Positions 1 through 64,000 of a stretch of DNA of 64,000 nucleotides are shown here, piece by piece; the first letter of the stretch is position 1, and the number at the start of each line of letters is the position of its first letter. This DNA is from Terriglobales bacterium. Lineage in GTDB: Bacteria; Acidobacteriota; Terriglobia; Terriglobales; SCQP01. Where the stretch lies: NCBI GenBank assembly GCA_050747905.1, contig JBOGKQ010000013.1, forward strand, positions 3,529 to 67,528. Reading direction: 5' to 3'. The position numbers were made by a program, and so were the translations under genes. The notes under the pieces are model-generated. The model had not been told where the DNA came from. It saw only the letters and a program-made list of their open reading frames with translations, and did not search any database.

Positions 1-3000
1 AGCGGGTGCGTAGGTGGTGGTACCGGGCACCAGGCATTGCTTGCCGTGACTGTTATACACCGACGCGAACGCCGCCGGATTCAGCCACTGGTAGTTGCCC
101 GCCTCGGTTCCGGCGACGGGAGTATTCCTCGAATAGGGGCTGACGCCGGTCAAATAATAGGCCGTGTTGTCCGGGCCGGTTCCGTTGTGCAGGATGTTCA
201 AGCTCGGGCTACCAACAAAGATCGGGTCGCCACCTTGCGAGAACGTGGACCCGGAAATCTGCCAGCCATTGACGATCTGGCCGAGCAGGGCCGAGCCGTG
301 CACATGCCATGGCAGCGCATAAGTATAGTTCGCGCTCAGGACGTTGAACGGCGTGCCCGACTGGTCGCGGTAGGTCTCGCTCACCGGGATGGAATCGAGG
401 AAGGGCGCGTTGGTCTGCAGCGCATGCGCCCAGGCGTAGTTGAGGCCGAGCGTGAAGCCATGATAGCTGCGCCAGGTTGAGCCGAGCTGAAGGCCATTGT
501 AGGTGGTATAGCCATCGTAACGATCCTGGCTGATGGAGGTGAACCGGGCGTCCGGGGTGACGCCGGCGGCCGAATAGTAGAACGGCGCGAAGCAGCCCGA
601 GCAAAGGTTCTGGTACGAGTTCGGGTCCACCGTATCCTCGTTGTGATAGCTGCGGTTGCCAACGTAGTTGGCTTTGACGGAGATGCTCTGTCCAAGTTGG
701 CGTTCAATCCCGAAGCTCCACTCATCCGCATAGGGCGCACTCAGCCCTTGCTGCGGCTGGATGGTCAGCCGCTGCACGGGAACGCAGGCGGTCGGCGGAG
801 CTCCGGGTGCGGTGCAGGAGGGCGCCTTGGCCGCAAAATTTGACTGGAACAGTTGATTCGCCGTGCCCATGGCGCTCACCACGCTGTTGGCCTGGGAGGG
901 ATCGTACAGCGCATAACACTGCGGATTGCCCGCCCCAGCGCCCAGGACCTCGAACGGACAGCCAGCCGCGCTCGGTCCGGTTCCAGTGCCATCGGTGGGA
1001 ATCGTGCCCAAATCGCCTTGGTCATAACCGCCGTTGTAGCTGGGATCGAAAGGGGCGTTGCGCGCCATGTTGTCAATCGCATCCGCCGGCGCCACGGCTT
1101 CAAACATTCCCCAACCGCCAGTAACGAGGGTGTTCTGCCACGGCTGCCATGAAAACGCCAGCCGCGGCTGCGCGAACACAAACGGAACATGGCTGAAAAG
1201 CTTGTTCGAGGGGCCGATGACGTTGGCAGGAGAGATACCCAGCGAATGCGTCATCAGCTCCCAGTCCTGCGGGTTGCCCAGTACCCCGGCGGGATCATGC
1301 GGATTGCTGTTATTGGTCAGGCGCACGCCGTAGATGAAGGTAAAGTTGCGGCTCATCTGCCAGGTGTCGCCGGCATAGGCCTCGATCGAATAGATGCGCA
1401 CCGGCTGGTCGGGATTGACGGGTACCGAGATGCTCGCGTCGGGCGCCACGCCGTAGTCGAACTCCGCCAGGCTGCCGGCGCTAATGTTGGGCTTTTCGCT
1501 GCCCTCGAAGTCATAATCGGTAATCCACTCGCGCAGGAAGTTGACGCCCACGCGGAACTGGTGGCTGCCCTTCACTATGCTCAGGTTGTCAATGACGCCG
1601 AAATTGGTGACGTTGCGTCCCTGTGGGAACGAGGTCGAGCCCAAAGTGTCCCACGGCGTGTTGAAGCGCAAGGGCTGCACCGCGTCCACCACGGACTGAT
1701 CGGCGTACTCGAACGGGGCGCTGTACCAGAGCTGGCTGAAGCTCAAGTCGTTCACGACGTCGGGGGAGAAGATGTGCGTCCAGTCGCCGTTGGTGCCCCA
1801 CTCGGGCTGGAACGAGTCCTGGTTGAAGATGGGGTTGATGGCGCTCAGCCCGGTGGCCTGCAAGCCGCGGTCGTTCGTGTAGCTGAACCAGAAGGTGTTG
1901 TTTTCGCCGGGGTGCCAGTCCACGCGTGTAATCAGCTTGTTTTCCCACGTCAGATTGCTGCCGCTGAAGGTTACCTGGTTGGCGCAGCCGCTGTCGGTGG
2001 GTATGAAGTTGGCGTCGCCCTTCGCCTGACCGCCGGCCACTTGCGGGTTGAAGGTAGCGTCCAGGCTGCCGTTGGGCAGGAGGTTGCAGCCAAACATGGG
2101 ATACGGCGTGGACTGCAGGGCGGGGTTGTTGATTTTATACAGGGAGAGCTCATGCGACTGGAACGCGGCTTCCTGCGGCTGGGGAGGTAGGTAAAGATAG
2201 TTGCCGTTTTCGCCACTGGCCACGCCCGGCTGCGTCGCACCGCTCACGGCGCAGTTACCCGTCGCCGGCGCGGTGCCGCCCCCGGACGTGGGATTGAAAT
2301 ACGTGGGATCGGTTTCACATCCGCCGACCAGGAGCTGCTGCTTGGCATATTGTTCGTAGCCTGCCGTGGGCATCAGCACCCCGGTGTCCACGACCGGCAA
2401 ATCAATCCGCGCGCCTTCGTCGTCCACGAAAAAGAACACTTTGCTGTGCGCGATAGGACCACCCACGCTGCCAGTGTAAAAGTTGACGTTGTCGAAGGGC
2501 TTGGGCCCCACCGGCGACGTCATCTTCTGGAAAGTGTCGTAGGCGTTGAGCACGCGGCCGTTCCACTGCTCGCTGAGGTTGCCGTGCCAACTGTTGGTGC
2601 CGTGCTTGCTGACGTAGTTGACGTTGGCGCCCTCGGAATGGCCCTGGTCCACCGAATAGGGGTTGGTGGCGACCGTCACCTCGGAGATATCATTGGCGCC
2701 CATCGAGAGGTTGGTGGGGCCGGAGTTGTTGATGCCCAGGTAGGGGTCATTGTAGCTGCCGCCGTCAATGGTGAAATTGCTGGTTGTGCCCGGCAGGCCA
2801 TTGTAGGTGGCATTGTAGTAGCTGCCATTTTTCGTGATCGTCGCCCCCGGCGTCAACTGCGCCAGGTAGGTCAAGTCGTTGCCCGGATTGGGCAGGTTTT
2901 CGATGGCTTGCGCGTTGAGCGTGGTCGAGATGTTCGGATTTTCCGGCTGCAGCAGCGGCGCCTGGCCGGTGACCTCGACAGTTTGCGAGGTCTGGCCGAT

Positions 3001-3339
3001 CGCCAGCTTGAAGTTCAACCCGATATTGCTGGTCACCGCCACCGCCACAGCCACTTGCTTGGCGGTGCTGAAACCGGGGTGGGTGACGGTCACGGTGTAG
3101 CTGCCCGGTTGCAGCAGCGGAATGATGTAGCCGCCGTTGGGCTGGGTCACGGCGCGATAGGCGCCGCCAGTCTGCAGATTGATGGCCAGCACCGTGGCGG
3201 CGGGCACGGAGGCGCCGCTGGGATCGGTGACTTTTCCGCTGATCGCGCCGGTGGTGGCGTTTTGCGCCCAAGCTGCCCCCGCGCTCAACATCAGAGACAG
3301 CATCACCTGAATAAGAACCCTCACAGTTGGACGGATCAT
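1..3339 (-). CDS. TonB-dependent outer-membrane receptor with N-terminal carboxypeptidase-regulatory-like domain (C-terminus runs off the window)
   Basis: Hand translation from ATG (cat at 3337-3339): MIRPTVRVLIQVMLSLMLSAGAAWAQNATTGAISGKVTDPSGASVPAATVLAI... This gives a signal peptide followed by the SGKVTD..G..V motif typical of acidobacterial CarboxypepD_reg/TonB receptors. Every ORF listed in 1-3342 lies in the other frames, consistent with this frame staying open to the window edge. Confidence 0.75.
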   Translation of the reverse strand, partial: MIRPTVRVLIQVMLSLMLSAGAAWAQNATTGAISGKVTDPSGASVPAATVLAINLQTGGAYRAVTQPNGGYIIPLLQPGSYTVTVTHPGFSTAKQVAVAVAVTSNIGLNFKLAIGQTSQTVEVTGQAPLLQPENPNISTTLNAQAIENLPNPGNDLTYLAQLTPGATITKNGSYYNATYNGLPGTTSNFTIDGGSYNDPYLGINNSGPTNLSMGANDISEVTVATNPYSVDQGHSEGANVNYVSKHGTNSWHGNLSEQWNGRVLNAYDTFQKMTSPVGPKPFDNVNFYTGSVGGPIAHSKVFFFVDDEGARIDLPVVDTGVLMPTAGYEQYAKQQLLVGGCETDPTYFNPTSGGGTAPATGNCAVSGATQPGVASGENGNYLYLPPQPQEAAFQSHELSLYKINNPALQSTPYPMFGCNLLPNGSLDATFNPQVAGGQAKGDANFIPTDSGCANQVTFSGSNLTWENKLITRVDWHPGENNTFWFSYTNDRGLQATGLSAINPIFNQDSFQPEWGTNGDWTHIFSPDVVNDLSFSQLWYSAPFEYADQSVVDAVQPLRFNTPWDTLGSTSFPQGRNVTNFGVIDNLSIVKGSHQFRVGVNFLREWITDYDFEGSEKPNISAGSLAEFDYGVAPDASISVPVNPDQPVRIYSIEAYAGDTWQMSRNFTFIYGVRLTNNSNPHDPAGVLGNPQDWELMTHSLGISPANVIGPSNKLFSHVPFVFAQPRLAFSWQPWQNTLVTGGWGMFEAVAPADAIDNMARNAPFDPSYNGGYDQGDLGTIPTDGTGTGPSAAGCPFEVLGAGAGNPQCYALYDPSQANSVVSAMGTANQLFQSNFAAKAPSCTAPGAPPTACVPVQRLTIQPQQGLSAPYADEWSFGIERQLGQSISVKANYVGNRSYHNEDTVDPNSYQNLCSGCFAPFYYSAAGVTPDARFTSISQDRYDGYTTYNGLQLGSTWRSYHGFTLGLNYAWAHALQTNAPFLDSIPVSETYRDQSGTPFNVLSANYTYALPWHVHGSALLGQIVNGWQISGSTFSQGGDPIFVGSPSLNILHNGTGPDNTAYYLTGVSPYSRNTPVAGTEAGNYQWLNPAAFASVYNSHGKQCLVPGTTTYAPA

Positions 3340-3423
3340 TAATGACCTCCCCTGACCGGACAGATACTTTATACGCCCAACCACTGGAGGATGCAACCCC
3401 CTAATTTGCACGAAGTTACATAG

Positions 3424-3503
3424 GGTGGCGCGGGCCCTGCGCGGCTGCTGCGCGCGGCCCTGCGCGCCGATTTTGCCCACGGTGCCAAGCGGCGTGAACC
3501 CCT
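3424..3503 (+). repeat. Dispersed intergenic repeat family, short copy (modules i+iv)
   Basis: ggtggcgcgggccctgcgcggctgc...gcgccgattttgcccacggtgccaagcggcgtgaacccc shares both terminal motifs with the long copies at 3562, 27628, 55181 and 62397. Confidence 0.7.
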
Positions 3504-3561
3504 CGATATGATCATGCTATCATTTTCTTACCTCCGGCGACCGCGTTTCGCGGCAACTTTA

Positions 3562-3812
3562 GGTTGGCGCGGAACTCAGCCCGGCTGCTTCGCCCTGCTG
3601 GAGTTGCGCCGGGCGGCTTGCTCGCGTCGGGTTGCCCGCCCTGTTGTGAGTGCGCAGGGCGGGTTGGGAGCCCTTGGCCCCAACCCGACGCTGCGCCTCG
3701 CCGGGGCCGCGCCCGCGCATTTCCCTGGGGCGCTCGCTGGGACACTCGCCCGTGCGGAATTCCGCAGCCCTGCGCGCCGATTTTGCCCACGGTGCAAGGC
3801 GGCGCGACCCCC
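3562..3812 (+). repeat. Dispersed intergenic repeat family, long copy
   Basis: Starts ggttggcgcgg, contains gggttgggagcccttggccccaacccgacgctgcgcctcgcc, and ends gattttgcccacggtgcaaggcggcgcgacccc. Collinear with 27628-27859 and with the reverse complements of 55181-55431 and 62397-62685. Confidence 0.8.
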
Positions 3813-3843
3813 GCACCGCGGCGCTTGCTACACTGAGCCTGAC

Positions 3844-4872
3844 ATGGCGCAGCGATGGCTGGTTACCGGAGGCGCGGGATTCATCGGTTCCAATTTCCTC
3901 CGCCTCGTGCTGGCCTCGCAGCCGGATGTGCACCTGGTCAACCTCGATGCCCTGACTTATTCGGGAAGGCGTGAGAACCTGGCGGATTTGGAAAAGCGGC
4001 CTGGTTACGAGTTTGTTCAGGGCGACATCTGCCGGCCCGCCGCAGTGCGGCAAGCGCTGGCGCGGCTGGGCGGAGGGGCGGAGGCCATCATCCACTTCGC
4101 CGCCGAGAGCCACGTGGACCGCAGCATCCACGACGCCTCCGCCTTCATCCGTACCAATGTGCAGGGCACGCAGACACTGCTGGACGAGGCGCGCGCGCAC
4201 GGGGTTGGCCGCTTCCTGCACGTTTCCACCGATGAAGTCTACGGCAGCCTGGGGCCGGAGGGGCGTTTCCGCGAGGACTCGCCCCTGGCTCCTAACTCCC
4301 CCTATGCCGCCTCCAAAGCCGCCAGCGACCTGCTGGTGCGCGCCGCCTTCCACACCCACGGATTGCCGGCGATCATCACCCGCGCTTCCAACAACTACGG
4401 GCCCTACCAGTTTCCCGAAAAACTGATGCCTCTGGCGATAAGCAACGCCGCCGCGGACCAGCCCGTGCCCATGTATGGCCAGGGCGAAAACGTCCGCAAC
4501 TGGATTTACGTGGACGACCACGCGCGCGGCATCCTGGCGGCGCTGCAGCGCGGGCAGCCGGGGCAGGTCTACAACCTCGGCGGCAACGACGAAGTCGACA
4601 ACCGCACTTTGCTGCATACCCTGCTGCAGCTCATGGGCAAACCCAGCAGCTTGATCCGCAGCGTCACCGACCGGCCTGGCCATGACTTGCGCTACGCGCT
4701 CGATTCCCGCCGCGCCCATGAGGAACTGGGCTGGGCGCCTCAAGTATCGCTGCGGCAAGGGATGCTCGCCACGGTGGAGTGGTACCGGACGCATGCGGAT
4801 TGGCTGGCCAGCGCGCGCGACCGGCAATTCCGGGAGTATTACCAACGGCAATACGCGGAGGCCGAGGTATGA
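3844..4872 (+). CDS. rfbB: dTDP-glucose 4,6-dehydratase
   Basis: MAQRWLVTGGAGFIGSNF (Rossmann GxxGxxG), YAASKAASD (YxxxK), extended SDR fold. Start moved from the 3508 ORF start to ATG 3844 because 3508-3843 is repeat DNA. Confidence 0.9.
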   Translation: MAQRWLVTGGAGFIGSNFLRLVLASQPDVHLVNLDALTYSGRRENLADLEKRPGYEFVQGDICRPAAVRQALARLGGGAEAIIHFAAESHVDRSIHDASAFIRTNVQGTQTLLDEARAHGVGRFLHVSTDEVYGSLGPEGRFREDSPLAPNSPYAASKAASDLLVRAAFHTHGLPAIITRASNNYGPYQFPEKLMPLAISNAAADQPVPMYGQGENVRNWIYVDDHARGILAALQRGQPGQVYNLGGNDEVDNRTLLHTLLQLMGKPSSLIRSVTDRPGHDLRYALDSRRAHEELGWAPQVSLRQGMLATVEWYRTHADWLASARDRQFREYYQRQYAEAEV

Positions 4873-5624
4873 AGGGTGTGGTGCTGGCCGGCGGGCTGGG
4901 CACGCGGCTGCTACCGTTGACGAAGATCACCAACAAACACCTGCTCCCGGTCTACGACCGCCCGATGGTGTATTTTCCCATTCAGATGCTGGTGGACGCC
5001 GGCATCGAAGACGTGCTGCTGGTGACGGGCGGCAACAACGCCGGCGACTTCCTGCGCCTGCTGGAAAACGGGGAGGCGTTCGGTTGTTCGCTGCGCTACT
5101 CCTATCAGCGCGGCGAGGGCGGCATCGCCGCCGCCCTGCGGCTGGCGCGCGACTTTGCCGGCGGCGAAGCGCTTGCGGTCCTGCTCGGCGACAACCTCTA
5201 CGAACACGGGATCGCGGGCGCCGCGCGCGATTTCGAGCGGCAGCAGCGCGGGGCGCGCGTGCTGCTGAAACAGGTACCCGATCCGCAGCGCTTCGGGGTG
5301 CCCGCGTGGGAGGGCACGCATATCGCCAGGATTGTGGAAAAGCCCACGCATCCGCCCTCGCCCTATGCGGTGACGGGATGCTATTTCTATGACGCCTCGG
5401 TGTTTGACAAAATTGAGCGCTGCCAGCCCTCGGCGCGCCACGAGCTTGAAATCACCGATGTCAATAATCTCTATCTGGCGGAGGGGACGCTCGAATATAG
5501 CCTGGTCGAGGGCTGGTGGGCCGATGCCGGCACGGTCGAGTCGCTGCATCGGGCGGCCGGGCTGGTTGAGGTGGCCATGCGCACCGCACAGGGCGCCAAA
5601 CGCGGCGACTTGCCCACGCCCTGA
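4869..5624 (+). CDS. rfbA: Sugar-phosphate nucleotidyltransferase (glucose-1-phosphate thymidylyltransferase-like, short form)
   Basis: MKGVVLAGGLGTRLLPLTKITNKHLLPVYDRPMVYFPI matches the G-x-G-T-R-L nucleotidyltransferase signature. ATGA overlap with the rfbB stop at 4869-4872. Confidence 0.8.
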   Translation: MKGVVLAGGLGTRLLPLTKITNKHLLPVYDRPMVYFPIQMLVDAGIEDVLLVTGGNNAGDFLRLLENGEAFGCSLRYSYQRGEGGIAAALRLARDFAGGEALAVLLGDNLYEHGIAGAARDFERQQRGARVLLKQVPDPQRFGVPAWEGTHIARIVEKPTHPPSPYAVTGCYFYDASVFDKIERCQPSARHELEITDVNNLYLAEGTLEYSLVEGWWADAGTVESLHRAAGLVEVAMRTAQGAKRGDLPTP

Positions 5625-5643
5625 GCGCCAAATGACGCGAGAC

Positions 5644-6879
5644 TCAATCGCCGCCGCCGCGGCGAGTTGACAACCTGGGCAGCCGCGTGCGGGCCAGCAG
5701 CAGGGCGCCGGCCAGCATGAGCGCGGCGGCGGAGGCAAACGCCAGCGGCGGGGAGACCGCCCACAGCGAGCCCACCAGGGCGCTGGCGACAAAATCGCCG
5801 ACGCCGTCCACCGTGCCCAGGGCGCCATAGCCGGTGGCGCGCGCCGGAGCCTCCAGCAGTTCCGCCGAGATTGTTCCTTCCAGCGGGTCCTGGATGGCCA
5901 CGTAGGCGCCCGCGCCGGCAAATACCAGCGCCAACCCCAGCAGGCTGGAACTGTGCCGCGCCAGGAGAACCGCCAGCCCGGCCGCCGTCGCTGCGCCCAG
6001 CACATAGCCGCCCACCAGCAGCCGCGGCTTGGAGACGCGGTCGGCGAGCACCCCCACAGGAAACGCGCCGGCGGCATAGACGAGGTTATGAAGCACGTAC
6101 AGTAGCGCCGCCCCCTGCGCCGCATGGATGGCCCCGAGGCGCGGCGTCAGCATTTGCACGCCGGCGAGAATCAGCAACGTGTGGGAGAAGTCACCCAGAC
6201 CGAACAACCCCACCGCCCGCACAAAGCGGCCAAAATCGCCGGGTAGCGCGCGCACCGCATGCACCAGTCCGAGGCCGTGGCGCGCCGGATGGCTGCGCTC
6301 ACCCACCAGCAGCAACCATGCCGCCACCGCCGCCAGCCCGGGAATAAGCGCCAGCAGGAAAATCCAGCGATAGGGCTGCGCCAGCGACGGCCGTGGCAGC
6401 ACCGCCAGCAGCCCCACCCCCGCCAGCGGGCCCAGCACCGCGCCCAGCGTGTCGCCGGCACGATGCAGCCCAAACGCCTTGCCTCGCACCTCGGGCGCCA
6501 CCGCTTCCGCCAGCATCGCCTTGCGTAGCGGCGAGCGCACGCCCCGGCCCATCCAGGCGACGACGCGCCCGATTAAAATCAGCGGCCAGCTCACGGCCGC
6601 CGCCATGATCGCCAGCGCGGCCGTGGTGACGAAGTAGCCGCCCGCCACCAACGGCTTGCGCCGACCCACGCGGTCGGAAATCCATCCTCCTCCCAGCTTG
6701 ACGAAGCTCGAAGACGCGTCCGCCGTGCCCTCGATCCACCCCAGCGCCGCCGCGCTCAGCCCCAGGGCGCGGAAAAAACCCGGCAGCACGGCGGTCACCA
6801 TCTCGTGTCCGGCGTCGGACAAAAAACTGGTAAGCGTCATGCCCACGACGTCGCGGTTCAGCCAGCCCGGCCATCGCAT
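5644..6879 (-). CDS. MFS transporter
   Basis: 411 aa and multi-TM. Contains the DRVGRRKPL loop motif between TM2 and TM3 and FLSDAGHEM near the N-terminus. Alternative start at 6840. Confidence 0.8.
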   Translation of the reverse strand: MRWPGWLNRDVVGMTLTSFLSDAGHEMVTAVLPGFFRALGLSAAALGWIEGTADASSSFVKLGGGWISDRVGRRKPLVAGGYFVTTAALAIMAAAVSWPLILIGRVVAWMGRGVRSPLRKAMLAEAVAPEVRGKAFGLHRAGDTLGAVLGPLAGVGLLAVLPRPSLAQPYRWIFLLALIPGLAAVAAWLLLVGERSHPARHGLGLVHAVRALPGDFGRFVRAVGLFGLGDFSHTLLILAGVQMLTPRLGAIHAAQGAALLYVLHNLVYAAGAFPVGVLADRVSKPRLLVGGYVLGAATAAGLAVLLARHSSSLLGLALVFAGAGAYVAIQDPLEGTISAELLEAPARATGYGALGTVDGVGDFVASALVGSLWAVSPPLAFASAAALMLAGALLLARTRLPRLSTRRGGGD

Positions 6880-6907
6880 AACAGGGATATGATAGTAGGT
6901 GCAGCTC

Positions 6908-6961
6908 GGGCGTTGGAGTTCGCCTGACCCAACCGCTCCTCACGAGCAGATGACTCCTACC
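6908..6961 (+). promoter_or_regulatory. Fluoride riboswitch (crcB RNA motif) aptamer
   Basis: GGGCGUUGGAGUUCGCCUGACCCAACCGCUCCUCACGAGCAGAUGACUCCUACC aligns with the B. cereus crcB aptamer GGCGAUGGAGUUCGCCAUAAACGCUGCUUAGCUAAUGACUCCUACC. It sits directly upstream of crcB. Confidence 0.85.
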
Positions 6962-6987
6962 GAATTTTTCGCGTCAGGAGTCTCGCC

Positions 6988-7422
6988 ATGCCCGTCCCTG
7001 CTTCCGAACAAACCGAACTTGTCCGCCATGCGCTTTCCGGTCGCGTGCTGGCACTCGGCATTGCCCTGGCAGGCGCCCTGGGCGCGCTCAGCCGCTGGGG
7101 CCTGGGACAGTTCTTCGAAACCCTGGCGGGCGGGCGCTATCCCTGGGGCACGCTGGCGGCCAACCTGATCGGCTGCTTTATGCTGGGCCTGGTCATGGAG
7201 GCGGGAGCGCGCAGCCACTGGATGAGCGGCCCGGTGCGCCTCATCCTGTCAGTCGGCTTCATCGGCGCCCTGACCACGTTCTCCACCTGGGAATTCGAGA
7301 CCCTGCACATGGCCCGCGGTGGCGATGTGCTGCTGGCCGCCGGCAACTTCGCCGTCAATGTCTTCTTCGGTTTCCTGCTGCTGTGGGCCGGCGCCCGCCT
7401 AGCCGCGGTGTGGATGCCGTAG
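6988..7422 (+). CDS. crcB: Fluoride ion channel CrcB/FluC
   Basis: 144 aa with 4 TM segments. PWGTLAANLIGCFMLG and GFIGALTTFSTWEFE are typical CrcB motifs. AGGAG at 6976-6980 precedes the ATG. Confidence 0.9.
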   Translation: MPVPASEQTELVRHALSGRVLALGIALAGALGALSRWGLGQFFETLAGGRYPWGTLAANLIGCFMLGLVMEAGARSHWMSGPVRLILSVGFIGALTTFSTWEFETLHMARGGDVLLAAGNFAVNVFFGFLLLWAGARLAAVWMP

Positions 7423-7477
7423 CTGCAAGCGGCGGCCTCCCACCGTCTGCAGCCCGGCGGGCCTGCCTGCGATCAAT

Positions 7478-7750
7478 CTAAAGAGCGACGACCGACTGCA
7501 ATCCCGTAATTTCAAACGTCTTGCGGCAGCGCGGGTTGGAGCAGGCCAACTTGTCGTCGCGCCGCACCATGTAGCTCGACAGCTTGATGAATTTGGCGCG
7601 GTCGAGCGAATCGGCGCGAGGCGGGGGCGCAGGTTTCTTGCGCCGCACCACCCAGGTCACGGCGTATTCAGCCTCGGCGCGGCAATGCGGACAGATGAGG
7701 CGCGCCTTTCTGGCCTCGTTGGACTCGTTGAAAAACTCTCGCTCTTCCAT
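7478..7750 (-). CDS. Small zinc-ribbon protein (hypothetical)
   Basis: CPHC...CSNPRC forms a pair of CxxC motifs. Start taken at MEEREFF, which avoids overlap with the mrp stop at 7764. Confidence 0.45.
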   Translation of the reverse strand: MEEREFFNESNEARKARLICPHCRAEAEYAVTWVVRRKKPAPPPRADSLDRAKFIKLSSYMVRRDDKLACSNPRCRKTFEITGLQSVVAL

Positions 7751-7763
7751 ATTATCCAAGCCC

Positions 7764-8594
7764 TCAAGCGCGCACGTGCAGTACATCGCCCCCGCTGCTC
7801 AGCTCCCCCACCGCCGCCAGCATGCGCCGCGCCACCTCGAAAAATGGCCGCGCCGCCTCAGCGTCGGCGCCCTCGGTGGCCACCGGCTGACCGCTGTCGC
7901 CGCCGCGGCGCACCGCGGGCAGCAGGGGCAGGGCGCCCAGAAAGGGCACGCCGAACTTTTCGGCCGTCTGCTCGCCGCCGCCATGGCTGAAAATATCCAC
8001 TCCGTAGTGGCAGTGCGGGCAGGTGAAATAGCTCATGTTCTCGATCACGCCCAGCACGGGAATGCGCAACTGCTGGAACATGTTGAGCGCCTTGCGCCCG
8101 TCCTGGAGCGCCACATCGGAGGGAGTGGTCACCACAATAGCGCCCTCCAGCGGCACGCTTTGCGCCAGACTGAGGGCGATGTCGCCCGTGCCCGGCGGCA
8201 AGTCAATCAGCAGAAAGTCCAACTCGCCCCACTGCACCTGCCGCAAGAACTGCTGCATGGCGCTGTGCAGCATGGGCCCACGCCAGATCACCGGCTTGTC
8301 GCCGGGGTTGAGCAGCCCCATGGACATGAATCGCACCCCAAACTGCGACAGGGGCTGGATCTGGTTGCCCTCGAGCACTCGCGGCATCTCGGTTTTGCCC
8401 ATCATCAGGGGGACGTTGGGGCCATACACGTCGGCGTCCAGCAGGCCCACCATCTGTCCCAACTCGGCCAGGGCCACGGCCATATTCACGGCCACGGTGG
8501 TTTTGCCTACCCCGCCCTTGCCGCTGCCGATCGCCACCAAATGCTTCACGCCCGGCAGCGACTGGCTGGGCGCGGCTTGCGGAGGATGTGCCAT
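7764..8594 (-). CDS. apbC: Mrp/NBP35/ApbC family ATP-binding Fe-S cluster carrier
   Basis: VAIGSGKGGVGKTTVAVNMAVAL is a deviant Walker A; also LLIDLPPGTGD and CPHC. Start moved to MAHPPQ (cat 8592-8594). Confidence 0.9.
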   Translation of the reverse strand: MAHPPQAAPSQSLPGVKHLVAIGSGKGGVGKTTVAVNMAVALAELGQMVGLLDADVYGPNVPLMMGKTEMPRVLEGNQIQPLSQFGVRFMSMGLLNPGDKPVIWRGPMLHSAMQQFLRQVQWGELDFLLIDLPPGTGDIALSLAQSVPLEGAIVVTTPSDVALQDGRKALNMFQQLRIPVLGVIENMSYFTCPHCHYGVDIFSHGGGEQTAEKFGVPFLGALPLLPAVRRGGDSGQPVATEGADAEAARPFFEVARRMLAAVGELSSGGDVLHVRA

Positions 8595-8615
8595 AACAGC
8601 TTTATTATAGACGCT

Positions 8616-9548
8616 GTGATTTGCTCGGTTTCGCTCAACCCTGCGGTGGACAAATACCTGCGCCTGTCGCGCTTGCGCCGCGGCGAGCATCTGGAAGTGC
8701 AGGAGGTGGTATCCTCAGCCGGCGGCAAGGGCATCAACGTCGCCGGCGTGCTGCGCGTGCTGGGCGAGACGGTCGAGCTGATCGGCTTTTTCGGCGGCTA
8801 CACCGGCGACTATATCCTCGATGAGATTGCCCGCGAGGGCATCCACACCGATGCCGTGCGCATTCGCGCCACCACGCGCACCGCCTTTGTGCTGGTCGAG
8901 GAGGACGGTAGCGAGACCGAAGTGGTGGAACCCGGGGGCGCGGTCAGCGCGAGCGAAATTGACGCGCTGCGCAGCCGCCTGCGGCTGGCGGCGCGCCGGG
9001 CTGCCGTGGTGGTGCTCAGCGGCAGCGTCCCGCCGGGCTGCCCCGATGACATTTACGTGCAATTGCTGGGGGACTGCGGCGGCCATTGTCCGGTGATTGT
9101 GGACACCAGCCGCCGCTGGCTGGACGCCCTGCTGCAGGCGCGCCCCCAGCCCGGCGCGGCGGTCATCAAGCCCAACCGCCGCGAAGCCGAGTGGGTCCTG
9201 AATGAATCCCTCGGCGACGAATTCGCCATGCAGCGCGGGCTGCGGCGCCTGGCTGGCGCGGGCGTGGCCATGCCGATAATTTCCAATGGCGCCGACGGGT
9301 TCTACGCCTTCGCCGGCGGGCGCATGTGGCACGCCCGCATGCCCGCGCTGGAGCGGGTCAACTCCGTCGGTTCCGGCGATGCCACCGTCGCGGGCCTGGC
9401 CGCCGGCTTGGCGCGCGGCCTCCCGCCGGAAGCCATGCTCCGTCTCGCCGCCGCCTGCGGTGGCGCCAACGTCCTCACCAAGGAGTGCGCCCGCGTCCGC
9501 CCCGAAGACGTCGCCCGCCTCCTCGACCGGATTACAATCCGGAGCTAG
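8616..9548 (+). CDS. PfkB-family 1-phosphofructokinase/hexose-phosphate kinase
   Basis: ICSVSLNPAVDKYL, SAGGKGINVA and GSGDATVAG match the PfkB signatures. Only the C-terminal 310 aa of the 654-aa ORF are plausible. The GTG at 8616 avoids overlap with the divergent mrp. Confidence 0.8.
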   Translation: MICSVSLNPAVDKYLRLSRLRRGEHLEVQEVVSSAGGKGINVAGVLRVLGETVELIGFFGGYTGDYILDEIAREGIHTDAVRIRATTRTAFVLVEEDGSETEVVEPGGAVSASEIDALRSRLRLAARRAAVVVLSGSVPPGCPDDIYVQLLGDCGGHCPVIVDTSRRWLDALLQARPQPGAAVIKPNRREAEWVLNESLGDEFAMQRGLRRLAGAGVAMPIISNGADGFYAFAGGRMWHARMPALERVNSVGSGDATVAGLAAGLARGLPPEAMLRLAAACGGANVLTKECARVRPEDVARLLDRITIRS

Positions 9549-9563
9549 CGGGCGCGCGAGCAA

Positions 9564-10730
9564 TCACAGTTCGGTTCCCAGGTGAATCGGCACCTGGATT
9601 TTGCGGCCCTTTCTCTCGACCGTCAGCGTCAGCGTGCTGCCCGGCTTCTGCAGCAGCAGGATGTTGCCGAGCTGCCCCTGGTCCTGGACCGGCTCGCCGT
9701 TTACCGCCAGGATGATGTCGCCGCCGAAATGCACCGGGGTGTTGCCGATGTAGCCCGGCTCACTGCCGGCGCGCAGCCCCGCCGAGGCCGCCAGCCCGCC
9801 CCGCCGCACCCCCAGCACCAGCAGGCCGCGGGAGACGCGCAGACCGAGCTGCTGCGCCACGCTTGGCGACAGGGCAAACGTCATCATCCCCAGCGAAACC
9901 GCCTGCACATGCCCGGCCGTGATCAACTGCTGCAGGACGGCCTTGATGCTGTTGATCGGGATGGCAAAGCCGATGCCGATGTTGGATCCGGTCTGGGAAT
10001 AGATCATCGTATCCATGCCGATCACCTCGCCCAGAGAATTCAGCAGCGGGCCGCCGCTGTTGCCAGGGTTGATGGGGGCGTCGGTCTGAATGGCGTTTTC
10101 AATATCGGCGCCCGGCCCGCCGGTGTCGGTTTGGGCCTCATGCACGGTGCGGATGGAGCTGATGATGCCGGAGGTCATCGTGCCCGGCAGGCCGTAGGGG
10201 TTGCCGATGGCGAGCACGCGCTGGCCCACCTGCAGGTTGCCGCTGTCGCCCAGCGTCACCGGCGGCACCGGCTGGTGGGCGCTGATCTTGATCACCGCCA
10301 AATCCAGCTCCGGCGCCGTGCCCACCACGGTGGCCGGAAACTGCTGCGAGTCATCTTTTTTCGGCGTCCAGGTGACCGTCAGTTTTTGCGCGTTGGCGAT
10401 GACGTGATAGTTGGTGAGGATATAGCCGTTGGTATTGATGAAAAAGCCCGAGCCCTGCCCGGATTCCGGCACCGGACCCCAGAGCAGATTGTAGGCGATG
10501 ATCCGCGAGGTGACGTTGACCACGGCGGGCGATACGCGGCGGTAAATGCCGATGTCGCGGCGCTCGCCGGGCGAGAATTGGGTCTGCGGCGGCGCCTCCG
10601 CCAGCACCACGGGATGCCCCACCCCGGAGGGAAGTCCCAGTGCGGTGCGGAAGCCGGCGCGGGTGGAGACATAGAAGAAAAATCCGCCCGCCAGAATCAG
10701 CGCCAGCGCCAGCACCGGACGCAACCTCAT
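9564..10730 (-). CDS. HtrA/DegP-type S1C serine protease with PDZ domain
   Basis: TNYHV, DLAVIK and GNSGGPLLN carry the catalytic His/Asp/Ser. N-terminal TM anchor and C-terminal PDZ-like region. The ATG at 10730 overlaps the coaE stop (ATGA); alternative start at 10757. Confidence 0.85.
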   Translation of the reverse strand: MRLRPVLALALILAGGFFFYVSTRAGFRTALGLPSGVGHPVVLAEAPPQTQFSPGERRDIGIYRRVSPAVVNVTSRIIAYNLLWGPVPESGQGSGFFINTNGYILTNYHVIANAQKLTVTWTPKKDDSQQFPATVVGTAPELDLAVIKISAHQPVPPVTLGDSGNLQVGQRVLAIGNPYGLPGTMTSGIISSIRTVHEAQTDTGGPGADIENAIQTDAPINPGNSGGPLLNSLGEVIGMDTMIYSQTGSNIGIGFAIPINSIKAVLQQLITAGHVQAVSLGMMTFALSPSVAQQLGLRVSRGLLVLGVRRGGLAASAGLRAGSEPGYIGNTPVHFGGDIILAVNGEPVQDQGQLGNILLLQKPGSTLTLTVERKGRKIQVPIHLGTEL

Positions 10731-11305
10731 GCGCCCTCCCGGGCGCCGAGTTGCCACAGCATGCGCTCGACCTGCGGCAGGAGCGCGGATTCAGGGCCGT
10801 TGTTGTCAATCACGATATCAGCTTGCTCCACTTTGGCCGCATCCGGCAACTGGTGTGCCATCCGCGCCAACGCCTGCGCGCGCGTGCCACCGCGCTGGAG
10901 GTAACGCTGCACGCGCAGCTCCGCACCGGCGGCCACCACCACCACCCGGTCAAAGCCCGCCAACAGTCCCGCTTCGATCAACAGCGCCGCTTCCACGCCC
11001 GCCATCGCCTTGCCGGCGCACTCCCACTGCCGCAACTGCTCCCCCGCCTTGGCCATGATGCGCGCATGCAGAATGCGGTTCAGCTGTTCGAGTCGCGCGC
11101 CGGCGCCAGGCGCAAACACCAGCTCGGCCAGCGCCGCCGGCTCGGCCGTGCCAAACTGCTCCCGCACCTCGTCCCGGGCTTCGTTCTGCAGCAGCTCGTG
11201 TCCCAGCCGGTCGGCATCCACCACCGGCACCCCCCGGCCGCGCAGCAAGGCCGAAACGGTGCTCTTGCCGCTGCCCAAACCGCCGGTAATCGCCAGGCGC
11301 AGCAT
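10727..11305 (-). CDS. coaE: Dephospho-CoA kinase
   Basis: MLRLAITGGLGSGKSTVSALL (P-loop), 192 aa. The N-terminal extension of the 368-aa ORF was rejected because it overlaps folD. Confidence 0.9.
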   Translation of the reverse strand: MLRLAITGGLGSGKSTVSALLRGRGVPVVDADRLGHELLQNEARDEVREQFGTAEPAALAELVFAPGAGARLEQLNRILHARIMAKAGEQLRQWECAGKAMAGVEAALLIEAGLLAGFDRVVVVAAGAELRVQRYLQRGGTRAQALARMAHQLPDAAKVEQADIVIDNNGPESALLPQVERMLWQLGAREGA

Positions 11306-11310
11306 CCGGG

Positions 11311-12243
11311 TCAGGGCGCGGCGAGGGGCTGGCGCTGGCGGCGGGCGGCGGCCAATGCGACCGTGTTGCTCATCAGCATGGCGATGGTGAGGGGGCCCAC
11401 CCCGCCGGGCACGGGCGTATAGGCGGAGGCCAGGCTGCATGCCGCCCGTGGATCCACATCGCCGATCAGGGTGCGGCCGCGGCGCTCGAACTCTTCCCGG
11501 CGCTTGGCATTGCCGGGGAAATACGTTTCGACCTCCTGGGCGCGGCTCAGCGCGTTCATACCGACATCCACCACCACGGCGCCGCGCCGGACGTGGCGCT
11601 CGTTGAGCATGGCCGGTCGTCCGATGGCGGCAAACAGCAGGTCGGCGCGCTGGCACACCGCGGTCAGGTTGCGCGTGCGCGAGTGACAGATGGTCACGGT
11701 GGCGTGCGCGTGCAGCAGCAGCAGCGCCAGCGGCTTGCCCACGATGTCGCTGCGGCCCACCACGACCGCTTCCCTGCCCTCCACCTCGATCTGATTGCGC
11801 CGCAGCAGCTCCATGATTCCGGCCGGCGTGCATGGCCGCGGCCCCGGACGCCCGCTCATCAGCTTGCCCAGGTTGAACGGGTGGAACCCATCCACATCCT
11901 TTTCTGGCGCCACCGCCAACAGCACCGCCGCCGCGTCCACCTGCGGCGGCAGCGGCAGTTGCACCAGGATGCCGTCAATGTCCTCGCGCGCGTTCAGCGC
12001 CGCCACGTGCGCCAGCAGCGCGGTGGTTGTGACCGCGGCGGGTGGCCGGACTTGCTCGGAAACTATACCCAGTTCGTGGCAGGCCCGCACCTTCGAGCGG
12101 ACGTAGAGGGCCGAGGCGGAGTCGTCGCCGGCCAGGATCACCGCCAGCCCCGGCGGACGAGCGCCGAAGCTGCGCACCCGCTCCGCCACCTCCGCGCGTA
12201 TGGCCGCGCCCACCGCGGTACCGTCCAAGGTTTTCGCACTCAC
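11311..12243 (-). CDS. folD: Bifunctional methylenetetrahydrofolate dehydrogenase/cyclohydrolase
   Basis: LAVILAGDDSASALYVRSK, GILVQLPLP, VVGRSDIVGKP and TPVPGGVGP are classical FolD motifs. Confidence 0.95.
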   Translation of the reverse strand: MSAKTLDGTAVGAAIRAEVAERVRSFGARPPGLAVILAGDDSASALYVRSKVRACHELGIVSEQVRPPAAVTTTALLAHVAALNAREDIDGILVQLPLPPQVDAAAVLLAVAPEKDVDGFHPFNLGKLMSGRPGPRPCTPAGIMELLRRNQIEVEGREAVVVGRSDIVGKPLALLLLHAHATVTICHSRTRNLTAVCQRADLLFAAIGRPAMLNERHVRRGAVVVDVGMNALSRAQEVETYFPGNAKRREEFERRGRTLIGDVDPRAACSLASAYTPVPGGVGPLTIAMLMSNTVALAAARRQRQPLAAP

Positions 12244-12288
12244 CCTTCAAGTCTAAACGAGCATGGTGGGCGCGTGCCCAGGGGACGG

Positions 12289-14148
12289 TTACGCCGGATC
12301 AATCATGGCCGGGGCGGCCGCGGGCATGGCGGCGGCGTAGTCGGCAAACTGCAGGTCATAAAGCCGCCGGTAAAGGCCGTGGGCGGCGTGCAGTTCGTCG
12401 TGGCTGCCGGCTTCGACAATCGCGCCGGCATCCAGCACCAGAATGCGGTCGGCGTTGCGCACCGTCGAAAGCCGGTGGGCGATCACGATCACCGTGCGGT
12501 GGCTCATCAGGTTGGCGAGCGCCCGCTGCACCAGCATTTCGCTCTCGTTGTCGAGCGCGCTGGTGGCCTCGTCCAGGATGAGGACGGGCGCATTCTTGAG
12601 AATTGCCCGCGCGATGGCGATGCGCTGGCGTTGCCCACCCGACAGGCGCAGCCCGCGTTCGCCCAGGCGGGTGTTGTAAGCCTGCGGAGTGGCGGCGATG
12701 AACTCGTCTGCCAGCGCCGCCTGCGCCGCCGCCCGGATGGCCGCCGGGGTGGCGGCGGGGCTGCCGTAGGCAATGTTGTTGGCGACCGTTTCGTTGAACA
12801 GAATCGTATCCTGGGTGACGTAGGCAATCTGCGAGCGCAGCGAGCGCAGGGTGCACTCGCGCACATCCACCCCGTCCACCAGCACCGCTCCGGCGGTGAC
12901 GTCGAACAGGCGCGGGATCAAGTTGATCAGCGTGCTCTTGCCCGCCCCGCTGGATCCGACCAGAGCCACGACCTCCCCGCGCCGCAGCTCGAAATCGAGA
13001 TCGTGCAGCAGCGGCTCCCCGGGATGATAGGCAAACGCCACCCCGGCGAAACGGATGCCGGAGTGGAAGGGCGCCAGCGCGCGCGCCCCCGGGCGCTCGT
13101 GGATTTCCTCATTCACATCCATGAACTCGAACACCCGCTGCGCGCAGCCGGCGGCGGTCTGGAAGTTGTTATAAATGCCCGCCATCCGCCGCAGGGGCTC
13201 ATACAGTTTGATCAGGGCATAGAGAAACCCGACCACCATGCCGGTGGTCATGATGCCCGCGCCCACAATGCCGCGCGCGTAGAGCAGGAACAGGATGATG
13301 GTGATGGCGCCCAGGATTTCCATCAGCGGCGAGGCGATGCTCTGCTGCAGGATGTAGCGCAGGTTGGAGCGCAGCAGGCGGTGGGCGGCGGCGCGGAAGC
13401 GGCTGATTTCCCGCGCCTCCATGCTGAACGCCTTCACGATGCCGTGGCCGGTGATGGTCTCGTACAGAATGTGCTGGACATCCGCCATTTCGTCCTGGCC
13501 GCGGCGGGCGGTGTGGCGCACATGCTTGCCCAACCAGGCCGTCGGCAGAATCACCGCCGGCGTCAGGATGAGGGCGAACAGGGTCAGCTTCCAGTCCAGC
13601 ACCAGCAACACCGCCACAAAGGCGAGGAGCGTGAATCCCTGCTGCACGCTGTCGGCCAGCGAGGCCGAGGCCGCCACCGAGATTCGCTCCAGATCGTTGA
13701 CCACGGTGGACATAAGTTTGCCGGTGGCCTGGCGGGAAAAAAAGGCGGCCGACTGGTGGATCAACTTGGCATAGACCGCGTTGCGCAGATCGGTGATGGC
13801 GCCGTAGCCGACGTAGTTGATCAGGTAGGTGCCCAGGTACTCGCCCACCGCCTTGCCCGCGACCAACACGATCAGCGCCAGGGCAATGATGGAGGCGGGG
13901 TTGTGGGAAAACCCCGGCGGCATGAAGCTGTTGAGGTAAATGGGGTGGTTGAGCAGGGGGGGGCGCGCCTGGGTCAGCAGGATGGCCCCGCCGCCGCTGG
14001 CGGGCTTGAGCAGCTTGTCCACCACCGGCGCCAGCACCAGCGCCACCGCGGCATCAAGGGCGCTGGCCACCGCCATGAGCACCAGTGCCACCGCGAACTG
14101 CAGCCAGTAGCGGCCAACGTAGCGCAGCAGGCGGTAAAACGGCCGCAT
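12289..14148 (-). CDS. ABC transporter, fused permease/ATPase (MsbA-like lipid exporter)
   Basis: Six-TM N-terminal domain, GSSGAGKST (Walker A), LSGGQRQRIAIARA (signature), LILDEATSALD (Walker B). Confidence 0.9.
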   Translation of the reverse strand: MRPFYRLLRYVGRYWLQFAVALVLMAVASALDAAVALVLAPVVDKLLKPASGGGAILLTQARPPLLNHPIYLNSFMPPGFSHNPASIIALALIVLVAGKAVGEYLGTYLINYVGYGAITDLRNAVYAKLIHQSAAFFSRQATGKLMSTVVNDLERISVAASASLADSVQQGFTLLAFVAVLLVLDWKLTLFALILTPAVILPTAWLGKHVRHTARRGQDEMADVQHILYETITGHGIVKAFSMEAREISRFRAAAHRLLRSNLRYILQQSIASPLMEILGAITIILFLLYARGIVGAGIMTTGMVVGFLYALIKLYEPLRRMAGIYNNFQTAAGCAQRVFEFMDVNEEIHERPGARALAPFHSGIRFAGVAFAYHPGEPLLHDLDFELRRGEVVALVGSSGAGKSTLINLIPRLFDVTAGAVLVDGVDVRECTLRSLRSQIAYVTQDTILFNETVANNIAYGSPAATPAAIRAAAQAALADEFIAATPQAYNTRLGERGLRLSGGQRQRIAIARAILKNAPVLILDEATSALDNESEMLVQRALANLMSHRTVIVIAHRLSTVRNADRILVLDAGAIVEAGSHDELHAAHGLYRRLYDLQFADYAAAMPAAAPAMIDPA

Positions 14149-14165
14149 GCGGTCTTAAACCCCCC

Positions 14166-15107
14166 TCATCGCCGCAGGTCGCGGTGCGTGAGCGTGGGGG
14201 GATAACCCAGCTTGCGCAGCTCGCGCCGCAGCGCCTCGGCGATATACACGGAGCGATGCCGTCCGCCGGTGCACCCAATGGCGATGTTGAGGTAGCTCTT
14301 GCCCTCCTTGATGTAATGCGGGATGAGATAGGCGAGCAGGCTGCGGATACGGAAGAGGAACTCCTCGGTCTGCGGAAACGACCGGATGTAGTCGGCGACC
14401 TTGCGGTCCCGGCCGGAATGCATGCGCAACGCGGGTATGTAGTTGGGGTTGGGCAGAAAGCGTACGTCAAACACCAGGTCGGCGTCGCTCGGCAGCCCGT
14501 TGCGGAATCCGAAGCTGGTCACCGCCAACTGCAGGCTGGGCGCAAGCCCGCTGGCGATCACCTGCTCGCGCAGATAATCACGCAGCTCATGCACGTTGAA
14601 GCGCGAGGTGTCCACCACCAGGTCGGCGGCGGAACGGATTTTCGCCAGTGCCTTGCGCTCCTCCTGGATGCCGTGGCGCAGCTCGCTTTCGCCCTTCAGG
14701 TGCTCGCGGCGGCCGCCCTCGCGCTCCGCCAGCGGATGCGGCCGCCGCGTCTCGCTGAAGCGCCGGAGGATGACTTCGTCGCTGGCCTCCAAAAACAGCA
14801 GCGTCAGCTTCAGCGGGCTGTCGCGCAGGTTCTGCAGCAGCCCCGGCAGGGGGTCCAAGCGGTGGCCCTCGCGGATGTCCACCACTACCGCCGCGCGCTG
14901 TACATCTCCCCCCGGCGCCGCCTGGCGCACCAGCTCCACAAAGGGCGCCAGCAGGCCCATCGGCAGGTTGTCCACGCAGTAATAGCCGGAATCCTCGAAG
15001 ACTTTGACCGCCGAGCCTTTGCCGCTGCCGCTCAGCCCGGTGATCACCACCAGGTGCAGGTCCCGGCGCGCGGACGGGGAGGGCCGGCGCCGCTCGCGCT
15101 TGCTCAT
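14166..15107 (-). CDS. rapZ: RNase adapter protein RapZ (YhbJ family P-loop NTPase)
   Basis: LVVITGLSGSGKGSAVKVFEDSGYYCVDNLP and GCTGGRHRSV. Start at MSKRERR (15107) directly abuts the rpoN stop. Confidence 0.9.
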   Translation of the reverse strand: MSKRERRRPSPSARRDLHLVVITGLSGSGKGSAVKVFEDSGYYCVDNLPMGLLAPFVELVRQAAPGGDVQRAAVVVDIREGHRLDPLPGLLQNLRDSPLKLTLLFLEASDEVILRRFSETRRPHPLAEREGGRREHLKGESELRHGIQEERKALAKIRSAADLVVDTSRFNVHELRDYLREQVIASGLAPSLQLAVTSFGFRNGLPSDADLVFDVRFLPNPNYIPALRMHSGRDRKVADYIRSFPQTEEFLFRIRSLLAYLIPHYIKEGKSYLNIAIGCTGGRHRSVYIAEALRRELRKLGYPPTLTHRDLRR

Positions 15108-16717
15108 CGCATCCGCCGCTGGTGGGTGGAGGGAATGTGCAGGTCTTCGCGGTACTTGGCAATGGTGCGGCGCGTGACCTGAATGCCCTGCTGACACAGA
15201 ACCGCCGCCACCTTATCGTCGGTGAGCGGGTGCTTGGGATCCTCCTCCTCGATCAATTTCTTCACCCGCCGCTTGAGGATCAGCAGCGAGGTCTCGATAC
15301 CCCGCGTCCCCATCACCGCCTCGGTGAAAAAGAACCGCAGCTCGAACACTCCCTGCAGGGTGTGCACGTATTTGTTGGCCACCGCGCGGCTGACGGTGGA
15401 GGGGTGCACGCCGATTTCCTCGGCCACTTCCTTGATCATCATGGGCTTGAGAAAGTCCATGCCGAAATCCAGAAAATCCGTCTGGCGCGCGATAATCGAA
15501 TGGCAAACGCGGGCAATGGTCTGCTTGCGCTGCTCGAGGTTGCGCAAAAACTGGATGGCGCTGGCGTAGCGTTCCTTGATGTAGCGGCTGGCGTCGCGCT
15601 GGTCGCGCCCGAACTTCATTTCCCGATACTCACGGTTGAGGTGCAGGCTGGGCAGACCGTCGTCGTTCATGATGATCTGGTAACGGTTCGGACACGACTC
15701 CGATCCGCACACCGGACAGCGGTCCCCATGCCCCTTCACGAAGGCCACGTCCGGCTCGATCAGGCGCGTGTTGGCGGGGTTGTAGCGCCGCCCCGGAAAC
15801 GGATCCAGCTTGCGGATCTCGGCCAGGGCGCCGGCGATCTCCTCCTCGCTTACGTTCAGCACCCGCGCCAACTCCTGCCGCCGCGCGTTCTGCAAATCCG
15901 ACAAATGCTCGCTCACCAGCGCAATCGCCAGAATCTGCACGCTCGGCAACTGAAAGAGCTGCACCAGCAGGCATTCGCGCAAATCCCGGGCGCCCACCCC
16001 GGCCGGATCAAAGCGCTGGACCAGGCTCAGCGCCTCGCGCACCAATTGCTCGGGCATGCCCTCGCTGGCGGCAATCTCCTCGACCCGCAAGGGCCGCCGC
16101 CCCTTGTCGTCTTCGGCGGTCAAATAACCGTCCTCATCTAGGTTGCCGATGATCGCCTCGGCCGCCGCCCGCAGGTCCAGCTCGATGGGCTCCACGCTGA
16201 GCTGCCAGCGCAGGTGATCGGTCAGGGTGACCGGCGCGCTGATAAAGTTGTCAAAAGACGGCCGCTCCCCAGCCTCCTCCATCTGCGCGGGCTGATAGCC
16301 AGGGTCGAGATAGTCCTTGAAAAAGTCGCCGTAGTCAATTTCCTCGAACGCATCGCCGGCGGGCGCCTCCAGGCTGCTTTCCGGCACCTCGACCCCCGCC
16401 GCATTGTTTTCTGAAATGCCGCCCCCCCCCTCCGCTGCACCCCCCTCGCCCGCTGCCGCGGCGGCTTCCTCGACCCCTGCGCCTCGCTCCGATTCGGTTT
16501 GCTGACGCAGCTCTTGTTCCAACCGCCCCAGCTCGTCCAGCCCGGGCCCGCTGTCTTCCGCAACTTCATCCAAAAGCGGGTTCTCGAGCAGTTCCTGGCT
16601 GATCGCGTCCTGCAGCTCCAGCTTGTTCATGGCCAAAATGTTGACCATTTGCACAAGCCCCGGCGTCAGCGTCTGCTTCAACGACAGTTTTTGGATCAGC
16701 TTGGGGCCCAGGTTCAT
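15104..16717 (-). CDS. rpoN: RNA polymerase sigma-54 factor
   Basis: N-terminal MNLGPKLIQKLSLKQTLTPGLVQ; HTH segment GVHPSTVSRAV; RpoN box TRRTIAKYRE near the C-terminus. Confidence 0.95.
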   Translation of the reverse strand: MNLGPKLIQKLSLKQTLTPGLVQMVNILAMNKLELQDAISQELLENPLLDEVAEDSGPGLDELGRLEQELRQQTESERGAGVEEAAAAAGEGGAAEGGGGISENNAAGVEVPESSLEAPAGDAFEEIDYGDFFKDYLDPGYQPAQMEEAGERPSFDNFISAPVTLTDHLRWQLSVEPIELDLRAAAEAIIGNLDEDGYLTAEDDKGRRPLRVEEIAASEGMPEQLVREALSLVQRFDPAGVGARDLRECLLVQLFQLPSVQILAIALVSEHLSDLQNARRQELARVLNVSEEEIAGALAEIRKLDPFPGRRYNPANTRLIEPDVAFVKGHGDRCPVCGSESCPNRYQIIMNDDGLPSLHLNREYREMKFGRDQRDASRYIKERYASAIQFLRNLEQRKQTIARVCHSIIARQTDFLDFGMDFLKPMMIKEVAEEIGVHPSTVSRAVANKYVHTLQGVFELRFFFTEAVMGTRGIETSLLILKRRVKKLIEEEDPKHPLTDDKVAAVLCQQGIQVTRRTIAKYREDLHIPSTHQRRMR

Positions 16718-16729
16718 AAGCGGCAGTGA

Positions 16730-17455
16730 CTAAGCGAGACTGAACCTGTCTCCCAGATAGACCCTTTGCACGTCGGCATCGTCGCCCAGCTCGGCGGGCG
16801 TGCCCATGCGGAATATGCGCCCGTCATGCATGATGTAGGCCCTGTCGGTCACGCTCAGCGTCTCCCGTACATTGTGGTCGGTGATCAATACCCCTATGTT
16901 ATCGGCGCGTAGCTGGGAAATGATGTGTTGTAAATCCAACACAGCCAGAGGGTCAATGCCGCTAAAGGGCTCATCCAGCAGCATGAACGCCGGCTCCAGC
17001 ACCAATCCCCGCGCGATTTCCACCCGCCGCCGCTCGCCCCCCGACAACGCGTAGCCCAGCGTCCGCCTGACTTTTCCCAGCCCCAGCACCTCCAGCAGCT
17101 TTTCCAGCCGCTCTTTGCGCTGCACCGGCGACAGCGGCGATACTTCCAGTATTGCCGCCAGGTTCTGCTCCACGCTCAGCTTGCGGAATATAGACGGCTC
17201 TTGCGGCAGGTAGCTGATCCCGAGCTCTGCCCGCTGGTACATCGGCAGCGACGTGATGTCGTGCTCGTCAAGCAGAATACGCCCCATATCCGGAGCGATC
17301 TGCCCAACAATCATGTGAAACGTCGTGGTCTTGCCTGCTCCGTTAGGCCCCAGCAAGCCCACCACCTCGCCCCGCGCCATCGTGATACTGACGCCATTGA
17401 CCACAGCCCTGCCCTTGTAAAGCTTGCAAAGCTGATCGGTTGAGAGGCGCTCCAT
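16730..17455 (-). CDS. lptB: LPS export ABC transporter ATP-binding protein
   Basis: [27 protein letters not shown] and [12 protein letters not shown]. Position upstream of rpoN is the canonical context. Start taken at MERLS. Confidence 0.9.
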
Positions 17456-17527
17456 AGGTTCACGGAGTGAAAAAGTGGAAACCCGGTTCCAAGTCAGGGA
17501 GTAATCGGTAAGCTCATGAAAAGACAA

Positions 17528-19837
17528 TCATTTATGTCCGTGAGTCTGACCGAAAGCGCGGGTCCCATGCTTGCCACCAACCTGAATTTCATCACTCGCC
17601 AAAGAAAAAGTCAAGGGATCCCCACTGATTTTGCCATGTTCGGCATCAAAAATGCTAGGAGGTCCGCCGGTCAGCTCCAGCCGGTTGCGTACGAAGTCAA
17701 AGCTCAACTGTTGGGCGCTGGCGTGGCGCCCCGGCTGCACCACACTGACCCCGCCGGAGGCCACGGCGCGCTGCAGCGCCGCCGTTTTCGCCGCGCCACC
17801 GAAATAAAGAGTCAGCTCGGGTGCGCTCAGGGTCGCATCATTGACCTGCATCCTGACCCCGCCGGAGTAGCGGGCAAGCTGCTGCGGCTGCGAGTAGTTC
17901 AAGGTTTGCGCCAGCACACGCACCGCCTGCACCGCCGCGCCCCGAGTCAGCGGCGCCCGCCCGGCGGCGTGAACTTCACCGGTGTTAAGAAACTCGGTTT
18001 GGACGTGACCGCTTGCCTGCAGGTGCGCGGCCTGAGTGCCGCTTTCGGCGCTGATGGTGAGCTGGTCCGCGCGCAGCAGATCGGGGGCTTGGAGCAGCCG
18101 CACCGCGCCGGTGAACACCGCCCGGCCACGGAATCCGCCGGGTCCACCCGCGCCCGCCGGTTGCGCCCAGCTCAGCCGTTGCGCGGTGATCACCACCGGA
18201 CGGCTGGCCGCCGGGGTGCCCGCCGCCGCCGGCAGCGCCACCCCCGCGCCCGGCAGCAAGCTCACCGTCAACGCCCTGCCGTTCCCGTCGTCAGCCGCCA
18301 CCGCGCTCAGCGTGGCGCTGCCGTTGGGGCGGCCGACCCAGGCCGCCGACGCCGCCGTTAACCGCGCCTGCGGATCGGAGACGACCACCGCACCGCTGAG
18401 CACGGCCCGGTCCTGCGCCGGCGTGTACACCAACTGTTGCGCGCGGGCGCTGCGTTCGCCTTGCTGCAGGCGCACCCCGCCGCTTTCGCGCACCAGCGCG
18501 GGGCGCGCGTTCGCCCCCGCGGCAAATTGAATGGCGAGCACCTGGCATTCGCTGCGGCGTTCCCCTCCCGCCGCCTGCTCGCGCACCTGAACCTGGCCAC
18601 GGGCCACGGCCCAACGCGGCTGCTGGTCCGCGCGCAGGAAAATCTGCACCGCATCGGCCTGCGCCTGCAAGCTCGGCCCCCGCTCCAGGCGCGTGCGCCC
18701 GCGCGTGGCAATCGCGCTTAGGGCGGCCACGCCCGCCGCGCCCCCGCCGGGACCGAAGCTGAAGTCAATTTCGGGAGCGGCCAGCACTCCCGCCGCCGCT
18801 CCCGACGCGGTCAGAACCGCTCCCTGGCTGGCCACCAGCGACCGCAGCGCGTCGCCCGCGGCAAAGTGCAGGGCCAGCTGCCCGGCCTGCAGCCGCCGCG
18901 CGATCGTCGCTCCCGGCGCACCCGCAGTTTGCATTGCATCCACCCGGCCCGCCAGCACCAGCGACTCAATCTGCTGCCCGGCAGGGTTGAAATCGGCATG
19001 CGCGGCCTGGGCGCGAACCTGCAGCGCGTCGGCGGCCGACCGCTGGTCAGCCTCCACATGCCCGAAAGCATCCAGATGCCGCAAGGTGTGGCCAGGCGTG
19101 ACCTGCGCCAGCAAACGGTCCGCAGCCAGGCTCTCGCTGCCCTGGCGCAGGCGCGCCTCGCCTTGCAGCTCCACCTGCACCACCCCGCCCGCCTGGCGCC
19201 GCAGCTCCGCCTGCTGACTCTGCAGATCCAATGCGCCCTGGCCGGGACGCGCCCACTGCAACTCGACGCCACCGGAAAAATCCGCCACCCCGGTGCGGCT
19301 GTTCAGCGCCGCGGCCCCGGCGCTTCCCGCGGCCGATCCCAACGCAAACTTCACCCCGGCGGCAATGGTTCCCGTACCCTGCTTGACGTTATAGCGCAGG
19401 CCGTGCGCCGTCACCTGGATCTGATCCTCGAGTTGAATATGCACATCCCCGTCGGCGTAGAGGCTGCCGCTGGCTTCGTCGTAGCGAAACGAGTTGCCGG
19501 TGATCGCATCGGCGTGCTGCCCCTGCTGGTCGTAGACCAGAATGCGCACCTGCCGCAGCTCGTCCAGTCCTCCCAGACGCAGCTTGTCGGCACTCGCCGC
19601 AAAAATCCGGAACACCGGCCGGCCGTTCACCGACTTGGATACATCCACGCCCGCCGCGCTTTGCTGCACCTGGATGCCCAAAACCGGCGCCTGCGGGGCA
19701 GGCGCGTGCCGGCGCCGCAGCAGATAGAGCGCAATCACCACTCCGGTTCCCGCCACCAGCGCCGCGGCTACCGTCCGGCGCAGGCGCACCAGCCACCGCA
19801 CGCGGCGGGTGTAGGGATTGGCCGTGGGTGCCGCCAT
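17528..19837 (-). CDS. Large membrane-anchored LptA/OstA-like repeat protein (possible LptC-LptA fusion)
   Basis: 769 aa with an N-terminal TM anchor (VAAALVAGTGVVIALYLL). Ala/Gly/Gln-rich segments recur in an OstA-like beta pattern. Sits directly upstream of lptB. Assignment rests on context and composition only. Confidence 0.45.
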   Translation of the reverse strand: MAAPTANPYTRRVRWLVRLRRTVAAALVAGTGVVIALYLLRRRHAPAPQAPVLGIQVQQSAAGVDVSKSVNGRPVFRIFAASADKLRLGGLDELRQVRILVYDQQGQHADAITGNSFRYDEASGSLYADGDVHIQLEDQIQVTAHGLRYNVKQGTGTIAAGVKFALGSAAGSAGAAALNSRTGVADFSGGVELQWARPGQGALDLQSQQAELRRQAGGVVQVELQGEARLRQGSESLAADRLLAQVTPGHTLRHLDAFGHVEADQRSAADALQVRAQAAHADFNPAGQQIESLVLAGRVDAMQTAGAPGATIARRLQAGQLALHFAAGDALRSLVASQGAVLTASGAAAGVLAAPEIDFSFGPGGGAAGVAALSAIATRGRTRLERGPSLQAQADAVQIFLRADQQPRWAVARGQVQVREQAAGGERRSECQVLAIQFAAGANARPALVRESGGVRLQQGERSARAQQLVYTPAQDRAVLSGAVVVSDPQARLTAASAAWVGRPNGSATLSAVAADDGNGRALTVSLLPGAGVALPAAAGTPAASRPVVITAQRLSWAQPAGAGGPGGFRGRAVFTGAVRLLQAPDLLRADQLTISAESGTQAAHLQASGHVQTEFLNTGEVHAAGRAPLTRGAAVQAVRVLAQTLNYSQPQQLARYSGGVRMQVNDATLSAPELTLYFGGAAKTAALQRAVASGGVSVVQPGRHASAQQLSFDFVRNRLELTGGPPSIFDAEHGKISGDPLTFSLASDEIQVGGKHGTRAFGQTHGHK

Positions 19838-19887
19838 TGCCTTCAGTGTATCGCCACCGCGTGATCCCGATCACATCCCGCCGCGGG

Positions 19888-22332
19888 CTACTCCTGCCGC
19901 AGCGCCCGCAGCGGGTCCACGCGCGCGGCGCGCAGCGCAGGCACCAGGCTGGCGAGAGCCGTGACCACGAGCAGCAGCGCCGCCGCGGCGATATAACTGA
20001 CCGGGTCCGCCGGGCTCATGCCGTACAGCAGCGCGGTCATGGAGCGCGTCAGCAGCGCCGCAAGAATCACACCCGCGAGAATCCCCCAGCCGGCCAGCCG
20101 CAGACCCTGGCTCAGCACCAGCCGCAGCAGCGCCCCGGCATCGGCGCCGAGCGCCAGGCGGATGCCGAACTCGCGCGTGCGCCGCGCCACCGTCGTCGCC
20201 ATCACGCCGTAAAGCCCCACCACCGCCAACAGCAGCGCCAGCAGGCCGAAGCCGGCGAGCAGCACCCCGATCATGCGGGCGGTGAACAGCGGCGCCTGCA
20301 TGAACTCGGCGCCGGTTTCAATATCGGTGTTGAGCAAGTTGGGGTCGAGCTTTTGCAACTTGGCCCGCACCGGACCGATGAAGGCCTGCGGATCGCCGGC
20401 CACATGCATCAGCAGGGACGCGGGGCTGGCCACTGCCTGCAATTCGTAAAAGTACGGCCGCGGGGCTTCATCCAACGTATGGTACTTGCCATCGGCGGCG
20501 ACGCCGACGACCGTGGCGGGGGCGCGGCTGCCGCCAGGAAAAACCACGCTGCGGCCCACCGCACCGCCCTGCGGCCAGAAGTGCCGGGCCAGGGTCTCAT
20601 TGAGCACCACCAGATGGCGGCCCGAGGCGAGGTCGGCATCGGTGAAGCCGCGCCCGGCATCGAGCGGCGTGCCCGTGGCACGGAAAAACTCCGGCGAAAC
20701 ATCCGTGTACTCGCTGCGGTAGCCGCGCCCCTGCGCGTCGGGCGCCACCCCCGAGGGCAGCAACTCCGTATCCGACTCGCCCACCTGGAGCTGAGGCGAA
20801 GTGGTATAGGCGGCGGCGGTCACGCCCGGCACCGCCTCCACCGCCGCCCGCAGGTTCTGCAGAAACTGATGCGCGTCCGCGCCGCTGTGCCCGAGCGCTT
20901 CCGGGTCTACGTCGCTCACCACCACCAAGTGCTGCGTGTCAAAGCCAGGATTGATGCCGCGCGCCCGGGCCAGCGAGCGCAGGCACAGCGCCGCGCCCAC
21001 CAGCACCACCACGCACAAGGCGATCTGCGCCGTGATGAAGCCGCTGCGGGTGCGCGAGCGCGCCGCGCCCGAACCAGGCGTGCCGTCCTTGATGTAGTCC
21101 AGCACCCGCACCCGCGCCGCCTGCAGCGCCGGCGCCAGGCCAAACAATATACCGATCACCAGCGCCAGGCCAAAGGTGAACCACACCACCGCGGCATTCA
21201 GCGCCGCGGGCATGGCCACCGGCGTTCCCGCCGGCGCCAGCTGCAGCAGCAGCGGCTTCAGCAGTTGCGCAATGCCCAGCGCCAGCCCGCCGGCTATAAG
21301 CGCCAGCACCACACTGTGCACCAACCCCTGGCGCACCAGGCGTCCGCGCCCGGCGCCCAGCGCCGAGCGCAGCGCCCACTCCCGCTGCCGCCCCAGCGCC
21401 TCGGCTAAAAGGACCAAGGCAGCGTTCGCGCAGGCGATCAACAGCACCAGTCCCACCACCACCTCCAGCAGCAAAATGCCTTCGGTCGCAAACCCGCGAA
21501 ATGGCAGCGGGATGGCGCCAATCGGCGCCGCCAGTGCCCCAAACGTCGGCGATTCCTGTTTGGGGTACTCGCGGTCCAGCCGGTGCTGCACCGCATCCAA
21601 CTGGGCGCTGGCAGCAGCTACGGTCACCCCTGGTTTCAGCCGTCCCACGGCAAACAGGCCGCGGCTGCCGCGTTGGTCCAAAACCCCGGGCCCGCCCAGG
21701 CCCTCCGACATGGTCACGGGCGCCCAAAAATCGCACTTCACTCCGTCGAACAGGCCCTTAAACCCGCGCGGTGCAACTCCAATCACGACATACGGTGCGC
21801 CGTTCAGCGTCACCGTGCGGCCCAGGATGCCGGGCTCGCCGCCGAAGCTCGTCTTCCACTTCGCCCACGAAAGCACCACAACCGCGCTGGCTCCCTTCAC
21901 CGCTCCCTCACCCGGCAAAAACCACCGCCCCAGCGCCGGATGAATGCCGAGTACATCGAAGTAGTTGGCGGAGACCAGTTGCCCGGTCCAGGGTTGTGGC
22001 GCCGAATCCGGCGAGATGATGGCGTTAGGCCGGCTGAGCGGGCTGTAGACGAGCAACCCGGACAGGCTGGTGCCCTGGCGGACATAATCGAGATAATCCA
22101 GATAGCTGAGCGGGTAGTCGCCGTTAAGCGCGGCGCGCGGGGTAGGATCGTGGGTGTACACCTCGACCAGTTGCGCCGGGCTGGCCACGGCCGGCTTTTG
22201 CAGCAGCAAGCCATGGGCGACGCTGAAAATGGTGGTGTTCACGCCCAGCCCCAGCGCCAGCGACACAACCGCAATCAGTGACAGCCAGGGGCTTTTGGCG
22301 ATCAGACGCAACGCATAACGCAGGTCTCGCAT
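19888..22332 (-). CDS. ADOP-family duplicated FtsX/MacB-type ABC permease
   Basis: MRDLRYALRLIAKSPWLSLIAVVSLALGLGVNT is the typical ADOP N-terminus. 814 aa with two FtsX-like 4-TM modules (LLIACANAA... and a C-terminal repeat). Confidence 0.85.
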   Translation of the reverse strand: MRDLRYALRLIAKSPWLSLIAVVSLALGLGVNTTIFSVAHGLLLQKPAVASPAQLVEVYTHDPTPRAALNGDYPLSYLDYLDYVRQGTSLSGLLVYSPLSRPNAIISPDSAPQPWTGQLVSANYFDVLGIHPALGRWFLPGEGAVKGASAVVVLSWAKWKTSFGGEPGILGRTVTLNGAPYVVIGVAPRGFKGLFDGVKCDFWAPVTMSEGLGGPGVLDQRGSRGLFAVGRLKPGVTVAAASAQLDAVQHRLDREYPKQESPTFGALAAPIGAIPLPFRGFATEGILLLEVVVGLVLLIACANAALVLLAEALGRQREWALRSALGAGRGRLVRQGLVHSVVLALIAGGLALGIAQLLKPLLLQLAPAGTPVAMPAALNAAVVWFTFGLALVIGILFGLAPALQAARVRVLDYIKDGTPGSGAARSRTRSGFITAQIALCVVVLVGAALCLRSLARARGINPGFDTQHLVVVSDVDPEALGHSGADAHQFLQNLRAAVEAVPGVTAAAYTTSPQLQVGESDTELLPSGVAPDAQGRGYRSEYTDVSPEFFRATGTPLDAGRGFTDADLASGRHLVVLNETLARHFWPQGGAVGRSVVFPGGSRAPATVVGVAADGKYHTLDEAPRPYFYELQAVASPASLLMHVAGDPQAFIGPVRAKLQKLDPNLLNTDIETGAEFMQAPLFTARMIGVLLAGFGLLALLLAVVGLYGVMATTVARRTREFGIRLALGADAGALLRLVLSQGLRLAGWGILAGVILAALLTRSMTALLYGMSPADPVSYIAAAALLLVVTALASLVPALRAARVDPLRALRQE

Positions 22333-22433
22333 GATTACAGAATATACGGACCATCCACGCCTTTGTTCCTGCCATTCACACCGAATATAGTGACAAGCCG
22401 CGGCTTTACAGGCACACTGTCTGGGATCGAACC

Positions 22434-23462
22434 ATGGCCATGACCAAGGCCCGCCGCAAACCGCTCGCCCGCCGCCTGCGCGAGCTGCGCCAGCTCTGGC
22501 ACGGGGTGCGCTCGACCGAGCACCCCGTGCAAGTCCACATGGTTCCCATGCGGCGGTGCAATCTCGCCTGCGCTTATTGCAACGAATACGACGACCACTC
22601 CCAGCCCGTCCCGCTGGAGGAAATGCGCCGCCGCGTGGACCACCTCGCCCGGCTCGGCAGCTCGCTGGTGACCATCAGCGGGGGTGAACCGCTGCTGCAC
22701 CCCGATCTGGATGAGATCATCGTGCGTATCCGCGAGCGCGGCATGCTGGCCGGCTGCATCACCAACGGCTACCTGTTGGTCGCCGAACGCATCCAGCGCT
22801 TGAACCGCGCCGGCCTCGATTACCTGCAAATCTCGATCGATAACGTCCAACCCGACGACATTTCCGTCAAAAGCCTCAAGGTGCTGGACAAAAAGCTGGC
22901 GCTGCTGGCCGAGCACGCCCGCTTCAGCGTCAACATCAACTCCGTGCTGGGCTCGGGCGTCAGCAACCCCGAAGACGCGCTCACGATCGCCCGCCGTGCC
23001 GTCGCCTATGGCTTTGCCACCACGGTGGGCATCATCCACGATGGCCACGGCCAGCTCCGGCCGCTCGACGCACGCGAGATGGCGATTTACGCGCAGGTGC
23101 GCCGTCTCGGCAAGCGCGAGTTTTTCCGCCTCAACAAATTCCAGGACCATATCGCCCGCGGCCTACCCAACCACTGGAAATGCCGCGCCGGCAGCCGCTA
23201 CCTTTATATTTGCGAGCAAGGCCTGGTGCATTACTGCTCGCAGCAGCGCGGCACACCCGGCGTCCCGCTGGCCGACTACACCCTGGCCGACATCCGCCGC
23301 GAGTACCTGCAGAAAAAGGCCTGCGCCCCCTTCTGCACCGTCGCCTGCGCGCATTACACCTCGATCATGGACTTCTGGCGCGACGAGCAGCAGGAAGCCT
23401 CCGGGGCCGCAGCGCCGACCGCCGCGCTGCCCGACCCGGCGCAGCTCGTGCAGATAAAATAA
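22434..23462 (+). CDS. Radical SAM protein (unknown substrate; Cys-rich C-terminal region)
   Basis: CNLACAYCNEY (CxxxCxxC) and ISGGEPLLHPD. Additional Cys cluster in the C-terminal part: CRAGSRYLYICEQGLVHYC...CAPFCTVAC. Confidence 0.8.
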   Translation: MAMTKARRKPLARRLRELRQLWHGVRSTEHPVQVHMVPMRRCNLACAYCNEYDDHSQPVPLEEMRRRVDHLARLGSSLVTISGGEPLLHPDLDEIIVRIRERGMLAGCITNGYLLVAERIQRLNRAGLDYLQISIDNVQPDDISVKSLKVLDKKLALLAEHARFSVNINSVLGSGVSNPEDALTIARRAVAYGFATTVGIIHDGHGQLRPLDAREMAIYAQVRRLGKREFFRLNKFQDHIARGLPNHWKCRAGSRYLYICEQGLVHYCSQQRGTPGVPLADYTLADIRREYLQKKACAPFCTVACAHYTSIMDFWRDEQQEASGAAAPTAALPDPAQLVQIK

Positions 23463-23469
23463 ACTCGCC

Positions 23470-25194
23470 GTGGACAGTTGCCAGTTGCCAGTTCGAGCGG
23501 CCGGGCGCTTTCAGGTGGCGTTGGGCGTTTCGCCCCTGTTGGCCCGCCTGCTCGCGGCCCGCGGCTGGAGCGAAATCGCAGCGCTCACCGCCTTCCTCTA
23601 CCCGCGCCTGGAGCACACCCACTCGCCCTGGCTGCTGCACGGCATGGAGGCTGCCGTGGCACGCACCCTGGCTGCCGTCGCCGCCGGCGAGCGCATCCTG
23701 ATTTTGGGCGACTACGACGCCGACGGCACCCTCGCCACCGTGATCCTGCGCCAGGCGCTGCGCGCCCTGGGGGCCGAGGTCAGCTATGCCCTGCCCGAGC
23801 GGCTGCGCGCCGGCTACGGCCTGCAGACTGATTGCATCGAGCGCTCGGTGCGGGCCGGCGTTCAGCTCGCCATAACCGTGGACACCGGCATCCGCGAGTT
23901 CGAACCCCTGGGGCGTGCGCGCGAGCTGGGGCTCGACGTCATCATCACCGATCACCACCTGCCGGGCGAGCAACTGCCGCCGGCCTACGCCATCATCAAT
24001 CCCCATCAGCCCGCCTGCGCCTATCCCGACAAGGGCCTGTGCGGTTCCGCCCTCGCCTTCAAGCTGGCCCATGCGCTGCTGGAGCGCGCCGGCAAGCTCG
24101 ACGGCGCCTGGCCGCCAGCGCTGCGCTCCTACCTGAAGCTGGTCGCCATCGCCACCGTGGCTGATGCCGCTCCCCTGTTGGGCGAAAATCGTGTGCTGAC
24201 GCACTTTGGTTTGGCAGGCCTGGAAAACCCCGTCAACCTCGGCCTGCGCGCCCTGCTGGCCCACGCGCTGCCCGCCGGCTCGCAGGGCGTCAGCAGCCAG
24301 ACGGTGGCGTTTCGCATTGCCCCGCGCCTCAACGCGGCCGGACGCATGGGCGCCGCCGACCGCGTCGTCGAGCTGTTCTCGGCCCCGCCTGCCGAGGCCG
24401 AAGCCATTGCCACCTCACTCGAGCTGCTCAACCAGCAGCGCCAGCAACTGTGCGCCCGCATCCTGGCCGACATCGAAGCCCGCCCGCCCAGCCCGGGCGC
24501 GATTCAGCTGCTGGCCGGCGAGGGCTGGCATCGCGGCGTGCTGGGCATTGTTGCCAGCCAGATCCTGCAGCGCTCCGGCCGCGCCGCCGTGATCGTTAGC
24601 CTGGACAACGGCCTCGCCCATGGCTCCGGCCGCGCGCCCCAAGGCCTGCATCTGCTGCAGGCCCTCGAGGGCTGTCAGGAGCTGTTTGACCGCTTCGGCG
24701 GCCACGCCCAGGCCGTCGGTTTCTCCATGTCCGCCAGCAAACTCGACGCCTTGCGCTCCTGCCTCGATCAGGTCCAGGTCACGGCTGCCCCGCCTGCGCA
24801 GGACTGCTTCGAGCTCAGCCTCGCCGAGTTGACGCCGGCCTCGTGCCGTGAGCTGGCCCGCCTCGAACCGTTTGGCGAGGCCAACCCCCAGCCCTTGTTT
24901 CGCGCCCGCGGGGTGCGCCTCGCGCAGGCGCCCACGGTCCTGAAGCAGCGCCATCTTAAGCTGCTGCTGGAAGATGCCCAGGGCAGTCGCCGCCACACGG
25001 CGCTGTTCTGGAACCTATGGCGCGATGGGCTGTACCAAAGCGCCCCGCGCCGCCCCGCCTGCGCCGCCCTCGTACCCGGGGCGGAGCTGGAGATCGTCTT
25101 CCGCCTCGAAACCACTCGCCATGCTCAATACGGCGAGCAGACGCAGCTCATTCTGTGCGAGTTTTTTATCACCGCCGCGGCGGCCAGCCACTAG
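23470..25194 (+). CDS. recJ: Single-stranded-DNA-specific exonuclease RecJ
   Basis: ILILGDYDADGTLAT, VDTG, IITDHH and ATVADAAPL are the DHH family motifs I-IV. Confidence 0.9.
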   Translation: MDSCQLPVRAAGRFQVALGVSPLLARLLAARGWSEIAALTAFLYPRLEHTHSPWLLHGMEAAVARTLAAVAAGERILILGDYDADGTLATVILRQALRALGAEVSYALPERLRAGYGLQTDCIERSVRAGVQLAITVDTGIREFEPLGRARELGLDVIITDHHLPGEQLPPAYAIINPHQPACAYPDKGLCGSALAFKLAHALLERAGKLDGAWPPALRSYLKLVAIATVADAAPLLGENRVLTHFGLAGLENPVNLGLRALLAHALPAGSQGVSSQTVAFRIAPRLNAAGRMGAADRVVELFSAPPAEAEAIATSLELLNQQRQQLCARILADIEARPPSPGAIQLLAGEGWHRGVLGIVASQILQRSGRAAVIVSLDNGLAHGSGRAPQGLHLLQALEGCQELFDRFGGHAQAVGFSMSASKLDALRSCLDQVQVTAAPPAQDCFELSLAELTPASCRELARLEPFGEANPQPLFRARGVRLAQAPTVLKQRHLKLLLEDAQGSRRHTALFWNLWRDGLYQSAPRRPACAALVPGAELEIVFRLETTRHAQYGEQTQLILCEFFITAAAASH

Positions 25195-25247
25195 CCACTG
25201 GCAACTCTTGTGTGCTAGCGTAACCGGGTAGCAGGAGGAGAACCCGG

Positions 25248-25544
25248 ATGGAAGCTTTGGGATTGATTGAAACCAGGGGTCTGGTGGGCTCGATCGAGGC
25301 TGCCGATGCCATGGTGAAGGCCGCCAACGTGGTCCTGCTGGGCAAGGAATACATCGGTGCCGGCTACGTCACGGTGATGGTGCGCGGGGACGTGGGCGCG
25401 GTCAAGGCCGCCACCGACGCCGGCGCCGCCGCCGCCCGCCGGGTGGGCGAGCTGGTGAGCGTGCATGTGATCCCGCGCCCGCACAGCGAAGTCGAAAAGA
25501 TCCTGCCGAACAAAGGCGTCGTCGCCGCCGACAGTAAAAAGTAG
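25248..25544 (+). CDS. Bacterial microcompartment shell protein, BMC-H (PduA/EutM/CcmK-like)
   Basis: [59 protein letters not shown] is a canonical Pfam00936-type sequence. AGGAGG lies upstream. Confidence 0.9.
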
Positions 25545-25559
25545 CGCGCCTGAGGCACG

Positions 25560-27254
25560 ATGGGAGACCCATCCCAGCCGGTCGCCGAGGCCCGCGAGCT
25601 GATCGAGCGGGCGCACGCCGCCTGGCAGACCTACCGCGAGTTTTCTCAGACCCAGGTGGACGCCATCGTGGACGCCATGGCGCAGGCCGCCACCGCCCAC
25701 GCCGAGCGCCTGGCGAAGCTGGCGGTGGCAGAGACCACCTATGGCAAGGTGGCCGACAAGACCCAGAAAAACCTCTTCGCCTCCGAACGTGTCTACGCCG
25801 CCATTCGCGGCATGCGCACCGTCGGGGTGCTGCGCGAGGACCGCGCCGCGGGCATCCTCGAGCTGGGGGTTTCCATGGGCGTGGTGGCGGCCATTCTGCC
25901 CTGCACCAACCCCACCTCCACCGCCATCTACAAAATCCTGATCGCCCTCAAGGCCGGCAACGCCATCGTGCTCAGCCCCCATCCCTCCGCCCTGCGCTGC
26001 ATTTGCGAAACCGTCGGCCTGATGCGCCAGGCGGCCATCGCCCAGGGCGCGCCCGATGGCCTCATTGGCTGTTTCTCCATGCCCACCCGCGAGGGTACGC
26101 AGGCGATGATGTCGCACCCCAGCTCGAAGGTGATCCTCGCCACCGGCGGCATGGGTATCGTCAAAGCCGCCTACAGCTCGGGCAAACCCGCCTTCGGGGT
26201 CGGGCCGGGCAACGTTCCCGCCTTCGTGGATCGTTCCGCGGATGTGCCCGATGCGGTCGCCAAGGTGGTCGCCGGCAAAAGCTTCGACTGGGGCACCCTC
26301 TGCTCCTCCGAACAGTCACTGGTGGCCGAAACCGCCCTGCGTGACGCCGTTCTGGCGGAACTGAAAAAGCAAAATGTCTACCTGATGTCCGCCGAGGAGG
26401 CGGAGAAACTCGCCGCCCTGCTGATCCACAAAGAGACGTTTTCGGTCAATCCCAAATGCGTGGGCCAATCGCCGCAGAAGCTCGCCGCCATGGCGGGCTT
26501 TGGCGGTCGCGTGGGAGCGGACCTGCGGGTGCTCGCGGCCGAGCTGGCGGGCATGGGCAAGGCGCATCCGCTCTCGGCGGAAAAACTTTCGCCGGTGCTG
26601 GCGCTGTTTTTTCTTCCCGACCGCGTCCGCGCGATGGAGCGCTGCCGCGACTTGCTGCACTTTGGCGGTCTCGGCCACACCTGCGTCATTCACGCCCGCG
26701 ACGAGGCGGTCATCCGCGATTACGGGGCCCGCATGCCCGCCTATCGCGTGGTGGTGAACTCGCCCGCTCCGCAAGGCTCCATCGGCCTGACCACGAACCT
26801 GTTTCCGGCGATGACGCTCGGCTGCGGCGCCCTCGGCGGCAACATCACCAGCGACAATATCGGGCCCCAGCATTTGATGAACATCAAGCGCATCGCCTGG
26901 GATCGCGGTTCCCTGCCCGCGGCGGCGGCGGGGAGGGAGGCGGAGCCCTCCACCTGCACCTGCCCGCACGCGGCGCCCCAGGATGACCTGCGCGCCAACA
27001 TTGAACGCATCCTCGCCGAGCGCGGGATACTCCCGCCCGGCCAGCCCGAGGCAGGCTCAGGCCCTCAGACGGCGCCGCCTGCCTTTACACCCCCGCCGCT
27101 GCCTCCCGCGCCCGCTCCCGTCCCCTTTGTCTGCGAAGCCGACGTCCGCGATGCGATCCAGTCCGGCAAAAAAATCGCGATCGGCCCCAAGACCATCATC
27201 ACCCCCGCGGCCCGCGACCTCGGCCGCGAGCGCAACGCCTTCGAAACGGTGTGA
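25560..27254 (+). CDS. CoA-acylating aldehyde dehydrogenase (PduP/EutE-like) with about 120-aa C-terminal extension
   Basis: [14 protein letters not shown] and GTLCSSEQS (catalytic Cys context). The extension holds the amphipathic [17 protein letters not shown], a Pro-rich linker, then [33 protein letters not shown]. Confidence 0.85.
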
Positions 27255-27284
27255 TCCCGAAACCCTATTGAGCGTTAGCAGGAC

Positions 27285-27566
27285 CTAAGCCGCGTGTACC
27301 TGCGGAATCGGGTCCAGGTAATCGCTGTCCACATAGCACCAGGCCCAGTCCTCGCCCGCCTTAAAGGCTCGCATGACGGGGTGCTGTGTCTGGTGAAAAT
27401 GCGCCGTAGCGTGCTTGTTTTTCGACGAGTCGCAGCAGCCGACATGGCCGCAGACCATACACGCACGCAACTGCACCCAACGATCGCCCGTCTGGAGGCA
27501 CTCCTCGCAGCCCTCGCTGCGCGGCCGTACATCCTGAATTTGATCCACATGCGAACAGGTAGTCAT
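27285..27566 (-). CDS. UBP-type zinc-finger domain protein
   Basis: CSHV...CEEC...WVQLRACMVCGHVGCCDSSKNKHATAHF shows the ZnF-UBP Cys/His pattern. 93 aa. Confidence 0.8.
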   Translation of the reverse strand: MTTCSHVDQIQDVRPRSEGCEECLQTGDRWVQLRACMVCGHVGCCDSSKNKHATAHFHQTQHPVMRAFKAGEDWAWCYVDSDYLDPIPQVHAA

Positions 27567-27627
27567 GGCGGTAGGCTCCTAAGGGGAGTCTACCAAGCAT
27601 CCCGAGCCGTTGCGCTCACCCGTCAAT

Positions 27628-27859
27628 GTTGGCGCGGGCCCCAGCGCGGCTGCGCCGCGCGCCCCGCTTATGCTCGCGTCGGGTTGGGGGCCCTTGGCCC
27701 CAACCTGACGCTGCGCCTCGCTCCCACCCCAAGGCGCAGGCGCCTTGGGGGCCCCGGGGGTGGGGCCGCGCCTGCATGTCTCCCCGGGGGCGGGCCGCCG
27801 TGCCGAATTTCGCAGCCCTTCGCGCCGCTTTTGCCCACGGTGCAAAGCGGCGCGACCCC
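27628..27859 (+). repeat. Dispersed intergenic repeat family, long copy
   Basis: gttggcgcgggccccagcgcggctgc ... gggttgggggcccttggccccaacctgacgctgcgcctcgc ... gaatttcgcagcccttcgcgccgcttttgcccacggtgcaaagcggcgcgacccc. Confidence 0.85.
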
Positions 27860-27922
27860 TGCGAACTGACAATTCGCCGCATGCTAAACTGGCTACGTCT
27901 CCGGCGCCTTGGCGCGTGCCGC

Positions 27923-28000
27923 GTCCCCGTCGTCTAGCCCGGCCTAGGACACCGCCCTTTCACGGCGATAACACGGGTTCGAATCCCGTCGGGGACGCCA
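27923..28000 (+). tRNA. tRNA-Glu (anticodon UUC), CCA encoded
   Basis: GTCCCCGTCGTCTAGCCCGGCCTAGGACACCGCCCTTTCACGGCGATAACACGGGTTCGAATCCCGTCGGGGACGCCA. The acceptor stem pairs GTCCCCG with CGGGGAC. Anticodon loop CUUUCAC; T-arm GGTTCGAATCC. Close to E. coli tRNA-Glu. Confidence 0.9.
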
Positions 28001-28017
28001 ACAAAATAAAGAGCTTA
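27954..28017 (+). repeat. 64-bp direct repeat, left copy (tRNA-Glu 3' 47 nt plus 17 nt downstream); attL-like
   Basis: gccctttcacggcgataacacgggttcgaatcccgtcggggacgccaacaaaataaagagctta is identical (64/64 by eye) to 31198-31261. Confidence 0.9.
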
Positions 28018-28250
28018 CTCTGGCTTTCGCTTTTCCTTCATGGTCCATTATGGTCCAATAAGCCCGCAACCCCTTTAGTTGCCATGGGCCATGGTCCAAT
28101 CTTGGTCCATCTGGAATGGCCCGCCGTATCGCTAGCGGGCCGGCGCCGTTCCACGCACCAGGCTGGCGAACCGACCTTGTGCTTCCCGTTTCTGGTGGCT
28201 GACCGCTTGCATGTAGACGTCGGTCGTCACCTTCAGGCCGCTCGTCGCGG

Positions 28251-29012
28251 GTGCTTCGCGTTCTTCTCGAACGACAGCAGGAGTGGTCGGTCAAAGGCAT
28301 TGCTGACGAATTGGCTCGCGAAGCGGACCGGCTGGCGGCGGAGGTGCCCCAATGGCAATTCGATCTTCGGGTCAGCATGGGAACCGTTTCAAAGGTCATC
28401 ACCAGCCTGGAGGAATAGCTTTGGATTCGCCGCCAGGGGAACAAAATCGTTGTTCCCGAGCCGGCGCGCCTACTCCAGCAATGGGCGGAAAAATACAAGG
28501 AGCGGTATCGGTGGCGATTGCGTGGGGCTGTTCAGACCGTGAACCCATTCGGAGCGAATATCAGCGCAATCGCAGAGGGTCTTCTGCCCGCGGTGTCGGT
28601 ACCCTGTGCGGCTTCGGGTGCCCTTGCCGTTCAAGATGTGGCGCCATGGGTTGAGGCGGACATCGTTGATCTTTTCATCCCGTCGGCGATACCAGACGCG
28701 AAAGCGCTGGCCAAGCAGTTGAGCAGCTTCGACGGCGAGGGATCAGGGAACGGCACGGGGTTCGGTCCCGGCTCAGGTAGCGGGCGCGGATTCGGCGATG
28801 GCACAGGTTCTGACGGAGACAGGGGCAGTCGCCTGCGATTCATTGTTCCCTTCGACATCGGCGTGTTCATTTACTGTCGTCGAAGGGGCGCGGCCATTGA
28901 GGTGTCGCTCGTTCAGGCGTACCTTGACCTCTATGCGCGCGGCGGACGCGATTTGAAGCAGGCGGAACATTTGCTGGCGCAAGCCATCGAGCCCCGGTGG
29001 AGGAAGCCATGA
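28251..29012 (+). pseudogene. AbiEi-like transcriptional regulator/antitoxin homolog interrupted by in-frame TAG (28416-28418)
   Basis: Single frame reads VLRVLLERQQEWSVKGIADELA...VSMGTVSKVITSLEE*LWIRRQGNKIVVPEPARLLQQWAEKYKERY..., a wHTH followed by the LL..WA..Y pattern of this family. Also contains a Gly-rich low-complexity insert, GEGSGNGTGFGPGSGSGRGFGDGTGSDGD. Confidence 0.4.
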
Positions 29013-29087
29013 TCCCTGAACCGCAAAAAGCCTGTTCATTTTGCATTGCTGTTCACGAATAGTGAACAGCAATGCAAGCGTAATCGT

Positions 29088-29474
29088 CTAATGCTTTTTC
29101 GACTCGAATAGCCTTTTGATCGCCTCCAGGCCGGCTTTTTGTCTCTTGACTTCCGCATCGCTGGCGCCGTCGATCGTAAGCTCGGCGTTAACGTCAAAGT
29201 CCTTTGGACGCCCATCCCTCTGCCACGCGGCGTGTAGCTCGGCGTGTCGAGCCCGTGCACTAACCAAACCGTGCAGGGCGACTGGCGCTGCCGGGCACAG
29301 ATTGCACAGTGGTTGGAGTGTGAAATATGGGGCGACGTCCCATCCTGCCTGGAACGCAGCGTCAGCGCTTTCGAATATTTCGGCATAACCGCAACAGAGA
29401 CATGTATACGTTGGCACGACTTCGGCACCTCGTCTTCTAGGCTTCTTCAGACCCAGGGACCGCCCGGGCTCCAC
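29088..29474 (-). CDS. Hypothetical Cys-rich protein
   Basis: 128-aa ORF with CLCCGY...CNLC. Overlaps the AbiEii 3' end by 28 nt, so the true start is probably internal. No recognisable family. Confidence 0.3.
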   Translation of the reverse strand: MEPGRSLGLKKPRRRGAEVVPTYTCLCCGYAEIFESADAAFQAGWDVAPYFTLQPLCNLCPAAPVALHGLVSARARHAELHAAWQRDGRPKDFDVNAELTIDGASDAEVKRQKAGLEAIKRLFESKKH

Positions 29475-30364
29475 TGCGCAGAAAACGGCTCCGCGGACCT
29501 GGCATATGCGAAGGGTTCGTAAAGGAAGCTCTGCAATTCTCGTACCACCTGCTCCAGGGATTCGAACTCGCTCTGTCGGCTTTTCATCACGAATGCCTTC
29601 CAGTTCGCCTGAGCCTTCGCATCCCGAATAAACCTCTCGCTGAGCGCCACAATCTCGCCATCCGGGAGAGGGGTGGCGCGGCGGCGAAACGTAGCACGGA
29701 GAGCAATGGCCAGCGATTCACCCTCAAAGGCAACGCGGCGGGCAGCCATGGCGAGGTCGCAAAAATCCTTCATCCGGCTATTCGAGATGCCGAGATCGAC
29801 CATGGCTTCGGCTTTCTCGGCCACGATAGTTTCTGTGGGATACGCGAGAACATGCGGCGCCACCATATCGGGGAGGAGTGTCGGAAATGCCAAGTCCAAT
29901 GCCGCAGGGGTGATCGCGTCGCCAAATCCGACGTCAATCTGGAGGTGGATGCGGGCGTCGGCAAGATTGGCCTGAATGACGGCACGCAGCCCGCCATAGC
30001 GATTGTCTTCCCGGATCGGATGCACCGCCAGAGTATTTGCATCGAAAACGAGTCCATCGTCATCAGCGCCCACGGAGACGATCTCGCGGAGTGCCGTATC
30101 GATGGCTGTCGCAGTGGTTTCACCCAAGCCGAGGAGATCAAGGTCTCTTGTGGCCCGATACTGTTCCCCGATGCGCACCGCGAATAGCATGGCACCCTTG
30201 AGGACAAACCGATCGCGGTACTTCGATATGGAAAGCCGATAGAGGAAACGCTCGGCGCCGTAGTTCATCAGCGTCAACGTAAAATCTTCGCGGCGCTCCT
30301 TGGCAATGTTCAAAAGGCGCGCCCTTACAGACGCGGAAACGTTCACCGGCGTCTTCCGTTTCAT
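29447..30364 (-). CDS. AbiEii/AbiGii-type nucleotidyltransferase toxin (type IV TA, DUF1814)
   Basis: SVRARLLNIAKERREDFTLTLMNYGAERFLYRLS...FVLKGAMLF...RATRDLDLL...IDVGFGD is the typical AbiEii N-terminal and NTase pattern. Confidence 0.85.
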   Translation of the reverse strand: MKRKTPVNVSASVRARLLNIAKERREDFTLTLMNYGAERFLYRLSISKYRDRFVLKGAMLFAVRIGEQYRATRDLDLLGLGETTATAIDTALREIVSVGADDDGLVFDANTLAVHPIREDNRYGGLRAVIQANLADARIHLQIDVGFGDAITPAALDLAFPTLLPDMVAPHVLAYPTETIVAEKAEAMVDLGISNSRMKDFCDLAMAARRVAFEGESLAIALRATFRRRATPLPDGEIVALSERFIRDAKAQANWKAFVMKSRQSEFESLEQVVRELQSFLYEPFAYARSAEPFSAQWSPGGPWV

Positions 30365-30957
30365 GACATCCCGTCCCAGTAAGGGCGCATGACTTTGGCA
30401 ACCCTCAGTCGATGCGCCTCACGCCACAGATCATCAACCGTGCCCTTGCGCAGGCGGCGATAGTCTCTAAGGGCCTCGACGGCGACATCAATGCCAATTC
30501 TGTTGCGGAACTTGAAGCAGTCCGCCACCGTCCTTGCCGGACTCGTCACGCGCACCTTGACACCGTCGATATTGTGGACTTCGATGCCCCCCGCTAGGGC
30601 TGCGCCCGAGACTCGGACAGTTCGGACCGGCGTGAAGTCTACTCGTGGTATTCCTGCGCGTCTGTCTACCGCGAGCCAAACCTCACGGGGATTCTCGGTA
30701 CCGAGGCTATGAAACCGAAGCGCGGTGAGCAGACAGAACGTGGCTTTAGGGACGCGTTTCGCCACTTCTGCCAGTGTGTGGTGTTCGGTCAGCTTAATGG
30801 TAGGTAGTGCATACAGTCCGCGCCCGACCCGCGTCAGTTCCCCCCGGCGCGTCAGCCGACGAACATGCTCGGGGTGGACGCCAACGGCTGTGGCTTCGGA
30901 CAGCCGAAACAGCCGTTTTTTTTGAGCCAGCCGAAGAATGCGTGCCTGGGGCTCCAT
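30361..30957 (-). CDS. AbiEi-family antitoxin/transcriptional regulator
   Basis: VRRLTRRGELTRVGRGLYAL...CLLTALRFHSLGT...ITSPARTVADCF. 4-nt overlap with the AbiEii start. Start taken at MEPQARIL. Confidence 0.85.
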   Translation of the reverse strand: MEPQARILRLAQKKRLFRLSEATAVGVHPEHVRRLTRRGELTRVGRGLYALPTIKLTEHHTLAEVAKRVPKATFCLLTALRFHSLGTENPREVWLAVDRRAGIPRVDFTPVRTVRVSGAALAGGIEVHNIDGVKVRVTSPARTVADCFKFRNRIGIDVAVEALRDYRRLRKGTVDDLWREAHRLRVAKVMRPYWDGMS

Positions 30958-31197
30958 CGCAATGTGTAATATTACTACCATTTGAATTTAAATGGTAGCG
31001 ATTCGACACGTCCGACCGGACGCCGGTTCGTCGAAACGGATTCCGCCCACATCGGAGCACCAACCTTGGTTACCACCCCGCAAAGGCGGTAACCGTTCAT
31101 GGTCCATTCATGGTCCAGTAGCCGTTCCCCAGGGTGCCAAACACGGTTTTGGGAGCCACCCGTGCCGTTGATTGTCAATGGGTTACGTGCAGTGGCG

Positions 31198-31261
31198 GCC
31201 CTTTCACGGCGATAACACGGGTTCGAATCCCGTCGGGGACGCCAACAAAATAAAGAGCTTA
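31198..31261 (+). repeat. 64-bp direct repeat, right copy (tRNA-Glu 3' fragment); attR-like
   Basis: Identical to 27954-28017. Lacks the tRNA 5' half, so it is not a functional tRNA. Confidence 0.9.
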
Positions 31262-31262
31262 A

Positions 31263-31302
31263 GTTGGGGACCCTTGGCCCCAGCCCGGCGCTGCGCCTCG
31301 CT
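31263..31302 (+). repeat. Dispersed repeat family, core-module fragment
   Basis: gttggggacccttggccccagcccggcgctgcgcctcgc matches module ii (gggttgggggcccttggccccaacccgacgctgcgcctcgc). Confidence 0.6.
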
Positions 31303-31310
31303 GAGCGCGG

Positions 31311-32196
31311 TCAGGGCGTGGCCAGGGCGATATCGAGCGTGCGCAGGCGCTCTGGAGTGCCGATGACCTCCATGGCGGCGATGCGGTCGCCGGCAAAGGT
31401 GAAGCGCAGCACGCGTGCCAGCTTGCCGCGAGGAGCGACGACGGCGCCGATTTCGCCATTCACCAGCGCCGGACGTGTGAAGCGCGTGCCGGCGCGGTAT
31501 GTCATGGCCTGCGCCGCCCAGGCGCGCGCGCCGTGGACGGCGGCGCCGGCCGCGGCAGCGCCGCCGGGCAGATCGGCGGTCACGGCGAAATTGGGATCGA
31601 GCACCGCGACCACGGCTTCGAGGTCGCCGGCGCGAAGCGCCGCAAGAAAGGTTTCCACCAGACGGCGCTGGCGGCCGAGTGGCGCCGAACCGGGGCGCGG
31701 ACCGACGCGAACACGGCGGCGGGCGCGGCTGGCGAGCTGGCGCGCCGCTTCGGGGGAACGGCCCAGGACGGAGGCGATTTCGGCGAACGAGACGGCGAAC
31801 AGATCGTGCAGCACGAACGCCAGCCGCTCAGCGGGCGCAAGGCGGTCGAGCACGACCATCAACGCAAGCCCGACGGCGTCGGCCAGCGCCGCTTCCTGCT
31901 CGGGGTCGCGGCGCCCGGCCTTGGGTTTCGCGCTCGGGCGCGCCTTCGAGCGCGGTTTCGCGCCGGCCGGCGCGGCCGCGCAACTGGTCGAGACAGATGC
32001 GGGACACCACGGTGGTAAGCCAGGCGGAGAGGTTCTCGATCCCCGGCGCGTCGGCCCGGCTGAGACGCAGCCAAGCCTCCTGCACCGCGTCGTCGGCTTC
32101 GGTGCCCGAGCCCAGCAGACGGTAGGCCACGCCGTGCAACCGGGCGCGGTTCTGCTCGAATTGCTGGGCGAGAAAATCTGCCCCCGCGCCGGTCAC
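31311..32196 (-). pseudogene. ECF sigma-70 factor (SigJ/ECF41-like with SnoaL-like C-terminal domain), frameshifted
   Basis: The N-terminal ORF (31828-32196) reads AQQFEQNRARLHGVAYRLLGSGTEADDAVQEAWLRL...LTTVVSRICLDQLR. The C-terminal ORF (31311-31862), in the +1 frame, reads DPEQEAALADAVGLALMVVLDRLAPAERLAFVLHDLF...SPEAARQLASRARRRV. The frame switch maps to about 31905-31947. Confidence 0.75.
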
Positions 32197-32290
32197 AGTT
32201 GCCTTCCCGGTTTCGTCATCCTCATGTAATCAAGACGCAGGCCAGCCGACGGGCGTGACCGCCGGCGGCAAGAAAAAGGAGACCATCGCC

Positions 32291-32779
32291 ATGGAAGCCC
32301 GCCTTAAGAATGCCATCTACCAGATCCCCGGCGCGCTGGACACGCTGCAAGCCTTCGGCAAGCTGCCGGAAAAAGCCGGGTTGCCCCTGCACATCGCCCA
32401 CGTGGTGCACTTGCGCGCCAGCCAGATCAACGGTTGCAGCGTGTGCGTGGACATGCACTGGCGCGAGGCCAAGCAGACGGGCGAGACCGACGAGCGCCTG
32501 TTCGCCGTCGCCGCCTGGCGCGACGCGCCCTATTTCACCGACGCCGAGCGGGCGGCGCTCGCGCTTACCGAAGCGGTAACGCGGATCGCGGACAGCAGCG
32601 ATCCCGTGCCCGACGCCGTTTGGAACGAAGCGGCACGCCACTTCGACGATCACGCGCTCGCCGGCCTCGTGCTCGCCATCGCCGTCATCAACACCTTCAA
32701 CCGCATCAACGTCGCGACGCGCCAAGTGGCCGGCGAATGGATCAAGGCGCAGCAAGCCCGCAAGCCCTCCGCCGCCTAG
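32291..32779 (+). CDS. Carboxymuconolactone decarboxylase (AhpD-like) family protein
   Basis: HLRASQINGCSVCVDMH carries the CxxC of the AhpD/CMD fold. Also FTDAERAALALTEAVT. Start taken at MEARLKN. Confidence 0.85.
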   Translation: MEARLKNAIYQIPGALDTLQAFGKLPEKAGLPLHIAHVVHLRASQINGCSVCVDMHWREAKQTGETDERLFAVAAWRDAPYFTDAERAALALTEAVTRIADSSDPVPDAVWNEAARHFDDHALAGLVLAIAVINTFNRINVATRQVAGEWIKAQQARKPSAA

Positions 32780-32920
32780 CTAGTACTACTGCGTTACAAG
32801 AAGCCACGGAGACAACCAGGACAGCGGGGCAGGGCGTGGGCGAGTTGGAGACCCCCGCGTATCCACCCAGCGGCGAAGGGTAGGGGCGCTGGGCGGCCAA
32901 TTGGCCGGCAGCGCGAGGCT

Positions 32921-33655
32921 TCACGCCGCTTGGGGTTGCAGCGGAAGCGGGCGGCCGGGGATGGCGGCTGACGCGGACCGCCAATTCTCGAACGGAGCGC
33001 GGCGGCTGAGGCGGACGGATTCGAGCAGGTCGCGGACGATGGCCCGGCGGGTGAGGATGCAGGCTTCAAGGCACGCTAATTCGTCGGCGGCTGCCCACTC
33101 CGGCGGAATCGCCGCCATGACTGCGTGCAACTTGGCCTCTGAGAACTGCTCGATCCGGGACAGCCACGGCTCGAACGCATCCCAGCCGGTGATGGTCTGA
33201 TAGGCACCGTTGCGCGAGTAGACGCCGCGAAGCTGGCTATCTGGGAACGTCCAGTCGCCGGCGTTGAATACGAATCCCCAATCAATGAAGTAGGCCAGCA
33301 TACGGGCGCGCGGTTTGGGGCGGCAAAACACTACCTGGCGTCCGTCGCATTGGCACAGCCATTTGTCCACGGCCAGCACGCCGGCAAACTCGGTCAGGTT
33401 GTGGACGGATTCCATGTGCGCTTCGGGCAGGTAATCGTATTTCGGGGCATCGGGATTGCCGGTCGGCACCCGCGAGGCAAATGCCAGTCCAGCCACGGGC
33501 CGTTCTTCTCTCCTGCTGCTACAGCGGAATACCATCGCGGAATTCCGCTCAATCATGTCCGGCGAAGCGTCCATGATCTCGAAGTCCAGCACGGTCGCTG
33601 TCCTCGGATAGAAGCTGGGCTTGCGAGCCGCCGCGCATGGGACGGATGTATTCAT
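32921..33655 (-). CDS. HipA-like kinase family protein (putative)
   Basis: VLAVDKWLCQCDGRQ...AYFIDWGFVFNAGDW...IPPEWAAA resembles the F-D-x-W-x-x-N-x-D-R ... IDHG pattern of HipA-like kinases, but key residues differ. No HipB partner seen. Confidence 0.4.
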   Translation of the reverse strand: MNTSVPCAAARKPSFYPRTATVLDFEIMDASPDMIERNSAMVFRCSSRREERPVAGLAFASRVPTGNPDAPKYDYLPEAHMESVHNLTEFAGVLAVDKWLCQCDGRQVVFCRPKPRARMLAYFIDWGFVFNAGDWTFPDSQLRGVYSRNGAYQTITGWDAFEPWLSRIEQFSEAKLHAVMAAIPPEWAAADELACLEACILTRRAIVRDLLESVRLSRRAPFENWRSASAAIPGRPLPLQPQAA

Positions 33656-33734
33656 TGGCGCGAATCATGGAATGCCTCCCCGGCCCGCTGCGGTCCGTGA
33701 TGCAGGACCGCAACAAGCCGCTGGAAATCGGGCG

Positions 33735-34670
33735 TTAGTTGGCCTTGGTCTCGGTAAGCGCCGCGATGATTTGGGAGGCAACGCGGGTGATGGATTCCAG
33801 CGATTCGCGGAGGGTGTCGCGGTCGCCATCGTAAAGGCTGATGTAGTCGGCGGAAGCGGTATTCATGTCCAAACCGACAGACAGTCCCACCGCGTAGGCC
33901 ACGGCCTCGGCTTCGGTTTCCTTGACCTTGCGGCTCAGTTCCTTTCGCCGTTCCCCGTCGTGCAGCAGTTCGTGTGCGAGTTCATGCACCAGCACGGAGA
34001 ATTCGCGGGCCGGTTCCAAGCCAGCGAGAATGTAGACCTTGCCCTTGGCGCTCAGCCCTTCCGCGCCGTCCAGGTTCTCCTTGTACTCCAGCGCGATGCC
34101 CTTCCGCTCGTACAGCGCCCTGATTCCTTCGAGGTCGCCTTCGAGGTTGGCCCCCGGATCGCCTTCCGCCTGGGGCGCGGATGGCAGCGGCTCCCCCACG
34201 GTCTGCGCCACATCGAACACATAGGCCACGCGGAAGCCGCACACCCGCTGCGAAGAGCCTTCCTGCGCATCTTCGGGGTCCGGCCGCTTTGTCAGGATGG
34301 GAGCCAAAATGTGGATGGCCCTTTCGTCCTTGCAAACCTGCCGTCCCAACGCCTGCCAGCGTTGGTACCCGGCGACATGGGTTGACTCGGGCCGCTGCGC
34401 GAGGATCAGAAGCTGGTTGCAAAAGCTGTAGCGATGAAACCGCGACATGACGCCCAGGTACTGCTGTATGGCATCGCTCCGGCCAGCTTCCAGCGCGTCC
34501 GCCAGCCGGTTGATAGCCTCTTCGCAGAGGATTTGCGCCTTGCTCTTTTTCTCAGGGGCATTTCTCTCAGCGCCCCCGCGCGCGCCGCCTGTGGACTCCG
34601 CCGGAAGCGTTGAGCCCGTGGCGGGCTGGAAGGAAGAAGTGCTTTCGGTGGTGATGATTTGAGAATTCAT
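33735..34670 (-). CDS. ardC: ArdC-like antirestriction protein (ssDNA-binding N-domain plus HExxH metalloprotease)
   Basis: RFHRYSFCNQLLILAQRP...GYQRWQALGRQVCKDERAIHILAP is a DUF1738-type N-domain. LVHELAHELLH is the zincin motif. Start MNSQ (cat 34668-34670) is preceded by GGAG. Confidence 0.85.
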   Translation of the reverse strand: MNSQIITTESTSSFQPATGSTLPAESTGGARGGAERNAPEKKSKAQILCEEAINRLADALEAGRSDAIQQYLGVMSRFHRYSFCNQLLILAQRPESTHVAGYQRWQALGRQVCKDERAIHILAPILTKRPDPEDAQEGSSQRVCGFRVAYVFDVAQTVGEPLPSAPQAEGDPGANLEGDLEGIRALYERKGIALEYKENLDGAEGLSAKGKVYILAGLEPAREFSVLVHELAHELLHDGERRKELSRKVKETEAEAVAYAVGLSVGLDMNTASADYISLYDGDRDTLRESLESITRVASQIIAALTETKAN

Positions 34671-34953
34671 GGTGTGCTCCTTTTTCTGCCCCGAAGCCTT
34701 TGGTGCGGGGCGCCCAAGGGCGAAGCGGGCCGCTCCCAAGGCCAAGGGCTGCATTCTTGGGGGGACCAGCGCAGCGTATGGGGGAGCCAAGAAAGCAGAA
34801 GCCCGCCGTGCCGCCAGGGCGCGGCAGTAGTCCGCTGAAGCCAGCGCCGCACCGGAGAGCGCAGGGGCGGGAGGGCACACCAGTCTCAATCACCGGCCGA
34901 AATCAACTGGATTGTCGGTCGCAGGAGGCACGGGCTGGATATCGGGGGGATCT

Positions 34954-35085
34954 CAAAAGCTGTAGTGATGAAACTGCGACATGACGCCGAAGAAATGCAG
35001 CATGGCATCGTGCTGGTCGGCTTCCATCGCATCCGCCCGCCGCTTGATCGCCGTTTCGCAGAGGATTTGCGCCTTGCTCGTTTTC
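34954..35085 (-). pseudogene. Truncated second ArdC N-terminal fragment
   Basis: About three quarters identical by eye to 34420-34550. Reads ...KAQILCETAIKRRADAMEADQHDAMLHFFGVMSQFHHYSF* and ends abruptly. Confidence 0.6.
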
Positions 35086-35184
35086 ACAGCGCCCCTTTCG
35101 GGGGCAAAGCCAAAGGCGCTCGCTTGCGACGCATCGAGATCGAGGTCCCGGTTGAGGTGGCGGGCTATACTGCCACTACCGCCA

Positions 35185-35841
35185 ATGAGCCTGATCAGGT
35201 CAAAGAAACGTGTTGCCGATCATGGAGAGGTTTTCACCCCTCCGTGGCTGGTCGAGGCGATGCTCGACCTCGTCAAGGGTGAGTCCGAGCGCATTGACTC
35301 GCGCTTCCTGGAGCCGGCGTGCGGTAGCGGAAACTTCCTCGTCCGGATTCTGCGACGCAAGCTCGCCGCCGTACAGATCAAGTACGGCAAGTCGGACTTC
35401 GAGCGCCGGAACTACGCCCTGCTCGCACTGATGTGCATCTACGGCATCGAGTTGTTGGGGGACAACGTTGCCGAATGCCGCGCGAACCTGCTCGAGATTT
35501 TCGCTGATTACCTGAACTTGGATGAACCGGGCGAACTATCCCGCGCAGCGTGCTGCGTACTGTCGCAGAATGTCGTGCATGGCGACGCGCTGGCGATGCG
35601 TGCCTCCGATGGCCAACCAATAACCTTTGCCGAGTGGGGCTACCTCGGCGCGGGCAAGTTTCAGCGGCGCGATTTCCGGCTCGACATCCTTACCGGTGCG
35701 TCCGCCTTCAGCGCGGAGGGCTCCCTCTTCGCCCACTTGGGCAAGCATGAAATCTTCACCCCGGATAAGACCTACCCGCCAATGACCGTGAGCGAGCTGG
35801 CCGCCGCCGCACACGGCGGCACGCCGAAGGAGGCCGCATGA
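35185..35841 (+). CDS. Methyltransferase-like SAM-binding protein lacking the NPPY catalytic motif
   Basis: GEVFTPPWLVEAMLDL (motif X), FLEPACGSGNFL (motif I), IYGIELL. No (D/N/S)PP(Y/F) anywhere in the 218 aa. ATGA overlap with the next gene. Confidence 0.6.
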   Translation: MSLIRSKKRVADHGEVFTPPWLVEAMLDLVKGESERIDSRFLEPACGSGNFLVRILRRKLAAVQIKYGKSDFERRNYALLALMCIYGIELLGDNVAECRANLLEIFADYLNLDEPGELSRAACCVLSQNVVHGDALAMRASDGQPITFAEWGYLGAGKFQRRDFRLDILTGASAFSAEGSLFAHLGKHEIFTPDKTYPPMTVSELAAAAHGGTPKEAA

Positions 35842-37445
35842 GCACGCAGGTTGGTTTTGCGCTGCGCGGCCGCAATCCGGATGTGCTTACGTGCATCGCG
35901 AACCTCTCAAATGACGAGGTGTTCACGCCCCCCGAGTTTGCGAACCGGATGCTGGACACGTTGACCGAGGCATGGGCCGCGAACCACAGTGGCGCGGATA
36001 TTTGGGCGGACGGGACGGCGACGTTCCTCGATCCGTGCACGAAATCAGGCGTCTTCCTGCGCGAGATCACCAGCCGCCTTAACAAGGGTTTGGCCGGTGA
36101 AATCCCGAACAGTCAGGAGCGCGTCGATCACATCCTGAACAAGCAGGTGTTCGGCATCGGGATCACGTATCTCACAAGCTTGCTGGCGCGTCGCAGCTTG
36201 TATTGCTCGAAACACGCCAACGGCGAGCATTCGATCACGAGGGGCTTCGAGAGCGACGCCGGCAACATTTGGTTCGAGCGTATCGAGCACGCGTGGGCGG
36301 GTGGCAAATGCAGGTACTGCGGGGCGAGCCAGAAGGCATTGGACCGCGGCGAGGCGCTCGAGACCCACGCCTACGGTTTTATTCACACCGGCGAAATCAA
36401 AGCTCGGATCGCCGAGCTGTTTGGAGGCGAAATGCAGTTCGACGTGATCATCGGCAACCCGCCGTACCAATTGGACGACGGCGGCTATGGCACAAGCGCG
36501 GCGCCGATTTACCAGTTGTTCGTGGAGAAGGCGCTCGAGCTCGATCCGCGCTACGCTGTGTTTGTGACGCCGTCGCGCTGGATGGCCGGGGGTAAGGGGC
36601 TCGACAAATACCGCGAGCGGATGCTCTCCGACAAGCGGATACGGCGTATCGTTGACTACCCGAAACTCTACGAGGGATTTCCGGGAGTGAAAATTCGCGG
36701 CGGCATTTCCTATTTTTTGTGGGACCGCGAACACCGCGGGCCGTGCATGGTGCAGACGATTTGGGACGGCCAGCCGACTGGCCCGGCGGTTGCGCGCCAC
36801 CTGGACGAGTTCGACGTCCTCGTTCGGCGCAACGAGGCTGTGCCAATTCTGAAAAAGATTAGGGCCAGAGGCGAGCCCACGCTCGATCGGAGCGTCTCCA
36901 GCCGTAAGCCGTTCGGATTCGCCACGAATTTCAGAGGGAAGCCGTCCGCGGCGGGTTTGAAGAGGCCCGTAAAGCTCTTCGAGAACCAGCGGGTCGGCTG
37001 GGTCGAACGAAAGGCTATTGCCGTTAACTCCGAATGGATTGACGACTGGAAGGTTCTCATGACGGCTGTCCAGGGGACGAGCGCGGCCGTCGAGACCAAG
37101 TTTTTGAGCAAGCCAGTCATCGCCGAGCCGGGAACAGCGTGTAGCGAGACGTATCTTGTCGCTGGCCATTTTGAGACCGAGAAAGAAGCGACCAACTTTG
37201 CGCGCTACCTGCGTGCTCGGCTTGTGCGCTTTCTAGTCTCACTGCGCAAGCCCACCCAGCACGCGACGCGCGACGTTTATTCTTTCGTCCCGCAGCTCCC
37301 GCTCGATCGTGTCTGGACAGACGCCAAGCTCTACAAGAGGTACGGGCTAACCAAGGCCGAGATCGCCTTCATCGAGTCGCAGGTCGCCGAACACGATGGC
37401 GAATTATTCGACGAGGTCGCTGTGGGCGAAACCGAGAATGAGTAG
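35838..37445 (+). CDS. N6-adenine DNA methyltransferase (Eco57I-methylase-domain type, gamma-class order)
   Basis: NDEVFTPPEFANRML, FLDPCTKSGVFL and FDVIIGNPPYQ (motif IV). Long C-terminal domain, presumably for target recognition. GAAGGAGG lies upstream. Confidence 0.85.
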   Translation: MSTQVGFALRGRNPDVLTCIANLSNDEVFTPPEFANRMLDTLTEAWAANHSGADIWADGTATFLDPCTKSGVFLREITSRLNKGLAGEIPNSQERVDHILNKQVFGIGITYLTSLLARRSLYCSKHANGEHSITRGFESDAGNIWFERIEHAWAGGKCRYCGASQKALDRGEALETHAYGFIHTGEIKARIAELFGGEMQFDVIIGNPPYQLDDGGYGTSAAPIYQLFVEKALELDPRYAVFVTPSRWMAGGKGLDKYRERMLSDKRIRRIVDYPKLYEGFPGVKIRGGISYFLWDREHRGPCMVQTIWDGQPTGPAVARHLDEFDVLVRRNEAVPILKKIRARGEPTLDRSVSSRKPFGFATNFRGKPSAAGLKRPVKLFENQRVGWVERKAIAVNSEWIDDWKVLMTAVQGTSAAVETKFLSKPVIAEPGTACSETYLVAGHFETEKEATNFARYLRARLVRFLVSLRKPTQHATRDVYSFVPQLPLDRVWTDAKLYKRYGLTKAEIAFIESQVAEHDGELFDEVAVGETENE

Positions 37446-39969
37446 ACCCATCGATGAGATCCTCGCACCGAAGCCGATTGCGCGGCCGAAGATCTACGCC
37501 TACTCGATTGCCGACGAGGCGCACGAGGGCCTCCTTAAAGTCGGACAAACCACCCGCGACGTGAAACTACGTGTGGCCGAACAGGTAAGGACCGCCGCCA
37601 TCAAGAACTACCGCATCGAGCTCGCCGAACCTGCCGAGCGCGACGTTGGGTCAGTCTTCACCGATCACGAGGTGCGTGCGGCTCTCGTAAGGAAGCGCTT
37701 CGAAAACGCCGACTTGGAATGGATGCGCTGCACCGTCGACGACGTGAAGACGGTTCTCGCCGAGCTTCGCGCCGGCCAAGAATTCACCGGGAGGCATTTT
37801 GCAACGTTCAAAATGCGCCGCGAGCAGACGGAGGCGGTGAAGAAAACCCACGCCTACTACCACTCGATCTGGAAGGAGGACATGCACGCCGTCCCGCGCT
37901 TCCTCTGGAACGCGAAGATGCGCTTCGGCAAGACTTTTACTGCCTATCAGCTCGCCAAGAAACTTGGCGCCAAGCGCGTGCTGGTCGTGACGTTCAAGCC
38001 CGCCGTCGAGGATTCCTGGCAGACCGAACTCGATGGCCATACGGACTTCGAAGGCTGGCAGTACCTCTCGAACTCCTCCGGCCGCGACCCGACGCAGGTC
38101 GAGCGTGGGAAGCCGGTCGTCTATTTCGGCTCGTTCCAGGACCTGCTCGGGCGCGATGCCGTCGGCAATATCAAGCCCAAGAATGAGTGGCTCCACGAGG
38201 TGAATTGGGACCTCGTGGTTTTCGATGAATACCATTTCGGAGCGTGGCGCGAGACCGCCAAGGAACTGTTCGAGGGCGAGGAGGATTCGAAGACCGAGGC
38301 CAAGCTCGAATACGACACCGGACTTGAGGAGGTGAATGAGGACCTTACTGTCCTGTCGGAGAAAGAGAGAGAGTTTCTCCCCATCACGACTAAGGCCTAT
38401 CTGTATCTCTCCGGGACGCCGTTCAAGGCGCTGGCCACGGGCGAATTCATCGAAGAGCAGATCTTCAACTGGACGTATACGGACGAGCAGCGCGCGAAAG
38501 AGGATTTCGCGAACGGGAACCCTGGAAAATGGAACCCTTACGGCGCGCTGCCGCAGATTCGACTGATGACGTACCAGATGCCGGATGAGCTGGTGGCGAC
38601 AGCGAGCGCCGGAGAGTTCGACGAGTTCGATCTCAACGAGTTCTTTGCCGCGACCGGCGCGGACAAAGGGGCACACTTTAAGCATCAGAGCGACGTGCAG
38701 AAGTGGTTGGACATCATCCGGGGCCAGTACGTGCCGAAGGCCGTCGAGAGCCTCAAGACCGGCACACGGCCGCCGTTCCCCTATTCGGACGTGCGCCTGC
38801 TGCCGTACCTGCAACACTCGTTCTGGTTCCTGCCCAATGTCGCCGCATGCCACGCCATGAAGAACCTGCTGGCCGAGAAGCACAACACTTTCTGGCGCGA
38901 ATACAAAGTAGTCGCTGCGGCCGGGGCTTCGGCGGGGATCGGACTTCAGGCACTGCCGCCGGTGCGGAAGGCGATTGCGAGCGGGTTCGACACCAAGACG
39001 ATCACGCTCTCGTGCGGCAAGCTCACCACCGGTGTCACTGTGCCGCAGTGGTCATCCATCCTGATGCTGCGCAACCTGAAATCGCCTGAGACCTATTTCC
39101 AGGCGGCGTTCCGCGTGCAGTCGCCGTGGTCCATCAAGAATCCGAATGGTGACGACCCGGGCGAGGAAGAGATTCTCAAGCCCGTGTGCTTCGTTTTTGA
39201 TTTCGCGCCCACGCGTGCGCTTCGTCAACTCTCCGAATACGGTATCCGGCTCTCGCCCAACGAATCGAATCCGGAAAACGCCATCAAAGATCTCGTGTCG
39301 TTCCTGCCAGTGCTGGCCTACGACGGCGCGAACATGACGCAGATTGATGCGGGCGGCATTCTCGACATCGCGATGGCGGGCACCTCGGCCACGCTGCTGG
39401 CGCGCAAATGGGAGAGCGCACTGTTGGTGAACGTGGACAACGAAACGCTGGGCCGCATCCTGAAAAATCCTGAAGCTATGGCAGCGGTGGAACGCATAGA
39501 GGGCTGGCGCGCGCTGGGTGACAACATCATTGAGACCATTATCAACAAAAGCGTAAAGGTCAAGGACCTCAAGAACAAGGCCAGAGACAAGGAGTTGACG
39601 AAGAAGGAGAAGAGCGTCCTCACCGAGGAGGAGAAGGAATACAAGTCCAAGCGCAAACTGGTGCAGGAGAAGCTGATCAAGTTCGCGGCACGCATCCCGG
39701 CGTTCATGTACTTGACGGACTTCCGCGAGAACACACTACAGGACGTCATCACCAAGTTGGAGCCGGATCTGTTCCTGGCTGTCACCGGTCTGACGGTCAA
39801 GGACTTCCATCTGCTCGTGCGCCTCAAGGTGTTTAACACCGAGCAAATGAACCAGGCGGTTTTCGCGTTCCGCCGCTATGAGGACGCTTCGCTGCGGTAC
39901 GCCGGCATCGAAAGCCACGAAGGGCTCTCCCATTACGGGCTGTACGATACCGTGGTGGGAAGGGAGTGA
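37438..39969 (+). CDS. GIY-YIG/T5orf172 nuclease domain fused to an SF2 (ResIII/SNF2-like) helicase; putative restriction subunit
   Basis: N-terminus KIYAYSIADEAHEGLLKVGQTTRDVKLRVAEQ is T5orf172-like. MRFGKTFTAYQLA is Walker A; VVFDEYHFGA is the DExH box. C-terminal helicase lobe. 8-nt overlap with the methyltransferase stop. Confidence 0.8.
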   Translation: MSRPIDEILAPKPIARPKIYAYSIADEAHEGLLKVGQTTRDVKLRVAEQVRTAAIKNYRIELAEPAERDVGSVFTDHEVRAALVRKRFENADLEWMRCTVDDVKTVLAELRAGQEFTGRHFATFKMRREQTEAVKKTHAYYHSIWKEDMHAVPRFLWNAKMRFGKTFTAYQLAKKLGAKRVLVVTFKPAVEDSWQTELDGHTDFEGWQYLSNSSGRDPTQVERGKPVVYFGSFQDLLGRDAVGNIKPKNEWLHEVNWDLVVFDEYHFGAWRETAKELFEGEEDSKTEAKLEYDTGLEEVNEDLTVLSEKEREFLPITTKAYLYLSGTPFKALATGEFIEEQIFNWTYTDEQRAKEDFANGNPGKWNPYGALPQIRLMTYQMPDELVATASAGEFDEFDLNEFFAATGADKGAHFKHQSDVQKWLDIIRGQYVPKAVESLKTGTRPPFPYSDVRLLPYLQHSFWFLPNVAACHAMKNLLAEKHNTFWREYKVVAAAGASAGIGLQALPPVRKAIASGFDTKTITLSCGKLTTGVTVPQWSSILMLRNLKSPETYFQAAFRVQSPWSIKNPNGDDPGEEEILKPVCFVFDFAPTRALRQLSEYGIRLSPNESNPENAIKDLVSFLPVLAYDGANMTQIDAGGILDIAMAGTSATLLARKWESALLVNVDNETLGRILKNPEAMAAVERIEGWRALGDNIIETIINKSVKVKDLKNKARDKELTKKEKSVLTEEEKEYKSKRKLVQEKLIKFAARIPAFMYLTDFRENTLQDVITKLEPDLFLAVTGLTVKDFHLLVRLKVFNTEQMNQAVFAFRRYEDASLRYAGIESHEGLSHYGLYDTVVGRE

Positions 39970-40099
39970 GGGGTGCGGGCCTTGCCTCAATAGAGCAATG
40001 TCGAGGTACCGGGACTCCCGAGCGGTGCCTTGCCTGAACATCTTGGTGGAATATGCCGATCGCAGCAACGTGGCGGCCTGTTATGGTCGAAGCCGGCAG

Positions 40100-40698
40100 T
40101 CACGGCGGCGCTGGTCGAGACCACCGCCTACACCGTCTGGTTCAGCGATTTGCTGGCAGGGTTGAAGGTGTAGCTGATCTTCGGCGACGCCGCCAAACTG
40201 GCGGCGATCGGGGTGCTGTAGGTGAAGGCCGACCGCCGCGTCGCCGAGCAAATGCTGGAAGCCTATCTGCGAGGCCAGTTTCCGGAGGTGAAGATGGCGT
40301 GGCCGGAACAGCGCGGCCTGCGGGAGCTGCTGCTGCTGCACCGGAACCGGCTGGTGTGGACCCGAACCCGGTTCAAGGACGGGCCACACCTGCTGGCCAT
40401 GAGACGGGGGATCAACCGCAAAGCTGGGCTGTTCAGCCCGGCGTGGCGGCAGGTGCTGAACCAGTTGCGGTTGAGCCGATGGGAGAGCGAGGCGCGCAGC
40501 GATCTGTTGCTGGCGCCGGATGCCTTGAAGCCCCGCATCGGGGAACTGGACCAGGCGGTGAAAGAGGCGGTGCGTGCCAATGCCCTGGCCGAGCGCTTGC
40601 GCACTCATCCCGGAGCCGGGCCAGTGACGACGCTAGCTTGGGTGCAGATCATGGGCGATTGCCGGGATGCTACGATTGTGGGGTTTCAAGAGGCTTGA
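40100..40698 (+). pseudogene. IS110-family transposase relic (both ends missing, two in-frame TAG codons)
   Basis: Frame reads AALVETTAYTVWFSDLLAGLKV*LIFGDAAKLAAIGVL*VKADRRVAEQMLEAYLRGQFPEV...LLLLHRNRLVWTRTRFK...HPGAGPVTTLAWVQIMGD. TAG codons at 40171-40173 and 40219-40221. No DEDD N-terminus or C-terminal Transposase_20 region. Confidence 0.7.
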
Positions 40699-40704
40699 GC
40701 GCCA

Positions 40705-41319
40705 ATGGGCTGTTTTCTCTGCTCTCCCGATCCGGCGTTGGTCTACGCAGCGAACGCCGAGGCTTTCGCGCTGTGCGGACTGGGGCCCCTCGTGCGCGGT
40801 TATAGCATCGTTGCGACGCGAGCCCACGTCCGATCCTGCGCCGACTCTGCCACGGAATCCCCGTCGCTCTTAGAATTCACCGAGCAGATCAGGGGATTTT
40901 TGGGCTCGATCTACGGGTCCTGCTTGGTCACGGAGCACGGGCGCCTGCCGGTCTGCGCCAGGTCAGAGGGCTCGGGGGGACACTGCTTCCACGCACATTT
41001 CCTGCTATTTCCCCGAGCCCCCGACATTGTCAATGCCTGCCGGCCCTATTTTGGACTGGCAGAGGCCACCAGCGGCCTCGGGCCCACAATGGCCCTTGCC
41101 TGCGGACGACAAGAATATTTTCTTGTGGCACCGACGCCCACCGAGTGCTGGATCATGACTCGGCCACTCCTCCTATGCCGCCAGTTCGCACGCCGGATGG
41201 TCGCCGATCGGCTTGGCATCCCCGAGGAGGCGGACTGGGCGATGCACCCCAAAGCCAACGCCGCAGAGTCGGAGGCCGAACACCTCCGGCGCCGCGTGCT
41301 AACGTGGGCGACGCCGTGA
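40705..41319 (+). CDS. HIT-like (histidine-triad fold) protein
   Basis: N-terminal CFLC. GLGPLVRGYSIVATRAHV parallels D..P...GH.LV.PK.HV. GGHCFHAHFLLFPR parallels the HxHxHxx-PR triad. Confidence 0.6.
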   Translation: MGCFLCSPDPALVYAANAEAFALCGLGPLVRGYSIVATRAHVRSCADSATESPSLLEFTEQIRGFLGSIYGSCLVTEHGRLPVCARSEGSGGHCFHAHFLLFPRAPDIVNACRPYFGLAEATSGLGPTMALACGRQEYFLVAPTPTECWIMTRPLLLCRQFARRMVADRLGIPEEADWAMHPKANAAESEAEHLRRRVLTWATP

Positions 41320-42530
41320 ACCAGAACAGGGTGGCCGTTCTGCTTGAAAAGCTTGCGGAGAAATTCGACACCGCCATCCAACAGGAAGGAGGCGCGACGT
41401 CCCAGTGGGGATGGGGGCAGTTCCTGGACGATTCAAAAGAACGGAGGCAGATCGGGCCCTACGGCACGTCAGCTGGCATGATCGTGAGGGCCCTTGCCCA
41501 GGGCGTAGGCGCAGCACCTGACGCGAGGCCTTCGGCGATCATAACCAGCTGGTGGCGCGAGTGGAAATCCGGGAGCGGGAGCGGGCGCAAGGTGTTCTGC
41601 CAGAACCTTCGGCTCGCATTCTTCCTGCTCGCGCTCCGCCTGTCTTCAATTGATGCTGCCCTCTCAGCCGAGGCCGAAGAGGAACTCCTAAAGCGAAACC
41701 TGGGCGACGACATGTGGGGGGATTACTGGGAATCCGATACGGACCACGACATGACCCCAAGCCATCTCGTTACATCTACGGTTGTGCTCGCATTTACGCT
41801 ATGCCAGCCAAGCCCCGAAGGGCAGACGGTATCGCGGCTGAGAAGATCCGTTGTTCGGCTCGAGCAGCGCTTGCTCGGCGACCCGCAGATGCCGGCCCTC
41901 CAAGCCTCATTCGCGGCCGCAGCAATAATGGCCCTTGGACCCCAAAACGCAAGAGCCATCAGAAAGCAAATCGCGCGATTTGCCATGTCGCGCGATTTTT
42001 CGCTCGCCGACCTCGGGGTGTACTTTTACGAGTACAAGTGTGACGGCAAGGCCGGCACGGATTACTTCATAGCGCCCCCGGCCATTGTCCTGGCGACCGG
42101 GGCATTCAGCTCGTCTTCCCCGATCCTTCTCCGGCAATTTGGCGAACAAGTTGCCGCACGCCTGGCGAAGAGCTTAGAAAAAAGCGACTACGGCTTCAAG
42201 CCGGACGCCGAGCAGAGAGTGTCAACGAAGAATCAGGCTTGGGCCGCGCTCCTGCTTAAGGCCTCGTTATCGCCAAACGCCAATCCGACCAGCCTCGCCG
42301 GCATGGTGTGGTACGGACTACTGCGGGAGCGTCCGGGTAACTGGTGGACCGAAATTGTCTTCCCAGTGGCTTTGATCGCGGCCAGCGCCACCGAGGCGAC
42401 ATTCATAGGTAAGCTCGGCATCGGTTGGCTCTTCGCGGCCGCGACCCTTGGCCAGGCGGCCGTCTTCGGTATTGCAATTCGCCACCTCCTCCCGTACTGG
42501 GACCGACTGTTCCCCACGGCACGCTCATGA
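41316..42530 (+). CDS. Hypothetical helical-repeat protein with C-terminal TM helices
   Basis: GTG start inside a GTGA overlap with the upstream stop. SQWGWGQF...GPYGTSAGMIVRAL and MWGDYW...HLVTSTVVLAF resemble alpha/alpha-toroid (prenyltransferase/terpene-cyclase-like) repeats. The C-terminus WWTEIVFPVALIAASA...IGWLFAAATLGQAAVFGIAI is hydrophobic. Confidence 0.55.
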   Translation: MNQNRVAVLLEKLAEKFDTAIQQEGGATSQWGWGQFLDDSKERRQIGPYGTSAGMIVRALAQGVGAAPDARPSAIITSWWREWKSGSGSGRKVFCQNLRLAFFLLALRLSSIDAALSAEAEEELLKRNLGDDMWGDYWESDTDHDMTPSHLVTSTVVLAFTLCQPSPEGQTVSRLRRSVVRLEQRLLGDPQMPALQASFAAAAIMALGPQNARAIRKQIARFAMSRDFSLADLGVYFYEYKCDGKAGTDYFIAPPAIVLATGAFSSSSPILLRQFGEQVAARLAKSLEKSDYGFKPDAEQRVSTKNQAWAALLLKASLSPNANPTSLAGMVWYGLLRERPGNWWTEIVFPVALIAASATEATFIGKLGIGWLFAAATLGQAAVFGIAIRHLLPYWDRLFPTARS

Positions 42531-43795
42531 CCATTTTCGACCCGATCTACGGACCCTGCGATCTGGCGCCGAGGCTCGCCGAGCTGGCGCTTGCCCCGGA
42601 GGTTCGGCGCCTCACCCAAATTCGACTGCTAAATACATCCAGCCCAACTCTTGCCACCCTGGGGGAGCTGCGGCGATACTCCCACACTCTGGGCGTCCTC
42701 AGGCTCGCTCTGATCAACGGGCAACCCGGATACTCCCCGGAGGAAAGGGCCGCCTTTGCCGCGTCCGTTTTGATACACGACATTGGGACCCCGCCCTTCG
42801 GTCACCTGATGGAATACCACCTCCGCGAGCAGCTTAGCTGGAGCCATGAGGAGGTCGTTGCCCGCATGCTTTGGGGTCTGCACACCGACGAGAATCTTTC
42901 CCACCAGATATTCGCCGGTATGACTCTGGAGGTGCGACGCATACTGAAAAGGCGGAGGATTTCTCTCGACATTGTTCGGAAGATACTTACGAAAGACCAC
43001 CCGCTGTCCCGGTTGCTGTTCGGGAGCATCGATCTCGACAATCTCGACAACGTCGCGAGAATGGCCTGGGCCGTCGGCATCACCTGTGTGGACTCAACCC
43101 TGGCCCTTGCGGCCGCTCTCTCGGTCTCCAGAGACGGTCGGCTGCTGCTCCCTGAATCGTGCCGACCTGCGGTGGAGCGTTGGGCAGGAACGCGGCGCAG
43201 CGTCTACGAAATTCTTCTTTTCGATCCCGCCACGGTAGCGAGTCAAGCGGTGCTCTCAAAGGCCATTGGCATCGCCATGACGGCAGGTGACATCGGCGGC
43301 GCGGACTGGTGCATGTACGACGAGACGCTTCTGGAGAAGCTCCGCCAATCACCGGGCACCCGCAAGCTCGTTACGTCTTTCCTCGGGCGCCTGCCAGGCC
43401 CTATATACGCGTTGAATTTGCGGGGGACTCTGGCGAGCTATGGCCTCGGGAACCGAGCGGCCGCGGTCGGGGCCGCCCTTTCGTCCCTGGGAGCACATCG
43501 GAGCGGCGACTGCATCGCGTATGCATTTGTGGACAAGGGCGCGACTGCCAAGGCCCTTGAATTTGCGGATCCTGCGTCGGGCAGAACGTGGTGCTTTGGC
43601 GAAACCTCCGAGAGCGTGGTATTCTCCGTGTTCTCATACGGTCGCCCCGAGAGAAAGGAGGCTACTGCGGCCGCCTCGCGGCTACTCCGCACCCTCGGCG
43701 CGCGGCCAGATGACGTGATCCGCGTGCAAATTGGTCGTGACCGTCCGGCATATAGCTCTGGCAATGACAAACAGCTTACTCTCCAGGCTCTCTAA
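42527..43795 (+). CDS. HD-domain phosphohydrolase, SAMHD1/dGTPase-like
   Basis: MTIFDPIYGPCDL, RYSHTLGVLRLA, VLIHDIGTPPFGHLMEY and GSIDLDNLDNVARMA follow the H...HD...D order of dNTP triphosphohydrolases. ATGA overlap upstream. Confidence 0.8.
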   Translation: MTIFDPIYGPCDLAPRLAELALAPEVRRLTQIRLLNTSSPTLATLGELRRYSHTLGVLRLALINGQPGYSPEERAAFAASVLIHDIGTPPFGHLMEYHLREQLSWSHEEVVARMLWGLHTDENLSHQIFAGMTLEVRRILKRRRISLDIVRKILTKDHPLSRLLFGSIDLDNLDNVARMAWAVGITCVDSTLALAAALSVSRDGRLLLPESCRPAVERWAGTRRSVYEILLFDPATVASQAVLSKAIGIAMTAGDIGGADWCMYDETLLEKLRQSPGTRKLVTSFLGRLPGPIYALNLRGTLASYGLGNRAAAVGAALSSLGAHRSGDCIAYAFVDKGATAKALEFADPASGRTWCFGETSESVVFSVFSYGRPERKEATAAASRLLRTLGARPDDVIRVQIGRDRPAYSSGNDKQLTLQAL

Positions 43796-44918
43796 AATCG
43801 ATTGGGACTTCGCCGGCTACATGAGCGAGTCGTCGTTTTCGGCGGTCCATTTCCACCCTAGCCGCTTCGCCTCCCAAATTCCAGCGGCTCTGATCGGGCT
43901 TATGAGCAGACCCGGAGACCTCGTTATGGATCCGTTCTGCGGCTCTGGCACCACCCTCGTCGAAGCGCAGCGCCTGGGTAGAAGGTCAATCGGGATAGAA
44001 CTCAACCCGGTTGCCGCGATGGTTAGCCGCGCTAAGACCCAGTGCAAATCCGCGAAGCGAATCGGTGCCGTCATCAGAGACCTCAAGGAGCAGGCGGAGG
44101 CAACAATTCGGGCAGGCCACATCTTCGTCCGCTCGGGGCCAGCGACCACTCCGGCTACGGTGCAGGCAAGCAAGTGGTACGGCCCCAAGGTCGCGCGGGA
44201 CTTGGGCTTGCTCTGGGCAGCGAATCTGAAGCTTACTGGCGTCCACCGGCTGCTCGCCGACACGGCCTTCTCCGCCATCCTTTTGACGGTCTGCAGGGAG
44301 ACGCGACACTGGGGCTACGTCTGTGACAACACGACCCCAAAGGGCCAGCGCAATGCAGACGTGCTAAGAGAATACTGTGCCCTGCTTGAGCGCCTTGCCC
44401 GGGCATATCGCGACCGGGACGAAGAGATGGAGGTCGCCGGGCACACGCTCCCAGCCGCCACGGTACTGTCAGGCGACGCATTGCAGGTGATGGAAGGCAT
44501 AACTAAGTCGACCGTAGATTTGGTCGTGACATCGCCGCCGTACTTCGGCGTCTGCGATTACATAAAGGCGCAGCGGCTCACGATGGAGTGGCAGGGCACC
44601 AAAATTGAGCCGCTCCGAGCCGAGGAGATTGGGGCTAGAAGCAAGCGCCACAGGAAGACCGCCGCTTGCGAATACATCGAAGCAATCAGTCGGGCTTTCC
44701 AATCCATGGCCCGTTGCGTGCGGCCTGGCGGGGGTCTCGCGATCGTGCTGGGCCAGTCCGACACCCGCGATGAGGTACTGAATGATCTCAGGGCGGCAAT
44801 CTCAGCGGCCAAGATGTCAATCGAGCAAGAGCTAAACCGCACGGTATCGACCCAGCGGCGACTCGCACCCAGCTTGCGGGGCGAACATCTGTTTATCCTG
44901 TCGGCGAGGCAACGATGA
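43764..44918 (+). CDS. SAM-dependent methyltransferase (DPFCGSGTT motif I followed by SPPY motif IV)
   Basis: IDWDFAG...VHFHPSRFASQIPAALIGLMSRPGDLVMDPFCGSGTTLVEAQRLGRRSIGIELNP, then VDLVVTSPPYFG. The start is uncertain (43764 or 43821). Confidence 0.75.
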   Translation: MTNSLLSRLSKIDWDFAGYMSESSFSAVHFHPSRFASQIPAALIGLMSRPGDLVMDPFCGSGTTLVEAQRLGRRSIGIELNPVAAMVSRAKTQCKSAKRIGAVIRDLKEQAEATIRAGHIFVRSGPATTPATVQASKWYGPKVARDLGLLWAANLKLTGVHRLLADTAFSAILLTVCRETRHWGYVCDNTTPKGQRNADVLREYCALLERLARAYRDRDEEMEVAGHTLPAATVLSGDALQVMEGITKSTVDLVVTSPPYFGVCDYIKAQRLTMEWQGTKIEPLRAEEIGARSKRHRKTAACEYIEAISRAFQSMARCVRPGGGLAIVLGQSDTRDEVLNDLRAAISAAKMSIEQELNRTVSTQRRLAPSLRGEHLFILSARQR

Positions 44919-45943
44919 CCCTTCGAGATTTGGGCGAGAGGCGCATTCTGAGGGAGGTCCTGCCAGAGTTCTGCCCGCTTGCGGGCGACGATTGCACCTT
45001 CCTAGCCCGCGACCTCTCCGGCATTGTGATCACCACGGACCCAGCCCCAGAGCCAGCCGCCAAGCTAATCGGCCGAGATGCGGACCCGTATTGGCTCGGC
45101 TGGCTGCATGTCACAATCAACGCTTCAGATATAGCCGCGGCCGGGGCGGCGCCCCTAGCCTTCGTTAGCGCGCTCGAGTTGCCGCCTGACTATGAGTTGC
45201 CCGATCTGAAGAGGCTCCTCGCAGGCACCAGGGAGTGCTGCGCGTTGCACGGGTTCACCTACGCCGGCGGGAACCTGAAAGAGGCCACCCGGGTTTCGGC
45301 CGTGGGGACTGCAATCGGCGCCGCAGAACCCCGGCGTGTGTTGGGCCGGGGCGGGGCACGGGCGGGCGACGTCGTCGTTAGCGTCGGCGAGTGCGGGATC
45401 TTCTGGCGGGACGCGCTGGCTGCGCATTCGGGCAAGGAAGTTGCGGACAAGGCACGCTCCCCGTTGTTCGCCCCTCGCGCCCAAACAGGGCCGATGCGGG
45501 CGCTTGCGGCGCAGGGTCTCATTACCGCAGCGATCGACAACAGCGACGGGCTACTCCCGTCACTTGAGCAGCTCGCTATAAGCAGCCGTGTCGACATCAC
45601 CGTCAATCTGGAGAACCTCGTCCCCCCTCCTGACGCTCCTGCCGGCCTCGATCCCGCTCGGCTTTGGCTAGGCTGGGGTGACTGGAACGTGGTCGCCACG
45701 ATGCGGGTCGGCGACCTGGCGAGCGCTAAACGGCTGGTTGCGCACGAGGGCGTGCCGGTTACGCCGATCGGCTACTGCTCGCCGGGCACCGGTAGCGTAG
45801 TCCTAGAGAGGGCAGGAAGGCGCTCTATCGCGCCCCGCCTTGAGTCCGAACGGTTCGCGGCAGATTCGTGGTTCGGAACCGGCGTAGACGGCTACATTAA
45901 ACTGATAAGGACGGTCGAATTACCCTCGCCCCCGACCCTGTAA
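44915..45943 (+). CDS. PurM/ThiL-fold ATP-utilising enzyme (AIR-synthase-related protein)
   Basis: LGERRILREVL...GDDCTFL...VITTDPAPEP...GWLHVTINASDIAAAGAAP...YAGGNL...GARAGDVVV follows the ThiL/PurM pattern. ATGA overlap upstream. Confidence 0.8.
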   Translation: MTLRDLGERRILREVLPEFCPLAGDDCTFLARDLSGIVITTDPAPEPAAKLIGRDADPYWLGWLHVTINASDIAAAGAAPLAFVSALELPPDYELPDLKRLLAGTRECCALHGFTYAGGNLKEATRVSAVGTAIGAAEPRRVLGRGGARAGDVVVSVGECGIFWRDALAAHSGKEVADKARSPLFAPRAQTGPMRALAAQGLITAAIDNSDGLLPSLEQLAISSRVDITVNLENLVPPPDAPAGLDPARLWLGWGDWNVVATMRVGDLASAKRLVAHEGVPVTPIGYCSPGTGSVVLERAGRRSIAPRLESERFAADSWFGTGVDGYIKLIRTVELPSPPTL

Positions 45944-46363
45944 GGCGCGAATCCAAGGCGGAGCTCGTGCAAAGGACGGTCCTCGCGTTTAGAGAGCCGT
46001 CATTTTCGATGGATGGCGACGACGTTCCATTCTGCCCGAGACTGGTATGTATAAGTGCTTGAGCCAAAACGATTGCGCAACGCTGCCCAGGAACAGGTCC
46101 GCGATACTGCCAAGATGGCCGGAGCCGGGCTAGATCAAGCCGAGGGACTGCAAAAGCCTTGCCTGACATTGTGGTCGGCACTTCGCGGGATTTCAACACG
46201 ATCCTTGAAGTGGGTGGGGCCGATGCCGTGTTCGTCAGTATACGCCCGCCACCGCCGCGCTCGCATGGCTGAGCAGCGTCGAACCTGCGTGATCGGCAGG
46301 CCAGCGGTCAAGACACCGCATGCGAAAGTGCCCCGCTGCCGATGCGCATCGCGGGCCATGCCA

Positions 46364-47185
46364 TTATCCCGAAAGCGCCCTTGTCACGGTACGCTCTGCA
46401 TAGTACGCGGGATCGTGCTTGTCCTGCCGGCATTCGGCAAGTGCCTGCTTTACCTTCTCTGGGGACATGCCGGCCCGGAGCTGGTCACGCACCCAAGCCC
46501 AGTCGCGCTCGGACTGGCTCAGAAGTCGCGCATCGCGCCGAAATCTCCCAGGGGCGGCCTGCCGACTGGCCGGTCGGTCTAGGGGCCAATCCGCTGGCAG
46601 AGCGGCGAAGTCACCTCGCTGGTAGACAGCTTCGGCGAGGCGATGCCCCTGAACACCGACCGGCTCATTGAACTTCTTGTTGTGGAATCCGGGCAGGCGC
46701 AACACACGGGCAGCGTCTGTTGCGGCAGGATCGCCACCAAACGCGGCGGCCATGCGGTGCAGGGCGACCTCGGCTTGCTCAAGCGTGAAACCTTCGACCT
46801 TCCAGATGACCTGGCGTTTGGCGGGCGAAGTGTCCAGGACGAAGTTCGGCTGGGGCAGCGCGGGACTGTCGAGGATTTGCTGGAGCCTTGCATCGCCCTC
46901 TTCGTCGAGGTCAAGGTAGAGATGGCGGATATCGGCGATGTCCGCTTTGGCGCGACCCCTGGCTTCGGACTTGAGCGTATTCATGGAGACGTAAATGTCT
47001 GAGCCGTGGGCGTTCTCGTAACGGAGGAAGCGCTGGATGCGGGGCGAAGCTGCATCCTGGGCTGACAGCAGCCGCTGGAGGGTGTAGTCCTCGGCACGGT
47101 TGCGGATCACGATGGCTATCCGGTCATGGGGGCGGTAGTTTTCCTTGATGAAGTCCCACGAAGTGACGGGCGCATTGGATTCCAT
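46364..47185 (-). CDS. RepB/TraC-type primase (AEP primase-polymerase fold) of a plasmid or ICE
   Basis: DIYVSMNTL, LYLDLDEEG and LRLPGFHNKK, plus a C-terminal helical domain. Start MESNAPV (cat 47183-47185) is preceded by AAGGAGG. Confidence 0.7.
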   Translation of the reverse strand: MESNAPVTSWDFIKENYRPHDRIAIVIRNRAEDYTLQRLLSAQDAASPRIQRFLRYENAHGSDIYVSMNTLKSEARGRAKADIADIRHLYLDLDEEGDARLQQILDSPALPQPNFVLDTSPAKRQVIWKVEGFTLEQAEVALHRMAAAFGGDPAATDAARVLRLPGFHNKKFNEPVGVQGHRLAEAVYQRGDFAALPADWPLDRPASRQAAPGRFRRDARLLSQSERDWAWVRDQLRAGMSPEKVKQALAECRQDKHDPAYYAERTVTRALSG

Positions 47186-47199
47186 GTATGCCTCCTTGC

Positions 47200-48264
47200 T
47201 CACTCGCATTGGTAGAGCGGGTTGAACTGATGCCGGTCGGATTCGGCATCGACTCCGGCAAGCTCGATAATCTCGGCGACCCGGCGCCTGCCGGACGCAC
47301 GCTCCAGGTGAACGATGACCTGGATCGCGTCAACGATTTGCGTCTGGAGCGCGCGGTGCGGAATATCGAGGCCAGCCTGCAGAATGCAGCTTCGCAGGCG
47401 CGTAATCGCCTGCCGGGCCGTGTTGGCGTGGACTGTAGAGAGGCTCCCGGAATGGCCAGTATTCAGCGCCTGCAGCAGGTCGTAGGCTTCCTCGCCCCGT
47501 ATCTCGCCCACGATCAACCGGTCCGGCCGGTGGCGGAGGCTGGCGCGTACCAAGTCGCGAATCGCGACGGCCGGCAGGCCCATCTATTCGCGGCGGGCTT
47601 CGAAACGGACAAGGTTGGGTTTCGCGGCATGAATCTGCGCCGTGTCCTCGATCAGCACGATCCGGTCGCCATCGGGGATGGCCGCCGCCAGGATGCCCAA
47701 CAGTGTCGTCTTGCCGGTGCCGGTTCCACCGCTGATGAGGATATTCTGCCGACGGGCGATGCGTTCCCGCAGTATCTCCGCGGCCTGGCGCGGAACCGAG
47801 CCGCGCTTGATTAGGTCGTCCATAGTGAAGTGCCGCGTGTCAAATTTTCGGATCGTCAGCGAGATGCCGTCCACGCTGCAAGGCGGTAGGACGGCGGCGA
47901 CGCGGCTCCCGTCCGGCAGGCGCGAGTCGAGAATGGGCTTTTCCTCCGAGATTTCATCGCCTAGGCTGCGGGCGATGATCTTCAGGCCGGTGAGCAGTTG
48001 CCGCTCCTCGATTGCGATCCCCGGCGCTTCCTGCAGAAGCCCGTCGCGCTCGATAAAGACGCGCCGCCCGCCGTTGACCATGATCTCGCTGATGCCTGGG
48101 TCCTCGATCAGGTGCCGGATCGGCTCCAAGAACGGGAGAATCAGCTCGAACCGGGACGCTTGTGCGTCGGCGACTCGGGGGTTATTGCCCCCGGCGCTCC
48201 CGTTGGTCGCTACGCGATTCGGCAAAATCGCGGGCATGCTCAACTCTCCTCCGGCATCGTTCAT
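47200..48264 (-). pseudogene. VirB11/TrbB-type type IV secretion ATPase interrupted by one in-frame TAG (47584-47586)
   Basis: Upstream part: ILISGGTGTGKTTLL (Walker A), IVLIEDTAQI. After RRE* the same frame continues MGLPAVAIRDLVRASLRHRPDRLIVGEIRGEEAYDLLQALNTGHSGSLSTVHA. Confidence 0.8.
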
Positions 48265-49280
48265 AGCTCTCCGGCGCGCAACTGCGCCCAGTAGGACTTC
48301 TCCCGATCCAGGTACCAGGGCTTGAGGTAGCAGTAGGTGGCCTCGTGCTGGTTCACGCCGTCAAATGGGATGACGATGCACTCGGCGTTGCGGAGCAGCG
48401 TAAAGCTGCGCTCGTCGAAGATGAAGTCCTTCTGGGTGGCGTAGGTCTTGGTCGCGCTGATTGTGTCCTTGTTCGACACGGTCTTGCCGGTAAGCAGGCT
48501 GACGCGGGCGTCGGTGGACGCCTCGGACAGCCCATAGCTGACCTTGAGCCGGTCTTCCTTGCCGCACAGCGTAGCCGCCGTCTGGATCGAGAACTCGTCC
48601 GATTGGGCGAGGAAGATCTTGGTGCGGAAGGTCTGGAGCAGCGTCCGCCAGCCTTCGCCGGCGAGGGCCTCCTTGAGCGAGGAGATGCTTTGGGTGGCGA
48701 TGATCGGGATGCAGCGGGCCTGGCGCGACATGCTAAAGAACTTCTCATCGCCGTTCGGGTCGTTCCCGCCGACGGTGGCGAAGTTCTGGTACTCGTCACA
48801 GACGAAGAACGTGTCGCGGTGATGGCGATGCCGCTCCCGCTCCATGGCGGGAATGCGCAGCAGCACCGCACGCTGGAAGTCGAGCTTCATCATGGTGCCA
48901 ATGGCCTTGGCCAGTCCGGGGTTGAGCGCCATGGGGAAGTTCAGGGCGCAAACCTTGCCCTGCTCGACCAGTGCCGCAAACGGTGGCAGCGGAATGCCCT
49001 CGGGATCGTCGGGGGTGGACCCGTTTGTATACACCTCTCTGGGTGGGCAGAAGATGCGCTTCACGTCGGGGTTGTTGTCGAAGAGCGACAGGAAGACCGA
49101 GATGCCCTCGACGATGGAGGTCCTGAGCTTGTGGTCAATGGCCAGCCAGTCGTCGTGGAACCAGCGGCGCACCGCCTCGAACTGGGCTCGCTTGTATTCC
49201 TGGGCCGGCTCCAGCGGCTTCGGGACAGCCTCGACCGCGTCGTCGAATTGGTGCTCGGCGAGGACGCCTTCGGCCTCCAT
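48261..49280 (-). pseudogene. Type IV coupling protein (VirD4/TraG/TraD-like), C-terminal part only
   Basis: FFVCDEYQNF (Walker B region), IIATQSISSL. No TM segments or Walker A. The frame is closed by a stop about 90 nt upstream of 49280. ATGA overlap with the VirB11 start. Confidence 0.65.
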
Positions 49281-49407
49281 CCCGAGCGCTTCCTCCGGCG
49301 GGCGCCGTGCCCGCCGGACCCGCCCTCCCAGGTCTGGATCAATCCGCCAAAAAAGGAGGTAAAAGCTCTCTAAACTCCCACCTCAGGTGTCTCACTCTCA
49401 TTGACAC

Positions 49408-49468
49408 GCGCCGCCGACTTTCGCGTCGGCTTTGCCCACGGGGCAAACGGCGCGACCCCCGCGAGCGG
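49408..49468 (+). repeat. Dispersed repeat family, module iv copy
   Basis: gccgactttcgcgtcggctttgcccacggggcaaacggcgcgacccccgcgagcgg. Confidence 0.65.
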
Positions 49469-49565
49469 ATGGCCTGCATTTGCCGCAATTCGCCGGGGGT
49501 CACCCTAGCGGTCTACCGCCGCACCCGCCGCCGGGCAACTAGCCGCCGACGAAACTGGCCGCCGG

Positions 49566-52500
49566 TTACGGCATGTAGATTATAGATTGCACGGCATAGT
49601 TGCCGTTGCTGTCCTCGATCGAGATCTGCCAGATGTAGGTCCCTCCGCTGGTCAGGCTTGCCACGGAAGGCGTATTGGAGCTGTCTCCGGTCGGATCGGT
49701 CCCCCAGACGATTTGCGTGATCGAGCTGGAGAAGTAGCTGCTGTTGGAGTTCTGGCTCGGGATCTGCCAGATCGTGTTGTTGTTCGAATCCACAATCTGG
49801 AACGAATAGGTGTAATTGCTGGCATCGGTCGGATCGGTCCAGGTGAAGGTCGGCGTGGTGCCGCCGGTCGCCGACAGGTTGGTCGGGAACTCGGTGATCA
49901 GGGCCGTAACCTTGGTGGTGAGCGTGTCCGATGTGCCGTCACTGTAGTTGATCTGGAAGCTGTAGGTGTCGCCGACGACCGGAGCGATGGGGATGTTGAG
50001 GTTGTACTCGAACCCCCCGCCGCAATAGTTGCCGCAAACGCTGACGTCCACGGGAACCACGTTCGGGCCGGACTCCAAATACACCGACACCGGCAGTTTG
50101 ATATTTCCCGTCACCGTGAATTGAAGGCTGTAGTTTTGCCCGATCTGGCTGCCGCTCTGGTTCTCGGACTGATAGTTCTGGGTGGCCACCGCGGCGGTGG
50201 CGTTGGCGCTGGCCAGCGTCAGGTTCAAGGTGGTGGCTCCAGTAATCGTCTGGCTCGCCTTCACGCCGCTGCCGCCGACGTTGGTGATATCGCCGGCGTC
50301 CACCACGCCGTCTTTGTTGTTGTCCAGAATGCCGACCGCGGAGCAGTTGGAGCCACTGGGCACTTGGACTGTGTAGGCTTGCGGGCTGACCGGAGAGGCG
50401 ATGTAATCGCCGTAGAATTGGCCCGCTTTCTGATCGTAGCAGCCGGCGTAGAGAGGGCCGGTAGCGGTTCCGGTGAAGGTGACCGCGCCGGATACCGTGT
50501 CGGCGCCGGTGGGCGCGCCGACCGTCACCGCGCTGGAGACCGCGGAATAGGAACTGGTCGAGCTTCCGGCGGTGCCGGAGGCGCGGAAATAATAGGTGCC
50601 GTTGGCGAGGCCGTTCACCAGCCAGACGGTGCTGCTATCGGGGCCGGTCGCGGGGAAGGTCTTGCTGCCGGTGACGGTGCCGAACGAGGAGTCCGTGCTC
50701 CACTGCAGGGTGTAGGAGGTTGCCAGCTCGAGGCCGTTGTTGTCTACCTGGGGATTGTAAATCACCAGCGCGCCGGTGTTGACGCCGGCTAGCGTTGCCA
50801 GTTCGGGGCCGAGGGTGAGGGTTACCGCCGCGGCAGGGGTCATGGTGACGGACGCGCCGGTTACGTCCGCGTTGGAGACCGTAATGCCGGTGGTGCTGCC
50901 GCTCGGGTTGGACGCGTTCGGGGCGCCGTAGCCCAAGTTGTCCATGCGCGCCTGCAGGGTATAGGTGCCGGGCGCCACGCCGCGGATGGTGAAGGCGCCC
51001 GTCGAGGAAATGCTGGTGCCGGGGACGGTGTAACTGGGGCAGCTGTTGTTGCTCAGGGTGAGGTAAATCCGGCCCGTGTCCGAGCCGCTGTAGCTGACCG
51101 TGCCGGAGACGGTGTAGCCCAGGCCGACGCTGAAGTTCTCGCTGGTGAGGTTGGCGGTGGCGATGGTGACCGCCTGGGTGGCGGGCGAGAAGGTCGTAGT
51201 TGCGGAACCGGGCGCGCTGTAGGTTGGCGTCAGCGTATAGGCGCCGGTGGCGAGGCCGGTGATGGTGAAGTTTCCGCTGCCGTCGGTGGTGGCCGTCCCC
51301 ACCGTTTTGTTGTTCGAGTCGGTGGCGGTGATGGTGACGCCGGAGACGGAATTGCTGCCGGTGCAGCTGGCGAACGTTTGCACCGACCCGCTAGCCGAAT
51401 AGCTCGTGGTGACGGCGATGGTGTAGGTCTTCGGCCCGACGGTGGCGCCGTTGCTATCGGTCACCGACGCGGTGAAGGTGACGGTGCCGGTCGCGGTGGG
51501 CGTTCCGGTGACGTTCAGGGTGCTGGTGCCGGTGTTGGAGACGCTGAGGCCCAAGCCGTTGGTGAGGGCGACGGCGGCGCCGGTGGTGGCGAGGGCGGCG
51601 CCGTTGACCGTCCAGGTGTAGCCCGGTACGCCGCCGGCGGCGTTGATGGCGCCGGTGTATGCGCCGCTGGTGGAGGCGGCGGGCAGCGAAGCCGGGTTCG
51701 GCGCCGGCAGCGCCAGCGCGGCATAGGCCGCGAGGTTCAGGCTGGCGGTGCCGGCCGCGCCGCTGGAATCCTTCACCTGGAAGGTGACGCTGCCGCTGCC
51801 GGTGGCCGTGGGCGTGCCCGAGAGCACACCCGCGCTCGATAGCGTCAGGCCGATCGTGGTCAGCGTGCTCTGGCCCGCAGTGACCGACCAGGCGTAGGGG
51901 GCGCCGCTGCCGCCGCTGGCCGCCAGCGTGGTTGTATATGCGGTGCCGACGTAGGCGGGCGGGAGGGTGGCAGTGGTGACTGAGGGCGCATTGCTGACGG
52001 TGAGCGAGAGCGCCTGGGCGGCCGAGGTGACCCCGCCGATGGTCACCGTGACGGAAAAGTTGAACGGCCCGCCGGTCGCGGTGGGCGTGCCGCTGATGAT
52101 GCCGGTCGCCGGAGCCAGGGTGAACGGCGCGGGCAGGGTGCCGCTGGACACCGCCCACGTCGCCGCGCCGGTCTGGCCATCGGCATTCGCAGTAAGCGTG
52201 GTGGTGTAGAGGACTCCGACCGAAGCCGTCGGAATCGAGGTCGTGGTCACGTCCGGCGCGCCGGCGCCGAGGGTGAGCGTCAGCGACGCCTGCTGGGTTT
52301 GTTTCGGCGTGCCCGCGTCGCTGACGGTGAAGGCGATGGCGCCGGTATTGGTCGCCGTGGGCGTGCCCGAGATGGCGCCGGTGGCCGCGTTCAGGGTCAG
52401 ACCGGCCGGCAACGTGCCCGACGACCAGACATAGGGGGTCACGCCGCCGCTGGCCGCCAGCGTGGCCGAATAGGCGACGCCGGCGGTGCCTGCGGGCAGC

Positions 52501-53444
52501 GTCGTGGTGGTGAGCGCCAGGGTCGGGATCACGGTCAGGCTGAGCGCCGCGGTCGCCTTGGTTTGCTGGAAGGCCCCGGCGCCGGAGTCGGTTGCGGTGA
52601 CCACGAGGTTGGCGATGGCGCCGGAGGCGGTGGGCGTGCCGCCGATGACGCCGCTGGAGGCGCCGATGCTGAGGCCGGCGGGCAGCCCGGTGGCGCTCCA
52701 GGTGACGGCGCCGGTGCCGCCGGTGCTGGTGAACGCCGGCGAGGTGTAGGCGGTGCCCTGCACGGCGTTCGCCAGCGCCGGCGCGGTCACCACGAGCGGG
52801 GCGGGATTGATGGTGAGGCTCAAGCTTCCGGAGGTGGCGGCGACCGGCGTTGCCGCCGAGGCGTCGGTGACGGTGACGGTGAAGGTGTAGTTGCCGGCCG
52901 TGGTGGGCGTGCCTGAGATGGCGCCGGCGGCGCTGAGCGCCAGCCCGGCGGGCAGGGTCGAGCCGCTGGGCAGGCTCCAGGCCAGCGTGCCCGAGCCGCC
53001 GCTGGCGGCGAGGGTGGCCGAATAGACCGTGCCCGCCGTGCCGGCGCTGAGGGCGCCGCTGCTGGTGACCACCGGGGGCGGATTCACCACGATGGCATGG
53101 GCCGCCATCGCGCCGGTGGAGGCGTTCGAGGTGGCGGTCACGGTGACGTTGGTGGCCGCAGTGACTGTGGCCGGCGCGTTATAGGTGGCGGCACTGATGC
53201 TGGTGCCGCTGAGGGTGCCGCCGCCGCTGACGCTCCAGGTCACGCCGGCATTGGTGGAATCATTGGCGACCGCGGCGGTGAGATTGACCGACTGGCCCCC
53301 GTCAATGGACTGGGACGCGCCCGGCACGATGGCGACGGTGATGGCAGGCGGGGTGTTCGAGCCGCCGCTGCTGCCGCAGCCGACCGCGAATCCAAGGGAA
53401 AGTACCAGGCAACCGGTGAGAACGCGTCCAGTCAAATAACGCAC
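49566..53444 (-). CDS. Giant surface lipoprotein with tandem Ig-like (putative Ig / He_PIG-type) and CarboxypepD_reg-like domains
   Basis: The lipobox LSLGFAVGC follows the signal peptide. Repeated units of the form GTAGVAYSATLAASGG..PY.WS..SG.LPAGL.L...TG.ISGTPT. 1292 aa. Confidence 0.8.
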   Translation of the reverse strand: MRYLTGRVLTGCLVLSLGFAVGCGSSGGSNTPPAITVAIVPGASQSIDGGQSVNLTAAVANDSTNAGVTWSVSGGGTLSGTSISAATYNAPATVTAATNVTVTATSNASTGAMAAHAIVVNPPPVVTSSGALSAGTAGTVYSATLAASGGSGTLAWSLPSGSTLPAGLALSAAGAISGTPTTAGNYTFTVTVTDASAATPVAATSGSLSLTINPAPLVVTAPALANAVQGTAYTSPAFTSTGGTGAVTWSATGLPAGLSIGASSGVIGGTPTASGAIANLVVTATDSGAGAFQQTKATAALSLTVIPTLALTTTTLPAGTAGVAYSATLAASGGVTPYVWSSGTLPAGLTLNAATGAISGTPTATNTGAIAFTVSDAGTPKQTQQASLTLTLGAGAPDVTTTSIPTASVGVLYTTTLTANADGQTGAATWAVSSGTLPAPFTLAPATGIISGTPTATGGPFNFSVTVTIGGVTSAAQALSLTVSNAPSVTTATLPPAYVGTAYTTTLAASGGSGAPYAWSVTAGQSTLTTIGLTLSSAGVLSGTPTATGSGSVTFQVKDSSGAAGTASLNLAAYAALALPAPNPASLPAASTSGAYTGAINAAGGVPGYTWTVNGAALATTGAAVALTNGLGLSVSNTGTSTLNVTGTPTATGTVTFTASVTDSNGATVGPKTYTIAVTTSYSASGSVQTFASCTGSNSVSGVTITATDSNNKTVGTATTDGSGNFTITGLATGAYTLTPTYSAPGSATTTFSPATQAVTIATANLTSENFSVGLGYTVSGTVSYSGSDTGRIYLTLSNNSCPSYTVPGTSISSTGAFTIRGVAPGTYTLQARMDNLGYGAPNASNPSGSTTGITVSNADVTGASVTMTPAAAVTLTLGPELATLAGVNTGALVIYNPQVDNNGLELATSYTLQWSTDSSFGTVTGSKTFPATGPDSSTVWLVNGLANGTYYFRASGTAGSSTSSYSAVSSAVTVGAPTGADTVSGAVTFTGTATGPLYAGCYDQKAGQFYGDYIASPVSPQAYTVQVPSGSNCSAVGILDNNKDGVVDAGDITNVGGSGVKASQTITGATTLNLTLASANATAAVATQNYQSENQSGSQIGQNYSLQFTVTGNIKLPVSVYLESGPNVVPVDVSVCGNYCGGGFEYNLNIPIAPVVGDTYSFQINYSDGTSDTLTTKVTALITEFPTNLSATGGTTPTFTWTDPTDASNYTYSFQIVDSNNNTIWQIPSQNSNSSYFSSSITQIVWGTDPTGDSSNTPSVASLTSGGTYIWQISIEDSNGNYAVQSIIYMP

Positions 53445-53568
53445 GGAAAACCTCCGCCCTAGTCAGGGAATTCGGCTGCAGTAACTTATAGACTCCGCGA
53501 TATATCAAAGTCAAGCGTGTGTGCGGGACCAGGTAACTTAGTTGCCAACCCCGGCTGCGCCCAACCCT

Positions 53569-53628
53569 GGGGTCGCGCCGTTTGCGCTGCGGGCAAAGCC
53601 GGCGCGAACAGGCCGCGAAATTCGGAAC
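53569..53628 (-). repeat. Dispersed repeat family, module iv copy (inverted)
   Basis: ggggtcgcgccgtttgcgctgcgggcaaagccggcgcgaa...gaaattcgg is the reverse complement of the module iv consensus. Confidence 0.6.
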
Positions 53629-54674
53629 CGGCAATTGATAGGCGCGGGACTCGGGCGGTCTGCCAGAGCGCCGCTTGGCCGATGTCGCTTGCGTGCTTAT
53701 AGCACTAGGGGCAACGTTGTCTCCGGTGTTGCGGGCGGCACGTTCTGCGGCACACAATTTCATCGAATATGCAATTCTCAATTCCCGGTTAGCTCGCTTG
53801 CATTCTAATCCGGGCTGCCAAACATTAACGGGCACATTCTCCGCTCCCGAGCTTGGACTCGTCTGGTCGTAGCCGGTCCCATACGTCTTCAGTTGACATA
53901 TGCCTTGCACGCCGATCGACCAACGCGCTACGATCTGGGCTATGGAGCCCGCTCCCGATGAGAGCGCGACGCGCCAGCAACATCACCAAGCCCGGCCAAC
54001 CCCAGGGGTCCGCACCGCGGCAGCCCCTCCTGCCAGTGGTCAAGCGGCGGTTGTGCAGCGGCCACGAGCAGGGCGCCTGCTGCAGCCTGGGCCAGCTATT
54101 TCGGCGGCAGCAACGCCCGCGCTGAAGTAACCAGCAATGGCGGCGAACCCGTCGAGGTAACGCTCGGCGACGTACGCGGGCCGAGGATAGCGGCTTGGGC
54201 GACATCGGAACCGAGCGGCATGCTCTCGACCGCGGTCGCCGCTCTCGTCGGCTGTGGGCCGCCGCCCGCCTATCATCTCCGCGGTCATTGGCTCATTCCG
54301 CCGCAAGTTGCGACTCGCCTCAAAATCCAGACAATCCGTCAGTGGGTCGGCTCGCTATTTCGGTTGCGCCAGTAATGGGCAACTTCACTGGCTCGGTGCC
54401 ACATCGCCTGTTCGTCGGCCTGCAGCAATTGCACACGTCACTCGATTCCGCGGTGGCAATGGGCCGCTTGACTCCGCCGGCCGAGCAACGCACTCTTCGC
54501 GGGCCGGGCTGGGGCACGGCAACCGGCGCCGGCGGGATGGCGCGAGGCGTGGCGGCGGCGAGAACTCTGACCGAGGTCTCGCTGAGACGACCGCGCCCGC
54601 TACTGCCGGCTGCGACGAACTTGTACTCGCGCACAACACCGTTTCTTCTTCCTGCTAAGGACGTGGAGCGTGAC

Positions 54675-55025
54675 ATGGCGCTGGTGACCGCCCCCACACG
54701 CGCCGGACTCGATCGCGCCACGCAGGCGATTCTAAGCCGCCCCAATGAATGCCGCTTCCTCACTGTCGGCAGCACCACTTGCGTTCTGGTCTCCCCGCCC
54801 ATGAACCTCGAAGCGCGACTCACGGTCGAGGTCAACGGCCGCACCGTCGCGGTACCGCTACCGGCAACTGTCGAGCAGGCGCTCGCTGCCGCGGGCGCCA
54901 ATGCGCACGCGGCGGTCAGCGTCTGGCGTCCATTTCATGGTCGAGAACGGCGTGTGCTGGCTATCAACCGCGCCGACCTGCTAAAGATGTTGCTCGCTGG
55001 CGGCGAGCACATCGAGACGCACTGA
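54675..55025 (+). CDS. Hypothetical protein
   Basis: 116-aa tail of a 276-aa ORF starting at MALVTAP, with GGAG 8 nt upstream. No recognisable motif. Confidence 0.25.
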   Translation: MALVTAPTRAGLDRATQAILSRPNECRFLTVGSTTCVLVSPPMNLEARLTVEVNGRTVAVPLPATVEQALAAAGANAHAAVSVWRPFHGRERRVLAINRADLLKMLLAGGEHIETH

Positions 55026-55180
55026 AGAGTGCCGGGTTCGGCGGGTCGCGGTGCGACGACCTTGCTTTGCGGGAAGTGAATGGCCTGCGGCGTCAACTCG
55101 GGAGCTTCCGAGCGGGCGAAGTGGTACGAGAGCCGGATGCTTACGGCGCCTTCGGTAATGTCCAGATAGTTTCGCACATT

Positions 55181-55431
55181 GGATCGCGCCGCTTTGCACC
55201 GTGGGCAAACTCGACGCGAAGGGCTGCGAAATTCGGCATGGGCGAGCGTCCCAGCGAGCGCCCCCGGGGAAACATGCAGGCGCGGCCCCAGTCCCGGGGC
55301 CCCCGAGGAGCTTGCGCCTTGGGGTGGGAGCGAGGCGCAGCGTCGGGTTGGGGCCAAGGGCCCCCACCCGCCCTGCGCAGTCCCAGCAGGGCGAAGCAGC
55401 CGCGCTGGGGCCCGCGCCAACATCGATCGCA
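55181..55431 (-). repeat. Dispersed intergenic repeat family, long copy (inverted)
   Basis: The reverse complement reads gttggcgcgggccccagcgcggctgc...gggtgggggcccttggccccaacccgacgctgcgcctcgc...gaatttcgcagcccttcgcgtcgagtttgcccacggtgcaaagcggcgcgatcc. Confidence 0.85.
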
Positions 55432-55549
55432 TCGTTTGCGAGATCCAGTGGCTCCGGTAAATCGTTTCCATCCTCCAGTGAATCATCCTTAAGCCAGCTA
55501 ATATCGAGCCTGTAGGTGCGCTTCTCGATGTCGCTGCGGCGTCACGATC

Positions 55550-55889
55550 GTGAACGTCTTGCCGGTGCCCGTCATCGCGGAGGGTGACTTCGACTTTGAC
55601 GGCTACCGCGCGCCATTCCTTTACTCCACGAACGGTGAAGTGTTCTGGTTCTACGACGCCCGGGATAAGCTCAACCGCTCACGCCAAGTGCCGGACTTCC
55701 ATACGCCAGGGGCGTTGGCAGAGATGCTGGACCGTGATTTGCCCCGAGGACCATGCCGGCCGGCATCCGGTCCGCTTCCGTCCCTACCAGGTGGCGGCGT
55801 GCGCCGCGATCGAGGAGGCTATCGAGAACCGGCGCCGGCGCATGCTCGTCGCGATGGCGCCTGAGTCACGGGGATCTTCAGGGTGCTAA
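55550..55889 (+). pseudogene. Fragment of a type I/III restriction-helicase (HsdR/ResIII-like) N-terminus, frameshifted and truncated
   Basis: APFLYSTNGEVFWFYDARDKLNRSRQVPDFHTPGALAEML in one frame, then RFRPYQVAACAAIEEAIENRRRRMLVAMA in another. It stops just before the expected Walker A. Confidence 0.45.
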
Positions 55890-55916
55890 AGTAGCCGGCC
55901 GAGACGACGCTGTAGT

Positions 55917-56270
55917 TCACCGACGGCAGGCCGCCACCAGCAGAATCAGCCCGACGAGGGCGAGCAACAGCACGCTGGCCCGATGCAATGCGACCGCGGC
56001 GCCGGGGCTGGGCCGGGCCTCCGTTTCCGGGTAAAGGCTGAGCGACATTCCCCGTTCCGTCGCGGGGTATTGGGCCGCCAGCCTCCGCGCCACGACCTGA
56101 AGCGCCGCCGCGGCAGGCGCGGAACTGGGGCGGGTCGGGCGGCTGACGTCCATCCCCTCGACGATCTCGCGCACTGACCGATCGCCTTTGCGCACACGCC
56201 GGAACACAGCCCGGCGGGTGGGATTTACAAGTGCGTCGAACGTCCGCTCAATTCGTTGTGAGGTTGCCAT
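55917..56270 (-). pseudogene. Chimeric ORF: ArsR-type HTH fragment fused to an ADOP-permease internal fragment
   Basis: The N-terminal FDALVNPTRRAVFRRV...SVREIVEGMDVSRP is ArsR-like. The C-terminal VARRLAAQYPATERGMSLSLYPE...ASVLLLALVGLILLVA resembles the ADOP periplasmic/TM junction region (compare VLLIACANAA in 19888-22332). Confidence 0.4.
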
Positions 56271-56413
56271 TGTTCTCTATCGTGAACGTGTCCGACCACA
56301 GAATCCGGCTCGTGTCGATTTGGCACTCGTCGCGATCAAAGACCAGGGGACGAAAATCAAGAAACCGCAAAACTAACACTTGACAACGACCCAAACTACA
56401 CTACCATACGGTT

Positions 56414-56761
56414 GTGAATCAGTTGGGAGCAACCTTTGCGGCTCTGTCGGATCCAACCCGGCGGGCGATGATCGAGCGGCTCTCCCATGGGCCTGCGACT
56501 GTGCATGGGTTGACGGAACCCTTTGCACTCTCGCAGCAGATGATTTCAAAACATGTCGCCTACCTGGTGCGGGCGCGGATTGTAATCAAGACGAAGCGTG
56601 GTCGAGAGAGTATTTGCAGGCTCAGGCCAGAGGCGATAAAAACTGTCAGCGACTGGGCGATCAGCTATCGCCGCTTTTGGGAAGAGAGTTTCGACAAGCT
56701 GGATGTAGTTGTAAATCAAATGAAGAAAGAGGAGTTCCGAGATGGCAAAAAACACGGCTAG
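56414..56761 (+). CDS. ArsR/SmtB-family transcriptional regulator
   Basis: FAALSDPTRRAMIERLSHGPATVHGLTEPFALSQQMISKHVAYLVRARIV. GTG start. Confidence 0.9.
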   Translation: MNQLGATFAALSDPTRRAMIERLSHGPATVHGLTEPFALSQQMISKHVAYLVRARIVIKTKRGRESICRLRPEAIKTVSDWAISYRRFWEESFDKLDVVVNQMKKEEFRDGKKHG

Positions 56762-57251
56762 CGAAATTGAGCGGATGGTTGTTACAAGAGTTTTTGATGC
56801 GCCACGCGCGTTGGTTTGGAAGGCGTGGACTGACCCGAAATGTGTGATGCAGTGGTGGGGGCCGAAGGGCTTTACTGCGCCCGTTTGCCAGATGGATTTT
56901 CGCGTTGGAGGAAAATCTCTCTTCTGCATGAAGGCACCGGATGGGCAAGAGTTCTGGAATGCGTGTGAATACCACGAGATTGTTCCGCACGAGAAGATCG
57001 TTGCCTCCATGTACTTTTCGGACCCGAAGGGAAACAAGATTGACCCTGCGCAGTTGGGAATAGAACATGAGACTATAGACGGTACGTACGACGTAACCAT
57101 CTTTGAGGATCTAGGAAACGGCCAGACGAAACTAACCTTCATCGGAAATGAACCCATGGAGAGCGCGAAAAATAGCGGTCAACTTGAGGGCTGGAACCAG
57201 ATACTCGATAAAGTTGCTGAGGTTATTGCCGGACTGGTGCAGACGCAATAA
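56742..57251 (+). CDS. SRPBCC/AHSA1 (Aha1-like) domain protein
   Basis: VVTRVFDAPRALVWKAWTDPKCVMQWWGPKGFT is typical of the AHSA1 family. The pairing with ArsR is a common arrangement. Confidence 0.85.
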   Translation: MAKNTASEIERMVVTRVFDAPRALVWKAWTDPKCVMQWWGPKGFTAPVCQMDFRVGGKSLFCMKAPDGQEFWNACEYHEIVPHEKIVASMYFSDPKGNKIDPAQLGIEHETIDGTYDVTIFEDLGNGQTKLTFIGNEPMESAKNSGQLEGWNQILDKVAEVIAGLVQTQ

Positions 57252-57295
57252 AAAGCGGAAGCTGTGACAATCGTCGTGCGCGAGATTCAGCTAAG

Positions 57296-57388
57296 GCTGG
57301 CGGCGGGGGCTGGGGCTCATGGCCCCAACCCGACGCTGCGCCTCGATTTTGCCCACGGAGCAAAGCGGCGCGACCCCCGCGAGCGGTT
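57296..57388 (+). repeat. Dispersed repeat family, modules ii+iv
   Basis: ggctggcggcgggggctggggctcatggccccaacccgacgctgcgcctcgattttgcccacggagcaaagcggcgcgacccccgcgagcgg. Confidence 0.75.
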
Positions 57389-57487
57389 TTCAACGGGTTA
57401 GGCGCCATGGCGGCCCGTTCACGTTAGCGTTTCACCTGGCCTCCGCCCCTGCGGTGTGGCATACTCGCCGCCAGGTGGGTTCTTCCG

Positions 57488-58624
57488 ATGGCCAAGCACA
57501 AAGCGCAACGCGTGAAATGCCATGCCTATTTCAAACTGCGCTCCCAGGTAAAGCGAATCGAACGCCTGCGGCCGGGAGCGGCTTCCGCGGCCCCCTGGAC
57601 CGTGCCGAATCTCTGCAAAGCCTATCACTGGCCGAGTGGGTTGGCGGGCGGCGGCTTGATCGCGATTGTGGAACTCGGCGGCGGATGGGTCATGTCGGAC
57701 ATGACTGCGTTCTTTCAGTCTGTGGGCCAACCGGTACCTTCCATCGCCGATGTGTCGGTAGACGGCACGCAGAACACGCCCAACCAGGGAGGCTCCGCGG
57801 GCGATAATGACATCGAGGTCGCGCTCGATATCCAAGTGGCCGCGGCCTCCTATTACGCGGCGACAGGCAAGCCGGCAACCATTCGCATGTACTGGTCGCA
57901 GGACATCGCCTCCGCCGTGGCGAAGGCGACCACAGACGGCTGCGACGTGTGCTCCATATCGTGGGGCGCGGACGAGGCAGTGTGGGGCACGACCGCCGCG
58001 CAGCAAATGGAGACGGCGGCCGTGTCGGCGGTGACCGCGGGCATGATCGTCTTCGCCGCGTCGGGCGACAACGATTCGAGCGATGGCGGCCCGACGCCGG
58101 CCAATGTGGATTGCCCATCTTCGTGCCCGCACGTCGTGGGCTGCGGAGGTAGCTATAAGACAACGAGCGAGGAGACGGTGTGGAACGATAACCCTGGCCA
58201 GACAGACGGCGAGGGCACCGGGGGCGGCTATTCGACTATCTTTGCGGTGCAAACCTTCCAGCTTGGCGCGCCGCCCGCGCCCGCCAACTCGAAGTACGGT
58301 TCCGGGCGCATGGTGCCCGATGCGTGCGCGGACGCGGATCCGAATACCGGGTACGACATCTTTGTGCATGGATCGGGCATGGTGGTGGGAGGAACCAGTG
58401 CCGTGGCGCCGCTTTATGCGGGGCTGTTTGCGGCCTTCGGTGGCAAGTTGGGGTTTGTAACGCCGGCACTTTGGAAGAATCACAAAGCCTTCAACGACAT
58501 CACCCAGGGCGGCAACGGTTTTTACAACGCGGCGGTGGGGCCGGACCCGTGCAGCGGGATCGGTTCGCCGATCGGGGTAAGTATTGCGGCGTTGTTCTCC
58601 CGCCCCCTCACACCTCGACCCTGA
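57488..58624 (+). CDS. S53 (sedolisin/kumamolisin-type) peptidase catalytic domain, without pro-domain or signal peptide
   Basis: LIAIVELGGGW, DIEVALDIQ (Glu/Asp), SWG and VVGGTSAVAPLYAG (the nucleophile Ser context). Confidence 0.75.
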   Translation: MAKHKAQRVKCHAYFKLRSQVKRIERLRPGAASAAPWTVPNLCKAYHWPSGLAGGGLIAIVELGGGWVMSDMTAFFQSVGQPVPSIADVSVDGTQNTPNQGGSAGDNDIEVALDIQVAAASYYAATGKPATIRMYWSQDIASAVAKATTDGCDVCSISWGADEAVWGTTAAQQMETAAVSAVTAGMIVFAASGDNDSSDGGPTPANVDCPSSCPHVVGCGGSYKTTSEETVWNDNPGQTDGEGTGGGYSTIFAVQTFQLGAPPAPANSKYGSGRMVPDACADADPNTGYDIFVHGSGMVVGGTSAVAPLYAGLFAAFGGKLGFVTPALWKNHKAFNDITQGGNGFYNAAVGPDPCSGIGSPIGVSIAALFSRPLTPRP

Positions 58625-58650
58625 GGTTGGCGCGGGCCCCCGCGCCAACC
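58625..58650 (+). terminator. Perfect 12-bp inverted repeat directly after the stop codon (terminator-like hairpin)
   Basis: ggttggcgcggg-cc-cccgcgccaacc begins 1 nt after the TGA at 58622-58624. There is no strong T-tract (ttggg). Its left arm equals the terminal motif of the repeat family. Confidence 0.45.
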
Positions 58651-58699
58651 TTGGGCCAAGTCAAACGCGTTAACAGCGGTCCGCTGCGACCGCAAGGTG

Positions 58700-59185
58700 C
58701 TACACCTGAGCGGGAGGCGACGCAGCCGGCGTGAGACCGTGGCGACTCATGATCCCGGCCAATTTAGCCCGGTCCGGCGGCCCACCGGCCGCAGCATTGA
58801 TGACCTCGGCGCACTCGCGGAAAAACTGCGGACCGAGTGCTGCGGGTGTGACGGCGCAGACTATCTTCGCCGCCTGGGTTGTGTTGTTATCGAACCGGTG
58901 AACGGCACCGCGCGGTATGCAGAGTGCCTGTCCCGGCCCCACCTCGATTTGCTTGCCGCCCACGGTCCACGTCAACACACCCTCGATACCGTAGATGGTT
59001 TCCTCGTAATGGTCGTGGCTATGCGCGGGACCCGCCAGGCGCTGCGCTCCCGGGACAACGACCTCGAAGGCCGCGATGGCGCCAGCCGAGTTCTCGCCCG
59101 TGAGTAGGAAGTGCACCGCAAGCGGTCCCACACGGATGGTTTCATCAGCGGGATTGACGCAGAGATCAATAGCTTGCTGTGTCAT
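58700..59185 (-). CDS. Cupin-domain protein
   Basis: GPAHSHDHYEETIYGIEGVL...GQALCIPRGAVHRF contains the two cupin motifs. 161 aa. Confidence 0.8.
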   Translation of the reverse strand: MTQQAIDLCVNPADETIRVGPLAVHFLLTGENSAGAIAAFEVVVPGAQRLAGPAHSHDHYEETIYGIEGVLTWTVGGKQIEVGPGQALCIPRGAVHRFDNNTTQAAKIVCAVTPAALGPQFFRECAEVINAAAGGPPDRAKLAGIMSRHGLTPAASPPAQV

Positions 59186-59471
59186 ACGGATTTCCCCCTT
59201 TGTTTAGATTCCCAATTGGGTTCGCTATGCCGAGGGAGAGGTACACCTCCGTACCTCGGGGCCGCCGCGAGCGATCGAGCGATTATATCCTGGCCGGCAG
59301 TTCGCGGGGCTCGCGCCGGGTTGGGGCCAGGGGCGGGCAACCCGCCGACGTTATGTCAATCGCCACCCGAAACTCTGCTGCTGAGCTCGGGTTAGTACTT
59401 CCATTGCGCTCAAGTTGGTATTGAAAGCAGATCGAAGAAGTCAGCCACGCCCTCACTTCATTCCAGTCATC

Positions 59472-62336
59472 ATGTCAACCCCTGCATGCTCCCGCAAACA
59501 CTGGCGCCTTTGGGGCGCGGGCTGCACCGGCACGCTCCTGTTGATCACCGCCCTCGGGGCGCAATCAATGCGGCCGTCGGCCCGCATCCAGTCAGCAATC
59601 AATAACACCCGGCGCATGACCGTGCCCGGTTCGCTGCGCCCGCAGGCGCGCGCCCAATTTGACGCCGGCGCCATGCCCGCCAGCGTGCGTCTGCAAGGCA
59701 TCAGTCTGAACTTCAACCTCGCCCCCGCGCAACAAGCTGATTTGGCGGCCTTGCTTGCCGCCCAGCAAAATCCCGCTTCACCCCTTTATCACCATTGGCT
59801 GACCCCGGATCAATTCGGCGCCCGCTTTGGCATGTCCACCGCCGATCTCGACAAGGTCGAGAGCTGGCTGCAGCAGCAAGGTTTCACCCTTGATTCGGTG
59901 TCCCGCAGCCGCACCCGCAGCCGCTTCTCCGGCACCGTAGGTCAGGTCGAATCCGCCTTTGCGGCGCCCATGCACTACTTCAACCTCGGCGGCGTCCGCC
60001 ACTTCGCGCCCGCCAGCGCCTTGTCCCTGCCCGCCGCCATTGCGCCCACCGTGCTCGCGATCGGCAACCTCGACGATTTCCGTCCGCAGCCGCGCGCCCT
60101 TTTCCGCCCCAGCGTCCGGCCGAATCCGCACTTTACCTCGAGCCTCTCCGGAAATGTCTATTTCGCTCCTGGCGACATCGCGACCACCTACGACGTCGCG
60201 CCGCTGCAGGCCGGCGGCGACACCGGCGCCGGCCAGACCATCGCCGTGGTCGGCCAATCCGCCGTGGCCTTGGCCGATATTGAAGACTTCCAAGGCGCCG
60301 CCGGCTTGACCATCAAGGATCCAACCCTCATTCTCACACCCGGTACCGGCACCGCCACCATTTTCAGCGGCGATGAAGCCGAGTCCGACCTTGACCTGGA
60401 GTGGGCCGGAGCGCTCGCCACCGGCGCCACCATCGATTTCGTCTACGTCGGCAGCGACACCAACTCCGACGTGTTCACCGCGTTGACATTTGCGGTGGAC
60501 CAGGATCTGGCGCCCATCATCAGTTCCGGCTACGGCGACTGCGAAGCCGCCGAGGGCTCCGAACCCTCCACGCTCGAACCCGTCCTGCAACAAGCCGCCG
60601 CGCAAGGCCAAACCGTCATCTCGGCCACCGGCGACGAAGGTTCCACCGATTGCTCCGGCGTCACCGGCCTGAGTACCGCCCAACAGGAGGCGCTCGCGGT
60701 CGACTACCCCTCCAGCAGCGCCTACGTGACCGGCGTGGGCGGCACCGAAATTACCGCCGCCAATGCCACCGCCGGCACGAGTTACTGGGCAGCCGCCAGT
60801 TCGGGCTCCGACGTCCTCAGCTCGGCGCTGCAATACATCCCCGAAATCGCCTGGAACGACGACAGCACCGCCAGTGGCCTGAGCGCCGGCGGCGGCGGCG
60901 CCAGCGCGCTCTTCGCCAAGCCAAGTTGGCAAACCGCAGTTCCCGGCATCCCCGCCGATGGTATGCGCGATGTTCCCGATCTCGCCCTGTACGCCTCGCC
61001 CAACTATCCCGGCTATCTTTACTGCACCAGCGATACCACCGCCTGGGCCTCCGGACAGACGGCCAGTTGCGACGACGGCTTCCGCGATGGCGCTACCGGC
61101 TCTCTCACCACCGCTGGCGGCACCAGTTTCGCCGCGCCCATCTTTGCCGGCATGGTGGCCGTGATCAACCAGGCAGCCGGGTACAGTTCCGGCCAGGGCC
61201 TCCTCAACCCTACTCTCTACTCCTTGGCGGCCAACCGTGCCACCTATGCGGCCGCCTTTCACGACATCACCAGTGGCAATAACGATTGCACGGCGGGTTC
61301 AAACTATTGCAGCAGTATCGTCGGCTTTTCCGCCGGCCCCGGCTACGATCAGGTGACCGGACTGGGATCGGTTGATCTCCATCAGTTGGTGCTGGCCTGG
61401 CCGCTCAATCCGGTTCCCGCCCTGGCAGCGACCACCACCACTGTCTCGGCATCGAGTTCTACCCCCGCCCTGAACACCAGCGTCACCTTCACTGTCGCCG
61501 TCAGCTCCAACACCGGCGGCTCCAGTCCCACCGGCACTGTCGCGCTCAACCTTGATGGCACCGCCCTCGCCCCGGTCACCCTCAGCGCCAACGGCACTGC
61601 GGTCTACACCACCACCTTCACCACCATCGGCACGCACCAGCTCCTCGCCATCTATTCCGGCGACAGCACCTACGCCACCTCCAACGGCGTCATATCGGTG
61701 AACGTTCCCGTGGTCAGTTCGGGCACGGGTTCGTTTACGCTCGCCGCCTCCAATCTCACCGTCGCCTCGGGCAATAGCGGGACTTCCACCATCACGGTGA
61801 CGCCGGCCGGCGGCTATACCGGAACGGTCCTGCTGAATATGTCCACTGCCAGCGCCACCGCTCTGGCAAACCTATGCTACGAATTCGCCAACCAGGACAA
61901 CAGTGGCGACGGCGTCGTGACGGTGGGCGGGACTGCCGCGGTCACTACCCAATTGACGCTCGACACCAACGCCGCCGATTGCGGTGCCGCGGCATCCAAA
62001 AACGCCACTGGCAAGCGCGCCTTGCGCTCCCTGCAATCCCTCCACTCCGCCCGCCGCCCCGGCAACGCCGGAATGACGCCCATGCTGATGCTGCTTGGCT
62101 TGGCGGGCTTGCTGCCGATGTGCATCTTCGCTGGCGGATTCCGCCGCCGCCGTGTTTGGGCGGGATTGATCCTCCTGCTCGTGGTCGGGCTGAGCGCGGC
62201 CGGCTGCGGTGGCGGCAGCAGTACCAACAGCACCGGCAATCCCGGCTCCGGGACCTACACCATCACCGTCACGGGACAAGATTCGGCTACGCCAACCATC
62301 ACCGCGACCACTCAATTGACCTTCACCATTCAGTAA
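59472..62336 (+). CDS. Secreted S53 peptidase with pro-kumamolisin activation domain, Ig-like domains and unusual C-terminal tail
   Basis: Signal peptide after MSTPACS. Pro-domain: HHWLTPDQFGARFG...VESWLQQQGF. Catalytic domain: IAVVGQS, ESDLDLEW, GGTSFAAPIFAGM. Ig-like units follow (TGTVALNLDGTAL...YSGDSTY). Confidence 0.85.
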   Translation: MSTPACSRKHWRLWGAGCTGTLLLITALGAQSMRPSARIQSAINNTRRMTVPGSLRPQARAQFDAGAMPASVRLQGISLNFNLAPAQQADLAALLAAQQNPASPLYHHWLTPDQFGARFGMSTADLDKVESWLQQQGFTLDSVSRSRTRSRFSGTVGQVESAFAAPMHYFNLGGVRHFAPASALSLPAAIAPTVLAIGNLDDFRPQPRALFRPSVRPNPHFTSSLSGNVYFAPGDIATTYDVAPLQAGGDTGAGQTIAVVGQSAVALADIEDFQGAAGLTIKDPTLILTPGTGTATIFSGDEAESDLDLEWAGALATGATIDFVYVGSDTNSDVFTALTFAVDQDLAPIISSGYGDCEAAEGSEPSTLEPVLQQAAAQGQTVISATGDEGSTDCSGVTGLSTAQQEALAVDYPSSSAYVTGVGGTEITAANATAGTSYWAAASSGSDVLSSALQYIPEIAWNDDSTASGLSAGGGGASALFAKPSWQTAVPGIPADGMRDVPDLALYASPNYPGYLYCTSDTTAWASGQTASCDDGFRDGATGSLTTAGGTSFAAPIFAGMVAVINQAAGYSSGQGLLNPTLYSLAANRATYAAAFHDITSGNNDCTAGSNYCSSIVGFSAGPGYDQVTGLGSVDLHQLVLAWPLNPVPALAATTTTVSASSSTPALNTSVTFTVAVSSNTGGSSPTGTVALNLDGTALAPVTLSANGTAVYTTTFTTIGTHQLLAIYSGDSTYATSNGVISVNVPVVSSGTGSFTLAASNLTVASGNSGTSTITVTPAGGYTGTVLLNMSTASATALANLCYEFANQDNSGDGVVTVGGTAAVTTQLTLDTNAADCGAAASKNATGKRALRSLQSLHSARRPGNAGMTPMLMLLGLAGLLPMCIFAGGFRRRRVWAGLILLLVVGLSAAGCGGGSSTNSTGNPGSGTYTITVTGQDSATPTITATTQLTFTIQ

Positions 62337-62396
62337 CGCTCGGGTGGCGCGAACCGCTAACCTCAACCGCGGCGGCGGCGTCCCGTCCATTTCGCA

Positions 62397-62685
62397 GGGG
62401 TCGCGCCGCTTTGCACCGTGGGCAAAATCGGCGCGAAAGCCGCGGAACCGAGTGAGGCGGCCCGCCCCCGGTTGGGTAAGCGGCGCGGCCCCTCACGGGC
62501 AGCCGCCTGGCCGCCCACGGCCAAGCGGCGCCCTGGCAGACCGCCGCAAGCGGGCTGAGGGCGGCCGCAGGCCGCCCGAGCCCCGCGCCTATCATTCGGG
62601 GCGGCTCATAAGCGGGGCGCGCGACGCAATTCGCCCTGCGCAGTCTTCCAGCAGGGCGAAGCCGCCGCGCTGGGGCCCGCGCCAA
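62397..62685 (-). repeat. Dispersed intergenic repeat family, long copy (inverted)
   Basis: ggggtcgcgccgctttgcaccgtgggcaaaatcggcgcgaa ... ccgcgctggggcccgcgccaa carries both terminal modules in inverted orientation. Confidence 0.8.
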
Positions 62686-62705
62686 TATTGACGCTCGCCC
62701 GGATT

Positions 62706-63275
62706 TTATCTTTTCCCGTGCTGCAGCGTCAGGCACATCGCCACCGCCGTGGTGGGGTTGATGGCGTCGCCCGAGAACTGAATCTTGCGGATGATTCCCT
62801 GCTTGTCGACCACGAAGGTCGTGCGCTGCGCAAACTGCATGGGGTATCCCGCCATCGTCCGTGGCGGCTCCAGAATCCCGTAGCGCTGCTCCACGATCCC
62901 GCGCATGTCGCTCAGCAGCGGGAACGTCACCCCGATCTGCTTGGCGAAAACGCCATTGGCCGCCGGACTGTCCATGCTGATCCCGAAAATGACCGCGCCG
63001 TTCTGCTGGATTTTAGCCAAATCAACCTGATAGGCCTTGAGTTCCTTCGTTCAACCGGGTGTGAACGCGAGCACGTAAAACGCCAGAATTACGCTCTTCT
63101 TGCCGCGATACTCGCTCAGGTGCACCGGCTTGAACTGGTTACTGGGCAGGGTGAAGTCCGGCGCCATCTGCCCCACCTTCAGTTGCGTGCGTATGAGTTG
63201 CGGCGCTTGCGCCGCGGCCGCCGCCGTCAGCAGCAGGGCCGTCACCAAGGCGGCTAGAAAAGCGGGCTTGCGCAT
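62706..63275 (-). CDS. Secreted peroxiredoxin (AhpC/TSA/Bcp-like) with in-frame TGA at the peroxidatic-Cys position: candidate selenoprotein, or a nonsense pseudogene
   Basis: One continuous frame reads [25 protein letters not shown]...[49 protein letters not shown]... The TGA is at 63051-63053. The family consensus is F(Y)P..FTPGCT.E. GGGAGAA lies upstream of the ATG at 63275. Confidence 0.7.
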
Positions 63276-63357
63276 CGGGTTCTCCCTGCGCAGCAGTATA
63301 ACCCGGCCCGCTCCTTTCGCAGGCAGGAAAAAAAGCGGCACCGGGCGAGGGGCTCGC

Positions 63358-64000
63358 CTACCCCGCCCGCCCCTCCACCAGCGTCACCCGCTCGCGCCGG
63401 ATTACCCGCTCCAGCTTCAATCCCGCCCTCGGCAGCAGCGTCCTGAATTCCTCTTCCGTCCGCTCCCGCCCGGTCCCCAGCACCATCATCAGCAGGTCCA
63501 TCATCGCCGCGGGAGGCTCGCTCTCGGCCGTCAGCACCGTATCGGCAATCAGCACCGTCGCATCCGGCCGCATGGCCCGCCGGACGTTGCTCAGGATCTT
63601 CTCCGCCGCCTCATCATCCCAGTCGTGAATCACGCCCTTGAGCAGGTAGCCGTCCGCGCCCCCGGGCACCTCGCGGAAAAAGTCGCCCCCTACCCTCTCG
63701 CAGCGCTCATGCCTCACCGCTCCTGCCACCACGCCGGGCAAATCGAAAACCACGCCCTGCAGCCGCGGATGGGCGTCGACAATCGCGGCCAGCGTCCGTC
63801 CCTGTCCCCCACCAACGTCCACCAGCCGCCCGAATCGCGAAAACTCATAGGCGCCCATCAGTGCTGCCGTCCACTCCGGCGAGGAGCTCATGGCGGCATG
63901 GAAATAGGCCGCATCGTCGGCGTGTTCATCCATGTGCTCAAAAAAAGATGCGCCGTAGAGCCGCCGAAACGGCGCCTGCCCGCTCATCACCGCCTCGGTC
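63358..64000 (-). CDS. Class I SAM-dependent O-methyltransferase (Methyltransf_2 type), N-terminus beyond the window
   Basis: [16 protein letters not shown] (motif I), [26 protein letters not shown]. The frame remains open to position 64000. Confidence 0.8.

Follow-up and report, generated by a model that had tools for sequence, protein, structure and literature searches.

Peroxiredoxins with a TxxU motif (PF00578) are an established family of bacterial selenoproteins (PMC13188914, PMC12013277). PrxU was described in 2001, and a count in 2006 arrived at 12 genes with five inferred changes from Cys to Sec. According to the criteria for a bacterial SECIS (bSECIS) hairpin, the apical loop has 3–9 nt, the upper stem at least 4 bp, and the loop lies 16–37 nt from the UGA (PMC13188914, Fig. 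2). In addition, the apex takes the form N1-G-[G/U]-N-N2 with a G in the first two loop positions, and the folding energy is −7.5 kcal/mol or lower (PMC13188914). Acidobacteria are among the phyla listed as Sec users (PMC1794560), and Occallatibacter riparius, which belongs to the order Terriglobales, is a documented Sec user with three known selenoproteins (PMC12013277). We analyzed a 64-kb stretch of DNA (64,000 nucleotides, hereafter the window) from a Terriglobales MAG. One gene in the window very probably encodes an exported (periplasmic) AhpE-like peroxiredoxin of which the peroxidatic residue is Sec, and we regard it as a new member of the known kind of Sec-containing peroxiredoxins, in an acidobacterial branch that is AhpE-like and bears a signal peptide.

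The window protein shares a predicted Sec at the peroxidatic position and the AhpC/TSA fold with the Bcp-type reference WP_011365628.1 and with PrxU of Eubacterium acidaminophilum. The Sec context is STPGUTKE in WP_011365628.1 and FTPGUTKE in the window protein, but the identity between the two proteins is just 34%. Both the known Sec-peroxiredoxin family and the window gene have a UGA followed directly by a hairpin within the coding region, and both have Cys homologues. Unlike the known Sec-peroxiredoxins, the window protein has a predicted signal peptide, a Val in place of a Pro, and a conserved C-terminal Cys, and its clade is acidobacterial. The best sequence and structural matches were AhpE of Mycobacterium tuberculosis (a 1-Cys enzyme; PDB 1xvw/4x1u) and Bcp1/Bcp4/PrxQ of Sulfolobus (3drn, 3hjp, 2ywn). 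AhpE and the window protein have the same active-site layout. However, AhpE is a cytoplasmic Cys enzyme that retains the Pro of the active site and lacks a resolving Cys, whereas the window protein is predicted to be exported and to contain Sec, has Val in place of this Pro, and carries a conserved Cys within its last helix. We found no paper that names this acidobacterial clade, although broad selenoproteome surveys may count it as 'Prx'. The chances are roughly even that it is the first described clade of exported selenoperoxiredoxins of the AhpE subfamily that lacks the canonical Pro and is widespread in soil Acidobacteriota.

On the minus strand, one frame of 189 codons runs from 63275 to 62706; it ends with a TAA stop and is interrupted solely by the TGA at 63053..63051. 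In the original prediction the ORFs at 63051-63341 and 62706-63020 were proposed to be one frame broken by this TGA alone, and translation confirmed that they are the two halves of the 63275..62706 frame. Reading the frame from the sequence, we annotate 62706..63275 (minus strand) as a complete putative selenoprotein gene, the product of which has a predicted signal peptide and a domain of the AhpC/TSA type that is AhpE-like. The start ATG at 63275 is also used by the public gene call of the same sequence, and a putative Shine-Dalgarno-like GGGAGA (63281..63286, minus strand) lies 5 nt upstream of it. By eye, the translation begins with a Sec-type signal peptide, predicted to span residues 1 to ~22–24 (63204..63275, minus strand); it consists of MRK, a hydrophobic stretch of 19 residues, and then AAA|QA or AQA|P. 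An equivalent hydrophobic segment was present at the N-terminus of all homologues, and the pLDDT of this region was low in the AlphaFold model that we obtained for P0012, a Cys homologue. Codon 75 is the UGA (63051..63053, minus strand), which we propose to be read as Sec at the peroxidatic position (T72-P-G-U75, TxxU) in the context FTPG-U-TKE. Since TGA is the ordinary stop of many well-defined genes elsewhere in the window, the organism does not generally read TGA as a sense codon. No other credible gene with an in-frame TGA was found in the window; three candidates from adjacent ORFs and those from a scan of third-position G+C all proved to be normal boundaries between genes or artefacts in another frame.

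When the protein was joined with a Cys at the TGA, Pfam assigned residues 34–164 to AhpC-TSA (E-value of 2e-34; 118.5 bits against a curated cut-off of 26 for PF00578), and Redoxin was also matched. The scores for the NCBIfam models Bcp, PrxQ, PrxU, and Prx-SUH were well under their cut-offs, with 60.5 versus 270 bits for PrxU (NF040737) and 40.7 versus 298 bits for Prx-SUH (NF045827). The nearest solved structures by sequence were those of the Sulfolobus Bcp-type proteins and M. tuberculosis AhpE (E-values of 1e-21 to 5e-26). The AlphaFold model of P0012 (pLDDT 88.7) superposed best on AhpE (4x1u/1xvw) with a TM-score of 0.9 and 38% identity. The original family assignment thus needs a correction: AhpE is the subfamily nearest to the window enzyme, ahead of classical Bcp and AhpC.

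As had been predicted, the TGA falls on the codon that aligns with the peroxidatic Cys of the homologues. Thr72, U75, and Arg151 are in place in the window protein. An Arg at this position is the catalytic active-site Arg of peroxiredoxins, and at Arg151 (codon 62823..62825, minus strand; QRTTFVVD) 51 of the 52 sequences aligned have Arg. The Pro of the PxxxTxxC motif is replaced by Val68 (63072-63074, minus strand, by alignment) in the window protein, and the same replacement was found in all 34 Sec-form database sequences, whereas the Pro was kept in 12 of 16 Cys forms. The Sec clade has thus lost an active-site Pro that is generally taken to be invariant. Cys181 (codon 62733..62735, minus strand), which is a Cys in 50 of 52 sequences and sits in the last helix of the P0012 model, is a candidate resolving residue for an oxidised Sec75.

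We scanned relatives using one genome per GTDB species; more than 540 relatives were found, and the best 80 were retrieved. All of these 80 were Acidobacteriota MAGs, each the genome of a different species, with 50–72% protein identity, and they included members of Terriglobia, Acidiferrales, Acidoferrum, Sulfotelmatobacter, and other groups. Among the best 80 relatives and the window, the peroxidatic codon was TGA in 81 of 81 genes. It had been argued that the placement of the TGA at this one codon is not random, and its recurrence at exactly the same codon in all these orthologous genes is far beyond chance. In the same 81 genes, the frame was open and the residues were conserved on both sides of the TGA, with no indels nearby, and purifying selection acts on both sides. 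The same TGA was also present in an independent Logan assembly of the identical sequence. In more distant homologues, the equivalent site was occupied by Cys, and the codon was TGC or TGT in four loci (L081–L084). The comparison of orthologues that had been suggested as a check, Cys versus a conserved TGA with a hairpin, thus returned TGA in the best 80 relatives together with the conserved hairpin at 63036..63015 described below.

The database records of this family are inconsistent at the site. Among 51 full-length matches, the residue was Trp in 34, Cys in 16, and Gly in one. The full-length matches of the protein search were ~175–195 aa, and many other matches were ~103–114 aa and covered just the C-terminal 53–57% of the query. 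The C-terminal matches of ~104 aa are explained by gene callers that split the homologues at an unrecognised Sec codon. Trp at the site was found in full-length JGI entries, including the database proteins P0001–P0011. TGA encodes Trp in genetic code 4 and Gly in code 25, and the Trp and Gly entries probably come from gene callers that switch the genetic code on short contigs. For the same sequence as the window gene (L086:2414-2983, GCA_974122065.1), NCBI calls an ORF of 74 aa and another of 89 aa, and other gene calls in the family also give a separate C-terminal ORF of ~89–104 aa. The putative start codons of these C-terminal ORFs differ in both position and codon. A database look-up returned no exact-sequence record for the 104-aa C-terminal ORF.

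These records bear on two explanations in which the TGA is not recoded. If the TGA were a true stop, the locus would produce a 74-residue peptide and a separate C-terminal protein of ~90–104 residues, or only a short regulatory product. The 74-aa and 89-aa ORFs listed by NCBI and the many C-terminal database entries of ~104 aa are what this explanation predicts. However, neither half makes up a full peroxiredoxin fold, and the catalytic Thr would end up in a different product from the conserved Arg and Cys181. In addition, the C-terminal ORFs share neither the position nor the codon of their starts, and the frame across the TGA is kept in all 81 genes without indels. A true stop is thus very improbable. 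It is still less probable that the gene is a pseudogene or that an original TGC or TGT was altered by an assembly or sequencing error. A lone in-frame stop in an otherwise intact gene resembles a fresh nonsense mutation, and the local RNA fold is weak, but the TGA in 80 independent species genomes and in the Logan assembly, the strongly conserved amino acids downstream, and a dedicated RNA element after the TGA effectively refute this explanation. The TGA and the intact frame, shared by 81 of 81 genes, exclude both a pseudogene and a sequencing error. The original preference for Sec over pseudogenisation gained support from the conserved TGA, the frame conserved on both sides, the Cys in distant forms, and the SECIS-type hairpin.

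The hairpin initially drawn at 63043..63019 (AACUCAA/UUGAUUU) is present in the window as drawn, but its pairing across 74 sequences was 43.6%, no better than that of slid controls. We rejected it as the SECIS since it is unconserved, whereas an overlapping hairpin at 63036..63015 is conserved. This putative bacterial SECIS hairpin (63015..63036, minus strand) is 22 nt long, corresponding to alignment columns 18–39 counted from the U of UGA; it begins 14 nt after the UGA, and the spacing from UGA to the loop is 23 nt. The form in the family is GGCC-UAUCA-[G(G/U)C]-UGAU-N-U-GGCC, and that in the window is GGCC UAUCA [GGU] UGAU UU GGCU. The window copy has a lower stem of 4 bp, in which the pair at the base is G-U, a 1×2 internal loop, and an upper stem of 4 bp; it contains a U-U mismatch, and its G-G-U loop (63027..63025) is unique in the family. 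In the 63036..63015 hairpin 90.5% of the cells were paired, compared with 15–40% in slid controls. Compensatory changes were observed in three pairs: GC to AU five times at columns 18-39, CG to UA twice at 21-36, and UA to AU three times at 22-34. This covariation is limited, because the element is highly conserved and the sequences are phylogenetically related. An extension of the lower stem by pairing columns 13–17 with 45–49 was ruled out by the variability of these columns.

All 74 distinct orthologous sequences fold the hairpin, with a median energy of −7.5 kcal/mol (range −5.5 to −11.7 kcal/mol). The window copy (−5.8 kcal/mol for the 22-nt element alone) is among the weakest in the family. 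Seven outliers with altered amino acids refold the hairpin in a shifted register. Five of them (L010, L025, L034, L039, and L077) have an Ala-to-Pro change and form a perfect 9-bp stem with GGCA/UGCC, and in L046 and L063 the hairpin is re-formed, each in its own way.

The codons that encode the hairpin are also restricted. The third-position entropy was 0–0.55 bits in codons +5 to +12, compared with ~0.9–2.0 bits elsewhere. Tyr+7 was encoded by TAT in 78 of 78 cases, whereas Tyr−8 of the same genes was TAC in 75 of 81. Likewise, Asp+10 was GAT in 80 of 81 genes and Asp+27 was GAC in 66 of 81; Ala+9 was GCT in 58 of 58. This freezing of synonymous sites in codons +5 to +12 provides the strongest evidence for a putative RNA element in the coding sequence.

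The hairpin was missing from three of the four Cys homologues examined, and these three are the most distant. In one Cys form (L083), the residues QAYQ are kept and are encoded by GCC UAC CAG, yet the hairpin is missing, which indicates that the structure is not a by-product of the protein sequence. The Cys homologue P0012 (L082:102-662, GCA_030157205.1, JASDBB010699923.1), of which the codon is TGC, keeps a perfect copy of the hairpin (GGCG UAUCA GGC UGAUA U CGCC). We interpret this copy as a fossil SECIS that persisted after a recent change from Sec to Cys. In a rough neighbour-joining tree, the forms with Val and Cys occurred at three separate positions among the Sec forms, and the forms with Pro and Cys made up one separate clade.

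The family hairpin agrees with the bSECIS pattern in most respects. Its loop of 3 nt, G(G/U)C closed by an A-U pair, is within the allowed 3–9 nt, the upper stem has 4–5 bp, the spacing of 23 nt lies within 16–37 nt, and the apex is A-G-(G/U)-C-U with an invariant first G. As for the threshold of −7.5 kcal/mol, the family median of −7.5 is borderline and the −5.8 kcal/mol of the window copy falls short of it. Like the bSECISearch consensus and the E. coli fdhF SECIS, the acidobacterial element is a small hairpin that lies shortly downstream of the UGA and has an apex paired through N1 and N2. It differs from the bSECISearch consensus in being very short (22 nt, 8–9 bp, and a 3-nt loop) and in having a bulge on the 3′ side or a 1×2 internal loop. 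The family apex CAG(G/U)CUG appears to resemble the apex of E. coli fdhF, CAGGUCUG.

Single-sequence folding did not single out this element. The 67-nt region at 62990-63056 alone preferred another fold of −10 kcal/mol, which was weaker than that of shuffled sequences (z-score of +1.5). RNAalifold recovered the hairpin just in part from the 60-nt alignment, with an energy near zero. When the whole window was searched against Rfam, there was no match to the element at gathering thresholds, and noise alone was found near the site (E-values up to 10). The judgement in the original prediction that the SECIS evidence is marginal was thus fair for the window sequence by itself, but the comparative evidence is not marginal.

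The search for Sec-decoding genes covered the window and 86 fetched loci, and none of selA, selB, selD, and the tRNA-Sec gene was detected. For tRNA-Sec, the loci examined (~580 kb) were scanned with ARAGORN. A Pfam scan identified no SelA, SelB, or SelD among the 40 ORFs of the window, and tblastn with E. coli SelA and SelD gave no match in the window or the fetched loci. The AIRS-domain protein at 44786-45940 was rejected as SelD (31.7 versus 125 bits) and is ThiL-like instead. With SelA of Solibacter usitatus, taken from the supplement of PMC1794560, as a query, at least 120 close homologues were obtained, with at least 72% identity among the matches listed; these include entries named Acidobacteriia and Bryobacteraceae. 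The RpoN encoded in the window shares 100% identity with a protein from a Terriglobales MAG (GCA_974122065.1). The support for Sec use by the genome that carries the window gene is therefore only at the lineage level.

What the comparative evidence shows is recoding and a SelB-type hairpin; Sec as the amino acid and tRNA(Sec) as the tRNA are the very probable reading of it. It is conceivable, though improbable, that the UGA and the hairpin are recoded not, or not only, as Sec, but by a suppressor tRNA for Cys, Ser, or Trp or by near-cognate read-through. The candidates would be tRNA(Sec)-like allo-tRNAs, or a selC*-type tRNA(Cys)(UCA) with a SelB paralogue. Allo-tRNAs that may act as nonsense suppressors have been reported in Acidobacteria, and for delta-proteobacteria a selC* tRNA(Cys) has been reported that places Cys at the UGA codons for Sec (PMC5389517). 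The lack of genes for the Sec machinery in the window and the fetched loci and the occurrence of Cys forms within the clade would also fit such a recoding. On the other hand, the hairpin fits the SelB-type bSECIS pattern, SelA is widespread in Acidobacteria, a Sec user is known in the same order, and selC* is unreported from Acidobacteria (PMC5389517). Furthermore, Ser or Trp at the peroxidatic position would be inactive, and a plain TGC would suffice for Cys. Slightly less probable still is a non-canonical decoding by an allo-tRNA or a selC*-type tRNA that inserts Cys, or either Sec or Cys depending on the selenium supply. We favor UGA as Sec, because TGA is present in every close orthologue, Cys is present in distant ones, and a SECIS-type hairpin follows.

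If Sec is inserted, SelB-GTP carrying Sec-tRNA(Sec) would bind to the hairpin and deliver Sec to the UGA at the A-site. The full-length protein would then be exported through the Sec pathway, and the signal peptide would be removed. In the periplasm, the Sec75 selenolate may reduce peroxides and be converted to a selenenic acid, which would be resolved either by Cys181, giving a selenenylsulfide, or, in the manner of the 1-Cys enzyme AhpE, by an external thiol. A periplasmic reductant would finally regenerate the peroxiredoxin. No thioredoxin-like partner was found among the conserved neighbours, and the neighbouring genes point to no reductant.

In the window, the gene has an O-methyltransferase gene upstream and a convergent gene for a sedolisin-like protease. 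The G+C-rich spacer of 370 bp (62337-62705) lies between the convergent protease and peroxiredoxin genes; no intrinsic terminator was predicted on either strand of it, and a scan for promoters and terminators gave nothing useful. In about 64–66 of the 80 relatives, the peroxiredoxin gene is preceded by a response-regulator/HD-domain gene of the same strand, and a gene for a heme-copper oxidase subunit I-like protein is convergent downstream. This synteny is missing from the window.

Several other features of the window were recorded. A fluoride riboswitch (6900-6966, plus strand; Rfam RF01734, 41 bits) lies just upstream of the gene for the CrcB fluoride channel (6928-7422, plus strand) and overlaps its start region; a fluoride riboswitch ahead of CrcB is a textbook arrangement. 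The region of ~33700-49400 looks like a mobile or defence island. Its genes encode an ArdC-like protein, an Eco57I-type methylase, a ResIII helicase, an N6/N4 DNA methylase, a RepB primase, and a TraG/TrwB coupling protein, and the part at 42.4–47.8 kb has a third-position G+C of 0.68–0.73, which is lower than in most other ORFs of the window. A tRNA-Glu gene (27923-28000) and a tRNA-Ser gene (51639-51715) flank the wider island region. The AIR-synthase-family protein rejected above as SelD is encoded in the island on the plus strand (44786-45940), just downstream of a DNA methylase gene and overlapping its end; its ThiL-like score is below the curated cut-off (137 versus 184 bits). An AhpD/CMD-family protein with a CSVC motif is encoded at 32126-32776 (plus strand) and is a Cys form rather than a Sec form; in Occallatibacter riparius, this family has a Sec form with CPYU (PMC12013277).

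A gene with a proposed Sec codon is thus found in at least 80 acidobacterial species genomes, and public records split it or mistranslate it with Trp or Gly. Its recognition would correct a systematic annotation error and add an exported AhpE-like branch to the selenoperoxiredoxins. The very compact and marginally stable SECIS may explain why the family could be missed by SECIS searches that apply an energy threshold. The current understanding of Sec decoding is unaltered. In soil, Acidobacteriota rank among the most abundant bacteria, and the gene points to a selenium-dependent periplasmic defence against peroxides in soil bacteria.
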